A stretch of DNA of 42,960 nucleotides from a virus. Numbering within the stretch: the first letter of the stretch is position 1; every line of letters starts with the position of its first letter. Where the stretch lies: the IMG/VR virus record IMGVR_UViG_3300029578_000023, positions 1 to 42,960 of that record; one strand, written 5' to 3'. The notes beneath the pieces are model-generated. The model was not told the origin of the DNA. It made no database searches and saw nothing but the letters and a program-made list of their open reading frames with translations. Positions 1-42,960 of the stretch are shown here, in pieces. The translations under genes and the position numbers were made by a program.

Positions 1-96
1 TCAAATACCAGTGGGAACCCGCCGATGCCGTCGAACAGGCTCCCCATCGTAACAGGACGCAAATATTGCGCACTGATACGCTTTGCCAGGAAGTCC
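1..96. repeat. Terminal direct repeat, copy 1 (identical to 42865-42960)
   Basis: Base-for-base identity read directly from the sequence: tcaaataccagtgggaaccc ... caggaagtcc. Confidence 0.98.
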
Positions 97-830
97 CAAA
101 ATGGCAAGGCGATGGAATTCCCCAGCGCCTTATAGCGCGGACTGTCGCTCGGCTTGCGCAGTTTGCCCTTACTGTCGCGCCACTCGCCGATGTCCGTCCA
201 GTGGTCTGGGAATCCTTGCAGCCGCTCGCATTCCATCGGCGTGAGGCGGCGCACAATCATTCCGGTTCGGACGGTGTTTTGCAAATTCAGACTTTGCCCT
301 ACGCTTTCTTTTGCTTGCAGCGTCCCGTTGATCTCGCCCCCCTCGGTGAAATTGCGGCAATCAACACTGCTGACCACTAAATCGGTGCTATCCTTGTAAT
401 CTCGCTGCTTGCAGTTGCTCGCAACGTCTCCCTCGCGGTAGTCCCCGAAGCCCTGCATTTGATAGCAAACCGCCGGAACCTCGCCGAAGGTGTGCAGCGC
501 AGAACACGGCTTGTCCGGTCCGACGGTGCTGCGGTTATTCGGCTGATTGTTCCCGCTCATGCCGGCCGCAGCGGTCAGCGTAGGTGCTCTGTCGTCGCTT
601 CGCACCTCGGCCCCGCCTTGCTGTGTTCCCATGCAGAAAATCGCCGGGTTATTTACTCCGCCGCCAACGCCACCTTGTAGCGTCGGGGATGCTCCCTCTG
701 TGCCAAAAATCCGTTTGCTTTGGCAGTCCCACTGCGTCAGACAGTTTTGGAAAATCGTCTGGTCGTTGCTGGTGCCGAGCGTTCCGCTCTTGTCCTCCTG
801 AACTAAAGCGCCTTTTCCTCCTCCGTCACA
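1..830 (-). CDS. DNA (cytosine-5) methyltransferase, downstream frame: long TRD, motifs IX and X, then motif I (continues at 42771-42864 through the circular junction)
   Basis: Minus frame is open from 830 to the window edge. Contains SPTLQGG, APTLTAAAG, RRLTPMECERLQGFPDHWT (IX), YKALGNSIALP (X, GNS at 114-122) and MGSLFDGIGGF (I, 15-35). Confidence 0.8.
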
Positions 831-1461
831 GCCCCCCCCTGATTCGGACTGCATAAGAAGCACCGCTTTTAGTGTTTCCGGCAAGTCTTTCCCGCGCCGT
901 TCCGCTCTCCGCAAAATGCCTTGACACGCTTTTGCGCTCAAAGAGTATTTCTCCTGCGGTGTCTCCTCCAAAATCTGCGACAACCGAGATACGACGGCGA
1001 CGTTGGGGGACTCCCCAGTGTTGCGCGTCATGCACTCGCCAAGCCACGCTCCATCGTCCTCCCACTTCATCGTGGTAGCCACCCCAGGTGTTCCAGCCTT
1101 TTTCAGGCACTTCAATATCGGGGGCTTCCGGCTCTGCGATGCGGATGATCTCTTCGAGGACTGCCGCGAAGTCTTGTCCTTTGTTGCTGCTGAATGCTCC
1201 GGGCACGTTTTCCCAGACCATAAACCGAGGTCGGACCATGTCACCTGTTCGTCCGTTCGCTTTGTCATGTGCTCTCATCTCCTTCACGATGCGGATCTGT
1301 TCCATGAACAATCCGCTTCTTGCGCCGGCTAACCCGGCGCGTTTTCCTGCAATGCTCAAATCCTGACACGGTGAGCCTCCCGTGATAACGTCCACGGTCT
1401 CGATCTCCGCGCCGTTGATTTTCGTAATATCGCCGAGGTGCTTCATCTTCTCCCCTCGCAT
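826..1461 (-). CDS. DNA (cytosine-5) methyltransferase, upstream frame (motifs IV, VI, VIII only)
   Basis: 211 aa. GGSPCQDLS (PCQ at 1363-1371), WENVPG and QRRRR are present. No FxGxG motif lies upstream. TGA at 826-828 follows the G8 run directly. Confidence 0.85.
   Translation of the reverse strand: MRGEKMKHLGDITKINGAEIETVDVITGGSPCQDLSIAGKRAGLAGARSGLFMEQIRIVKEMRAHDKANGRTGDMVRPRFMVWENVPGAFSSNKGQDFAAVLEEIIRIAEPEAPDIEVPEKGWNTWGGYHDEVGGRWSVAWRVHDAQHWGVPQRRRRISVVADFGGDTAGEILFERKSVSRHFAESGTARERLAGNTKSGASYAVRIRGGL
832..839. repeat. C8 (G8 on coding strand) homopolymer at the frame break of the methyltransferase
   Basis: gcccccccct at 831-840. The upstream frame stops 4 nt after the run, and the downstream frame is open through it. 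Confidence 0.95.
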
Positions 1462-1661
1462 TCCCCGAACATCTCCCGGAACGTCAGGCCCGTCAAGTCT
1501 TCCAGCGCCAGCAGCTTTTGGATGGTCGGCATAATGCGCCCATACTCATAATTCGCAAGCTGCCCCTGCACAAGGCCACACATGGCGGCAAACTGTGATT
1601 GGCTCATGCCCCTTGCTTTTCTAAGGTTGCGGATCCGCTCCGCAGTGTCTTTTGCATTCAT
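1443..1661 (-). CDS. XRE-family helix-turn-helix protein
   Basis: 72 aa with IRNLRKARGMSQSQFAAMCGLVQGQLANYEYG. AGGGAG RBS. The 3' end overlaps the methyltransferase start by 19 nt. Confidence 0.75.
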   Translation of the reverse strand: MNAKDTAERIRNLRKARGMSQSQFAAMCGLVQGQLANYEYGRIMPTIQKLLALEDLTGLTFREMFGECEGRR

Positions 1662-1674
1662 CTTTTCGCTCCCT

Positions 1675-1872
1675 TTATTTTCTCAGCTTTTGGCCACGCC
1701 GCGTTTTGAACTGGCGCGCTCCCAAATAATCGTCTTTTGCCTGCGTCTGCCGCTTCTCTTCGGCCTTCGCCGCCCGGACCTTCGCAATATCCTCCGCATA
1801 ATGCGGGCAATGGTCCTGGCAGCCGAGATAGCGCACGGGTGGCAGGCAGCTGTGGCAGTGCTCAAAGCTCAT
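1675..1872 (-). CDS. Hypothetical Cys/His-rich small protein
   Basis: 65 aa, MSFEHCHSCLPPVRYLGCQDHCPHY, followed by a basic tail. Packed in the operon. Confidence 0.5.
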   Translation of the reverse strand: MSFEHCHSCLPPVRYLGCQDHCPHYAEDIAKVRAAKAEEKRQTQAKDDYLGARQFKTRRGQKLRK

Positions 1873-1873
1873 C

Positions 1874-2320
1874 TCACACCTCGCGGATCGTGATGCCGTA
1901 CTTGTCCTGCATCAGTTTCTTTTTCAGCAGATAGTCTTTCGTTTTCACGCCCTTTGCGTCCTCGACCTCGCGCAGCCAATGCACCGTGCCGTTGCAGTCC
2001 GGCCCAGTTGCTCGCTCGTAAACAAAATCCGCGCGGTAGACCATCGGCTTGATTCTCTCGCCCTCGATGGTCGTGTATCCCTCAACGAGCGTAAAATTCG
2101 CTTGCAACCGTAAATCGCGAATCTTGCCCATCGCGCGCAGCACTTTCAGCTCGCCGAACCGCGCCGCCTCGCGCTCGGAATCAAACTTGATGCCGTCGCG
2201 CACAACCTTGCGGTTGCCGTACTTGCTTTTCTTCGACTTCTGTTCGCCCACCAGTTTGTCAAGCACCTGCTTCTGCGCCTGCGGCCCCAGCCTCGCGAGG
2301 TCAGCTGATGTCAGCGCCAT
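1874..2320 (-). CDS. DUF1064-type protein (putative resolvase-like nuclease)
   Basis: KYGNRKVVRDGIKFDSEREAARFGELK ... YRADFVY pattern. ATG 2320 with a GGGAGG RBS. The longer annotated ORF start was rejected. Confidence 0.7.
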   Translation of the reverse strand: MALTSADLARLGPQAQKQVLDKLVGEQKSKKSKYGNRKVVRDGIKFDSEREAARFGELKVLRAMGKIRDLRLQANFTLVEGYTTIEGERIKPMVYRADFVYERATGPDCNGTVHWLREVEDAKGVKTKDYLLKKKLMQDKYGITIREV

Positions 2321-2891
2321 CGTCGGCCTCCCTGATTCGCACTGGCAGGACCATTTTGACGTCCTCGTGGTTGGTCTTGATCGTAATGGGCCCAAGTGGC
2401 CCACGGAATTCCAGAATAGCAGGCTGCTTGAAGGCACCGCCGACGCTGGCCTTTGCCGCCTGCAACGTCGAGAGAAGATACTCGGCATTCACGCCGATAC
2501 GGAATGTCGGTTCATTGGGCAGGACTTTTTCCCAATCCAGAAACGCTCCAACCGGCTGAACAAAACCGAAGATGCAGCCGAGACATTCGATCTCAACCAC
2601 GCTTTCCGTCTTGTCCCGTTCTTTCAGCTCCAAGCGCATGGAGTTGCCGCGTGGCAGGCGGATACTCGGCTTGATGTAGCAATCGAAATCCTCTTCGACC
2701 TCGCAGCAGGTCGCGTGCTCCACGAAAAGCCGGACGCCGTCTGTGGCGATAGCCGTAACTGCCTTGTTCTTCTTGCGAAATTCCAGCCGGATATTCTTGT
2801 ACATCGGCCTACTGATGCTCGCTGATACCGCGCCCTTTACGGCGGCGATAATCGTGTTGAACGCGTTGGTGTCCATGATAGCCAGTCTCAT
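2301..2891 (-). CDS. Short DnaN (beta sliding clamp)-like protein
   Basis: 196 aa. ATDGVRLFVEH and C-terminal GVNAEYLLSTLQ ... MVLPVRI resemble clamp domains II-III. AAGGAGG RBS and an ATGA overlap. Confidence 0.55.
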   Translation of the reverse strand: MRLAIMDTNAFNTIIAAVKGAVSASISRPMYKNIRLEFRKKNKAVTAIATDGVRLFVEHATCCEVEEDFDCYIKPSIRLPRGNSMRLELKERDKTESVVEIECLGCIFGFVQPVGAFLDWEKVLPNEPTFRIGVNAEYLLSTLQAAKASVGGAFKQPAILEFRGPLGPITIKTNHEDVKMVLPVRIREADDGADIS

Positions 2892-3262
2892 TCCTCTGCC
2901 TCCTTTGCGCCATTGTGATCGCACGGATCATCCCGCAGGCCGACCGCAATATGCATCACGTTCTTCTCATCGACGCGCTGGTGAATCTCGTATTGCCCAA
3001 GCAGCGGGTTCACCTTCGGCCTTTCGAGGTGGAGCGCCTTCATGCGTGGGATATCTTCTCCCGTGTCGGGGTCCTTCACTGCCTCGCCGTAGGAAAGCGC
3101 GATCTGGATAATCCAAGCATCGAACGCCATGCGCAGCTGGTTCAGTCCCTTCATATCCTCGCGCAGCTTCGCATTTGCTTTCATCAGCTCGCCGACTTTT
3201 TTCTGATATCTTCCGAGCTCGTGCTCAAGCCGTTTTACCTTGTCTCTGTTTCTTTCGCTCAT
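2888..3262 (-). CDS. Hypothetical coiled-coil protein
   Basis: 124 aa starting from MSERNRDKVKRLEHELGRYQKK. ATGA overlaps at both ends. Confidence 0.5.
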   Translation of the reverse strand: MSERNRDKVKRLEHELGRYQKKVGELMKANAKLREDMKGLNQLRMAFDAWIIQIALSYGEAVKDPDTGEDIPRMKALHLERPKVNPLLGQYEIHQRVDEKNVMHIAVGLRDDPCDHNGAKEAEE

Positions 3263-3465
3263 CGGTTCTCCGTCCTTTCGTAGTGCAGCGTCAGCGCCCG
3301 AGCGATCGGGCAGCGCCGCCATTCTTCGTTGGCGCAGTAGCGCCGCGTACATTCGTCCAGCTCTTCTTTTGGTAGCTTGACTTGTGCGCCCTCGCAGTTG
3401 AGATAGTCGCGGTAGTCCCGCGAGTAAAACGGGCACTTGAAAATGCCCCCGCGATACCCGCTCAC
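3259..3465 (-). CDS. Hypothetical Cys-rich protein
   Basis: 68 aa with 6 Cys (KCPFY, NCEG, ECTRRYC, RRCP). GTG start overlapping the upstream stop (GTGA). Confidence 0.5.
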   Translation of the reverse strand: MSGYRGGIFKCPFYSRDYRDYLNCEGAQVKLPKEELDECTRRYCANEEWRRCPIARALTLHYERTENR

Positions 3466-4286
3466 GGCGCACCGCCTGCCAACACCGATTTGACGTGCCT
3501 CATGCGCTGATTTGCCTTGTCGCGTCTCATGCTATCGCCCTTGAATACCAGTGGCGTGCACATCTCGAGGATGCGGTCATAGATGCGCTGATAGGCCATG
3601 TCTTTCGGCCTGCACAGCTCGTCAAGCGTCAGGTTTGTGGTGACGATCAGCGGCTTCTTGGCCTTGTATCGCTCGTCAATGACCGTGTAAACCGTCTCCA
3701 TTGCGTACTCACTGCTGCGCTCTGCGCCGAGATCATCGATCACCATCAGCGGGTAATAGTGCACCTGCTCGACGATTTCTTTCTTGTCGTATCCCGCGTT
3801 GAGGATTCGCGGGAAGCTCGTAATCATCGCCGGGATCCCGCGGTCAATCAGCTCGTTGGCGATACACGCCGCCGCGAAGGTCTTCCCGTTGCCGGTGTTG
3901 CCCCACAGCAGAAGCCCATTGTTCTCGCGCCGCATATCGTCCCATGCGTCGGCATAGCGTTTGCATTTGACGATCTCGTCACTCATCGTCGCCTTGTCGA
4001 ACCGGCACGCCGTCAGGCTCTTGTCGCGGATTCCGTCAGCACGCAGCGTTTCGATGCGTAGTCGCTTCTCACGGTCAGCGCGAGCTTTTTTCTCGGCCTC
4101 GTACTCTCGCGCCGCGCAAGCACACTGGCACCCGACAAGGCGGACATTCCCGCCGATGGGGATGCGGCACTGCTTCGGCGTGTTGCAATGGCCGCAGTAC
4201 AGCAGCCCGTCTTTCTCGTAATCGACCAGATCACGAACAGGCTCGGCCTTTTTCGCGATGCTGTCGATCAATGCGTCAACGTTCAT
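3462..4286 (-). CDS. DnaC/IstB-like AAA+ helicase loader with N-terminal Cys cluster
   Basis: Walker A GNTGNGKT and Walker B LMVIDDLG. N-terminal CGHC...CQCAC. Confidence 0.8.
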   Translation of the reverse strand: MNVDALIDSIAKKAEPVRDLVDYEKDGLLYCGHCNTPKQCRIPIGGNVRLVGCQCACAAREYEAEKKARADREKRLRIETLRADGIRDKSLTACRFDKATMSDEIVKCKRYADAWDDMRRENNGLLLWGNTGNGKTFAAACIANELIDRGIPAMITSFPRILNAGYDKKEIVEQVHYYPLMVIDDLGAERSSEYAMETVYTVIDERYKAKKPLIVTTNLTLDELCRPKDMAYQRIYDRILEMCTPLVFKGDSMRRDKANQRMRHVKSVLAGGAP

Positions 4287-4903
4287 AGGCTTCCCTCCGT
4301 GTTGCCGTAGTCGTAGACAAACGGCTTATTTTGCTCGGAATCGCGCTTTTCCCATGTCCTAACGGCGGCTTTCCAGTCTTTCATGCGGTTCTTCCCTACC
4401 ATCCAGCCCTTTGCCGTGTAGAAATCCAGAAACCGTTGTGCGTCCACGTTTGATCCACGCTCACGGATATAAGCCGAAACATCGTCTAACGTGGGGGGAG
4501 TAAAGCGCTTCGCGCGCGTATCACTCACACCGTTAGGGGGGAGTGAATTATCTTTGGTTTTGTCTTTGGTTTTGTCTTTGGGTTTGTCTTTGGTTTGGTA
4601 CGTTTCGTATACGTTCGTATTCGTTCGTATACCATCGTATACGTTCGTATCATCTTGGCGCGCATACCGTTTTTCTATGTTGCGTTGGTTCTTTGCGCAT
4701 CGTTCTTCATACGCTGCTTTAGCCCTATTTATATCGTCCGCAATGAAATCAAATGCGATCGACTCTCGTCCCGCAAGTTCCTCCGTCTCTCCAGTCTCGC
4801 CATATTCAAGCAAAGACCGTACAAGCCGACCTACCTCTTGATCTGAAAGTTTCTCTAATTTTTTGCGATAGCTGTAATAAAAGGGGATGTACTCAAGAGC
4901 CAC
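4283..4903 (-). CDS. Replisome organizer / DnaD-like replication initiation protein
   Basis: 206 aa. Sits directly upstream of the loader. C-terminal FLDFYTAKGWMVGKNRMKDWKAAVRTWEKR. Carries internal iterons. GTG start with a GGTGGAGG RBS. Confidence 0.55.
   Translation of the reverse strand: MALEYIPFYYSYRKKLEKLSDQEVGRLVRSLLEYGETGETEELAGRESIAFDFIADDINRAKAAYEERCAKNQRNIEKRYARQDDTNVYDGIRTNTNVYETYQTKDKPKDKTKDKTKDNSLPPNGVSDTRAKRFTPPTLDDVSAYIRERGSNVDAQRFLDFYTAKGWMVGKNRMKDWKAAVRTWEKRDSEQNKPFVYDYGNTEGSL
4551..4598. repeat. 4 x 12-bp tandem iterons (tctttggttttg)
   Basis: Direct reading: units at 4551, 4563, 4575 and 4587. Confidence 0.9.
4601..4650. repeat. 5 x 10-bp tandem iterons (acgttcgtat)
   Basis: cgtttcgtat acgttcgtat tcgttcgtat accatcgtat acgttcgtat. 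The period equals one helical turn. Confidence 0.9.
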
Positions 4904-4918
4904 TATGCCTCCACCGCC

Positions 4919-5329
4919 TTAAAACGGTGTATCGCCGTCGTCCTCGCTGACCTCTGCAAAGCCGCCTGCGGCGCTCTCTGCGGCGTATTTCGGTGCGGCA
5001 GTGTTGTTGTCCTCCGAGCGCCTGTTGTCTGCGAAATACACGCTGTCAGCCTGCACCTCGTAGCTCTTGCGCTTGTTGCCGTTCTTGTCCGTCCAGTCGC
5101 GCATCTGCAAGTGCCCCTCGACGCCGATCAACCGCCCGCGTCCGGCGTAGTTGCAGAGCACCTCCGCCGTGCCGCGCCATGCGACAACATCGATCCAGTC
5201 TGTGCCGCCCTCTTTGCCGTTGCGATCAACGGCAAGAGGGAACGACACAACGGATACGCCGCTGTTCGTCTTTTTCAGCTCCAAATCCCGCCCGATGCGT
5301 CCCATCAGGCAGATTCGATTCATGCTCAT
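4919..5329 (-). CDS. ssb: Single-stranded DNA-binding protein
   Basis: OB-fold N-terminus MNRICLMGRIGRDLELKKT and acidic tip DDGDTPF. ATGA overlap with the upstream gene. Confidence 0.85.
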   Translation of the reverse strand: MSMNRICLMGRIGRDLELKKTNSGVSVVSFPLAVDRNGKEGGTDWIDVVAWRGTAEVLCNYAGRGRLIGVEGHLQMRDWTDKNGNKRKSYEVQADSVYFADNRRSEDNNTAAPKYAAESAAGGFAEVSEDDGDTPF

Positions 5330-6000
5330 TTCAATTCCTCCTCGCTTTGGTGTTGGTGCAGATAGAGCACATGGCTCTTGCCGATGGCGGCGTTTTGGGC
5401 GAGCCATGCGCGCGCCTGCTCGCGGGATAGATGGCTCTCCATCGCGCGGCTCTCATAGCTGAATTCTCCCGCCTCCAGCTTGCGCTTCATGCGCTCCTGT
5501 ATCTCCTCTTCGCCGTAATTGGCTTCGATCAGATAAAGGTCGTAGTCCTGCGCCACAATGCCGTCCAGCGAGGCGCAGTCCGTCGCATAGAACACGCGCT
5601 CGCCGTTTGCAAATTCGATATGCCACGCACAATTCGGAACATCGTGAGGAATGGAATTGTAAGACACACAGACGGGGTAGAGAAGGGAACAGGAGTAGAA
5701 CAGCACATGGCCTGCCATGCCCTCGTCGGTCACGCGGCGGTCCACGCCGATGCGTCCCATCGGTTCCATGAGCCACGGAGGGACGCACCAGCGCAGCGCA
5801 GGGCGCAGGAAGTGCAGGCGCTTGATGGTCTCGGGGTTGAAGTGGTCGCCGTGAACATGCGTCAGCAGGACGAGCCTCAATCCCTTGCAGTATGGTTCGA
5901 GTTCCCGAAAGGGAACGCCGCAGTCAATGAGTATTTCATCATTCAGCAGTACGGCGTTCCCCTTGGAGCCGGTCGAAATGACCTTGACCTTACAGATCAT
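5326..6000 (-). CDS. Metallo-beta-lactamase fold hydrolase
   Basis: LLTHVHGDHF (HxHxDH) motif. 224 aa. Confidence 0.75.
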   Translation of the reverse strand: MICKVKVISTGSKGNAVLLNDEILIDCGVPFRELEPYCKGLRLVLLTHVHGDHFNPETIKRLHFLRPALRWCVPPWLMEPMGRIGVDRRVTDEGMAGHVLFYSCSLLYPVCVSYNSIPHDVPNCAWHIEFANGERVFYATDCASLDGIVAQDYDLYLIEANYGEEEIQERMKRKLEAGEFSYESRAMESHLSREQARAWLAQNAAIGKSHVLYLHQHQSEEELK

Positions 6001-6877
6001 TCATGCTCACCTGCTTGGTGGTGCCGGTCTTTCCGTCGTCCGGCGTACCGAGGGCGTCAGCGGGAGCGGGCAGCTCGTCCTTGACCTCGCCTGTGGTCTC
6101 GTCCACTTCGACGGTCGGGAGATCAAAATACTGCTCGCGGCTCGCGCGTCCCTCTTTCAGTGAGGTATACACATTACGCAGGCGCACGATGCTCTGCGCC
6201 GTGAACGCTTCGGCCTTGCAGCCGATGTACTTTTCAAGGCACTCCATCGGTACGCCGAAGTCATCCTTGAACGCCTGTCCCATCTTGCGTACGCGGTCGA
6301 TCATGGGTTCATCGCTCTTTCCCATCATCGTCTTGGTACACGCCGCAAGAGCGGCGTCTACCACGTCGCCGGGGATAATGCCAAGAATGCACGCGCGCAT
6401 ACGGCGCGCGCCCTGATTGGCGACCATTTCATAGATGTCGCGCGGGTCGGTGAGGGCAACGCTGCCTTTCTTGGTGTAGCGGATATGCGGCACGGTGAAG
6501 ATCTTCGTCTGGCGGGTGTTGGTCTCCAAATCCCAGCAGTAGGCCATGACGGTACTCTCGCCGTTCTTCTGCTCCAGCTCGGTAATGCCGAAGTCGAGGT
6601 TGCCCCAGTTCTGCGCCATGACCTCGGCGAGACGGATCGAGGGGCCGGTCACGTTCTCGCCGCCGCGCGGGTATTCATAGATCGCGCGCTCGGCAAGGCT
6701 CTTGCGCTTGCAGGCGTTGAGAATGCGGTTGTTCGCTTCGATCTCGTCACGGGGAAAACGCTTGGCGACGACCATTGCCGCCTGTACCTCCTGCGCCTGA
6801 CGGGAGATCATCATTTCGGCGTTCACGCTCTTGGCGCTCACAACTTCGGTGCTGTTGTAGGTCTGCATTTCGTTCAT
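5990..6877 (-). CDS. Putative single-strand annealing recombinase (RecT/Redbeta-superfamily-like)
   Basis: Sits between the DUF1351-like protein and the MBL/SSB genes. TAAGGAGG RBS before ATG 6877. Family assignment is from memory only. Confidence 0.5.
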   Translation of the reverse strand: MNEMQTYNSTEVVSAKSVNAEMMISRQAQEVQAAMVVAKRFPRDEIEANNRILNACKRKSLAERAIYEYPRGGENVTGPSIRLAEVMAQNWGNLDFGITELEQKNGESTVMAYCWDLETNTRQTKIFTVPHIRYTKKGSVALTDPRDIYEMVANQGARRMRACILGIIPGDVVDAALAACTKTMMGKSDEPMIDRVRKMGQAFKDDFGVPMECLEKYIGCKAEAFTAQSIVRLRNVYTSLKEGRASREQYFDLPTVEVDETTGEVKDELPAPADALGTPDDGKTGTTKQVSMNDL

Positions 6878-6899
6878 GGTAATATCCTCCTTAAAATAA

Positions 6900-7727
6900 T
6901 CATTCGTACTGATAGCCATTGCTGACAAGGAATTGCTTCAAAAGGCGCAGGCGCTCGCGCGTATCGGTCACGCGGAACGACACCGTGAGGCGTTCGACCG
7001 CCGCCTGCTCCACGCGCTTCGGGACGACCTGCGGGGCCGCTGCGACGGTATCTCCAGCAGCGCGCGCTGCTGGAGATACCGTGTGGCGTTTCACGGCCTC
7101 GCGCTCCTCCTCGGCGCGGCGGTGACGCTCGTTGACAACGGAGATCGCAAGCGAGAGGTCGAGGTTATTTTTGTACTCCACCATGATCTCCGGCGCGTTC
7201 TCGCCCATCGTGCCGATGGTTTTCATGTCCTGCGCCACGCCGTCCACCTTTAGCTTGATCTGCTCCATGAGCTTCTTCGGCGTCTTGGCTCTGGCGCTCG
7301 CCATATCGACCTTAACGCCGGTCTGCCCGAACGAAAGGAAGTCGATCTCGTTGACCGCGCACAGCTCCCGAAAATAGCCCAGCAGCATTTCCTCGCAGCG
7401 GCTCTTGATCTCGCTTTCCGTCGCGTCAATCTTGGCTTTCAGGTCTGCGTCGGCGCGCTTGTACGGGTCGGCAATGCACTCACGGTAGACGGATTCGAAG
7501 CTGTCGTACTTCTCCATGATTGCGGCTTTAATGGCCTTGCGCTGGGTCTCGGCATCGGCAAACTCGCGGTTCATTTCGGCGCGAATGTTCTTCACGCTGG
7601 TTAAGGTCTCGTCGGTGCAGACAAGGCTCATTGCCTCTGCGACGCGCTGCTCCGTCTGCTCCTTCCGGCTCCTCAAATGCTCCTCGATCACGGGGAGTTG
7701 AGTCACTTTCATCAGGGTGTTATCCAT
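6900..7727 (-). CDS. DUF1351-like phage protein
   Basis: 275 aa, helical, partnered with a recombinase. Start MDNTLMKV overlaps the upstream stop. Confidence 0.5.
   Translation of the reverse strand: MDNTLMKVTQLPVIEEHLRSRKEQTEQRVAEAMSLVCTDETLTSVKNIRAEMNREFADAETQRKAIKAAIMEKYDSFESVYRECIADPYKRADADLKAKIDATESEIKSRCEEMLLGYFRELCAVNEIDFLSFGQTGVKVDMASARAKTPKKLMEQIKLKVDGVAQDMKTIGTMGENAPEIMVEYKNNLDLSLAISVVNERHRRAEEEREAVKRHTVSPAARAAGDTVAAAPQVVPKRVEQAAVERLTVSFRVTDTRERLRLLKQFLVSNGYQYE
7047..7080. repeat. Perfect 34-bp palindrome inside a coding region
   Basis: ggtatctccagcagcgc|gcgctgctggagatacc. Verified as self-complementary. Confidence 0.97.
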
Positions 7728-7893
7728 CTTCGGTCTCCTCCAATTCTTCAAAATACATTTCCTCTGCGCCGCAGTCCGGGCAGAACTTTTCCGTCACAAG
7801 GGCATAGCCGCGCTCACCGTCAAGGTTCTCGCGCCTGTGCAAGACGTCGGGCTCGTCAAAGGTCAGCCCGCACCATTCGCAGCGGTACTTCAC
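7720..7893 (-). CDS. Small zinc-ribbon protein
   Basis: 57 aa, (GTG)KYRCEWCG ... CPDCG. Its stop overlaps the next ATG. Not in the ORF track because it is under 60 aa. Confidence 0.4.
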   Translation of the reverse strand: MKYRCEWCGLTFDEPDVLHRRENLDGERGYALVTEKFCPDCGAEEMYFEELEETEDG

Positions 7894-8006
7894 ATCATCG
7901 CCGAGACCGCGATGAGCACCGCCGCCAGCAACAGGCAGATACCGGCAAAAAGCATCGCCTCGTCTGCCTTACGCTGCTCTCTCGTGCGCTTGTCGTGCTT
8001 TCTCAT
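7890..8006 (-). CDS. Small single-TM protein
   Basis: 38 aa, MRKHDKRTREQRKADEAMLFAGICLLLAAVLIAVSAMM. GGGGG RBS. Confidence 0.35.
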   Translation of the reverse strand: MRKHDKRTREQRKADEAMLFAGICLLLAAVLIAVSAMM

Positions 8007-8158
8007 CGTCTGCACCCCCTGTCGATAAACGGCAGCAGATCACACAGCACCTTACACACCGCGCACGCACCGATAACGGCAAGCCCCGTCGTAAAGTCGC
8101 AGTCGTTGAGCGCGATCACCGCAGCGGCGATGCCGCCGAAAACCAGCGTATCAACCAC
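8003..8158 (-). CDS. Small membrane protein
   Basis: 51 aa starting from GTG after an AAGGAGG RBS: VVDTLVFGGIAAAVIAL ... GLAVIGACAV. Confidence 0.35.
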   Translation of the reverse strand: MVDTLVFGGIAAAVIALNDCDFTTGLAVIGACAVCKVLCDLLPFIDRGCRR

Positions 8159-8303
8159 GCTTTTCAACCTCCTTCTCGTTCGGCACGAGGCCGACAAACT
8201 CAAGCCCTCTGCCGCGTGCGTAGATCTCGCCCATGATCGTCCCCAGCTTTACAGGGTCAGGGGGCGTGACCCAAATGATTTTGTACTCTGGCTTTTTTCT
8301 CAT
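8151..8303 (-). CDS. Hypothetical small protein
   Basis: 50 aa, MRKKPEYKIIWVTPPDPVKLGTIMGEIYARG. AAGGAAAAGG RBS. Confidence 0.4.
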   Translation of the reverse strand: MRKKPEYKIIWVTPPDPVKLGTIMGEIYARGRGLEFVGLVPNEKEVEKRG

Positions 8304-8838
8304 TGCCTTTTCCTTTCTCTCGTGCTACAATAAGCACGGACACAATATCTTGTGGTGAGATTTGTCCCACCCGCCCCGCTCGATGCTGCAACATTGGGCG
8401 GGGCATTTTCTTTGCATTACAAATCGGTTCACAGCGAAACGTCGCAACTCCGCTGCATCACTTCGCTGAACTATTCCTCTGCATATCTATGCGTGTCTCT
8501 TCCATTGCGTTGCCTTCCAATGCTGTACAGTTCACATCATTGCTGTTCCGTTGCTTCTCCGGTCCCTGCTACTCGCTACCAATGCTGTGCTACGCTTCGC
8601 ATCGCAATGCGATCCCATTGCTAATCAAGGGAATTCCATGCCATAGCACATCAGAGCCAGTCGAGGCTACTCCTTTGCTGATTACAGCTATTCTTCGCCA
8701 TCACATCTCATCGCAAGACTTATCTCCGCATTGCCGTTGCTAGTCAACGCTGTTCCCGGCAAAACCATTCCGTTGCTTTCCGGGGCTAATCCTCGCTGTT
8801 CAAGGCCGTGCAAGGCGCGTCCATGCCACTCCGTTGCG
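8304..8838 (-). repeat. 535-bp non-coding region with at least 6 direct copies of AGCAACGGAATGG-like motif
   Basis: Minus-sense copies lie at about 8821-8838, 8761-8778, 8725-8742, 8606-8623, 8538-8556 and 8498-8515. No credible ORF is present. Confidence 0.7.
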
Positions 8839-9432
8839 TTACTCGATTTCCTCCCAGCGGAATCGGCCTTTTCCACTGTTGCGCCACTGGCCAATGCCGG
8901 AGAATCTTCCGTAATCCAGCCAGTCGCGCACAACGTCGATGTGGTCGTCGCACAGGCAGACCACCGTAAACTCGCACGTTGCCCCGGCGGGGATTTCCTC
9001 GCTCATTGCAAGGCTGATGCGCTCGCCCTGCGCCGTTTGCGCTCTCAGCGGGCGCTGGCACTCCTTGATCTCGCCGTCAAAAAGAATTGGAATGGTGCGC
9101 GGCTCGGGGAAAATCAGCTTGTCGATTTCCTTTTTGTAAGCCTTGATTTTGCTGCTGGACGAACCCTTGACCTTGCGGAGGCCGCCGCAGGTGTCCTTGA
9201 AAAAGCCCTTGATCTGATAGTCGTACAAAAACGGCGTGCCGTCATCCAGTCGCGGGAAAATGGTCATGGACTTCTCGGCAACCGCATCCGCTCCCAGTGC
9301 GGCGACCTCGTCCTCCACGCTCGCCGCATCCGGCGCGTGACTGCCGATAAACTCGCGGTAGATATCAGGGTTTGCGGGGCTGGTACCGAGAATAGGCTCG
9401 ATAAACGTTAATTTAACTTTGAGTTCTTTCAT
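8839..9432 (-). CDS. Conserved phage protein of unknown function
   Basis: 197 aa, MKELKVKLTFIEPILGTSPANPDIY ... DYQIKGFFKD ... GIGQWRNSGKGRF. The family is familiar from other phages; its function is unknown. Confidence 0.6.
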   Translation of the reverse strand: MKELKVKLTFIEPILGTSPANPDIYREFIGSHAPDAASVEDEVAALGADAVAEKSMTIFPRLDDGTPFLYDYQIKGFFKDTCGGLRKVKGSSSSKIKAYKKEIDKLIFPEPRTIPILFDGEIKECQRPLRAQTAQGERISLAMSEEIPAGATCEFTVVCLCDDHIDVVRDWLDYGRFSGIGQWRNSGKGRFRWEEIE

Positions 9433-9477
9433 CTTTCATTTCCTCCTGTTGTTTGTTAGTTCTCTTCGCTTGCTCTT

Positions 9478-9843
9478 TCATTCGATCGGTTCCAATTCGA
9501 AAATGCTTTCAGGATAAAAGCTCCAACTACCAAATCGGGATTTGCTGCACTGTGCGTCATAAAGCCACTCATTCAGCTCGATTTTCTTGGAAGTCAGCGC
9601 CGCATCTTCCACGGCGTTTTCCGCTTCGTGCATTTCGATGTATGCCTTCTGGCGGTTAAAGTTATTGATGGACTGCGGCGTTTCGAGCACGCCCACAAGG
9701 ATAACCACTACCGCCGTGACTATGGCAATGATAGAGATTGCTTCTACTGCCAACAGGCACAAAAAGAAATCTATCTTTCCCTCAAGCCAATGTGAAACGC
9801 AGATGCCGATGATTCCGACAACGATTACGATAACCCAGTTCAT
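9478..9843 (-). CDS. Membrane protein (2-3 N-terminal TM helices), AT-richer than surroundings
   Basis: 121 aa, MNWVIVIVVGIIGICV ... IIAIVTAVVVILVGV. ATGA-type overlap with the cro-like gene. Confidence 0.6.
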   Translation of the reverse strand: MNWVIVIVVGIIGICVSHWLEGKIDFFLCLLAVEAISIIAIVTAVVVILVGVLETPQSINNFNRQKAYIEMHEAENAVEDAALTSKKIELNEWLYDAQCSKSRFGSWSFYPESIFELEPIE

Positions 9844-10064
9844 GCGCCCTCCTTGCCCGCCCTTGCGGTCTGCGCGGCTTCCGATGCCGATCTGATTTCC
9901 GTTTCGGTCACGCCGTACATTCTGGTCAACGGTCTAATGTACTTGCTTGCGATACCATTCACACCGCGTTCCCAATTCGACACCGCGGAAACTCTTACAC
10001 GGAGTTTCTTTGCTACGTCTTCCTGACGCAAACCGGCATTTTCTCGAATTCCCTTTAATTCCAA
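9840..10064 (-). CDS. Cro/XRE-type HTH regulator (first gene of the leftward early operon)
   Basis: 74 aa, LRQEDVAKKLRVRVSAVSNWERG. TTG start 7 nt after AAGGAGGGG. Confidence 0.7.
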   Translation of the reverse strand: MELKGIRENAGLRQEDVAKKLRVRVSAVSNWERGVNGIASKYIRPLTRMYGVTETEIRSASEAAQTARAGKEGA

Positions 10065-10080
10065 GCGTTCTCCCCTCCTT

Positions 10081-10099
10081 ATAAAGTTCAGAACTTTAT
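10081..10099. promoter_or_regulatory. Palindromic operator ATAAAGTTC-A-GAACTTTAT
   Basis: Perfect 9-bp arms. Abuts the -35 element of the rightward promoter and the cro-like RBS. Confidence 0.6.
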
Positions 10100-10100
10100 A

Positions 10101-10129
10101 TTGACAAACGCAACCAACACCGCTATTAT
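10101..10129 (+). promoter_or_regulatory. Sigma-70-type promoter (TTGACA - 17 nt - TATTAT)
   Basis: Consensus -35 at 10101-10106, a 17-nt spacer, and -10 at 10124-10129. Points toward the nuclease/HTH operon. Confidence 0.7.
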
Positions 10130-10235
10130 GTAAGTGTCAGCCAACAAAATATCGGTTATAAGTCCGCAAAAACGGAAAATCCGTTGGGGGCTTGGTTTTT
10201 TGTTGCCTTAATTAAGTTCTGTAAGGCTATTATAG

Positions 10236-10250
10236 CCGATGTTTCATCGG
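10236..10250. promoter_or_regulatory. Palindrome CCGATGTTTCATCGG (operator or hairpin)
   Basis: Perfect 6-bp arms. An inverted near-copy lies 30 bp downstream. Confidence 0.5.
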
Positions 10251-10265
10251 CTGTCAATCGGTTAT

Positions 10266-10280
10266 CCGGTGAAACATCGG
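10266..10280. promoter_or_regulatory. Palindrome CCGGTGAAACATCGG, followed by ATTTT
   Basis: tgaaacatcgg is the exact reverse complement of ccgatgtttca at 10236-10246. Confidence 0.5.
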
Positions 10281-10329
10281 ATTTTACGCTTTGCACAATT
10301 TTTCCTTTCTCCTTTGTGAGGGTTTGTCA

Positions 10330-11142
10330 ATGGCACTATTTGATAAGCAAATAAAAAAATACGTCGAAGAAAACTTTTCTGAAAAAGAAAAAGCCCTCGC
10401 AGAAACCGAGCGCTCTGTCCAGCGGCATTTTGCTAAAAGCCGCGAATATAGAATTATGCTGCAAGATTATCAGAAGGAATTGCGTGAGCGTGATAGAGCC
10501 CTTTCTGAAAAAGAAGCCAAACTATCTAAACGCAAAGAGGATTTGGACGAATTCGAATCCACATTAAAGGCGCGAGTAAAAGAAGATGTTGTGCGAGAGG
10601 CCAAAGAAGAAAAAGCTACGTTAAAAGCGGATTCTATAAAGCTGCAAGAGGAAATAAAATCCTTATCGGCGAAAAAAGCCGGCCTTATGGCTGCGGAATA
10701 CAAAATTATAGACTGGGTCTCTCGGATGGAGAAAAAAGAAAGCGAAGTATTCGACGAAATACTTGCCGACGCAAACAAATTCCAAAAGTTCAAACTGTCT
10801 ATTGATGGGTATGAGTTTGAAAGCTACGTTGCCGATCTGCTTATAAAAAACGGCTATGAGAAGGTCGAGGTAACAAAAAAGTCGCAGGATTTCGGAGCAG
10901 ATATTCTTGCCGAGAAAACAGATGTGCGATATGCGTTTCAATGCAAATACTACTCAGGACAAGTTGGAATTGAAGCGGTGCAGCAAATTTACGCAGCAAA
11001 AGAGCATTACGATTCTCATGTTGCAGTTGTCGTTACAAACAGCGTGTATACAAAAGCCGCTAAGATTTTGGCAGAAGAATTAAACGTAGTCCTGTGGGAC
11101 TGCGAAGACCTCACGGTTTTGTCACAAAACAAGGATATGTAA
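10330..11142 (+). CDS. Coiled-coil protein with C-terminal Mrr-type (PD-(D/E)xK) restriction endonuclease domain
   Basis: 270 aa. About 150 aa of K/E-rich heptads, then GYEFESYVADLL ... SQDFGADIL ... FQCKYY ... VVVTNSVYTKAA. AT-rich relative to the genome. Confidence 0.7.
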   Translation: MALFDKQIKKYVEENFSEKEKALAETERSVQRHFAKSREYRIMLQDYQKELRERDRALSEKEAKLSKRKEDLDEFESTLKARVKEDVVREAKEEKATLKADSIKLQEEIKSLSAKKAGLMAAEYKIIDWVSRMEKKESEVFDEILADANKFQKFKLSIDGYEFESYVADLLIKNGYEKVEVTKKSQDFGADILAEKTDVRYAFQCKYYSGQVGIEAVQQIYAAKEHYDSHVAVVVTNSVYTKAAKILAEELNVVLWDCEDLTVLSQNKDM

Positions 11143-11144
11143 TT

Positions 11145-11597
11145 ATGCCTAAGAAATTAGATAGTGTAAGCCTTAACACAAGCTGCGTAAATTTAATTGT
11201 AAATTACTGTGAAAAAGCGGATATAAGCGAAGCGGCGTTTTCGAGAAAATTCAAGAAAAATAACGGTTGGGTAACTGACTTACGCAGAAGCAAAAATTTG
11301 AATTTGCCGTCAAAAGAACTTGCTGTGCAAATGTGCTTGACGCTCAACGTCTCCCCCGATGACATCCTCTTGCACGAGGGGAAGACCCCGGAAGAAACCG
11401 CCAAGTGCTTAGAGGATATCGAGACGGTGCGGAAACTGGTCGAGGCCGAGCGGATAAAAGAAAGCGCCCCCGATTCGAAGACCGAGGGCGAGGACGCGCA
11501 GCTTGCGCAGCTTATTGCCGGGTTTAATCGGTTGTCTCCGCAGCAGAAGAGCGCGGTGCTTGCTGTGATAGAAGGTTATCAACCATCGCAAGAATAA
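11145..11597 (+). CDS. XRE-like HTH protein (candidate prophage repressor)
   Basis: 150 aa, ADISEAAFSRKF ... LPSKELAVQMCLTLNVSPDDILL. ATG lies 2 nt after the nuclease stop. Confidence 0.55.
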   Translation: MPKKLDSVSLNTSCVNLIVNYCEKADISEAAFSRKFKKNNGWVTDLRRSKNLNLPSKELAVQMCLTLNVSPDDILLHEGKTPEETAKCLEDIETVRKLVEAERIKESAPDSKTEGEDAQLAQLIAGFNRLSPQQKSAVLAVIEGYQPSQE

Positions 11598-11661
11598 CAT
11601 TTTTTTGCTCTGGCGTCAGGTTGACAAAAAGTTCTGCTGCTTTTCTCGTTTGCTCGTCCAT
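11524..11661 (-). CDS. Possible 45-aa antisense ORF
   Basis: GGAGGG RBS then ATG 11661: MDEQTRKAAELFVNLTPEQKNVILAMVDNLL. Overlaps the end of the convergent gene by 74 nt. Confidence 0.2.
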   Translation of the reverse strand: MDEQTRKAAELFVNLTPEQKNVILAMVDNLLSQQAPRSSAAETTD

Positions 11662-11744
11662 AATTATGTCCCTCCAAATATTTTTGCAACGGGGCTATAT
11701 GTCGATTGTTGCACATAGCGGTGCAAGCATCAATATCTCGAAGT

Positions 11745-11787
11745 AAAGGCACTGCCGCCCTCTGCAACAAACGGCAGTGCCTTTTTG
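11745..11787 (+). terminator. Intrinsic terminator
   Basis: 13-bp stem aaaggcactgccg / cggcagtgccttt followed by a T run. Confidence 0.7.
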
Positions 11788-11950
11788 CAGCCAGCGGGAA
11801 GCGGTCGCCGCTGCTTGTTTTGACCATACTCCGCTTTACCTTACCACTTCAATACCAAGACTTTGCAACATGGCGGAATTCGACCGCGTTCGACAGGCCC
11901 ACTTTTGGCAAACTTATTGCTCGAAAACTGAAGAAATTAAGGTGATGTAA

Positions 11951-12343
11951 ATGAACATTCAAGAAGTGTGCAGAATCCGCAAAGAAGAACTGAAACTAAC
12001 GTATCAGGACATTTCTGACGCTTCCGGCGTTCCGCTGTCCACCGTCCAGAACTATTTTTCTAAATTGTCGAAAGCTCCATCTTTTTATACCGTCGTTGCA
12101 ATCTGTAAATCTCTTGGCATTTCGATCGATAAGACGTGCGAAATCATAGAACACTTGACGCCGACCGAGGAAACTTTGCAAGCACGGAATGATGAGTTGG
12201 AACGTCACGTTGACGCAAAGGCCGATACCATAGAGATCATGCGGCGCGGTGTACGCATCCGCAACGGCGTGATTGCTATAATGTTTGTCATTATCGTTCT
12301 GCTGGCTGCATGGTGCTTGTACATTGATTGGAGGGGGATTTGA
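11951..12343 (+). CDS. Membrane-anchored XRE HTH protein
   Basis: 130 aa. N-terminal HTH (LTYQDISDASGVPLSTVQNYFS), a coiled segment, and a C-terminal TM helix VIAIMFVIIVLLAAWCLYI. Confidence 0.65.
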   Translation: MNIQEVCRIRKEELKLTYQDISDASGVPLSTVQNYFSKLSKAPSFYTVVAICKSLGISIDKTCEIIEHLTPTEETLQARNDELERHVDAKADTIEIMRRGVRIRNGVIAIMFVIIVLLAAWCLYIDWRGI

Positions 12344-13671
12344 TGATAGCGGCATTGATGAGAGTGGCTTTGATAAGAGTGGCTTTGTATATCCGCGTCT
12401 CGAGCGAGGAACAGGCGCGGCATGGCCTGTCCCTGCAAGAGCAGCGGGACGCGCTGATGAGATATGCCAAAGCAAATAAAATGACCGTGGTGGGCATATA
12501 TGAGGACGCGGGCATATCCGCGCGGAAGCCGTATAAAAAGCGTCCTGAGCTCCTGCGGCTGCTGGATGATTGCGAGGCGGGGAAGATAGACATGATCCTG
12601 TTTATCAAACTCGACCGATGGTTTCGTAACGTCGCCGGGTACTACGACGTGCAGACGCAGCTTGACAAATACGGTGTGACATGGCAAGCGACGGAAGAAG
12701 ACTATGAGACGCGCACTGCGTCCGGACGCTTGAAAGTCAATATCATGCTTTCCGTCGCGCAGGACGAGGCTGACCGCACGAGCGAGCGGATCAAATTCAT
12801 CAACGACGGCAAGCGTGCAAAGGGGCAACCGGCAGGGTCTAAAGCTCCTTTAGGGTATGTCATCAAGGACAGGCAATACCAGATTGATAACGATACAGCA
12901 GATGCTGCGCGAGATATGTTCGCGGCGTATATTAGACTGCAAAGCGTGCTGGGCGTAAAGCGCTATATGCTCGAGACATGGGGCATTGACCGGGCATATA
13001 ACAAGTATGTCAACTACTTCCACAACCGGCTTTATATCGGTGAGGTGTACGGCATCGAGAACGCTTGCCCCGCCTTGATAAGCAAGCAGGATTTTGACAT
13101 TGTAAATGACATTCTGCGCCAGCGGTCGCAGCGCTGCGCGGGAGTTGAGACAGATCGCGTTTATCTGTTCTCCGGCTTGTTGCATTGCAAAGAGTGCGGG
13201 AAAACGATGCAGTCGGAAACCATAAAGCAGACATATATTTACTACCGTTGCCGGACGCGAATGCTTGACAACTCCGCGTGTCAGCACAAAAAGAGGATTC
13301 GAGAAGACGCGCTGGAAGATTACTTATTGCATGAGCTTGAGGGGATTGCCGAGCGAAACAATCGCTATTACAAAAAGGCAGAAAAAAAGCCCACGCAAAG
13401 CGCGGACGCGATACGAAAGAAAATGGATAAGCTGAAAACGCTTTATCTTAACGACTTGATCGAGTTGGACGAATACAAGAAAGAGTATACTGCTTTGAAG
13501 AAATCCCTTGAAGCGGTAGAGGAAAAGCCGAAAACAAACCTTGATGCGCTTCGAAATGGACTTGCTGAATATGGCACTTACTCACGGGAAGAGAAAAAGG
13601 AATTCTGGACGCGCTTTATCCGGAGAATTGACACAGATGACGACGGCGCGTTTTTTGTAACGCCGCGTTAG
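12343..13671 (+). CDS. int: Large serine recombinase (integrase)
   Basis: VALYIRVSSEEQ catalytic Ser motif, resolvase plus recombinase domains, and a Zn ribbon LLHCKECG ... YYRCRTR. The start could be 12343 or 12358. Confidence 0.9.
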   Translation: MIAALMRVALIRVALYIRVSSEEQARHGLSLQEQRDALMRYAKANKMTVVGIYEDAGISARKPYKKRPELLRLLDDCEAGKIDMILFIKLDRWFRNVAGYYDVQTQLDKYGVTWQATEEDYETRTASGRLKVNIMLSVAQDEADRTSERIKFINDGKRAKGQPAGSKAPLGYVIKDRQYQIDNDTADAARDMFAAYIRLQSVLGVKRYMLETWGIDRAYNKYVNYFHNRLYIGEVYGIENACPALISKQDFDIVNDILRQRSQRCAGVETDRVYLFSGLLHCKECGKTMQSETIKQTYIYYRCRTRMLDNSACQHKKRIREDALEDYLLHELEGIAERNNRYYKKAEKKPTQSADAIRKKMDKLKTLYLNDLIELDEYKKEYTALKKSLEAVEEKPKTNLDALRNGLAEYGTYSREEKKEFWTRFIRRIDTDDDGAFFVTPR

Positions 13672-13719
13672 GCATATTTGACCTTCGTGTTCCAAAAGGT
13701 AAATTATGCCCAAAAGAAT

Positions 13720-13739
13720 CCCCCGCCTTACGACGGGGG
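13720..13739. terminator. Bidirectional hairpin between convergent integrase and accessory operon
   Basis: cccccg ccttacga cggggg, with T-rich flanks on both strands. Confidence 0.55.
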
Positions 13740-13744
13740 TGTTC

Positions 13745-14053
13745 TCATTTTTCGAGTTTCCGCATGACGCTATTATAGACGCGCTCGTTTACAATTTTCA
13801 AACTGTCCATCAGCTCATCAATGATCTCCCACGCCTTGTCCGGTGGCACATCAGCCACCGCCCGCAGGAAGTCGCTATCGCCATACACTTTGGCAGGGGC
13901 GGCAGAGTACATCATCGGTTCTGGCACGTTCGGTTCAGGTGTGTGTTGATCTCTAAGCGCATACAGTACCGCCAGCTTTTCATAGTTCGACCAGCTCGAT
14001 TCTTCGGTTTCAAGCCGTGCTATCCAGCGATTGATCTCGGTCTCGTCCAACAC
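13745..14053 (-). CDS. Accessory operon gene 10, hypothetical
   Basis: 102 aa, GTG start after a GGGGGGG RBS. LDETEINRWIARLETEESSWSNYEKLAVLYALRD. Confidence 0.55.
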   Translation of the reverse strand: MLDETEINRWIARLETEESSWSNYEKLAVLYALRDQHTPEPNVPEPMMYSAAPAKVYGDSDFLRAVADVPPDKAWEIIDELMDSLKIVNERVYNSVMRKLEK

Positions 14054-14069
14054 GGGGATTCACCCCCCC

Positions 14070-14423
14070 TTAGCCCTCGATCGTGTCCATGCAGCGCTGG
14101 ATTGCTCTGCGGATGCTGTCATCGTCCGCATCGTCAAGCATCTCCTGCAACTGATGCTTCATCTTATCCATTGCCCCGTCACGGGAGTAATGTCCACGGA
14201 CGTAGTGCGTGCTGCGTCTGCTTCTGCCGCGCATGTCGTACTCGTCGCGGCGGCTGGAATAGCCGTCCTCTTCAAGCGTTTCGATCTTGTCGATATTCTT
14301 GATGGTATCGGTCAGCTTATGCACGATGTCAAGGTCGCCCGCGCCAAGCTCGCCCTTGCGGGTGATCTCGTCAAGTTCCTTGCAGAGCATATCACGCAGG
14401 TCATACATAGATTTCATACCCAT
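14070..14423 (-). CDS. Accessory operon gene 9, hypothetical (helical ends, basic RGRSRRSTHYVRGHYSRD core)
   Basis: 117 aa. AAAGGAG RBS. Confidence 0.6.
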   Translation of the reverse strand: MGMKSMYDLRDMLCKELDEITRKGELGAGDLDIVHKLTDTIKNIDKIETLEEDGYSSRRDEYDMRGRSRRSTHYVRGHYSRDGAMDKMKHQLQEMLDDADDDSIRRAIQRCMDTIEG

Positions 14424-14439
14424 TGTTCATTCTCCTTTC

Positions 14440-14862
14440 TCAGCTCACGCGGTCGATTGTCAGGTTACTATTGGCAAAGCTGACCGCCTCCGCGCTGGTG
14501 TTCTTCGCTGCCACCGTCACGCAGCAGCCGCGCGGCACTTCCACGATGGCGCTGACATAGACGTTAAAGTAGTTTTCTACCGCAGCGGGCGTGACGGTCG
14601 CCGCGGCGCTGTTGAGCGCTTCGCCGTTGACAGCGAGCGCCGTTGTGATCGCGCCTACCGTTCCGCCCGTGGGGACGGCGATGTTTGCGCCAAAGCTCAC
14701 CTTAAAGCGCGCCTTGCACTGCTGCGTCAATCCGCGCAGGGTGACAAGTCCGCTGCCCTCGCGGTGGACGATGCAGGGCTTGCCGCAAGCCGCCGTGGAG
14801 ACCATCGGCACATTCTGCCCAGCAGGAACAGTAACAATGCCAGCGGTAACGTATTCAGCCAT
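14440..14862 (-). CDS. Accessory operon gene 8, all-beta-looking protein (possible BclA-C/C1q-TNF-like jelly roll)
   Basis: 140 aa from MAEYVTAGIVTVPAGQN ... ALAVNGEALNSAAATVTP ... NSNLTIDRVS. 8-nt overlap with the upstream gene. Confidence 0.55.
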   Translation of the reverse strand: MAEYVTAGIVTVPAGQNVPMVSTAACGKPCIVHREGSGLVTLRGLTQQCKARFKVSFGANIAVPTGGTVGAITTALAVNGEALNSAAATVTPAAVENYFNVYVSAIVEVPRGCCVTVAAKNTSAEAVSFANSNLTIDRVS

Positions 14863-15070
14863 TTTTCTTCTCCTCCTTTTTCCAAGTAGTTGCCGCAAAA
14901 GGGGGAATGAAGCCGGATGCAAGTACATCTGTATAGCTTGGCTTGAAGAGAGCGTCCGCCTTATGCAGCAGATCGGCATAGTTTGTAAGTTCGACCATGC
15001 TCATTTCGGACTTATCCATAGCGGCAAGATGGTCTACAAATTCTTGTTTCAGCTCGTCAATCGTTTTCAT
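14855..15070 (-). CDS. Accessory operon gene 7, hypothetical
   Basis: 71 aa, MKTIDELKQEFVDHLAAMDKSEMS. AAAGGA RBS. Confidence 0.55.
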   Translation of the reverse strand: MKTIDELKQEFVDHLAAMDKSEMSMVELTNYADLLHKADALFKPSYTDVLASGFIPPFAATTWKKEEKKNG

Positions 15071-15173
15071 GAGTTCAGTCCTTTCTAAAGGGGTCGATTT
15101 CGACCCGGTTAAAATGCAGCGGCAGGGCTATTGCCCCGCCGCGTTTGTCGTAGTATCGGCACGGGGCCGAACA

Positions 15174-15193
15174 TTTTGTTGACGTCAACAAAA
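15174..15193. promoter_or_regulatory. Perfect 20-bp palindrome TTTTGTTGAC|GTCAACAAAA
   Basis: Read directly. Lies in the 155-bp gap between accessory genes 6 and 7, next to hairpins at 15119-15142 and 15091-15106. Confidence 0.6.
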
Positions 15194-15225
15194 CATCGCC
15201 AACAAAAAGCTATGCTATGCAGTTG

Positions 15226-16005
15226 TCAGCAGCCGCAACCCTGATTGCAGCCGCAGCCGCAACCCCCGTACTGATAAGGTGCAGGAACCGCAAAAGAAGG
15301 AACGGGGCGCGGATTGTAATACGCGAACTGTGCGCTAACATAGTTGCGCATATCAAGCGTCTGAGCAGACTGAGAAGCCGCGAGGTCAGCAGCAAAAAGA
15401 CGCTGGTTCTGTTCAGCAATCTTCGCGTCCTTCGCAGCCAGTTCCTGCGCGGTCAGACGCTGGTCGATGCTACGGAAGCCGCAATTCATCGCGTCGATGA
15501 TGTCGCGGGTATTGGTCTGGAGCTGATTGCGCGTGTCGCAGCCCTGCGTCGCCATGTCATAGCGCACGCCCTCGATGCCGCGCTGGGTGTTGCAGCAACA
15601 CTCAGCGGCCTGCATCTGCATGGCGTTGAGCTGCTGCATAAGCGCCGCCTGCTGGTTGCTGCGGGAAAGCTCGGCCTGTGCAAAGCCGTTTGCCATCGCC
15701 ATGTTGGTGCCGTTGACAAGCTGCGCCTGCTGGTAAAACCCGTCGCAAAGACCCTGATTTACACTATCGATCTTGCGCTCGACATTAGCAAAATCAGAGG
15801 TCAGCACATAGCCGTCGACCACGCCGCCGGAATTGCCAGCGTTGTTGCCGAATCCGGTGCCCCAGCCACCAGCAAAAATAAACAGGAACAAAACAATGAG
15901 CCACAGAGCGCCGTTGTCGCCCCAGCCGAAACCGCCATTACCGCCAGCATTGGTGGGTGCCACAGGCATGGTCAGCATGGGAGCGCCGCCATCGGAAAGA
16001 GACAT
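15226..16005 (-). CDS. Accessory operon gene 6: Gly-rich/hydrophobic head, coiled coil with CCC motif, GC-repeat tail
   Basis: 259 aa. GGNGGFGWGDNGALWLIVLFLFIFAGGWGTGFGNN ... AAECCCNTQRG ... YQYGGCGCGCNQGCGC. AAGGAG RBS. Confidence 0.65.
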   Translation of the reverse strand: MSLSDGGAPMLTMPVAPTNAGGNGGFGWGDNGALWLIVLFLFIFAGGWGTGFGNNAGNSGGVVDGYVLTSDFANVERKIDSVNQGLCDGFYQQAQLVNGTNMAMANGFAQAELSRSNQQAALMQQLNAMQMQAAECCCNTQRGIEGVRYDMATQGCDTRNQLQTNTRDIIDAMNCGFRSIDQRLTAQELAAKDAKIAEQNQRLFAADLAASQSAQTLDMRNYVSAQFAYYNPRPVPSFAVPAPYQYGGCGCGCNQGCGC

Positions 16006-16033
16006 AAAATCACTCCTTAAAAATTTTTATCAA

Positions 16034-16047
16034 ATCGTGGCCACGAT
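16034..16047. promoter_or_regulatory. Perfect 14-bp palindrome ATCGTGG|CCACGAT in an AT-rich 143-bp gap
   Basis: The same gap holds hairpins at 16100-16115 and 16129-16150, and 4 copies of GTTGATT. Confidence 0.55.
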
Positions 16048-16148
16048 GTTGATTTTGCAAAAAGTTGAGCAAACACTTTGCTTAAATCTTGTTTATCGTT
16101 CAACCGTTTGGTTGATTCTTATTGCAACAAATCAACTGCGTAGTTGAT

Positions 16149-16355
16149 TTATTGCATCAGACTTTGAAACTGCTTCGCCATCTGCTGCAACTGGTTAAGC
16201 TGCTGCTGGTTGAGCTTACCGCTCTGCAAGAGTTTTTCGACCTCCGCTTTTGGGTCGCCCTGAAAATTCGCCTTGAACTGCTGGAACTGCTGCATCATTT
16301 GCATAAAGCCGTTCCCACCGCCGAGCGCACCGAAAAAAGGATTATTCATCGTCAT
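16149..16355 (-). CDS. Accessory operon gene 5, Q-rich small protein
   Basis: 68 aa (or 66 from ATG 16349). NNPFFGALGGGNGFMQMMQQFQQF ... QQQLNQLQQMAKQFQSLMQ. Confidence 0.55.
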   Translation of the reverse strand: MTMNNPFFGALGGGNGFMQMMQQFQQFKANFQGDPKAEVEKLLQSGKLNQQQLNQLQQMAKQFQSLMQ

Positions 16356-16785
16356 CGTCCTCCTTGCGCTTCTTCTTGCCTTTCAATTCGCCCACAAGCG
16401 CCGCTAGCGCGTCAAACTCCTTGCGGGTGACAAATTCCACGCCCTTTTCCTGTGGCGCTGTACGGGGCGTTTCTGCGCGTTCTACGAGGTCATAAATCTT
16501 GAGCGTCGGCTTGCCGCTTGCGTCGGACTGCTTGAGATACACAGTCGGCGCGGTAGAATCCCACAGAGCTACGGCAGAGTTGGGCGCGATGAGATACCCC
16601 CTCGCCTCCTGCTCGCCGTTGACCCATTGCACGCCGCCCTGTGCGATGGGGTTCTGTTGCACTGGCTGCGACATAGGCTGCTGTATGGGCTGCATCTGTG
16701 GCTGCTGCATCTGCCGCATCTGCATGAGGTTGTCCGGCATTGGCTGCGGATAATAGGGATTGAAATAGGGATATGCCATGTTCAT
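16342..16785 (-). CDS. Accessory operon gene 4: Y/P/Q/M-rich head, globular core, charged tail
   Basis: 147 aa. MAYPYFNPYYPQPMPDNLMQMRQMQQPQMQPIQQP ... VQWVNGEQEARGYLIAPNSAVALWD ... KGKKKRKEDDDDE. Confidence 0.6.
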   Translation of the reverse strand: MNMAYPYFNPYYPQPMPDNLMQMRQMQQPQMQPIQQPMSQPVQQNPIAQGGVQWVNGEQEARGYLIAPNSAVALWDSTAPTVYLKQSDASGKPTLKIYDLVERAETPRTAPQEKGVEFVTRKEFDALAALVGELKGKKKRKEDDDDE

Positions 16786-17165
16786 TCCTCCGTTTCTTTT
16801 ACCCAGTAATAAAGCGGGATTTCATTCTCGCTGTTCCAACTGTCATAGATTGTCCCGTCCTGAACGCACACCACATGCCCAGAGAGGGCGAGAATATACG
16901 TCCCGCGCGGGTGCTCGTCGGCAAACCTCCCGACCGTGTAGCAGTCGGGGCAGGTATCCGGCATGATATAGCGCCGATAGCCCAAAGACCGCAGATACGC
17001 GCCCCAGCAGGCATTTGCATTGGGTAAATCGCCGTCAAGGTAACCCTGTATGCAAAGGGACAAATACACCTCGACCCAGTCCTTCCCCGTTGCCTTGCAG
17101 ATCGCGCGCACGGTGCAGTCCGACACATTGCGCCCCGCGGGATTTGGGTTGAAATAGCTATACAT
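16782..17165 (-). CDS. Accessory operon gene 3: papain/C39-like Cys-His protein
   Basis: 127 aa from MYSYFNPNPAGRNVSDCTVRAI ... GTYILALSGHVVCVQDGTIYDSWNS. Cys, His and Asp are in papain-fold order. Confidence 0.55.
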   Translation of the reverse strand: MYSYFNPNPAGRNVSDCTVRAICKATGKDWVEVYLSLCIQGYLDGDLPNANACWGAYLRSLGYRRYIMPDTCPDCYTVGRFADEHPRGTYILALSGHVVCVQDGTIYDSWNSENEIPLYYWVKETEE

Positions 17166-17280
17166 GGAATAGCTCGGCAAAATACACGTACTGTCTCAGC
17201 TCGTCAGGGTCGGGGAACAGCGTTAAAATGTCCATTGCCATCTGCTCAGTAAATCCCAAAGCTAAAAGTCGGTCGTACAT
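17158..17280 (-). CDS. Accessory operon gene 2 (first after leader), 40-aa peptide
   Basis: AAGGAGG RBS then ATG 17280: MYDRLLALGFTEQMAMDILTLFPDPDELRQYVYFAELFHV. Confidence 0.4.
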   Translation of the reverse strand: MYDRLLALGFTEQMAMDILTLFPDPDELRQYVYFAELFHV

Positions 17281-17310
17281 CGCCGCACCTCCTTTGTTGT
17301 TTATATGGTA

Positions 17311-17339
17311 CAAAAAAACGGACGCTCAAAAGCGCCCGT
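17311..17339 (-). terminator. Intrinsic terminator 30 nt upstream of the accessory operon
   Basis: 9-bp stem acgggcgct / agcgtccgt plus TTTTTTT. The one non-Watson-Crick pair is G-U only in the minus sense. Confidence 0.7.
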
Positions 17340-17440
17340 AAAGTGTATGAAAAGTGCGTCGAAAACCGTCGAACAATTCTGCTTGCCTTTCCAAATGAAA
17401 CATGATATTTTAATTTTGCAGGTTCTTCCCGGCCTGCTTT

Positions 17441-17490
17441 TTACACAAAAGAAATTGCCTCACCATTTGGTGGGGCAATTTCTTTTTTCG
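17441..17490. terminator. Bidirectional intrinsic terminator
   Basis: 14-bp stem gaaattgcctcacc / ggtggggcaatttc with T runs on both sides. Spans the stop codon of the HTH gene. Confidence 0.75.
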
Positions 17491-17720
17491 TGTTGGTCTG
17501 ATGAAATTTTGTGGTACGCCCGCTGCCGGTATTTTTTCACCGCGTCAACGGACAGGTTGTGCTCCATTGCAACCTGTACGCAGCTTTTCCGCCGCACATC
17601 GCGCTCGATGATGCACGCCGCCTCTTCAGGTGGCAATTCGAGGGATAAGATATATTCGACGGCTCGCCGGGGAGCCATCGCGGATAACTCCGCCCGGATA
17701 CGCTTGTGCTGACTGTTCAT
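17460..17720 (-). CDS. Small sigma-70 region-4-like HTH protein
   Basis: 86 aa. PRRAVEYILSLELPPEEAACIIERDVRRKSCVQVAMEHNLSVDAVKKYRQRAYHKI. Confidence 0.6.
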   Translation of the reverse strand: MNSQHKRIRAELSAMAPRRAVEYILSLELPPEEAACIIERDVRRKSCVQVAMEHNLSVDAVKKYRQRAYHKISSDQHEKRNCPTKW

Positions 17721-17804
17721 GCCCCGTGTGGGACGTTGCAGAGCGCTTGCGCGTGGCTTTCGCCGTCCGTGCTCCTTCCTTACTTTTTTGACCGCTCCAA
17801 CAAA

Positions 17805-18380
17805 TTACTTCATTACGGCGAGTTTTCTAATGAGGTCATCCCCATACTTGTACGCCGCGAGATAGTCCATCGTCTTATCCTCTAGCCCCGCGCGCTTTTT
17901 GAGCACCTCGCGGTAACTCGCCTCATACTTCGGGCGGTATGCGCCCAGCACAAGCGATAGCTTGCGCTTGCGGCGGTACACCCCGTCGCCGTTGGCCTGA
18001 CTGCCCGCCGTGCCGCTCGACGTGTTGCCCTCGATAGCTGTTACATACTGCCCGCTCACGCTCTCGCAGATGCCCGTATGGTCGGTCTTGACCTTCGTGT
18101 TGGGAAAGTCATAGATGAGCACATCGCCCGGTTGATAGCCCTTTGTGACCCACTGACCGTGCGCTTTCGCGTAGTTCATCAGCTCGCCGCAGCTCGCGGT
18201 CTTCCCGCCGCCGTAAAAGAGGGACTTATCCACCTGCTGAAAGCACCACCACACAAACTGCATGCACCAGTACACGCCGTCCACGCCGTACGCCTTGCCG
18301 TACTTCTGGCGGTTGCCCGGCTGCTCCACCGTGCCGATCTCCTTGCGCGCGATGGCAAGGATGTCTTCTGCTCTCGCCAT
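17805..18380 (-). CDS. Endolysin, CHAP/NlpC-P60-type peptidase domain
   Basis: 191 aa with YWCMQFVWW (catalytic Cys context) and DHTGI ... AIEGNTS. Confidence 0.75.
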   Translation of the reverse strand: MARAEDILAIARKEIGTVEQPGNRQKYGKAYGVDGVYWCMQFVWWCFQQVDKSLFYGGGKTASCGELMNYAKAHGQWVTKGYQPGDVLIYDFPNTKVKTDHTGICESVSGQYVTAIEGNTSSGTAGSQANGDGVYRRKRKLSLVLGAYRPKYEASYREVLKKRAGLEDKTMDYLAAYKYGDDLIRKLAVMK

Positions 18381-18382
18381 GT

Positions 18383-18592
18383 TTACGCCCCCTTGTCAAT
18401 GGCGTCCTGATTCTTCTGCGACTGCGTGCCAAAGTAGAACGCAATGATAGAGCTGTAGATCAGCATGAGCTGCTCGCCGGTAATCTTGCCGACGACAAAG
18501 CCGTAGATCACCGCGCCGGTGGCGGCGATCGTCACAATGCTCTTCACGCTGCACAGGTTCGCAAATCTCTTTTTCAGCAAATCGTTATTCAT
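18383..18592 (-). CDS. Holin-like small membrane protein
   Basis: 69 aa from MNNDLLKKRF, with 2 TM helices. ATGA overlap upstream. Confidence 0.5.
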   Translation of the reverse strand: MNNDLLKKRFANLCSVKSIVTIAATGAVIYGFVVGKITGEQLMLIYSSIIAFYFGTQSQKNQDAIDKGA

Positions 18593-18813
18593 AGTGTCGT
18601 ATCGTCCTTTCTGAAAATCTTGATGCCTGCCACAACGACAAGCTCTGTTGTCCATGCCTTAAACCAGCGTTCCGTCAGCACGTCGGGCGGCGGCACGCCG
18701 AGCGCCGCCATGGTGAGCGAGGCGACGGTGTACCACGTCAGGCTGAAAATGGCGATGGATATGTACCTGTCCCGCTTTTTCATCTTGCCCCAGTGCTCTT
18801 TCAGCTTTTTCAT
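18589..18813 (-). CDS. Holin-like small membrane protein
   Basis: 74 aa from MKKLKEHWGKMKKRDRYISIAIFSLTWYTVASLTMAAL. Confidence 0.5.
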   Translation of the reverse strand: MKKLKEHWGKMKKRDRYISIAIFSLTWYTVASLTMAALGVPPPDVLTERWFKAWTTELVVVAGIKIFRKDDTTL

Positions 18814-18926
18814 GCCATGCACCACATCCATAGTTCGCGGATGCCCTTGACGGCCGCCGCCGCGCCGACCAGCAAGGCCGCGCCCACAATGATGGCAACT
18901 GCCACCTCGGCAAAATCATCCATCAT
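18810..18926 (-). CDS. 38-aa single-TM peptide
   Basis: MMDDFAEVAVAIIVGAALLVGAAAAVKGIRELWMWCMA. Stop-start overlaps on both sides. Confidence 0.4.
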   Translation of the reverse strand: MMDDFAEVAVAIIVGAALLVGAAAAVKGIRELWMWCMA

Positions 18927-19225
18927 GCCACACCTCCCGAGATGATCCACGCCACAAACGCACCGACCAGCGCTGCAAGCAGCTTGTCCACGATGCTGTC
19001 CCACCGTTTCCCCGCTTTCCCCGTGATGGTCTTCACGTCCTCTTTGATCTCCTTGACGTCGCCCTCCACGGTCTCTTGTTTTGTGGCCAGCACCTCGACC
19101 GAGGTCACCAGCCTGTCCAGCGCCACCTGATGTTCCGTGAGTTCGTTGATTCGGTGCGTGTTGCTCTTGCATCGGCTTTCGATCAGCGCGATCGACGCGT
19201 CATCGTAGTGCTTTTCATTATCCAT
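18923..19225 (-). CDS. XhlA-like protein (coiled coil plus C-terminal TM)
   Basis: 100 aa. The architecture matches the XhlA lysis-associated family. Confidence 0.5.
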   Translation of the reverse strand: MDNEKHYDDASIALIESRCKSNTHRINELTEHQVALDRLVTSVEVLATKQETVEGDVKEIKEDVKTITGKAGKRWDSIVDKLLAALVGAFVAWIISGGVA

Positions 19226-19249
19226 ATCCCGCTCCCTTTCTGCGGCGTA

Positions 19250-20050
19250 TTACGCCGCCTTGAAATAATTCCCCACCAGCTCGTGCGGCAAATACTGCAA
19301 GACGATCTTTCCGCCCGCGGCCTCGCCGGTACGCTCGCAGAGGTACACCTTTCCATCCTCACCGTCGAGGTAGTACTTGCCGTACTCGTACTCCATGCCG
19401 CGGCTCGCCGGGATGGGGTCGTCCTGCGTGCCCGCGTGCTCGGCGTCGATGACCGCCCAGAGGGCTGGGGTCTTGTCCGGCGTCCAGTCGGCCTGAGATG
19501 TATGCGCCTGACGGCACTTGTACACCTTACCGCCGTAGCTTCTGCGGTCGCCTTCGCTGTACTTGACGGGGTACGCCCATGCCGTGATGAGCTCGGGCAC
19601 GGTTGCCGCCGCAGCGTCGCTCAGGCTGACTGCCGCCTGCTCGATGATGGGGCGCAGCTTCACCGCGCGGGCATATGTGACCGGCTCACCCGCAAGGGCG
19701 GTGACGGTTGCTTTGGCGCTTTCCGTTTCCGTGGGCTTGCCCATCTTGATACTCACCGTACCGTCGCGGTGGTCGGTGATGGCCCCGCTCAGGCTGTACG
19801 CGCTGTTGTCGTACTCGTTGACGACCTCTTCGGTCTCGCCCGTGGGCTGTCCGTCCTCGTCCAGCACGTCCACCATGTCGCGCTGGACGATGCTCCATGG
19901 GGTGTTGTCAGGCAGCAGCGCCGCTACTTGGTCGTGGGTCATAGTGAGCGTGACGGTTTTGGCGTCGCGTCCGTCCCACGTGCGGTCGTTGTTCGCACCG
20001 CTGATCGCTGCGGGGTATTCCGTGTTGTTGACTTTGATGTGGATACTCAT
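19250..20050 (-). CDS. Tail-fibre-associated protein with C-terminal CBM5/12-like carbohydrate-binding motif
   Basis: YSEGDRRSYGGKVYKCRQAHTSQADWTPDKTPALWAVI. Confidence 0.55.
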   Translation of the reverse strand: MSIHIKVNNTEYPAAISGANNDRTWDGRDAKTVTLTMTHDQVAALLPDNTPWSIVQRDMVDVLDEDGQPTGETEEVVNEYDNSAYSLSGAITDHRDGTVSIKMGKPTETESAKATVTALAGEPVTYARAVKLRPIIEQAAVSLSDAAAATVPELITAWAYPVKYSEGDRRSYGGKVYKCRQAHTSQADWTPDKTPALWAVIDAEHAGTQDDPIPASRGMEYEYGKYYLDGEDGKVYLCERTGEAAGGKIVLQYLPHELVGNYFKAA

Positions 20051-20062
20051 GTGTGCTCCTTT

Positions 20063-20842
20063 CTATTGCGGCGTGGCGTTCTCTTGCAGCCACGCCAGAA
20101 GATCGCCCGAGGGGGCTTCGTCGAAAGTAATGGTGCGGTATACCTCCCCCCGCCAGCCGTTTCGGTAGGCGAGTTCCCTGGTCTCGGCAATCTTTCTATG
20201 GTAGATTAAAGTTCTTACACCGTAAGTGTCGTCGTAGTCTCGGATAAGATGGTCGTAGGTAAAGCCATAATAGCCAGACACAAAGCTGACAGCAATCCCG
20301 CTACTATACCCCCAGAAGTTGTCTGGCTGCGACGTTATATCAATGGTTTCGTTGAAGTACCACGTCAAGCTCACATCCGGCTCAAAGTTGATATCATACC
20401 CTGTCCCGCCGATGAGCGTCCTGCCCTTGAGGATATTGTACACCGTGCCGTTGACGAGGCACTTCCCGCCCTTAACGTCGTAAGCAGTGCCGTTGACGAG
20501 CGTTTTTGGTAATGTAGGGGTTTTACTTTTCGTCGTAAAGCTTCCGGATTTATCGTACTGCGATCCTGCTGTCACCCAACCCCCGGACGTATGTTTGTAG
20601 TAGAGTGACGCGCTCCAGTTGTACGTTGTCCCCGGCGTCAGCCCCGTGATGTCGAGAGAAAAAGTGTTTTCGCCTCCGCTTGTCTCCGGCGATAACGCAG
20701 AAAATGTCCCGACGCCGCTGACGGCAACGTCCATGCGCCGCTGACCTTTATAGCTGCTTGACCCTCCGGAAAACTTTCCGACTGCGTGGGCGATAGTCCC
20801 GTTGCTAGAATCCGGCGTTATCTCTACAGTAAATGTAGCCAT
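20063..20842 (-). CDS. Tail fibre / receptor-binding candidate with FN3-like N-domain
   Basis: 259 aa. The N-terminal 100 aa are paralogous to 22465-22899 (GLTPGTTYNW ... SGSFTT). Confidence 0.45.
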   Translation of the reverse strand: MATFTVEITPDSSNGTIAHAVGKFSGGSSSYKGQRRMDVAVSGVGTFSALSPETSGGENTFSLDITGLTPGTTYNWSASLYYKHTSGGWVTAGSQYDKSGSFTTKSKTPTLPKTLVNGTAYDVKGGKCLVNGTVYNILKGRTLIGGTGYDINFEPDVSLTWYFNETIDITSQPDNFWGYSSGIAVSFVSGYYGFTYDHLIRDYDDTYGVRTLIYHRKIAETRELAYRNGWRGEVYRTITFDEAPSGDLLAWLQENATPQ

Positions 20843-20852
20843 TTCCGCCTCC

Positions 20853-22247
20853 TTAGCCGTACACCCAGTTGATCGCGTAGTCCTCGGTGGGCGTGGTCTC
20901 CGTGCTCACGAGCGTCTGCTTGACAATGTTGCCGGATGCGATATAGTCGCTGCCGCGCGTCGCCGCCACCAGCCCGCCTGAGCCGTTGCCCTTGAGAATG
21001 TTGGTCGTGGATGGAACTGTTGGAACACTGACCGTGACCGCGCCCGTCTTACCATTGACCGACGTGACAGGATACGGTGGCGGATTGTTCTTACTGTACT
21101 GCTTGACGTTGTCCACATTGCCGAGGCCTACATCTCCCTTTGCAAGGCTCACCGCGCCTGTCTTACTGTTGACGCTTGTAACCGGCGCACTCTGCAAGGC
21201 ACTGTCAGCCTTGCCCAAACTCGCCTGCACGTCGCTTGCAAGGTCGGATTTTGCCACCGTGGACTTAAAAGCCAGAGTGCCGAGGTCGGCGAACCACTTC
21301 GCGATTTTGCCGAACAGCACGGAGAGCTTTTCACCCGTCGCAATATTTGCGCGGGTTCTCGCTGCCGTGAAAGCCGCCGTGACATTACTGCCGTCGCCGG
21401 TCTTGTCCAGCTTATTGACGAGCGCCGAGTACACGCCGCCGGACTGTACGGGGTTCGCGCTGCCCTGCGTAGGCGTTGCGTCGGTAGTTACCTTGACGTC
21501 CTTGATAGCGTTGTCAATGTATGAAAAGATGTCCTGGTGCTTGTTTTGAGGGTCATACACTGAGGCCAGCATGTCACCCGTACCAGCACCAGAAGCGCCA
21601 CGGCAATAGCCTGCGTCATAGCTCGTGCCGTTCGACAGCGTCACGATAAGGTGATAGTCGCTCTGCCGGATGGTAATACCGGTAATTGTGGGAGCATCCG
21701 TGCCGGGGCTGCCCTGCGGACCTTGGATGCCCTGTTCACCCTGTGGGCCGGTGTCGCCTGTTGCCCCTTTTTCGCCGGTTTCACCCTTGTCACCCTTTTC
21801 GAGCACAAGGTTGAGCACCTGATTTGGGGCTTCTCCGGTAATGGTCGCGCTCGCCACCTTGCCGGACGTGACCGAGCCGATGGTCAGCACGTTTGCGGGG
21901 CCTGCGGGGCCTTGGGGGCCGGTCGCGCCTGTTGCACCGGTCTCACCTTGTATGCCTTGTTTACCCTGCGGACCGGTCGCACCCGTCGCACCTGTCGCAC
22001 CGGTGTCGCCCTTGCTGCCCTGCGGGATGCCAAGCGCCAGCGTACCAGTCGACTTATCGTAGGTCGCCGTTGCCAAACTTCCTGCGGGCAGTGTTGTCAC
22101 CGTGACCGATACAACGCTCAGCGTGACGAAGTCCAGCAGCGTTGCGCCTTTGAGCTTTTTCGCTGTGCCGCCCTGCTGCAAAACAAAAAGATCTTCGTTG
22201 GTGATTTGTGTTGCTTGAGTGAGGTCGGAAATTGCTTTATCAGCCAT
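20853..22247 (-). CDS. Collagen-repeat tail fibre
   Basis: 464 aa. N-terminus ISDLTQATQITNEDLFVLQQGGTAKKL. Two G-X-Y blocks. Confidence 0.7.
   Translation of the reverse strand: MADKAISDLTQATQITNEDLFVLQQGGTAKKLKGATLLDFVTLSVVSVTVTTLPAGSLATATYDKSTGTLALGIPQGSKGDTGATGATGATGPQGKQGIQGETGATGATGPQGPAGPANVLTIGSVTSGKVASATITGEAPNQVLNLVLEKGDKGETGEKGATGDTGPQGEQGIQGPQGSPGTDAPTITGITIRQSDYHLIVTLSNGTSYDAGYCRGASGAGTGDMLASVYDPQNKHQDIFSYIDNAIKDVKVTTDATPTQGSANPVQSGGVYSALVNKLDKTGDGSNVTAAFTAARTRANIATGEKLSVLFGKIAKWFADLGTLAFKSTVAKSDLASDVQASLGKADSALQSAPVTSVNSKTGAVSLAKGDVGLGNVDNVKQYSKNNPPPYPVTSVNGKTGAVTVSVPTVPSTTNILKGNGSGGLVAATRGSDYIASGNIVKQTLVSTETTPTEDYAINWVYG
21702..22022 (-). repeat. G-X-Y collagen-like triplet repeats (two blocks)
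   Basis: GDTGATGATGATGPQGKQGIQGETGATGATGPQGPAGP and GDKGETGEKGATGDTGPQGEQGIQGPQGSPG. Confidence 0.85.
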
Positions 22248-22455
22248 CTGTTACCTCGCTTTCCGTCTCGGCAGCTTTCGCGGGCGGCTCTGCGGGTACG
22301 TGCGCCGCCTGCTGGTCGAGCCGCTCGAGGATCGCATATGCCTGCCGCAGCTCTCCCTTGACCTTTGCCATCTTCTCCGCGTCGTTCGCGGAGATCATCA
22401 CCAAAGACAGCGTATTAAATGCGCTGTCAAGGATCTGCATTGCCTGCTTTTTCAT
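22240..22455 (-). CDS. Hypothetical helical protein
   Basis: 71 aa. 8-nt overlap with the fibre gene. Confidence 0.45.
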   Translation of the reverse strand: MKKQAMQILDSAFNTLSLVMISANDAEKMAKVKGELRQAYAILERLDQQAAHVPAEPPAKAAETESEVTDG

Positions 22456-22464
22456 AGTTCCTCC

Positions 22465-22899
22465 TTATCCCGACTCCCACCAAGAGTCGGTGTAGATTTC
22501 TGCGTTGTAGGGTCTCCACATGTCCGTGTAGATGTACGGCGTATACGCTCGCCACATATCCGTGTAGATGTACACCGCGCCGCCCGTAGTGCCGCCCTCT
22601 GTGGTAAACGATCCGCTGTCGGAATAGCTGGTCTCCACCCATTGATTGAGGTTGGTGTCCCAATAGCAGAGCACTGCCTCCCAATCGTAGGTTTTGCCGG
22701 GGGTAAGTCCGTCGAACGAATCCGTAAACGTGTTGTTCGCGCCGGAATCCTCGTTCGAGGTCAAGTAATACCCGTAGCCCAGAATGCCGGTCACGTAGAT
22801 CGCACGCGCTCGATTATGGTAGCTGTCTCCGTAAAACGTGCCGTTGAGGACAGCTGTCGTTGACCCCGTCGCCGTAACGCTAACACTAAAACTTGCCAT
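22465..22899 (-). CDS. FN3-like domain protein with YIYTDMWR repeats
   Basis: 144 aa. C-terminus VYIYTDMWRAYTPYIYTDMWRPYNAEIYTDSWW. Confidence 0.5.
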   Translation of the reverse strand: MASFSVSVTATGSTTAVLNGTFYGDSYHNRARAIYVTGILGYGYYLTSNEDSGANNTFTDSFDGLTPGKTYDWEAVLCYWDTNLNQWVETSYSDSGSFTTEGGTTGGAVYIYTDMWRAYTPYIYTDMWRPYNAEIYTDSWWESG

Positions 22900-22907
22900 G
22901 CGTCACC

Positions 22908-23981
22908 TCACTGACGAAGGAAAAACAGTTTCCCCCAGTTACCGGCCGGTAAGATATTTCCGTACATCTGGCTACCGATATACAGCTCGCCGCCGCCGAG
23001 CGACACAATGTTGTTGGACAGCGTGATAAATCCACCGTAGGCGCCGCTGGCTTTTAGGTATACATTGGTCGCCGATTCCAGCTTGATACCGCCATAGAGG
23101 GTTTTGATGCCGACACCGTAGTCAACGTTCGTCTCCACAAGCGAAATTTCGCCCACTTTGGTATTGCTGTTTGCCAGGAGTTCCACCGTCTGGCCTCGTA
23201 ACTTTTGCGCTGTGATAGAGGTCCCGTCGATGTACGTTGCGATCGCACTATTGACCTCGTTTGCGTTCAGGCCCGCGTTGTTGTCGACGTAGGTCTTCGT
23301 AGCATAATTCGAGCCGTCCTTGAGATCGCCGACGCGGATGCTGCCGGTCTGGATTTGGTCGGCTGTCAGCGTACCCTTGATATTCGCCGCATCGACGTAC
23401 AGATTATCCGTCTTGATGCTGCTGCCGTTGATCTTGGTCGTGCCGCTCGCGTCCGTCACCGTCAGGCCGTCCAGCGTGGTTTTGACCTCAGTGTACTTGC
23501 CGTCGATGCCCTCGACCTTGAGCATGATCTCCTCGCTGGTCTTGGTGATCGTTGTTCGTGTCTCGGCAATCTTACGGTTGAATTCCTGTGTGATGTACCC
23601 CTCAGCCGGATATTCGTCTTCCATCTCCGCTTCTCCGGGGGAAGAAATGCCCGCATATCCGCGGCCATCATCAGAGAGTTTAGACAGCGGCGAATAAATG
23701 CCACCAACCGTCACGCCGTCGCCCAGCTCTGCCGCTGGATCGATGTTTGCTGCGCCTGCTTCGTACGCCTGATACTGGTAGCCTTTCATGGTTTGCAGTA
23801 AAGCATTTACCATTGGCTGCGTGGCGTGAGGGCAACTTGCAATGACCTCCATTCCGGTATCGTCGCCCGCCGTCAGGCTATTTTCGTCGTCCACAAGCAA
23901 CGTCACACGGGAAATAGGCTTATACTTGCCATTGTCGGAAAAGCTTGTAATGTCGCCGCCGACGTAATATTTATCAGACAA
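22908..23981 (-). CDS. Tail tip / fibre protein
   Basis: 357 aa. Position after the distal tail genes, with beta-rich repeats. Confidence 0.45.
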   Translation of the reverse strand: MSDKYYVGGDITSFSDNGKYKPISRVTLLVDDENSLTAGDDTGMEVIASCPHATQPMVNALLQTMKGYQYQAYEAGAANIDPAAELGDGVTVGGIYSPLSKLSDDGRGYAGISSPGEAEMEDEYPAEGYITQEFNRKIAETRTTITKTSEEIMLKVEGIDGKYTEVKTTLDGLTVTDASGTTKINGSSIKTDNLYVDAANIKGTLTADQIQTGSIRVGDLKDGSNYATKTYVDNNAGLNANEVNSAIATYIDGTSITAQKLRGQTVELLANSNTKVGEISLVETNVDYGVGIKTLYGGIKLESATNVYLKASGAYGGFITLSNNIVSLGGGELYIGSQMYGNILPAGNWGKLFFLRQ

Positions 23982-24651
23982 GAATCCTCACCCCTCCAAA
24001 CGTAATAGCGCTGCCCGCTTCTGTAATGAGATAGTTTGTCTCGGTAGGCATAGACAACAACGGAATAAGCAATAGTTTCCCTGCATCGGTAATAATCCAG
24101 TTCCCACCGTGCGCCGCAGCGATAAAGCATAGCTCGTTGCGGATGGTGTAATCATTTGCGGGATAGTCGATGGTATACGAGCTGTTGAGCACTGTGCGGC
24201 TGTCCAGTTCCACGCCCATCAACTGGCAAAAGATGTTTACAGCGTCAGGCATAGTCATCGGAAAGTTAAGCGACTGGTCTGGCTCCCACACAACGTCAGC
24301 CTTTCTCATAGCGTCGTATGCTTCAAGTTCCCAATAATCCCCATCGCAGGACCGGCGGTTGGTAAAAAACACGCCTTTGGGGATCCAGTCTGTCGCCTGA
24401 CTTCCATTAACAAGCCTGAGATAACGCTTGATCGTCGCGGCTCGCGGTATGTTGTCCGCATACAGTGCCAGTTTTAATGTTGCGCAGCAGGCGTTTCCGA
24501 TGCCGAATTCTTCAAACAACTGAGATTCGGCAGAGTGCGACACTTCCGCATCTTTGCCGTATTCCGTGCCCGCAACGTCGAATTTGTACTCTCGTTCTGT
24601 GCCGGGCTTGTGGAGCAGCTCGCGCCACAGCGCACTTGTTGTCTGCCCCAT
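23974..24651 (-). CDS. Tail tip / baseplate-like protein
   Basis: 225 aa. Assigned by position downstream of the tape measure. Confidence 0.4.
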   Translation of the reverse strand: MGQTTSALWRELLHKPGTEREYKFDVAGTEYGKDAEVSHSAESQLFEEFGIGNACCATLKLALYADNIPRAATIKRYLRLVNGSQATDWIPKGVFFTNRRSCDGDYWELEAYDAMRKADVVWEPDQSLNFPMTMPDAVNIFCQLMGVELDSRTVLNSSYTIDYPANDYTIRNELCFIAAAHGGNWIITDAGKLLLIPLLSMPTETNYLITEAGSAITFGGVRILV

Positions 24652-24652
24652 A

Positions 24653-25012
24653 TCACACCTCGATCAAATTAAACGTCGCGCCGCCCCACACCTCATTGTC
24701 ATCCGCCGCTTCCTCAAGCGTGCATTCCATCGACGAGCAATAAAATGTGCTTGTGCGCACACCATGCAAATCAAGATATTTTACGGTGCAGGTCGTTTTG
24801 TTGAGGTCGTCATCGAGTTTTGCCAGCTCATCGCGAGGCATAGAGCGCGTCGTATAGCTTAGTTTCCGCTTTGTGGTGATCTTGTCGCGCCGCATCTTGC
24901 CATCTTTGGTACGGGTAGTCTTGTCGCTGTCAAGGTCGTTTCTGCTCCAACCGTACCCTTTCGTTGCGATAGCGTCGGAGTAGTCCGTGCCGTTGATAAC
25001 AAGGACTTCCAT
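24653..25012 (-). CDS. Small distal-tail-like protein
   Basis: 119 aa, immediately after the tape measure gene. Confidence 0.4.
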   Translation of the reverse strand: MEVLVINGTDYSDAIATKGYGWSRNDLDSDKTTRTKDGKMRRDKITTKRKLSYTTRSMPRDELAKLDDDLNKTTCTVKYLDLHGVRTSTFYCSSMECTLEEAADDNEVWGGATFNLIEV

Positions 25013-25024
25013 GTTTGCCCCTCC

Positions 25025-27208
25025 TTAGTACAGCAGCACGGGCTTACCCGCTGCGCGTGTCATGTTGTTGATGTTCTTCACCGTGCTGCGCGCGATCTCC
25101 TTGCCGTCGAGCTGCACTACGACCGTGGTTGTGCCACCGCCCGATTCTGCCATAGCCTGCTTAAATGCGTCGACCATCGTTGCAAGCGGCGTTTCGATGT
25201 TCGTCCCGCTTTTCTGGTCGCCCAGCACGGCAAGAAATTCTTTGTTCGGGGGAATAACCGCGCCGCGTGCCAATGCAGGAGCGGAGATACGGCTAATCGA
25301 TGGAGCGCGAGAAGGGCTGCCAAAGCCCCCGCTTCGGGTCCCAAATCCTCCGCTGCGTCCAGAATTCGATCTTGCAATAGAGTTTTGCGCTTCAACGAAT
25401 TTGTTTCCGAACCAGCTAACGGCATTAGCCACCCACGTTTTTACAGCCTCCCATGCGGATTTTAAGCCGGACAAAAGGCCGTCAATAATCCTTCGACCTA
25501 ACGCTTTCCAGTAATCAGCAGTAAAAAACTTCGAAACGCTGGTATTCCACCACTGTTTAATGTTCTGCCACATTTCTTTAAGCTTGGTAAGAAGCGCACT
25601 CCAATCCAGATCAGATGCCGCGGCAATAGCCGCGCCGCCAGCAATCATCATCCCAATGCCAAGTGGTAGATTTGCGCCGGAGAAACACAGAACCGCACCG
25701 ATAGCGATAAGCGAGACGCCAATCGAACCCATAAGAGATTTGATTGCAGCTTTTGTCTTTTCGGGGGCTGTGTTCCAGTTCATGGCGACCGACGCCGCAA
25801 TAGATGCTGCACCCGCAATCATTAACCCAATACCGAGAGGTAAGTTTGCTCCCGAAAAGCAAAGCACTGCGCCGATGGCAAGCAAGGTCATTCCGAGCGC
25901 CATCATTAAGGCCGACAATGTATTTTTTGTTTTGTCGTTTACTGCATTCCAGTTCAAGGCGACTGCCGTTCCCAGCATAGCCGCTCCTGCCAGCATAAGC
26001 CCAATGCCGAGGGGGATGTTTGCGCCAGATAAACACAAAATTGCACCAATGGCGAGGGCAAAAAGGCCCAGCACCGAAAGCACATTTGTCAGTGCAGCTC
26101 TAAGGCGGTCAGACATTGCATTCCAGTTTTCTTTAATAAGTGCAACAAGCCCAATCGCGCCCGCCGCCATAAGTGCGATGCCGAGGGGGATATTTGCGCC
26201 GGAAAAACACAGAATTGCGCCAAGAGCTAAAAGCGCGCCGCTAAGGTATGCCGTAAGCTCGTCGATCTTTGCTTTGTACTCGTCGGTCGTAAACTGTTCA
26301 AACACGGGAGAAAGCCGATCTGCAAGCGCAGACGCAGCGCCGCCTCCACTGCTTGATGTGGAAATCGTGTTGATCTCGTCAAAACTAGCAAGATTCCCTT
26401 TTGCTTCTTTTGCCGCCGAACCGACGCTACCGATAGCATCTGCTTCTTTATAAAGTCCTTTTGCCGCCGCTTCTGATTTTTTTGCCGTTGTTCCAAAAAG
26501 CATCGATACAATGTTTACAATAACGCTGATAACCTTTGTAAGGATGTTCACAAGCGCTGTAAAGGCGGGAACAATTACACTTAATAGCGGTTGTGCCAAA
26601 GTGAGCAACGCGCCCTTTAAGCGTCCAATAGCTTCTGCGGCTTCGTCATTTATTTGGATGACTTTCCAGACATAATCACGCACAACAGATAATGCCCTTG
26701 TAATAAGAGTAAACACAAACGCCCTGAGAGCGAGCTTCTTTACTCGGTTAACGAAGCGGGACATGTATTCGTCGGCTTTTTTAGTCGCCTCACCCATCCC
26801 GAAAACACCGTTTTTTGTGCTGGAGATTTTTTCGGAAAGCTCCCCCGCTTTTGTCTTCATCTTATCGAGATTTGCCGTATCGGACTGAATTGAAGCGTCC
26901 ATCTTCTCAACTTTAGCTGTAACGGCGTCATACTCTTTTTGCAAAGATTTCACAGTGCTTTCCTGTGCCTTGATGGAATCCGCCGTAAAAAACTCTTTGC
27001 CGCTGTGCATTGAATCAAGCGTCGCTTTTGCCGCATCGAGATTTGCCGCGATTTCTGCCGACTGCTTTGCCAGCGGCATTTTGTCTTGCTGTTTCTGGTA
27101 AATTTTATCGTTAAGCGTGTCGATTTTTTTAACCAGTTTATTCAGTTCTTTTTGAGCGTCTTTGTCGTCCAGATCCACGCTGAAAACTACCGAACCGTCC
27201 GCTGCCAT
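25025..27208 (-). CDS. Tape measure protein
   Basis: 727 aa with an N-terminal coiled coil and four tandem hydrophobic repeats. Sits after the chaperone genes. Confidence 0.85.
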   Translation of the reverse strand: MAADGSVVFSVDLDDKDAQKELNKLVKKIDTLNDKIYQKQQDKMPLAKQSAEIAANLDAAKATLDSMHSGKEFFTADSIKAQESTVKSLQKEYDAVTAKVEKMDASIQSDTANLDKMKTKAGELSEKISSTKNGVFGMGEATKKADEYMSRFVNRVKKLALRAFVFTLITRALSVVRDYVWKVIQINDEAAEAIGRLKGALLTLAQPLLSVIVPAFTALVNILTKVISVIVNIVSMLFGTTAKKSEAAAKGLYKEADAIGSVGSAAKEAKGNLASFDEINTISTSSSGGGAASALADRLSPVFEQFTTDEYKAKIDELTAYLSGALLALGAILCFSGANIPLGIALMAAGAIGLVALIKENWNAMSDRLRAALTNVLSVLGLFALAIGAILCLSGANIPLGIGLMLAGAAMLGTAVALNWNAVNDKTKNTLSALMMALGMTLLAIGAVLCFSGANLPLGIGLMIAGAASIAASVAMNWNTAPEKTKAAIKSLMGSIGVSLIAIGAVLCFSGANLPLGIGMMIAGGAAIAAASDLDWSALLTKLKEMWQNIKQWWNTSVSKFFTADYWKALGRRIIDGLLSGLKSAWEAVKTWVANAVSWFGNKFVEAQNSIARSNSGRSGGFGTRSGGFGSPSRAPSISRISAPALARGAVIPPNKEFLAVLGDQKSGTNIETPLATMVDAFKQAMAESGGGTTTVVVQLDGKEIARSTVKNINNMTRAAGKPVLLY
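25574..26242 (-). repeat. Four tandem ~58-aa (~174-bp) repeats inside tape measure
   Basis: IGA(I/V)LC(F/L)SGAN(I/L)PLGIG(L/M)M(I/L)AG ... NWN, repeated four times. Confidence 0.85.
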
Positions 27209-27220
27209 AAAATCACCACC

Positions 27221-27249
27221 TTGCTTTTAGTTTTTTGCTGTGATATGGT
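27221..27249 (+). promoter_or_regulatory. Promoter of the reverse-oriented moron (TTGCTT - 17 nt - TGaTATGGT)
   Basis: -35 at 27221-27226, and an extended -10 with TG at 27241-27242 and TATGGT at 27244-27249. Confidence 0.5.
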
Positions 27250-27281
27250 AAAAGAACCGTATTTAATGGGAGGGAAATAGA

Positions 27282-27920
27282 ATGAAAGCATTGAAAAGAA
27301 CCTTGTTATTCCTTGTTGTCTTCTTTGCATCGTTTCTTTTGATCCTAATTGTAGGAGTTGCTACAACGCCAGAAGGCCAAGAAACTATGCCGGTATGGGT
27401 TGGCGTTGCCCTTATAGCAATACCTATCCCATTAGGGATTCTGGCCGTTAATAAAGCCGTACCGCAGACTTATGACGAAAAGATTAAAATCCAAACAGTA
27501 AAGTGCAAGCTACAACTTGTCGGCGGGCTTAACCTTGCAGCGGGGTCTATTTGCTCCGCCGTGTGCTCCCCAGAATCTATTTCATTTTCAGCGAGCGGAC
27601 AAACATTTACGCTTTCGCCAGAAAAACTAATCGATGTGTCTGTTATGACACCGCAGGAGATCCAGACACAATACGTTTCAAGCGTCGGCGGCGCAATCGC
27701 GGGCGGTATTTTACTCGGCCCAATCGGCGCGGCGCTTGGAGGGTCAGCGCAGAAGAAGAAAACAAAAATTGTCCGTCAGTACCTTATATTTGCATATCAG
27801 GCTGATCCAGAAGTTAAATACATTGTGTTTGACGTGACCTCCGCACCTCAGAACGGGAAGAAAATCAGCAAAATTTATGCGTACTTAAAGAAAAATGAAA
27901 ACAAGCAAGTCTCGCTTTAA
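27282..27920 (+). CDS. Membrane protein moron (2 N-terminal TM helices plus Gly-zipper segment)
   Basis: 212 aa. LLFLVVFFASFLLILIVGV, VWVGVALIAIPIPLGILAV and GGAIAGGILLGPIGAALGG. GGGAGGG RBS. AT-richer and in the opposite orientation. Confidence 0.7.
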   Translation: MKALKRTLLFLVVFFASFLLILIVGVATTPEGQETMPVWVGVALIAIPIPLGILAVNKAVPQTYDEKIKIQTVKCKLQLVGGLNLAAGSICSAVCSPESISFSASGQTFTLSPEKLIDVSVMTPQEIQTQYVSSVGGAIAGGILLGPIGAALGGSAQKKKTKIVRQYLIFAYQADPEVKYIVFDVTSAPQNGKKISKIYAYLKKNENKQVSL

Positions 27921-27924
27921 TTTC

Positions 27925-27955
27925 AACCGGCTCATGAATGAGCCGGTTCTTTTTT
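27925..27955 (+). terminator. Intrinsic terminator of the moron
   Basis: aaccggctca tgaa tgagccggtt followed by cttttttac. There is no T run on the minus sense. Confidence 0.7.
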
Positions 27956-28522
27956 ACCCAACCATGCACTAAGCGTATCCGCTTCTTCTTTCGAGACCTT
28001 TTTCGGGATATCGACCACATCTTTATTGCGTCGGTAAAATTCTCGGTCTGACTTGTCTAAGGGTTTTCCTTTCGCCTTTAGTTCTCGAATGCGGATGACT
28101 TGCGCAAAGAAGCAATCGCCAATTTCCATATAAGCAGACAAGAAAGTAAACCAGTGCGTACCGCCAGTGTTGGTATCTGGATCGTATTCGCTTTCGCGAA
28201 TCTCTTTCCCAAGCACTCGGTTGACAGGGGAAACGATAAACTGAAAATCTTTCGCCCAATCAATGATCTCCGGCTCTTTCTTTTTATCATCAGGGTATTG
28301 CCCACCGTTGATAAACCAAAACAGCTGTTTGATCGCTTCGTCGTAGTCGGGAATTGAATCAAAGTCAACAAAGAAGAGACGAAGGGCGGTATAAGCTCGT
28401 TCTTCGTCGCTGAGTTCTTCATCGTCCAGAACCTCGAATATCGTCAGTATCACTCGAAAGTCATACCGAACGGCAAAGCTCTGCCCGCTGATCTCTACGC
28501 TTTTAGGAAGTCCGTAACTCAT
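27932..28522 (-). CDS. Gp15-like tail assembly protein
   Basis: 196 aa, FAVRYDFRVILTIFEVLDD. Position is before the tape measure. Confidence 0.5.
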   Translation of the reverse strand: MSYGLPKSVEISGQSFAVRYDFRVILTIFEVLDDEELSDEERAYTALRLFFVDFDSIPDYDEAIKQLFWFINGGQYPDDKKKEPEIIDWAKDFQFIVSPVNRVLGKEIRESEYDPDTNTGGTHWFTFLSAYMEIGDCFFAQVIRIRELKAKGKPLDKSDREFYRRNKDVVDIPKKVSKEEADTLSAWLGKKEPAHS

Positions 28523-28534
28523 ACCGCCCTCCGA

Positions 28535-28957
28535 TTAATGCTTCTGCACTTTGTCGATGTACTTTTTGATCCTCGGATTCGTGAATTTCTGTTCACGGGA
28601 GAACGTATTGTCGATTTCGTCCATTACAGCAAGCATGAAGTTACACCACACAGGGACCCCCTCTGCCAGCGCATAAACGTTCATTCCGCCAAAAAGATCA
28701 TCTGCAATATGCGTACCAAAAACCGAGTCAATAATCTCACGCATCTCCTTGTCGCGCTCACGGGCAAATTCAAAGATGAGCTTTTTGTCTCCCATCTTTT
28801 CAATCTGCGTTTTGTACCCTTCCTGCTTTTTGTCGAGGTCTTCAAATGCAAGGTAGAGTCTTTCAACAAAGTTGCTGTCGGTAGGGTTAAACGACACCTC
28901 GCACTTCCCATTTACGGCGTAAGTTACAAGGCCGTCGCCAAAATTAAGTTCCTGCAT
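28535..28957 (-). CDS. Tail assembly chaperone
   Basis: 140 aa, acidic, between the major tail protein and the Gp15-like gene. Confidence 0.45.
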   Translation of the reverse strand: MQELNFGDGLVTYAVNGKCEVSFNPTDSNFVERLYLAFEDLDKKQEGYKTQIEKMGDKKLIFEFARERDKEMREIIDSVFGTHIADDLFGGMNVYALAEGVPVWCNFMLAVMDEIDNTFSREQKFTNPRIKKYIDKVQKH

Positions 28958-28968
28958 GATGTTTCTCC

Positions 28969-29493
28969 TTATTCACCCTCGGTAAACGTAACCGTATTGC
29001 CAGAGATAGCGGCAGTGCCGACCGTGCGCGTGCCGCCAAGCGTCACGTCGATGGGCATACCGATAAAGCCGCCGCCCTCACCGCCGAGGGAAGAGGGCTT
29101 GACCATGCAGGACGAATAGCGCTCCGCAAAGACTGCCGTATTCGCCGTGCCTGCATAGGCGTGGACAATCAGCACGTCCTGATTCGCCAGCGCCGCCGCG
29201 TTCTGCTCCCTGACCGCAAGGTTCCAAACCTTGACGATGGCAGGATCGCCAGCGTCCAGATTAGACGGGTCAAAGGTCTGCGTGATGATGGGTTTCTTCA
29301 TGGTCGTGCGCGTCGTGCCGAGGATATCCTTCGAAGAATCCTCCTGCCAGTCATATTCCATGCTGGAATCCGTGACGCGCGTACCGAGGGGAGACCACGT
29401 GGGGGTTCCTGTTTCGCCCGTGTTGAGATACGCGATCAGAAGTTCGCGGTCTACGGTCTGCCCCGCCGTGGTGTTAAAGATCGTATCAGCCAT
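28969..29493 (-). CDS. Major tail protein
   Basis: 174 aa, MADTIFNTTAGQTVDRELLIAYLNTG. Assigned by position. Confidence 0.65.
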   Translation of the reverse strand: MADTIFNTTAGQTVDRELLIAYLNTGETGTPTWSPLGTRVTDSSMEYDWQEDSSKDILGTTRTTMKKPIITQTFDPSNLDAGDPAIVKVWNLAVREQNAAALANQDVLIVHAYAGTANTAVFAERYSSCMVKPSSLGGEGGGFIGMPIDVTLGGTRTVGTAAISGNTVTFTEGE

Positions 29494-29941
29494 TTTTAAT
29501 CACCTCGTAGTTCATTTTCATAAGGATTTGGTGATCCTCGTCACCGTTTTCATACACGGCAAAAAGCGAGGATCGCGTTGTAGGCTCAATACGGATGACG
29601 CGGCGACCGTCGCCAATGTCAGGCGGTGTTTCGCTTGATGACCAATCGCCCAAGGCGTTAAGCAGCTCGTCAGCTTTGAGCCGTTTGTCGTTGCTGTTTC
29701 CTGGCTTCATGCGGTAGATAACCTTGAATTGGTATTCCGCCTGATACCCGCCGAGAATGTATTTCTTGACGATATACGCCGCCTGAATTGTGGACAGTGC
29801 CATCGACGCAGTATCAGCGGGAAGGAATTCGAATCGAATCAAATCAACCGGCTTATCGGGGAATGTGTTCAGCCACGCAAGCAGCTTGCGGGATACCTGA
29901 TCCTCTTCCGCCGCCGACACCGTCTTTTTAATCTTTTCCAA
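29486..29941 (-). CDS. Tail terminator / neck protein candidate
   Basis: 151 aa. Assigned by position in the connector block. Confidence 0.35.
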   Translation of the reverse strand: MEKIKKTVSAAEEDQVSRKLLAWLNTFPDKPVDLIRFEFLPADTASMALSTIQAAYIVKKYILGGYQAEYQFKVIYRMKPGNSNDKRLKADELLNALGDWSSSETPPDIGDGRRVIRIEPTTRSSLFAVYENGDEDHQILMKMNYEVIKNG

Positions 29942-30374
29942 ACTTCTTCACCGCCTTATCTGCTACACGCACCCACTTATCAAGGTTTTGCGCCTTAGAT
30001 GCTTCAAACCAATGTGCTTGTGCTTGCGGATTGACATCCGTCCTGAACACCAAATTCCGATCTGTCGTTACCTTGTGCTCGCCTTTTCGCACCCAAGAGC
30101 TGCCGGTTTCAGGGTCTACCATCAGCTTACCGTTATAGAGGTATCGGGCATAAGGCCCAGGATATACAATGCTGTTTCCGATAACTCTCGTCCTGTTCAT
30201 AAGCCCTGCGGCAGCCCCAGAGGACGGCACAAATGGACGCGTGTCTGTCTCCACCTGTACCGCAACTTCGTGTTCTGCCTTTGTACAAGCCCTTGCAGCG
30301 GCTTCTTTCACCGCATCCATGCCGGAAGTGTCAACGGTAAATTTCAGTACCATGTTATTTACCACCGCACTCAA
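29928..30374 (-). CDS. Minor capsid / head-tail joining protein (Minor_capsid_1-like)
   Basis: RPFVPSSGAAAGLMN ... YPGPYARYLYNG ... NPQAQAHWFE. Confidence 0.5.
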   Translation of the reverse strand: MSAVVNNMVLKFTVDTSGMDAVKEAAARACTKAEHEVAVQVETDTRPFVPSSGAAAGLMNRTRVIGNSIVYPGPYARYLYNGKLMVDPETGSSWVRKGEHKVTTDRNLVFRTDVNPQAQAHWFEASKAQNLDKWVRVADKAVKKFGKD

Positions 30375-30804
30375 AATGCTGCATATCCGGGCTTCCGTAG
30401 TCCATCATGTCAACTTTGGTGAGGTTGTAGCAGTCATCGTGGCTCAGAACGACGGTCATGTTGTCCGACACGAATTCGCCCTTTACAAAGCACGTCATGC
30501 CACCGTTACCCTTGTATGAGAGCGTCCATAGGTTAGACTTGTCCGCCGCTTTGAAAAACGATTGTGGGCCGATGTAATTTTTCGGCTTACCTGTTACCCC
30601 GTCCACCGCTACCACAGAGAACGGGATATACAGGTTGACCGCATCCGCCCCTTCAAGGCCGCTTTCCCGCACGTTGACACCCTTTGACGCTTGCAGCATG
30701 ACCCCGCGCAGGATCGTGGTATAGACTTTCTCGACCTCATCAAGAGTTGTCGGGTCGATCTCCTGCACGATGTTGTAGATCGTTACAGTGTGGGGAGCGT
30801 ACAT
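30355..30804 (-). CDS. Head closure / minor capsid protein candidate
   Basis: 149 aa, MYAPHTVTIYN. Assigned by position. Confidence 0.4.
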   Translation of the reverse strand: MYAPHTVTIYNIVQEIDPTTLDEVEKVYTTILRGVMLQASKGVNVRESGLEGADAVNLYIPFSVVAVDGVTGKPKNYIGPQSFFKAADKSNLWTLSYKGNGGMTCFVKGEFVSDNMTVVLSHDDCYNLTKVDMMDYGSPDMQHFECGGK

Positions 30805-31220
30805 CTATACACACCTCCGCGATACAGCAGCCCAGTATGGGCAAGGTATTCCATGCACGTTTCTGCCAGCAGTTTCTTTGCCCCGTCCGTCGCATTGAGG
30901 GCAGACAAAGCAGATTCCCCGCCTGTTGCAAACGTTCTGGAGTGACTGCCTACCGTTTCGCTTTTTACTTCCGCATCATTTGCCGCGGCATTGGCAAGAT
31001 TTTTCATTGCCAGTGCTTGTGCGGCTTCGATAACCGCGTACTTATCCACCAACGCGCAGCAGCACATCTTCACTGCGTCCAGATCGGCATGGTCTTTTGC
31101 CATGTTGCGCGTGTAGTAGTCGAGGAAGGAGCTGGCACGGACAACAAGACGCGGAAAGTCGTTTTTGCTCACGGCGCCCATATAGGTACCGGTGTAGTAT
31201 GTATAATCAGCGTATGTCAT
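30783..31220 (-). CDS. Head-tail connector (gp6-like) candidate
   Basis: 145 aa, MTYADYTYYTGTYMGAVSKNDFPRLVVRASSFLDYYT. Confidence 0.45.
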   Translation of the reverse strand: MTYADYTYYTGTYMGAVSKNDFPRLVVRASSFLDYYTRNMAKDHADLDAVKMCCCALVDKYAVIEAAQALAMKNLANAAANDAEVKSETVGSHSRTFATGGESALSALNATDGAKKLLAETCMEYLAHTGLLYRGGVYRCTLPTL

Positions 31221-31240
31221 ACGGGTCAGCTCCTTTCAGA

Positions 31241-32452
31241 TTAAGAAACGGTAACAGTGGCAGTGCCGGTCTTCGTGCTGTCCTGCTTGGACTTGGCCGT
31301 AACGGTGATACTGGTCTTAGTCTCAGCGGAGTCGATAGTCAGCAAGCCGTCTTCGCTGATCTTGGACTTCGTGCCATTCTGGCTCCACTCGACCTCGCCG
31401 TTGATAATGCCCTCGCCGGTAACAGCAGCAGTAAACGACTTGCTGTCGCCCTTTGCCATCGTCGCGGTAGCGGGCGAGACGGTAACAGTAGAGATGTCGC
31501 CGCCCTTGCCGTAAACAGAGAACGGGAACGGATTTGCCTTTTCCGCGTTGTAGGCGTTGATGGGGTTCGCGATCTCCCAGCCGAGACGCATGACTGCGCG
31601 CAGCGCCACCATATCGTTCTGCATGAGGTTGTAGGTGATAGCCTTCGTGGTGGGATCCTGAATAACGCCCTCGGTGAAGATCTTGAAGGTCATGTCCTGA
31701 CGAATGGCATAGACAAGCTGGCTCCAATCGCCGACGATCATCTGAGCCTGGGCGGGGTCAAACGCACCGTTCATGGGGAAGTACATATCCATGCCGTCCA
31801 GACCGTAGCGGGTAGCGCCCTGCATATCGGTCTTGAAAATAGGCTGGCCGGAAGTGTCGCGGAGACCGCGCAGCTTACCGCGCATCTGGATAGCGGACAT
31901 AACGCCATTGGGGTTGAAGCCGTCCAACTCGACCTTAGAGATTAGACCGCCATCGCCCATCACATCGGCGTAGATGTCAGAACTGATAGGCACGCCGTTA
32001 CCGGCAGCGATGGCAGCGGGAACAACGCCGGTGCGCCAAGTGCTGGGCTTGTTGGTGCCGAACAGGATAGCGGCGTCGATGACCTTGCCGAAAGCCTCGG
32101 TCAGGCGCGGCTTAACTTCGCCCCAAATGTCATAGTCCGCATCGTCGAGTGCCGCCTCGGGAATGGGGACAATGACTGCGATCTCCTCGGCGTACAGTTT
32201 CTTCTTGTCCCACGCCATCTTGGTGGTCTGCTTGAATGCCTCACCTGCGCCGCCGTCAGTGGCTTCGCCATTGACAAAATACGCAGAGGGGAGCGCGTCA
32301 AGCACGTTGATGGTCTGCGTCTTGCTGGACATATTCGCCAGACGACGGCCCATGCGCAGGACAGCGGATTCCGCGATAGCGCCCTGCATGATCTCGCGGG
32401 TTACGGGTTCCGGAATAAGTCCGGAAAGTGCGGAACGATCAATAGTTGCCAT
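31241..32452 (-). CDS. Major capsid protein with C-terminal Ig-like (Big_2-type) domain
   Basis: 403 aa. Follows the scaffold gene. C-terminus VTVSPATATMAKGDSKSFTAAVTGEG ... TATVTVS. Confidence 0.75.
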   Translation of the reverse strand: MATIDRSALSGLIPEPVTREIMQGAIAESAVLRMGRRLANMSSKTQTINVLDALPSAYFVNGEATDGGAGEAFKQTTKMAWDKKKLYAEEIAVIVPIPEAALDDADYDIWGEVKPRLTEAFGKVIDAAILFGTNKPSTWRTGVVPAAIAAGNGVPISSDIYADVMGDGGLISKVELDGFNPNGVMSAIQMRGKLRGLRDTSGQPIFKTDMQGATRYGLDGMDMYFPMNGAFDPAQAQMIVGDWSQLVYAIRQDMTFKIFTEGVIQDPTTKAITYNLMQNDMVALRAVMRLGWEIANPINAYNAEKANPFPFSVYGKGGDISTVTVSPATATMAKGDSKSFTAAVTGEGIINGEVEWSQNGTKSKISEDGLLTIDSAETKTSITVTAKSKQDSTKTGTATVTVS

Positions 32453-32470
32453 GTTGTAATCTCCTTTTCG

Positions 32471-32968
32471 TTACTTGAGTGCGCCGCGGATCAGATTGTT
32501 CATCGCGGCATTATTTGCATTCGGTTTGTCGCCGCCGCCCACAGGAGCCGTCCAGTCAAACTTGACTTTCTGACGATTTTCCGTGAGCTTATCAACGGCC
32601 TGCTCAAAAGTGGTCTTGTCGTCCATCATCCTGAGAGCCTTAAACGCGATAAACTCCGCTTCCTCGCCGGTTAGCCCCTTGGAAAGCACATACTTCTCGC
32701 GCTTGAGCTGCTGAACTTCGGCCTGCGCTGCGGTCAGGGCGGACTTGTTATCCGCAAACTCCTTTTCGCGCTTTGCCTGCCGCTCCTGCTCGGTCTGCTG
32801 ACTGTCTTTCCATGTGCGATACGCGGTCATCTCGTCCTCGCTGGGGTACTTTCTCCGTTCCCGGTCAAGCCTCGCCTGAATCATCTTGTCAACATCAGCC
32901 TGAGTGAACGTCTTTTCCTGCTCTTGCGCAGTCGTTCCCGTGCTCTGCACGGTGGTTTCTTCTGCCAT
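32471..32968 (-). CDS. Scaffolding protein
   Basis: 165 aa, helical and charged, directly upstream of the capsid gene. Confidence 0.65.
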   Translation of the reverse strand: MAEETTVQSTGTTAQEQEKTFTQADVDKMIQARLDRERRKYPSEDEMTAYRTWKDSQQTEQERQAKREKEFADNKSALTAAQAEVQQLKREKYVLSKGLTGEEAEFIAFKALRMMDDKTTFEQAVDKLTENRQKVKFDWTAPVGGGDKPNANNAAMNNLIRGALK

Positions 32969-33004
32969 AAAAATCTCCTTGTTTAACGACCTGTCGGTCA
33001 GTGT

Positions 33005-33053
33005 TGATAAAACAAAAGAGCCAACCTGTAAGCGTTCCTTACAAGTTGGCTCC
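33005..33053 (-). terminator. Strong intrinsic terminator inside the late gene string
   Basis: gagccaacttgtaag gaacg cttacaggttggctc followed by ttttgtttt (minus sense). Confidence 0.7.
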
Positions 33054-33072
33054 TATTGCCCTTTCCCGCGCC

Positions 33073-33210
33073 CTATTGCGCGGGAGTGCTATATTTAATT
33101 GTTTTCTTCACCTCTAAGACAATGTACCCATCGCCTTTTCGTCGTATCTCTGCATCGTTGCCGCGCTTTAGAATAGCTTGCACGGCCTTGATGGCTTCGT
33201 CAAAGTTCAA
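33073..33210 (-). CDS. Possible 45-aa protein
   Basis: (TTG)NFDEAIKAVQAILKRGNDAEIRRKGDGYIVLEVKKTIKYSTPAQ. Overlaps the MuF stop. Confidence 0.35.
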   Translation of the reverse strand: MNFDEAIKAVQAILKRGNDAEIRRKGDGYIVLEVKKTIKYSTPAQ

Positions 33211-34406
33211 TATTGCATCTTCGTCCTTTCCCACTGTTCAGGCAGCCCCGCAGCCTCGCTGAACGCCTTGTATTTCGCGTTTAACCGCCGTAGCCGTATG
33301 TTTACCGCCCGTTCTTTTTCCGTCAATCCTGCGGCCTTGTAAGCGGCTTTCTCGCGCTTTAGATTACGGATTGTCCGCTCTACGCGCCGTTGCATCTGTG
33401 TTGCTTCGTATGCGGTGTATGTTTTCCCCTCAAAAGTGCAGCCGAGCCCATCGTCGATATGCTCAAGCTGCTTATCGGTATAGGTGCGCTCCATAACTCC
33501 TTCAACAAACGCCGACCAGCTATGCCGACAATTTGCTCCAAGAATACCGGTCACATCTCCAATGCCGCATGTGCTTTCAAAATCTGGATATTCCCCTTTT
33601 GACGCGTCGGGGTATTTCTTTGTAAATTCAGCCCATCGATACAGTTTGCCTTGCCATTTTTTGTGGTTTTCCCACCCTTTAGGCCCATCGATATCACGCG
33701 CTCCGGCGTGCGCCTCTACTTGCACAAGGTCGGTTTGCAAAAAGTCCATAGACTGTTCCGAGTATTTACGGTTTAGCTGATTTACCGCCGTCATAACCGC
33801 GCGGCGGGCAGCCACATCGATCTGGTCGCGGTGTCCGCTCTCATAATCCACGACTTTTAGGCCGCTTTGCGCCAACTGACGCACCGCCGATTTGATAGCC
33901 TGATTGTAGCTGATAGCGCCGCTCTGGATTTGCATTGTAGCGTTATCCAGCGCCCATTGGTATGCTTTGGCAGGTGACAGCATTGTGCGCCCAGCGTCCA
34001 CTAAAAAGCCCATTGAGCGCGTTATGTTGCGCATGGTCTGCTTCGTCTGCTCGTATATTGCCCAGGTGTCCTCAATGCTCACCAGCGTTTCCGGCTTCGT
34101 TATATGGGTAAGGTCGATAAGGTCGGTGTAATACTTCTGATTCCGCTCTACCACATCGTCAAGCAACTCTTTCAGCTTTTTTTCGCTGATGCCAGCGGTC
34201 TTGCGGATTGCCTTTTCAATGTCCTTTAGTTCAATGCCGTGTGAACGCAGCGCCCTAATATCCTGCACCGTGACTTCGTTGAGCTGGTCTGCCAACTTCA
34301 AGCGGCTGCATATCTCGTCAAGCAGCGTATCTTCAAGAGACCGGAACAGCTCTGCCAGTTCTTCCGGGAGTGCGTCAAGAACTTCCGGCCGAAACGGATA
34401 TTTCAT
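33207..34406 (-). CDS. MuF / SPP1 gp7-like minor head protein
   Basis: 399 aa. Lies near the portal, with a conserved central region AISYNQAIKSAVRQLAQSGL ... VEAHAGARD. Confidence 0.7.
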   Translation of the reverse strand: MKYPFRPEVLDALPEELAELFRSLEDTLLDEICSRLKLADQLNEVTVQDIRALRSHGIELKDIEKAIRKTAGISEKKLKELLDDVVERNQKYYTDLIDLTHITKPETLVSIEDTWAIYEQTKQTMRNITRSMGFLVDAGRTMLSPAKAYQWALDNATMQIQSGAISYNQAIKSAVRQLAQSGLKVVDYESGHRDQIDVAARRAVMTAVNQLNRKYSEQSMDFLQTDLVQVEAHAGARDIDGPKGWENHKKWQGKLYRWAEFTKKYPDASKGEYPDFESTCGIGDVTGILGANCRHSWSAFVEGVMERTYTDKQLEHIDDGLGCTFEGKTYTAYEATQMQRRVERTIRNLKREKAAYKAAGLTEKERAVNIRLRRLNAKYKAFSEAAGLPEQWERTKMQY

Positions 34407-35022
34407 TTGCTTTCCTCCGTTTCACAATCTCGTCATAATGCGGCTTCACGCGGATTACATTCCAGTCGCATTCTTCCGGCACTTTCCCGTAGAATATCAC
34501 CCATTCCGGCGATAGCCGCTTCATCATTTCCTCGTAACCGCGCAGAAACAGCCGCTTGCTTTCCTTGTTCTTCTGTGTCCCTACCGAACTAACCGCCACA
34601 ACACCGCCGACAGGCTCGCCATCAAAGCACCAATCGTAACTATCCTCGTTGCTCCATGAAATAGAGGGATAAACCGTCATACCGTGGAGCTGCCAGTATG
34701 CCGCCAGCCAGTGTTTTCGGTAATGGTTGTATATCTGCATCGCCAACGGCATATCTGTGTAGGTGGAGAAGTCCGGCGCACACACCGCCGTAAACTGTGA
34801 CAGTTTTGGGATATATTTATCAGGCGCATTCCAGTGCCGAATAAAAAGCGTATCGTCCACGAAAAAATGAACGATCTTGCTTTGCGTATCTTTGGCTGTG
34901 TAATGGTAATTTACGGGGATAAACTCGCCTTGTGGGTATGCCTTGACCGGCTCGATCTGCGGAATATCGTACTTGCCCACGCCGAGGAATGTGAACTTAT
35001 CAAGATTTTCAAAGTTAATCAT
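34375..35022 (-). CDS. DUF4417-like protein
   Basis: 215 aa from MINFENL. VHFFVDDTLFIRHWN ... APDFSTYTDMPLAMQIYNHYRKHW ... VYPSISW. GGGGG RBS. Confidence 0.6.
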   Translation of the reverse strand: MINFENLDKFTFLGVGKYDIPQIEPVKAYPQGEFIPVNYHYTAKDTQSKIVHFFVDDTLFIRHWNAPDKYIPKLSQFTAVCAPDFSTYTDMPLAMQIYNHYRKHWLAAYWQLHGMTVYPSISWSNEDSYDWCFDGEPVGGVVAVSSVGTQKNKESKRLFLRGYEEMMKRLSPEWVIFYGKVPEECDWNVIRVKPHYDEIVKRRKANEISVSAGSS

Positions 35023-35032
35023 AAATCCCCCA

Positions 35033-35076
35033 GCAAACAAAAATGCCGCAAGATACATTTCTGTACCTTACGGCAT
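35033..35076 (-). terminator. Intrinsic terminator after the toxin-like gene
   Basis: atgccgta ... tgcggcat followed by ttttgtttg (minus sense). Confidence 0.5.
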
Positions 35077-35135
35077 AGCAAGCGCCCGGATTCTAACCGG
35101 AGTTCCCGCAGTCACGGTGTAATCACCCTATACGA

Positions 35136-35522
35136 CTACTTGCTATGCCTATTATACCAAGCCTTTTTTACGAATGCAACCAGCTTCTTTTCTTCCGCAG
35201 TCAAGCCCCTTGTGCCGCCCTCATCGTGATAATACCCGATGTGCGTGTGCACTCCCTTGAATTGCTCATGGCTATGCAGAAGATTGATTGTTTTTAGACG
35301 CTTTCCATCTGCACCGTAATAGCTGATTGCATTGATTTTTCCCTCATCGTTTATCGTTGCGTAAATGCGCCCTTTGGTCATAGTTTCCAATGGGTCTTTT
35401 GCGTTCAATGCCGCATTTTGCTTTACAAACTTTACGTTCCCGGCTTTTAGAAGCGTCCTAAACTCGCTCCCGTAAGGCTTGCCCTTTTCGCTCATGCCGC
35501 TGCTTGCGCCGCGTCCGCCCAT
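35136..35522 (-). CDS. MGGRG-headed protein 2 (resembles domains found fused to MuF proteins)
   Basis: 128 aa. MGGRGASSGMSEKGKPYGSEFRTL ... HSHEQFKGVHTHIGYYHDEGG ... LTAEEKKLVAFV. TAATG overlap. Confidence 0.6.
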   Translation of the reverse strand: MGGRGASSGMSEKGKPYGSEFRTLLKAGNVKFVKQNAALNAKDPLETMTKGRIYATINDEGKINAISYYGADGKRLKTINLLHSHEQFKGVHTHIGYYHDEGGTRGLTAEEKKLVAFVKKAWYNRHSK

Positions 35523-36061
35523 TAAACGGGTCTCCATGTACCGCTACGCTTGTTAGCCCTGCGGTATTTCTTTCCGTTTACCGTAACTTCCAACGCGCCG
35601 GACTTTTGTGCTGTTACAAAGGCATTGGAAAACGCCTTGTTTTCTGCTGCTTTGCGGTTTTTACTGGACTGGTCACGCAATTTCCGCATGTAGCTATCCA
35701 TTTCACCGCGCGCTCTTGCAGCTCTGTCTGCGGCGCTTCCTGTTTTCTGCGCCGTTGTCAGGCGCGCAGGCCCGCTTGCGTAAGGATTGACTGCTCCTGC
35801 CGCCGTTTTTAGTGCCGTTGTTGCGAGAGTTGCCATCTGCTTTACTGCGTCTTTCTTTTCAGCGTCCGACAGCTCAAGCCCATTAATTTCAGCAGCGTTG
35901 CGCTCGAATGTGCGCCTGATAATATCGCCCATATCAGTGACAGACGCAGCGTTTGCTCGGTTAATATCCTGCTGTGACAAAAAGCGCGCAAGGCTCATAC
36001 CGCGCCCACGCCCAAATTCTCCGGCTCCAGCGCCGCCACCGGCTCCACCTCTACCGCCCAT
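35522..36061 (-). CDS. MGGRG-headed protein 1, hypothetical
   Basis: 179 aa. MGGRGGAGGGAGAGEFGRGRGMS. TGATG overlap with the portal stop. Confidence 0.55.
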   Translation of the reverse strand: MGGRGGAGGGAGAGEFGRGRGMSLARFLSQQDINRANAASVTDMGDIIRRTFERNAAEINGLELSDAEKKDAVKQMATLATTALKTAAGAVNPYASGPARLTTAQKTGSAADRAARARGEMDSYMRKLRDQSSKNRKAAENKAFSNAFVTAQKSGALEVTVNGKKYRRANKRSGTWRPV

Positions 36062-37491
36062 CACTCTACCTCCGTTTCTTCCTCGGTCGTCATGTCCTTC
36101 ATCTTAGGCAGCGCCGCCTTTGCGGTTGCCTCGTCCTCGTTTTTGTACGTCATGCGCATTTCATAATCGTTGAGGATCCCAGCAGACAAAAGCTGCATAT
36201 CGCGCGCAAACTCAGCGTCTTTGTCCTGGAAAATACTGTCGTCAAAATCAATACTAATTTCAATATTTTCATCCAGTCCGGCGTTCATGGTCGTATTGCC
36301 CAGTCGGAGGAGAACCCTACAAAGTTCAACAAGCACCTGCTCCAAGATGATCTGGTGCTTTCCTCGCGTCTTTGCAAGCTCACTGTGCGTACTGATAACC
36401 TGCGTCGCAGTCGCCATTACGGCTTGGTCGATCTGATAAAAGTTCGTGCCAAAGCCGCACTTGCTCCCCAAGATATTAAGCGCGAACTGAACCCCGACAC
36501 TTAACTTATCGGAGTTAAGTGTCATGTCGATTGGCTGAATAACCGCCCCATCGCTTACATCTTCTGGCATAACGTAGTACACAAGATCGTTTTCATCAAA
36601 CGCCGGTGTACCATCAAGAAATTTACTCGCCGCAGGCTTAACCATAATGCGTTTTTTGCCCATCACGAACTCATTGATGTAAGCATCATAGGCAATATCG
36701 GCACCTTCGAGTGCATCGATAGCATTGGCATAAACCGAAATGCCGGTTGGAAGCAAATAGTTGAAGTTATTCGCAATGTTAAGTCGGTCAATGACAAATT
36801 GACGCTTATCGCTTCCGGTATGTACAACAGGGGGGATGCGCTCAAAGCCCTTAACATTGGTCAGTGCTTCGTCTGCAAGTTGCTCATTATCATACCGATA
36901 AATGCGGTTCTCAATGACGTATTCGCCGCCATCCTCTTTTCTATGGATTTGCAGATAGAGGTAATCGCGCCCGCCCCTTGTAATTACAGAGGAAAACGCG
37001 CACTCGCTGATATATCCGTTCTGCCATGCCAGCGGGTAGATATTTTCGATAGTCACATAGTCCAGCACAATGCCGGATGTATTGCCGGGTACGATCTCGC
37101 CGCTCTCGTTGACCTCCTGCCCCACTACGCGGGGAATGTATGCCACCGTGCCAAGCGCAGACTTCATTTCCTGCATCTCATTCGCCTTAACAGCAAAATT
37201 GTTCTCCGTCAAGATGCGGTCAATAAATTCCTGCTCCTTATTCCCTTCAAGCGTTATCTGCACTTTTTCGTTCATGAGCAGATTCGCCCAATCCTCGCAC
37301 AGTTTCTTTCCCATTCCAAGGGAATACCGCTTGCAGTTGACCATGCTTTCACCGTTACGGACGCGGTAATTGTGGAAGCCCTTTACATTTCCCTGATACC
37401 AGCTTTTCCACTCCGCAACCTTGCTGTAAAACGATTCGGGGATCGTGGTATAGCCAAGCTCGTTAAGTTTTAAGATAACTGCATTGCTCAT
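36061..37491 (-). CDS. Portal protein
   Basis: 476 aa, immediately after terL. ATGA overlap. Confidence 0.85.
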   Translation of the reverse strand: MSNAVILKLNELGYTTIPESFYSKVAEWKSWYQGNVKGFHNYRVRNGESMVNCKRYSLGMGKKLCEDWANLLMNEKVQITLEGNKEQEFIDRILTENNFAVKANEMQEMKSALGTVAYIPRVVGQEVNESGEIVPGNTSGIVLDYVTIENIYPLAWQNGYISECAFSSVITRGGRDYLYLQIHRKEDGGEYVIENRIYRYDNEQLADEALTNVKGFERIPPVVHTGSDKRQFVIDRLNIANNFNYLLPTGISVYANAIDALEGADIAYDAYINEFVMGKKRIMVKPAASKFLDGTPAFDENDLVYYVMPEDVSDGAVIQPIDMTLNSDKLSVGVQFALNILGSKCGFGTNFYQIDQAVMATATQVISTHSELAKTRGKHQIILEQVLVELCRVLLRLGNTTMNAGLDENIEISIDFDDSIFQDKDAEFARDMQLLSAGILNDYEMRMTYKNEDEATAKAALPKMKDMTTEEETEVE

Positions 37492-38729
37492 GCGATAACT
37501 CCCATCCGGCGAGAAATCCGCTCTAAAGCGTATCTTGTGGCATCAATCAAATGGTTATTTGCATCAGGATACCCGCTGATGATGTCGCCGTCTTTATTCC
37601 GTTCGTATTCGTAATTTACAAACTCTTTATACGCGTTTGGTGTCCGGCGGCGGTCAATGACGATCTTGCGCCTCTGTAGCCACTTCATGCCGTAGTCCAC
37701 GGAGCCGGGGCCTTTGATAGCCTCCTTTGCCGGAAGGCCAAGCGCCCGATAATCCGCAGTGCTCTTCGGCTCTGCGCTGTCACACGTGATGTACGCGTCG
37801 CCATATCCGCACCCTTTGATAATTCCGCCGCTCTCCTCGTTTGTCAGCTTATTTTTATAAATCTCGTCAATAAAGTAGATTGTCTCCCGCGCCCGGTCGT
37901 AGTGTAGCCGGATAAACGCAAATGGATCTGGATACCATCCCCAGTCAACACCTTGGTATATCTGGTCGAAGCTCCCGATCTCCTTGTCCGTAATCTCTCG
38001 CAGCTCCAAATTTTCAAACACATTTCCACCCGTGCCGACCGGAATGCCAAGATACTCGTGCTGATATGCACGCTCGTCTGTCTCTTTGAGGTGTTCCGCT
38101 TCTGCAAGAAACTGTTCTCCCAGCCATTCAGGCGGTGCTTGCAGATACGTTGACTTGTGGCACATCCGGTCAGCTCGTTCTTCCAAGCTGTCCTTGTTCG
38201 CCCAGTTGTCGCGCGAGATCGGCGGGTTATAGCTTTCGAAATTCCAGAAAACCGAGCCGCCACGCATGGTGGACTGCAGAATGTTTCGGATTTCCGCGCG
38301 ACCGGCAAACTGGTCTTTCTCTTCAAAATGCGTCATGGCGATATAGCCAAACGGTACTTTGATAGACTTGATCTTCATCGGGTCATCAGCGCCACGGAAC
38401 ATGATCTTTTGTCCTGTCGGCTTGTAGACCAGCTCCATTGGGGAAACCTTTGCTTCCCAATACGCTGCCATGCCCAGCTCCCCGATTGCCCAAATGTACT
38501 GCGCATAAACGCTATCGCGGATCGTATTTGCCACTTTGCGCAAGACGAGCGCGTGAGTGCCTGGATTCCCGACCAGCAAAATAGGAACAAGGATCGATAC
38601 CGTGGAAGATTTCAGTGAACCGCGCCCGCCGCTAAAATCGTAGTGCGTATGCCCATGATGAAAAATGTCATGAGCAATATCGTAAAACGCAGGTCCGATT
38701 TTCTCGGATAAACGAATGTCAGACATCAA
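37488..38729 (-). CDS. terL: Terminase large subunit (PBSX/Terminase_3-like)
   Basis: 413 aa, DFSGGRGSLKSSTVS (Walker A-like), with a nuclease C-terminal half. Confidence 0.9.
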   Translation of the reverse strand: MMSDIRLSEKIGPAFYDIAHDIFHHGHTHYDFSGGRGSLKSSTVSILVPILLVGNPGTHALVLRKVANTIRDSVYAQYIWAIGELGMAAYWEAKVSPMELVYKPTGQKIMFRGADDPMKIKSIKVPFGYIAMTHFEEKDQFAGRAEIRNILQSTMRGGSVFWNFESYNPPISRDNWANKDSLEERADRMCHKSTYLQAPPEWLGEQFLAEAEHLKETDERAYQHEYLGIPVGTGGNVFENLELREITDKEIGSFDQIYQGVDWGWYPDPFAFIRLHYDRARETIYFIDEIYKNKLTNEESGGIIKGCGYGDAYITCDSAEPKSTADYRALGLPAKEAIKGPGSVDYGMKWLQRRKIVIDRRRTPNAYKEFVNYEYERNKDGDIISGYPDANNHLIDATRYALERISRRMGVIA

Positions 38730-39090
38730 TAATCACCTTGACAACGGAATCGGCGCTTGTGTTGTCTTGCTTGTCGAACACACCCGTATGCTTCGCCAGC
38801 ATTTCAAGTGCTTTTAGCTTATTCGCATATTTCAAATCGCTTTCCGTGCAATCAGACGCAGGCTTGTCTGCGATTTCTTTGAGTTTTTCTATAACATAGT
38901 CCTGCGTTACTTCCGTCCGTTTCTGTCTTTCTGCCTTTGCTTTTTGGATAGCAGCCGAAACGTTACTATTCGTAACTAACTGCCTACCCTTTTCAGCATT
39001 CTTGTAACCGGCTCTCGCGGCGGCCTGAGTGGCATTTAAGTCCACAAGGTACTCTTGCACAAATCTCTCTTGCTTTGCTGTTAATGGCAC
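38719..39090 (-). CDS. terS: Terminase small subunit (Terminase_2-like)
   Basis: 123 aa. LTAKQERFVQEYLVDLNATQAAARAGY. GTG start. Confidence 0.85.
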   Translation of the reverse strand: MPLTAKQERFVQEYLVDLNATQAAARAGYKNAEKGRQLVTNSNVSAAIQKAKAERQKRTEVTQDYVIEKLKEIADKPASDCTESDLKYANKLKALEMLAKHTGVFDKQDNTSADSVVKVIIDV

Positions 39091-39655
39091 TCGTCACCAC
39101 CTCTCTTGTCGCATTTTTTTGCTACCAGCCCCCACCCCTCGGCCTTACATAGCAGACTTTACCCACCCCGAAGGGCATACACTTACTGGCTCAGGCTCGC
39201 CCGGTGTTGTCGCCGATTTGGCATGATTTAATCGCTCACCCCATGCTCACGCGAACCATTATTGCCGCACTTTCAGGCGGGCGCTTTGCCCATTGCCAAA
39301 GGCAGCGGCTCTCCTCTTTTGGTACGGCGAGACGGTATTGAGCCGCCACACGTCCGCAATGTTGCCTATAGCCATTGCTTCCGCTTCTGCTTCTGCACGC
39401 CGCATATGTCCCCGCTGGGCCACATCGTTGAGAGGTGCGCGGGGTCCTGTGCCGCATGAGAGGTGCGACCTCTCGGCCCTGATCGTGGGCTGCATCGCGC
39501 GTGCGGCATGATGCGGGAGCGGCGTGAAAAAGATGAAAAAGCACCGCCCCCGCTATGGCGCAGGAGGTAAACGCCATAAATGAGAGAACCGCAAAGGCTT
39601 TTGCACCTCTGCGATTCTATTATCTCATAAGCAAATGGCTTTTTAAGGCCAACTT
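39091..39655. other. 565-bp GC-rich non-coding region with nested stems (candidate structured RNA or packaging/late-promoter region)
   Basis: No credible ORF. Hairpin gagaggt-gcg-acctctc (39459-39475). Nested complementarity tgccgca (39450-39456) / tgcggca (39502-39508) and cacgccgc (39396-39403) / gcggcgtg (39519-39526). Confidence 0.5.
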
Positions 39656-39967
39656 TTAATCATCGAGCAGCCCGTAGTTCCGTGCGACGCACTTAATGAA
39701 ATCCGTATGCCATCGTCTCGCCGTCCGGTCGGAACAGTTGACCGCCATTGCCGCCCCTTCGAGCGTGTGGGTTTTGTCCCAGAACACGAGGCGAATAAAT
39801 TTCAAGCGCTCTTCGCCGTCTTGCATTGACCTTGTTTCGCTCACCGCTTTTCGCACAGCGTTGTTTTCTAACAAAGCCACTCCATGCAACTCCTGCTCTC
39901 GATCTGGGTCGTAGCGACGGATAATGGCTTTTACATAGCCCCACCAACTATACCGAGGTTTACTCAT
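39656..39967 (-). CDS. Putative late-gene transcriptional activator (RinA/ArpU-like, sigma r4-type HTH)
   Basis: 103 aa. LKFIRLVFWDKTHTLEGAAMAVNCSDRTARRWHTDFIKCVA. Lies upstream of the terminase genes. Confidence 0.55.
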   Translation of the reverse strand: MSKPRYSWWGYVKAIIRRYDPDREQELHGVALLENNAVRKAVSETRSMQDGEERLKFIRLVFWDKTHTLEGAAMAVNCSDRTARRWHTDFIKCVARNYGLLDD

Positions 39968-40418
39968 GGCGTACCATCTTTCTCTTCACCCACGCCCACA
40001 GGTTACGCCACGGGTGGGCTTCTGCGTAATTGGCGCGCTGCTCGGCGTTGTATCGCCTGTTACGCATTACATTAAGGACCTCTTGCTTAAAAGCGCACTC
40101 ATCGTTCGCCCGCCCAAGCGCCGCCTCGGTGTCAGCGAGCTTATTTCGCAGCGCATCTGCGTCCGCTTTCAGGCTCGCGATTACGTTCTCGCGGGTGATG
40201 GCCTCGCCGTTCATCTGGTCGATCTGCTCGGTCAAGACGACGTTCTTTCGCTGCATCTCCGCCTTTAGGTTCGCATACTCGGCAATCAGATCGTTCTTCT
40301 TGTCGATGCAGTTTTTCAGCGCGGCGATCTCTGCTTCAAGCGCCGCAGTCTTCTCCTGCGCGTCCTCCATCATCTTCGCCATCTGTTCTTTGGTGTACTT
40401 CTTTACGTTGATGCTCAT
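39960..40418 (-). CDS. Hypothetical coiled-coil protein
   Basis: 152 aa. GGGAGGAG RBS. Confidence 0.55.
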   Translation of the reverse strand: MSINVKKYTKEQMAKMMEDAQEKTAALEAEIAALKNCIDKKNDLIAEYANLKAEMQRKNVVLTEQIDQMNGEAITRENVIASLKADADALRNKLADTEAALGRANDECAFKQEVLNVMRNRRYNAEQRANYAEAHPWRNLWAWVKRKMVRHE

Positions 40419-40517
40419 AGCTTGGCTCCTCCCATTTTCATTTGTTCCCCGCGTCCCCGGTCGCTCACGATGCTCACGACCTTTCGGAGGCGGGGACGTT
40501 GGCTTTAATCGTGATCG

Positions 40518-40925
40518 TCAGCATATACGTACGACCTTCTTGCCGTCCATCTTCACGCCGCAGTTGGGGCAGTACGGCTTGCGATAAGTTCGTTCTCTGC
40601 CGCTGTCGCAGATAGCAACAACCTCACCACAGTTTGTGCAATACCAATCGCCATCCGCATCTTGTTCCCACCGACCATGCACCACCGGGGCAACATCGGC
40701 GGCGGGAGCATCTTCAATTTCAAACTCATCTGAGAGCCGCTTAAATACGTACTCAAGGCAATATGAACCGAACCCAACGTGATAATCTTGATCTACCGGG
40801 TCAAAATACAAGATGTTGAAATACGGCCTGTCAGGCGTCCCTGAAACAAAAATTTTTGCAAAGCTGGTCTTTATTTTGTTCTTGTGGGTGCAAACATCTG
40901 CACTCTGCATTTCTTTTTCAGCCAT
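40518..40925 (-). CDS. Hypothetical protein with C-terminal zinc ribbon
   Basis: 135 aa from MAEKEMQ. CTNCG ... CPNCG. AGGAGGG RBS. Confidence 0.55.
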   Translation of the reverse strand: MAEKEMQSADVCTHKNKIKTSFAKIFVSGTPDRPYFNILYFDPVDQDYHVGFGSYCLEYVFKRLSDEFEIEDAPAADVAPVVHGRWEQDADGDWYCTNCGEVVAICDSGRERTYRKPYCPNCGVKMDGKKVVRIC

Positions 40926-40954
40926 TGTCAGCCCTCCTGTTCGGCGAACACCCG

Positions 40955-41281
40955 CTAACCCACCTTGCACGGCAGCACCACCACGCGTCCATCCTTGTCG
41001 GCCTCGTCCAGCTCACGCAGACGGTCATCCAGCAGCCAGTTTTTCACATACTCCCAACTGCAATTATAATCAATTCCAACATCCATCAGGATATTAGACA
41101 TTCGTTTAGACTCTTCCGGCGTCAGCCCCGTTTCCTCGTAGGCTGCAAGACGCTCCACACACGTCTGTCTGTACGCGCTTTTTGCCACACGGTCATTGCA
41201 ATCATTGCCACTGTAACAACCTGCCGGATAATTGTAATCCGCTGCGCCGCTTGCGAGATATTTTGTCAATCTCTCCATCAC
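40955..41281 (-). CDS. Hypothetical protein
   Basis: 108 aa. CVERLAAYEETGLTPEE. Confidence 0.5.
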   Translation of the reverse strand: MMERLTKYLASGAADYNYPAGCYSGNDCNDRVAKSAYRQTCVERLAAYEETGLTPEESKRMSNILMDVGIDYNCSWEYVKNWLLDDRLRELDEADKDGRVVVLPCKVG

Positions 41282-42003
41282 TCCACCTCCTGCATCTTAC
41301 TAATCACTTTTCGGATCACGTCGCCACCGTAAGCGTCTTTTGTCAGCTCCAAAAATTCCGTCAGCGTCATCATGCCGTGCTCGAGGTCGACGCCGTAGTC
41401 TCGGGCAAACTGCTTTCGCCCCATGTCACACGATCCGGTCAAGCGATGATGCCAGTCGTAAAAATACTGCGTCGGATACGTTTTTTCACGGTCTGTCTCT
41501 CGCAGGAACGCATCTATACGCTCGTCTTCCGGCATATCCTCGAAAAGCTTGTCTCGCAACGCCTCCATTGCTTCGCGCAGCGTTTCGCCATGCGCGAAAA
41601 TGTTGTCCTGCTTGACGATGTAGCACGGTGTAAGCGTCAAATCACCGTTCAAGATTGCCCCGTGCGCAGTGTTGCCGCGCACGGAACGAATCAGCGTATT
41701 GACACCGTCAATTCGATAAACCGTTTTCCGGTTGAAACTCTTAATTCCGGAGCCGTCGCCGGAGCCGTAGCCGTCGCCGGAGCCGTCGCCGTCGCCGGAG
41801 CCGTAGCCGGAGCCGTAGCCGTAGCCGTCGCCGGAGCCGTCGCCGTAGCCGTAGCCGTAGCCGTCGCCGTCGCCGGAGCCGTAGCCGGAGCCGTAGCCGT
41901 AGCCGTCGCCGGAGCCGTAGCCGTAGCCGTAGCCGTCGCCGTCGCCGGAGCCGTCGCCGGAGCTCACAGGCAAAAAGGCTTTAATCTTCTCGTCAAGCGT
42001 CAT
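41278..42003 (-). CDS. Protein with 72-aa (G-Y/D/S) dipeptide repeat and conserved C-terminal domain
   Basis: 241 aa from MTLDEKIKAF (AAGGAG RBS, ATGA overlap). The annotated longer start was rejected. Confidence 0.65.
   Translation of the reverse strand: MTLDEKIKAFLPVSSGDGSGDGDGYGYGYGSGDGYGYGSGYGSGDGDGYGYGYGDGSGDGYGYGSGYGSGDGDGSGDGYGSGDGSGIKSFNRKTVYRIDGVNTLIRSVRGNTAHGAILNGDLTLTPCYIVKQDNIFAHGETLREAMEALRDKLFEDMPEDERIDAFLRETDREKTYPTQYFYDWHHRLTGSCDMGRKQFARDYGVDLEHGMMTLTEFLELTKDAYGGDVIRKVISKMQEVE
41747..41963. repeat. ~36 tandem hexanucleotides (gccgta/gccgga/gccgtc)
   Basis: Read directly. Encodes SGDGSGDGDGYGYGYGSGDGYGYGSGYGSGDGDG ... on the minus strand. Confidence 0.95.
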
Positions 42004-42290
42004 CTCTTCCACTCCTTTACGCCTCGAAGAGACGCAGATGCCGTGTCTGTGCACGGGATGATCTGGATCGCACCAAGCACGGTCATTTCCGGAATCGTCA
42101 CGGTAAAACGGCAGTTGCCCGGTGCTTTTGTACCGTCCTGCGCCAACTGCTCCACGGCACACGCGCCGTCCCAACTCCACAGCTTACGAACATCGGTCAT
42201 GGTAACCTCGGAGCCGTTTCGCTCCTTGATCTTGCCGAAAAACACGCCTGCGCGGTCGCAGCGAACGATATAGTCCTGATTGTTGTTCAT
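42000..42290 (-). CDS. Conserved small phage protein of unknown function
   Basis: 96 aa. IVRCDRAGVFFGKIKERNGSEVTMTDVRKLWSWDGA. AGGAGG RBS. Confidence 0.6.
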   Translation of the reverse strand: MNNNQDYIVRCDRAGVFFGKIKERNGSEVTMTDVRKLWSWDGACAVEQLAQDGTKAPGNCRFTVTIPEMTVLGAIQIIPCTDTASASLRGVKEWKR

Positions 42291-42328
42291 GATAAAAATT
42301 CCTCCTGATTTTTTTAAAATTTAAAGCT

Positions 42329-42496
42329 CTATCTGAGCCTGATTCCGTTTACCTCCGCCTCCGCCGTAAAGTAACGGTGGTGCTCGTTGATGTAGACGAT
42401 ACGACCGTGTACGGTTCTCAATTTTTCAAATCCGCAGATGCCGCTCGCGCCCTCAAAGGCTGCAGGCTTCCAGCTAAATGGTTCTCCGATGTACAT
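42329..42496 (-). CDS. Hypothetical 55-aa protein
   Basis: AAGGAGG RBS. MYIGEPFSWKPAAFEGASGICGFEKLRTVHGRIVYINEHHRYF. Not in the ORF track because it is under 60 aa. Confidence 0.4.
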   Translation of the reverse strand: MYIGEPFSWKPAAFEGASGICGFEKLRTVHGRIVYINEHHRYFTAEAEVNGIRLR

Positions 42497-42498
42497 AG

Positions 42499-42771
42499 TC
42501 AGGCCTCCTTTTTCCGTTTCTTCCAGCCGTCACATGGCACGTCGGAATCAGGCGGCGTGAATACCGGGTAGCCTTTGCCCATGCCCCAGTTGTAGTCTTT
42601 GTCTCCATAACGGAAGCAATAGCCATAGATGACGGCCTCGTCGCTGCGAACGAACGGCTCTCTCAGTGCAGCGTAGCTCCGACACGTCTCGCAGCTATGT
42701 ACTGCTCCCTCGTGAGCCTCTGCCCAAAGCTTCGTTTGCTCTTCCGTGGTCACGTCAAGGATTTTTCCCAT
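42499..42771 (-). CDS. Hypothetical Cys-containing protein
   Basis: 90 aa. Its ATG shares one base with the methyltransferase stop. Confidence 0.55.
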   Translation of the reverse strand: MGKILDVTTEEQTKLWAEAHEGAVHSCETCRSYAALREPFVRSDEAVIYGYCFRYGDKDYNWGMGKGYPVFTPPDSDVPCDGWKKRKKEA

Positions 42772-42960
42772 TATGCGTCCTCCCCAAATCTCAATTTTGT
42801 TACGGCAATGGGGAACTCTTCAATCTCGCTTGCCCAGCGTGCCGTGCCCTTGCCGTTGTGCCGCTCAAATACCAGTGGGAACCCGCCGATGCCGTCGAAC
42901 AGGCTCCCCATCGTAACAGGACGCAAATATTGCGCACTGATACGCTTTGCCAGGAAGTCC
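42771..42960 (-). CDS. 3' end of the methyltransferase reading frame (motifs I and II, stop)
   Basis: Same frame as 1-830 after the wrap (42864 is divisible by 3). LFDGIGGFPLVFERHNGKGTARWASEIEEFPIAVTKLRFGEDA, then TAA at 42771-42773. Confidence 0.8.
   Translation of the reverse strand, partial: DFLAKRISAQYLRPVTMGSLFDGIGGFPLVFERHNGKGTARWASEIEEFPIAVTKLRFGEDA
42865..42960. repeat. Terminal direct repeat, copy 2
   Basis: Identical to 1-96. Confidence 0.98.

Follow-up and report, generated by a model that had tools for sequence, protein, structure and literature searches.

Coat and exosporium proteins of bacterial spores carry no signal peptides, include Cys-rich and Q-rich members, and are accompanied by a transglutaminase with a papain-like fold. 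BclA_C/TNF-like domains normally function outside the cytoplasm. Regulated anti-defence operons begin with a regulator, which is followed by small unknown proteins; the exclusion proteins described so far are, to our knowledge, encoded by single small genes and not by seven-gene sets.

The locus considered here occupies positions 13745–17720 of the minus strand in a 42,960-nt viral sequence (IMG/VR record IMGVR_UViG_3300029578_000023; this whole stretch is referred to as the window). A preliminary description presented it as a ten-gene operon of coat-like proteins. All ten ORFs were confirmed with the sequences quoted there, but the co-conserved set was found to comprise only seven genes (B, C, D, E, G, H and I), since genes A and F are variable and the HTH gene belongs to the phage backbone. 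The seven-gene cassette is real and present in thousands of gut Clostridia phages. It represents a self-contained, mobile, allelically diversified phage unit, with the E-family membrane protein and the G jellyroll protein as its core.

Gene layout and regulatory elements

The first gene in the direction of transcription is the HTH gene (17460–17720, minus strand), which encodes an 86-aa protein resembling sigma-70 region 4 (Pfam Sigma70_r4_2, E-value 1.3e-4, under the curated cut-off). It is followed on the same strand by a leader of about 180 nt (17281–17459) and by genes A (17158–17280; 40 aa, ORF and RBS present), B (16782–17180; 132 aa, or 127 aa from the ATG at 17165, where its homologues begin), C (16342–16785; 147 aa), D (16149–16355; 68 aa), E (15226–16005; 259 aa), F (14855–15070; 71 aa, helical), G (14440–14862; 140 aa), H (14070–14423; 117 aa), and I (13745–14053; 102 aa, helical). 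The reported overlaps were confirmed at A/B, B/C, C/D and F/G, but the packing is not uniformly tight, as spacers of 179, 143 and 155 nt, with hairpins, are also present. Matches to PHROG families for seven of the genes (E-values from 2e-8 to 3e-56), together with their ordered recurrence in more than 100 loci, show that the ORFs are real genes and not chance.

The leader contains two terminator-like hairpins, 17447–17486 and 17318–17339, detected by a terminator scan and as an inverted repeat, and it separates the HTH gene from the cassette as a gate. No Rfam family matched it above threshold, and its identity is 78–98% across loci carrying type 1, 2 or 3 cassettes (see below). The HTH gene is likewise found upstream of all three types. 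Because both elements also precede the two other cassette types, they are assigned to the backbone, and the HTH gene, previously counted as the tenth member, is a regulator ahead of the cassette slot and outside the core. In other lineages, different small regulators (RHH or other HTH types) occupy its position.

A GC-rich, terminator-like hairpin (15119–15142, minus strand; 10 pairs, 9 of them GC) lies in the E–F spacer, and a bidirectional terminator (13720–13739) is common to the cassette and the convergent serine recombinase gene (12328–13671; phrog_95, E-value 1e-99). The D–E spacer carries an inverted repeat with 15-nt arms (16123–16156), which spans the stop codon of D and could be either an operator or an RNA hairpin, and a second, ATCAAC-N6-GTTGAT-like repeat (16099–16116); the enrichment of this pattern was not significant, the observed count being reached in 9 of 100 shuffles.

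Conservation and mosaic types of the cassette

The gene order B-C-D-E-G-H-I is kept in approximately 130 loci of phages or prophages from Oscillospiraceae and Lachnospiraceae, 80 of them from IMG/VR and about 50 from genomes, and the neighbouring lysins, tail fibres and integrases differ. The expectation that ten genes travel together thus holds for these seven, but not for A, F and the HTH gene; the co-conservation agrees with the proposal of an accessory unit between the lysis genes and the integrase. Three mosaic cassette types were distinguished, each combining an E-family protein with a BclA_C-like protein behind it; E2 and E3 of types 2 and 3 belong to the same family as E, and C travels with D and E in types 1 and 2. 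The variable gene A, whose stop codon overlaps the ATG of B, encodes an acidic peptide without a signal sequence; it was absent from most loci (present in 15 of 115 in one locus sample), and A-like peptides occur in some distant loci. Gene F, with no PHROG match, is confined to the closest relatives and a few other loci.

Some cassette type (1, 2 or 3) is located downstream of the lysin in 43 of the 45 phages with the window's endolysin, which is at odds with its earlier classification as optional lysogenic-conversion cargo. An intact cassette is also carried by Butyrivibrio virus Ceridwen, a phage that has no integrase and is known solely from its lytic cycle. The complete Ceridwen genome has in common with the window only B, C, E, G, I (the latter at 30% identity) and a small XRE protein, and its virion genes are unrelated to those of the window. 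The near-universal, diversified presence of the cassette and its occurrence in a lytic, integrase-less carrier point to a near-obligatory phage function, and speak against spore machinery or a sporadic cargo for lysogenic conversion. The cassette was also observed at three or more further genome positions: ahead of early genes without an integrase, between the MuF and scaffold genes, and behind a 3,756-aa polyvalent MuF protein.

Predicted products of the cassette genes

Family searches of all products gave no match to a virion, lysis or replication family, as had been supposed; the terminase, portal, MuF, scaffold, capsid, tape-measure and fibre genes of the window form a full set outside the cassette. 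No cassette protein matched a named family above threshold, the PHROG matches are all to families of unknown function, and no member has an annotated homologue with a function, the database names being uniformly "hypothetical". The odd amino acid composition noted earlier was confirmed for C, D and E against the background of the late genes (3.3% Q, 1.4% C), but B, F, G and I are ordinary in this respect.

Protein B (phrog_3754, E-value 4e-35) is a papain-like Cys-His-Asp enzyme, as first suggested, judging from its catalytic triad and modelled fold: residues D21, C22, H102 and D113 are invariant in the alignment, and the AF2 model has a pLDDT of 91 and a pTM of 0.86. The model gave only weak matches in the PDB (Josephin-2, Tae4, TssM, SpeB), and BFVD places it among small phage proteins of a broad family, where weak matches carry the labels C39, Josephin and AvrRpt2. 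The designation "dedicated protease" does not suit a fold family that occurs in many unrelated phages and that Bacillus, Geobacillus and Lak phages carry without the rest of the cassette; given this separate occurrence, B may not act on the cassette proteins.

Protein C (phrog_21718, E-value 3e-32; 12% Q, 10% P), with no relative in the PDB or Pfam, has a disordered, Y/P/Q/M-rich head with a semi-conserved P-D-x-L-x-Q-L-R-Q motif, followed by a beta domain of ~55 aa, a helix and a K/E/D tail. Protein D (phrog_22984, E-value 5e-22) is a Q/M-rich helical protein (24% Q, 10% M), for which hhalign gave 98% probability with D2 of the type 2 cassette. One C–D fusion ORF (locus L046) suggests that the two proteins act together.

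Apart from coiled-coil noise, searches of Pfam and the PDB gave no relative for protein E (phrog_16490, E-value 1e-39; 12% G, 9% Q, 4% C). It comprises an N-tail of ~31 aa without K/R, a Gly-rich hydrophobic segment (about residues 34–52), a Q/N-rich helical region of ~200 aa with an invariant CCC motif (136–138) plus C87/C156, and a Cys/Gly tail, CGCGCNQGCGC. As the sole product with a transmembrane-grade hydrophobic window (KD19 1.96 at residue 34), it is predicted to be a single-pass membrane protein, the only one of the cassette. The charges of its flanks (K/R per protein 0.02 in the N-tail vs 0.52 in the C-terminal flank) weakly suggest a topology with the N-tail outside.

Protein G (phrog_20016, E-value 3e-56) is the best conserved of the products and contains an invariant GCC motif; clustering of its family gave over 7,800 groups at 90% identity and 654 at 50%, uniformly ~140 aa long and unfused. 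The AF2 model is all-beta, with low confidence (pLDDT 62, pTM 0.53), and its Foldseek matches include TNF-family ligands, C1q, Pgp3 and the BC2L-C N-terminal domain, as well as BxpB (TMq 0.65), ExsFA and the F-BclA C-terminal domain. BclA_C was the top Pfam family for 73 diverse G members, although only three matched, the best with an E-value of 1.8e-4, below the Pfam threshold. The proposed BclA-C/C1q-TNF-type fold is therefore probable, as judged from the model and the leading Pfam family. Protein H (phrog_28802, E-value 2e-8), with helical N- and C-terminal parts flanking an R/S/Y/D-rich core, comes after G in nearly every locus; cassettes of types 2 and 3 have in its place an unrelated helical protein, matched weakly by Rubrerythrin. 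Protein I, with a conserved GDSDFL...DELM motif, is kept after H in most loci.

Possible functions of the cassette

No signal peptide is predicted in any product, so the proteins would be synthesized in the cytoplasm and not leave it, whether the cell is infected or lysogenic. As a tentative best explanation, they may form an E-anchored complex at the cytoplasmic membrane face that acts on the host envelope. E would span the membrane such that the short N-tail, free of K/R, faces outwards and the long helical region with its cysteines lies inside; G, presumably a trimer as in other members of its fold, would bind to E along with H and I; C and D, both rich in methionine and glutamine, could assist the Gly-rich hydrophobic segment of E, either as holdases or as adaptors; and B would trim or deconjugate a protein target. 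Such a complex would act on the host envelope or on the route of DNA entry or exit, building neither a spore layer nor a part of the virion. The flanking hairpins, the conserved leader, and the varied small upstream regulators of other lineages indicate that the cassette is under its own regulation, which argues for this model, as do the fixed gene order beside differing neighbours, the independence from the virion genes, the near-universal and diversified presence, the mobility, the membrane segment of E in a set devoid of signal peptides, the fold of G, the triad and fold of B, and the C–D fusion. The seven-gene size, unusual for exclusion, and the extracellular habit of domains such as G argue against it, together with the uniformly hypothetical homologues, the weak charge bias behind the topology of E, the low confidence of the G model and its sub-threshold BclA_C matches, and the separate occurrence of B. 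Taken singly, each outcome is unlikely: superinfection exclusion is the least so, help with egress following endolysin action, or another lysis accessory role, is more doubtful, and some other envelope role is improbable.

A role in the virion is unlikely. The products would then be made late and either decorate the particle or arm it, G serving as a trimeric jellyroll at a tip or as a decoration protein and E as a fibre or anchor, cross-linked through its Cys residues once the particle exits the reducing cytoplasm. Jellyrolls of the TNF type often form the tips of phage fibres and spikes, and the Foldseek matches of G extend to the phi812 spike knob and phage tail complexes; the cassette is near-universal in the lineage, closes the late operon in most genomes and lies within the head gene block in one (L122), and its type tracks the tail-tip gene set in the lysin-anchored sample. 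The absence of signal peptides fits as well. However, the cassette is common to phages whose virion proteins have no detectable similarity, type 1 also adjoins different fibre sets, a regulator of its own and terminator-like hairpins precede it, E has a membrane-grade segment, and G was never fused to a fibre or collagen stalk among the 150 representatives listed. An effect in the cytoplasm on the defences or physiology of the host, in which B would deconjugate or process proteins and the membrane link of E would be incidental, is somewhat less likely still. The layout resembles that of regulated anti-defence operons, the best PDB matches of B are deubiquitinase-type and papain-like folds, the B family extends across many phage types, the cassette adjoins the polyvalent MuF protein in three loci (L138–L140), and its allelic diversification is compatible with an arms race. 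Against this stand the lack of any PADLOC or Pfam match, a gene order fixed across two bacterial families, when anti-defence loci are usually highly variable, and the structural, not inhibitory, appearance of a jellyroll and a long coiled-coil membrane protein.

The preliminary description favoured a module that builds or remodels a host surface or spore-associated layer. In such a spore role, the products would be placed from the mother-cell cytoplasm onto the forespore and would build or remodel a coat- or exosporium-like cross-linked layer. The coat and exosporium traits outlined above fit the cassette, G is BclA_C-like and similar to BxpB and ExsFA, types 2 and 3 encode a ferritin/rubrerythrin-like helical protein at the H position, many host families include spore formers, and in two loci (L304, L305) the cassette is the final prophage gene set before host genes. 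This role nevertheless appears improbable: the host of the lytic phage Ceridwen, Butyrivibrio, is non-sporulating, coat, exosporium, Ena and collagen families gave no above-threshold match, and upstream regions contain no conserved sigma-E/K-like box, the sigma-E-like CATACA box upstream of A being present in only 5 of 95. Moreover, G has neither the collagen stalk nor the N-terminal targeting region of BclA, and its family occurs only in phage contexts in the inspected loci. The alternative offered alongside, a RiPP- or bacteriocin-like system in which A or the Cys/Gly tail of E is a precursor cut by B, is very improbable. A small peptide gene does lie immediately upstream of a Cys-His peptidase, and E does terminate in a Cys/Gly-rich sequence; but family searches found the cassette to lack modifying enzymes, immunity genes and exporters, most loci are without A, and B, which stands alone in other phages, is not a C39 member according to Pfam. 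In the alignments, conservation in E falls on the N-terminal and central region, and not on the tail.

Anatomy of the block and its setting

With ~43 kb, the window looks like the complete genome of a temperate siphophage. Its late genes occupy the minus strand between ~42.9 kb and the lysis block, and among them are those for the large terminase, portal, MuF-like minor head protein, scaffold, major capsid protein, tape measure and tail proteins, as well as one for a fibre of collagen-like type. In the lysis block are an XhlA-like gene (18923-19225), holin-like genes and the endolysin gene (17805-18380). Downstream of it, on the same strand, lie the ten ORFs listed in the preliminary description, namely an HTH gene (17460-17720) and the genes designated here A (17158-17280), B (16782-17180), C (16342-16785), D (16149-16355), E (15226-16005), F (14855-15070), G (14440-14862), H (14070-14423) and I (13745-14053), and after them comes the convergent gene of a large serine recombinase (12328-13671). 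The sequences and RBSs quoted in that description are present, and the overlaps are real at A/B, B/C, C/D and F/G. Three hairpin-bearing spacers of 143-179 nt each interrupt the block, and the unusual composition is limited to C, D and E, so the original observation is confirmed with corrections: its anatomy and fold guesses were largely right, whereas the proposed ten-gene operon is not supported; A and F are found in subsets of loci only.

Searches of Pfam, NCBIfam and PADLOC with all ten products returned only sub-threshold sigma region-4 matches for the HTH gene and scattered sub-threshold noise. Seven products match PHROG families (E = 2e-8 to 3e-56), all of them labelled "unknown function". 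An all-versus-all hhalign comparison among the cassette members gave no hidden paralogy, the sole apparent signal, between C and D, being traced to one fused ORF. In one locus (L046), a single 218-aa ORF with its start at 7336 joins C and D, a fusion that may be genuine or due to a frameshift in the assembly. The D-E spacer carries two inverted repeats resembling ATCAAC-N6-GTTGAT, and the E-F spacer carries palindromes (window 16099-16156 and 15083-15114, respectively); these could be operators, and the count of the ATCAAC-N6-GTTGAT motif was not significantly above chance.

Cassette types, co-conservation and exchange

The cassette core, B-C-D-E-G-H-I, was followed by tblastn and family HMMs in 80 IMG/VR loci and about 50 loci from species-representative genomes. 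Wherever the contig was long enough, the seven genes occurred together and in unchanged order, even where the identity of G dropped to 41-50%, while the flanking lysins, holins, tail fibres and integrases varied among loci. Hosts, according to the records, belong to Oscillospiraceae, Lachnospiraceae, Ruminococcus, Lawsonibacter and Eubacterium sp. 14-2, a few bins being evidently mis-assigned; the host of the window phage, approached via the capsid gene, was resolved only to Clostridia (Oscillospiraceae-like MAGs). A tblastn search of GenBank phages with C, E, H and I gave matches only in uncultured gut phages, in Dulem and bajarodcaudo viruses, and in Butyrivibrio virus Ceridwen. The G-bearing gene order recurs in Oscillospiraceae and Lachnospiraceae phages from humans, mice, lemurs and ruminants, with every member annotated as hypothetical and "hypothetical protein" as the only database cluster name for the family. 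The cassette is a real and very widespread phage unit, for which a role and a mechanism are tentatively proposed below. Divergent C-, E-, G- and H-like genes were also seen on two contigs of ~139 kb (L118 and L134, in bins labelled Methanobrevibacter and Bacilli) beside genes that look, by eye, RuvC-like, dUTPase-like and NrdG-like; these contigs may represent much larger phages.

The content of the slot was surveyed in 80 IMG/VR phages (L141-L220) collected via the endolysin of the window at 83-98% identity, 45 of which offered at least 4.5 kb of downstream sequence. Among these 45 loci, 24 carry the full type 1 cassette, (A) B C D E (F) G H I, and all the others bar two carry one of two alternatives, so that some cassette type is present in 43; the two exceptions have another genome layout, with tail genes after the lysin. 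In type 2 (L143, L146-L148, L153-L156, L158-L159, L161, L163 and L166), homologues of C, D and E (hhalign 96-100%) come before G2, a jellyroll protein other than G, and H2, a helical protein other than H. In type 3 (L149, L165, L168, L173, L178, L182-L183, L187, L191, L195, L200, L202 and L213), two unrelated small proteins precede an E-family protein (phrog_16490, E = 1e-7), G2, and then H2 or a DUF7841 protein. G2 matches Pfam BclA_C with E = 4e-6 to 3e-3 (17.7-27.2 bits) over nearly the whole model, and the gene after it encodes either a helical protein with a weak Rubrerythrin match or the DUF7841 protein (E = 5e-23), on which no relevant report was found in the literature. Comparison of the three types indicates that what never varies in the slot is a membrane protein of the E family, after which come a BclA_C-like jellyroll and a small helical protein, and that C-D-E and G-H-I are interchangeable sub-modules. 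Such a pattern is that of a near-obligatory, diversifying function, not of sporadic conversion genes.

The HTH gene and the 180-nt leader behind it (window 17281-17459; ~7920-8100 in L141-L220), with two terminator-like hairpins, are conserved ahead of types 1, 2 and 3, the leader at 78-98%. This leader, which has no match to an Rfam family, therefore behaves like a constant gate to a slot whose content varies. As a separate observation, the XhlA-like, holin, endolysin and HTH genes form a block that is itself 83-98% conserved between the window (17805-19225) and L141-L220, and phages sharing it differ in their upstream tail-tip genes and in the downstream cassette type; conserved amid differing flanks, the lysis block itself looks like an exchanged unit.

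In most genomes, the cassette follows the lysis genes as the last late-strand unit before the integrase, and in two loci (L304 and L305) no other unit separates it from host DNA. Ceridwen, a cultured, integrase-less phage seen in the lytic cycle only, carries the cassette intact between its lysin and the early XRE/antirepressor genes, the same position being occupied in two further integrase-less layouts. In the Eubacterium sp. 14-2 prophage, the cassette is flanked by a MuF-like head gene and by scaffold and capsid genes, and in three loci (L138-L140, positions 1-5092) it stands directly after the gene of a ~3,756-aa polyvalent protein with LPD23 and MuF_C domains. In a whole-genome protein comparison, matches between the window phage and Ceridwen were limited to B, C, E, G and I plus a small XRE protein, with not a single virion protein among them, which makes the cassette an autonomous, horizontally exchanged unit that is better conserved than the backbones of its carriers. 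The unit is autonomous, regulated, mobile and allelically diversified, and a near-obligatory, diversifying set of seven genes that crosses unrelated backbones suggests a strongly selected function that has no name in current phage biology. Three independent lineages have a homing endonuclease gene inserted within the cassette: Ceridwen an HNH gene (L008, 8518-9312), Dulem virus 33 an annotated endonuclease gene (L001, 10614-11165), and the Eubacterium sp. 14-2 prophage (L122, 3429-3887) a gene read by eye as GIY-YIG.

Products of the cassette

The contents of the cassette include one membrane protein, one BclA/TNF-like jellyroll and one papain-like enzyme; no secretion signal or signal-type hydrophobic N-terminus was found on any product. 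For C, D, E, H and I, no relative was found in Pfam, NCBIfam, PADLOC or the PDB, and sequence and profile searches of the PDB with G, B, E and C yielded only noise.

G belongs to a family of more than 7,800 clusters at 90% identity (654 at 50%), and is a stand-alone protein of ~140 aa; the 150 listed representatives span 72-196 aa and match over their whole length. Its AF2 model is all-beta and of low confidence (pLDDT 62, pTM 0.53). Foldseek returned 20 matches at E ≤ 1e-3, nearly all of them to TNF-family ligands, C1q-type domains and TNF-like Pgp3/lectin domains (in the PDB, EDA, 4-1BBL, C1q-like proteins, Pgp3 and the N-terminal lectin of BC2L-C), together with BxpB (TMq 0.65), ExsFA and the F-BclA C-terminal domain. 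The BclA-C/C1q-TNF fold suggested for G in the preliminary description is borne out by this model, a beta-sandwich jellyroll at pLDDT 62, and by its Foldseek matches. BclA_C was also the Pfam family most frequently matched among 73 diverse members, with 3 of the 73 matching and a best E-value of 1.8e-4, and it holds the same rank for the G2 proteins.

The fold class is common to G, the C-terminal domain of BclA (PF18573) and the TNF-like exosporium proteins BxpB and ExsFA of the Bacillus cereus group, and BxpB is likewise a stand-alone protein of nearly the same size. Unlike BclA, however, G lacks an exosporium-targeting N-terminus and a collagen-like or other stalk (none among the 150 listed representatives), and its Pfam matches are all below the gathering score; the 38 bits set for PF18573 are reached neither by the G family nor by G2, and the G of the window gives no match at all. 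Moreover, among the loci inspected, G was found only in phages, one of which has a non-sporulating host, and in every case it is accompanied by a membrane protein of the E family, for which exosporium loci have no equivalent. G is probably a distant relative of the BclA_C-type domains that works like them. Membership in the F-ENA/Ena endospore appendages was considered and rejected, there being no DUF4183 or DUF3992 signal and only one member matching "Enas", with E = 0.48; DUF4183 is the F-ENA domain (PMC12357932).

Among all products, E alone has a hydrophobic segment of membrane grade. It begins with an N-tail of ~31 aa essentially devoid of K/R, and the weak K/R bias favours a cytoplasmic C-terminal part; the next stretch, of ~200 residues, is helical and rich in Q/N and contains an invariant CCC besides other conserved cysteines, and the Cys/Gly-rich tail is variable in sequence. 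A Pfam scan of 20 divergent E homologues returned coiled-coil noise only. Repeated PDB matches of E to influenza HA2 at E ~ 2 were regarded as compositional and set aside. In C, a disordered head of Y/P/Q/M type, which bears a short semi-conserved motif, precedes a small beta domain and then a charged tail, and D is helical, with 24% glutamine and 10% methionine.

The AF2 model of B is confident (pLDDT 91) and places a helix from residue 22 and strands at 102-107 and 110-113. D21, C22, H102 and D113 are invariant, the triad C22/H102/D113 holding across 51 sequences, so that Cys, His and Asp follow each other in papain-like order on a helix-plus-sheet core. The PDB matches of the model are weak and all papain-like (Josephin-2, TssM, Tae4 and SpeB; best Foldseek E = 0.16), and further weak structural matches lead to phage proteins labelled C39, Josephin or AvrRpt2. 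Like the small clan CA-type peptidases (Josephin, C39-like enzymes and the Tae4/NlpC-P60 amidases), B has its Cys at a helix start and its His and Asp on successive strands, but it is smaller (127 aa) and belongs to neither Peptidase_C39 nor any other curated peptidase family of Pfam or NCBIfam, a PDB profile search also being empty. It has no ABC-transporter partner or double-glycine substrate: neither an ABC exporter nor a bacteriocin precursor bearing a double-glycine leader is encoded near B in the window or in related loci. In the viral structure library, B groups with a wide range of small proteins, all uncharacterised, whose phages infect Pseudomonas, Enterococcus, Sphingomonas, Caulobacter and other hosts. 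Its homologues occur on their own in Bacillus Tsamsa-like phages, Geobacillus GBK2 (early region) and Lak megaphages. This spread and solo occurrence mark B as a generic phage enzyme, and the dedicated protease of the preliminary description cannot be upheld. The fold family itself is found in phages of Gram-negative and Gram-positive hosts, the Lak megaphages and Bacillus Tsamsa-like phages included, in which its only annotation is "putative peptidase", and it forms a separate, uncharacterised enzyme family of pan-phage occurrence.

Possible functions and comparison with known systems

The role that we tentatively favour is that of a complex on the membrane face, anchored by E and acting at the envelope, either in the exclusion of other phages or in egress. 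In such a scheme, the products would assemble in the cytoplasm and E would anchor them to the inner face of the membrane, as the weak charge bias suggests; G, as a trimer, would bind E along with H and I, C and D would chaperone or adapt E, and the complex would then work at the envelope in one of these two ways. A bolder and more doubtful extension is that the cassette represents a new class of machinery of gut and rumen Clostridia phages, in which a membrane-anchored, Cys- or metal-stabilised coiled coil carries a BclA/TNF-like trimer, is served by Q/M-rich helpers, acts at the envelope as an exclusion device or as a third lysis step in monoderms, and is built from interchangeable C-D-E and G-H-I parts.

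Among the other explanations, an accessory role in the virion is unlikely, since the cassette is common to phages with unrelated virions and lies behind hairpins. Less likely still is a cytoplasmic anti-defence or take-over island, which would agree with the regulator-first layout, the generic nature of B and the polyvalent-protein neighbour, but hardly with the fixed gene order and the structural-looking proteins. The spore-coat or exosporium layer put forward in the preliminary description is coherent in one respect, namely that coat proteins also lack signal peptides and that BclA_C and BxpB are exosporium folds. Against it stands the intact cassette in a lytic phage of Butyrivibrio, a genus not known to sporulate, including the Ceridwen host B. 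fibrisolvens. Nor did any cassette member match a coat, exosporium or Ena family in Pfam or NCBIfam (CotE, CotY/ExsY, CotJ, GerQ, Tgl, CdeC and Ena, with DUF4183 likewise unmatched), and no promoter box of the mother-cell (sigma-E/sigma-K) type is conserved, the CATACA box upstream of A in the window being present, as judged from sequence, in 5 of 95 homologous upstream regions. A spore role is thus improbable. A protease-matured peptide (RiPP) system can scarcely be entertained, because no modification enzyme or exporter family was found and A occurs in a minority of loci.

Returning to the E-anchored envelope complex, E resembles the i-spanins in architecture only. Lambda Rz has an N-terminal membrane segment and a long coiled coil; E likewise has an N-terminal membrane segment, a long helical/coiled-coil region and conserved cysteines, and its gene usually lies just downstream of the endolysin. 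It differs from Rz in that the hosts are monoderm, as Clostridia are, that its helical part is apparently cytoplasmic by charge bias, and that there is no sequence similarity. A spanin pair, which requires an outer-membrane lipoprotein and a diderm host, finds no support here: with no signal sequence on any product, there is no lipoprotein (o-spanin) partner, and the hosts are Clostridia.

HK97 gp15, T4 Imm and lactococcal Sie2009 are single-gene superinfection-exclusion proteins, small membrane proteins with an N-terminal anchor that occupy accessory slots in lytic and temperate phages alike and have diversified alleles. E shares these traits with them, but the cassette adds a jellyroll and four to five more obligatory partner proteins, and no homology of its products to these three proteins was detected. 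No known multi-gene phage system with this combination of parts was found, and full-text literature gave nothing relevant on the cassette. Its function, once worked out, would annotate thousands of genes of the gut virome, and could uncover a novel strategy by which the phages of Gram-positive anaerobes deal with the envelope of the host or with rival phages. One cultured phage-host pair, Ceridwen on B. fibrisolvens DSM 3071, is available for tests.

In position and insulation, though not in distribution, the cassette resembles a moron. Like morons and other lysogenic-conversion cassettes, it comes last in the late operon, after the lysis genes and before the integrase or attR, has terminator-like hairpins on both sides and its own regulator, and is exchanged between unrelated backbones, as the conserved leader and the sharing with Ceridwen attest. 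Unlike morons, which are patchy and confined to temperate phages, it is present as one of three types in almost every member of the lineage (43 of the 45 lysin-matched relatives), occurs in integrase-less genomes and comprises seven genes in fixed order. Next to the recombinase gene, positions 10001-12000 of the window form a low-GC island (41-46% against 52-60% elsewhere) with plus-strand genes, one of which encodes a 283-aa protein with restriction-endonuclease-like PHROG matches, and this island is probably cargo separate from the cassette.
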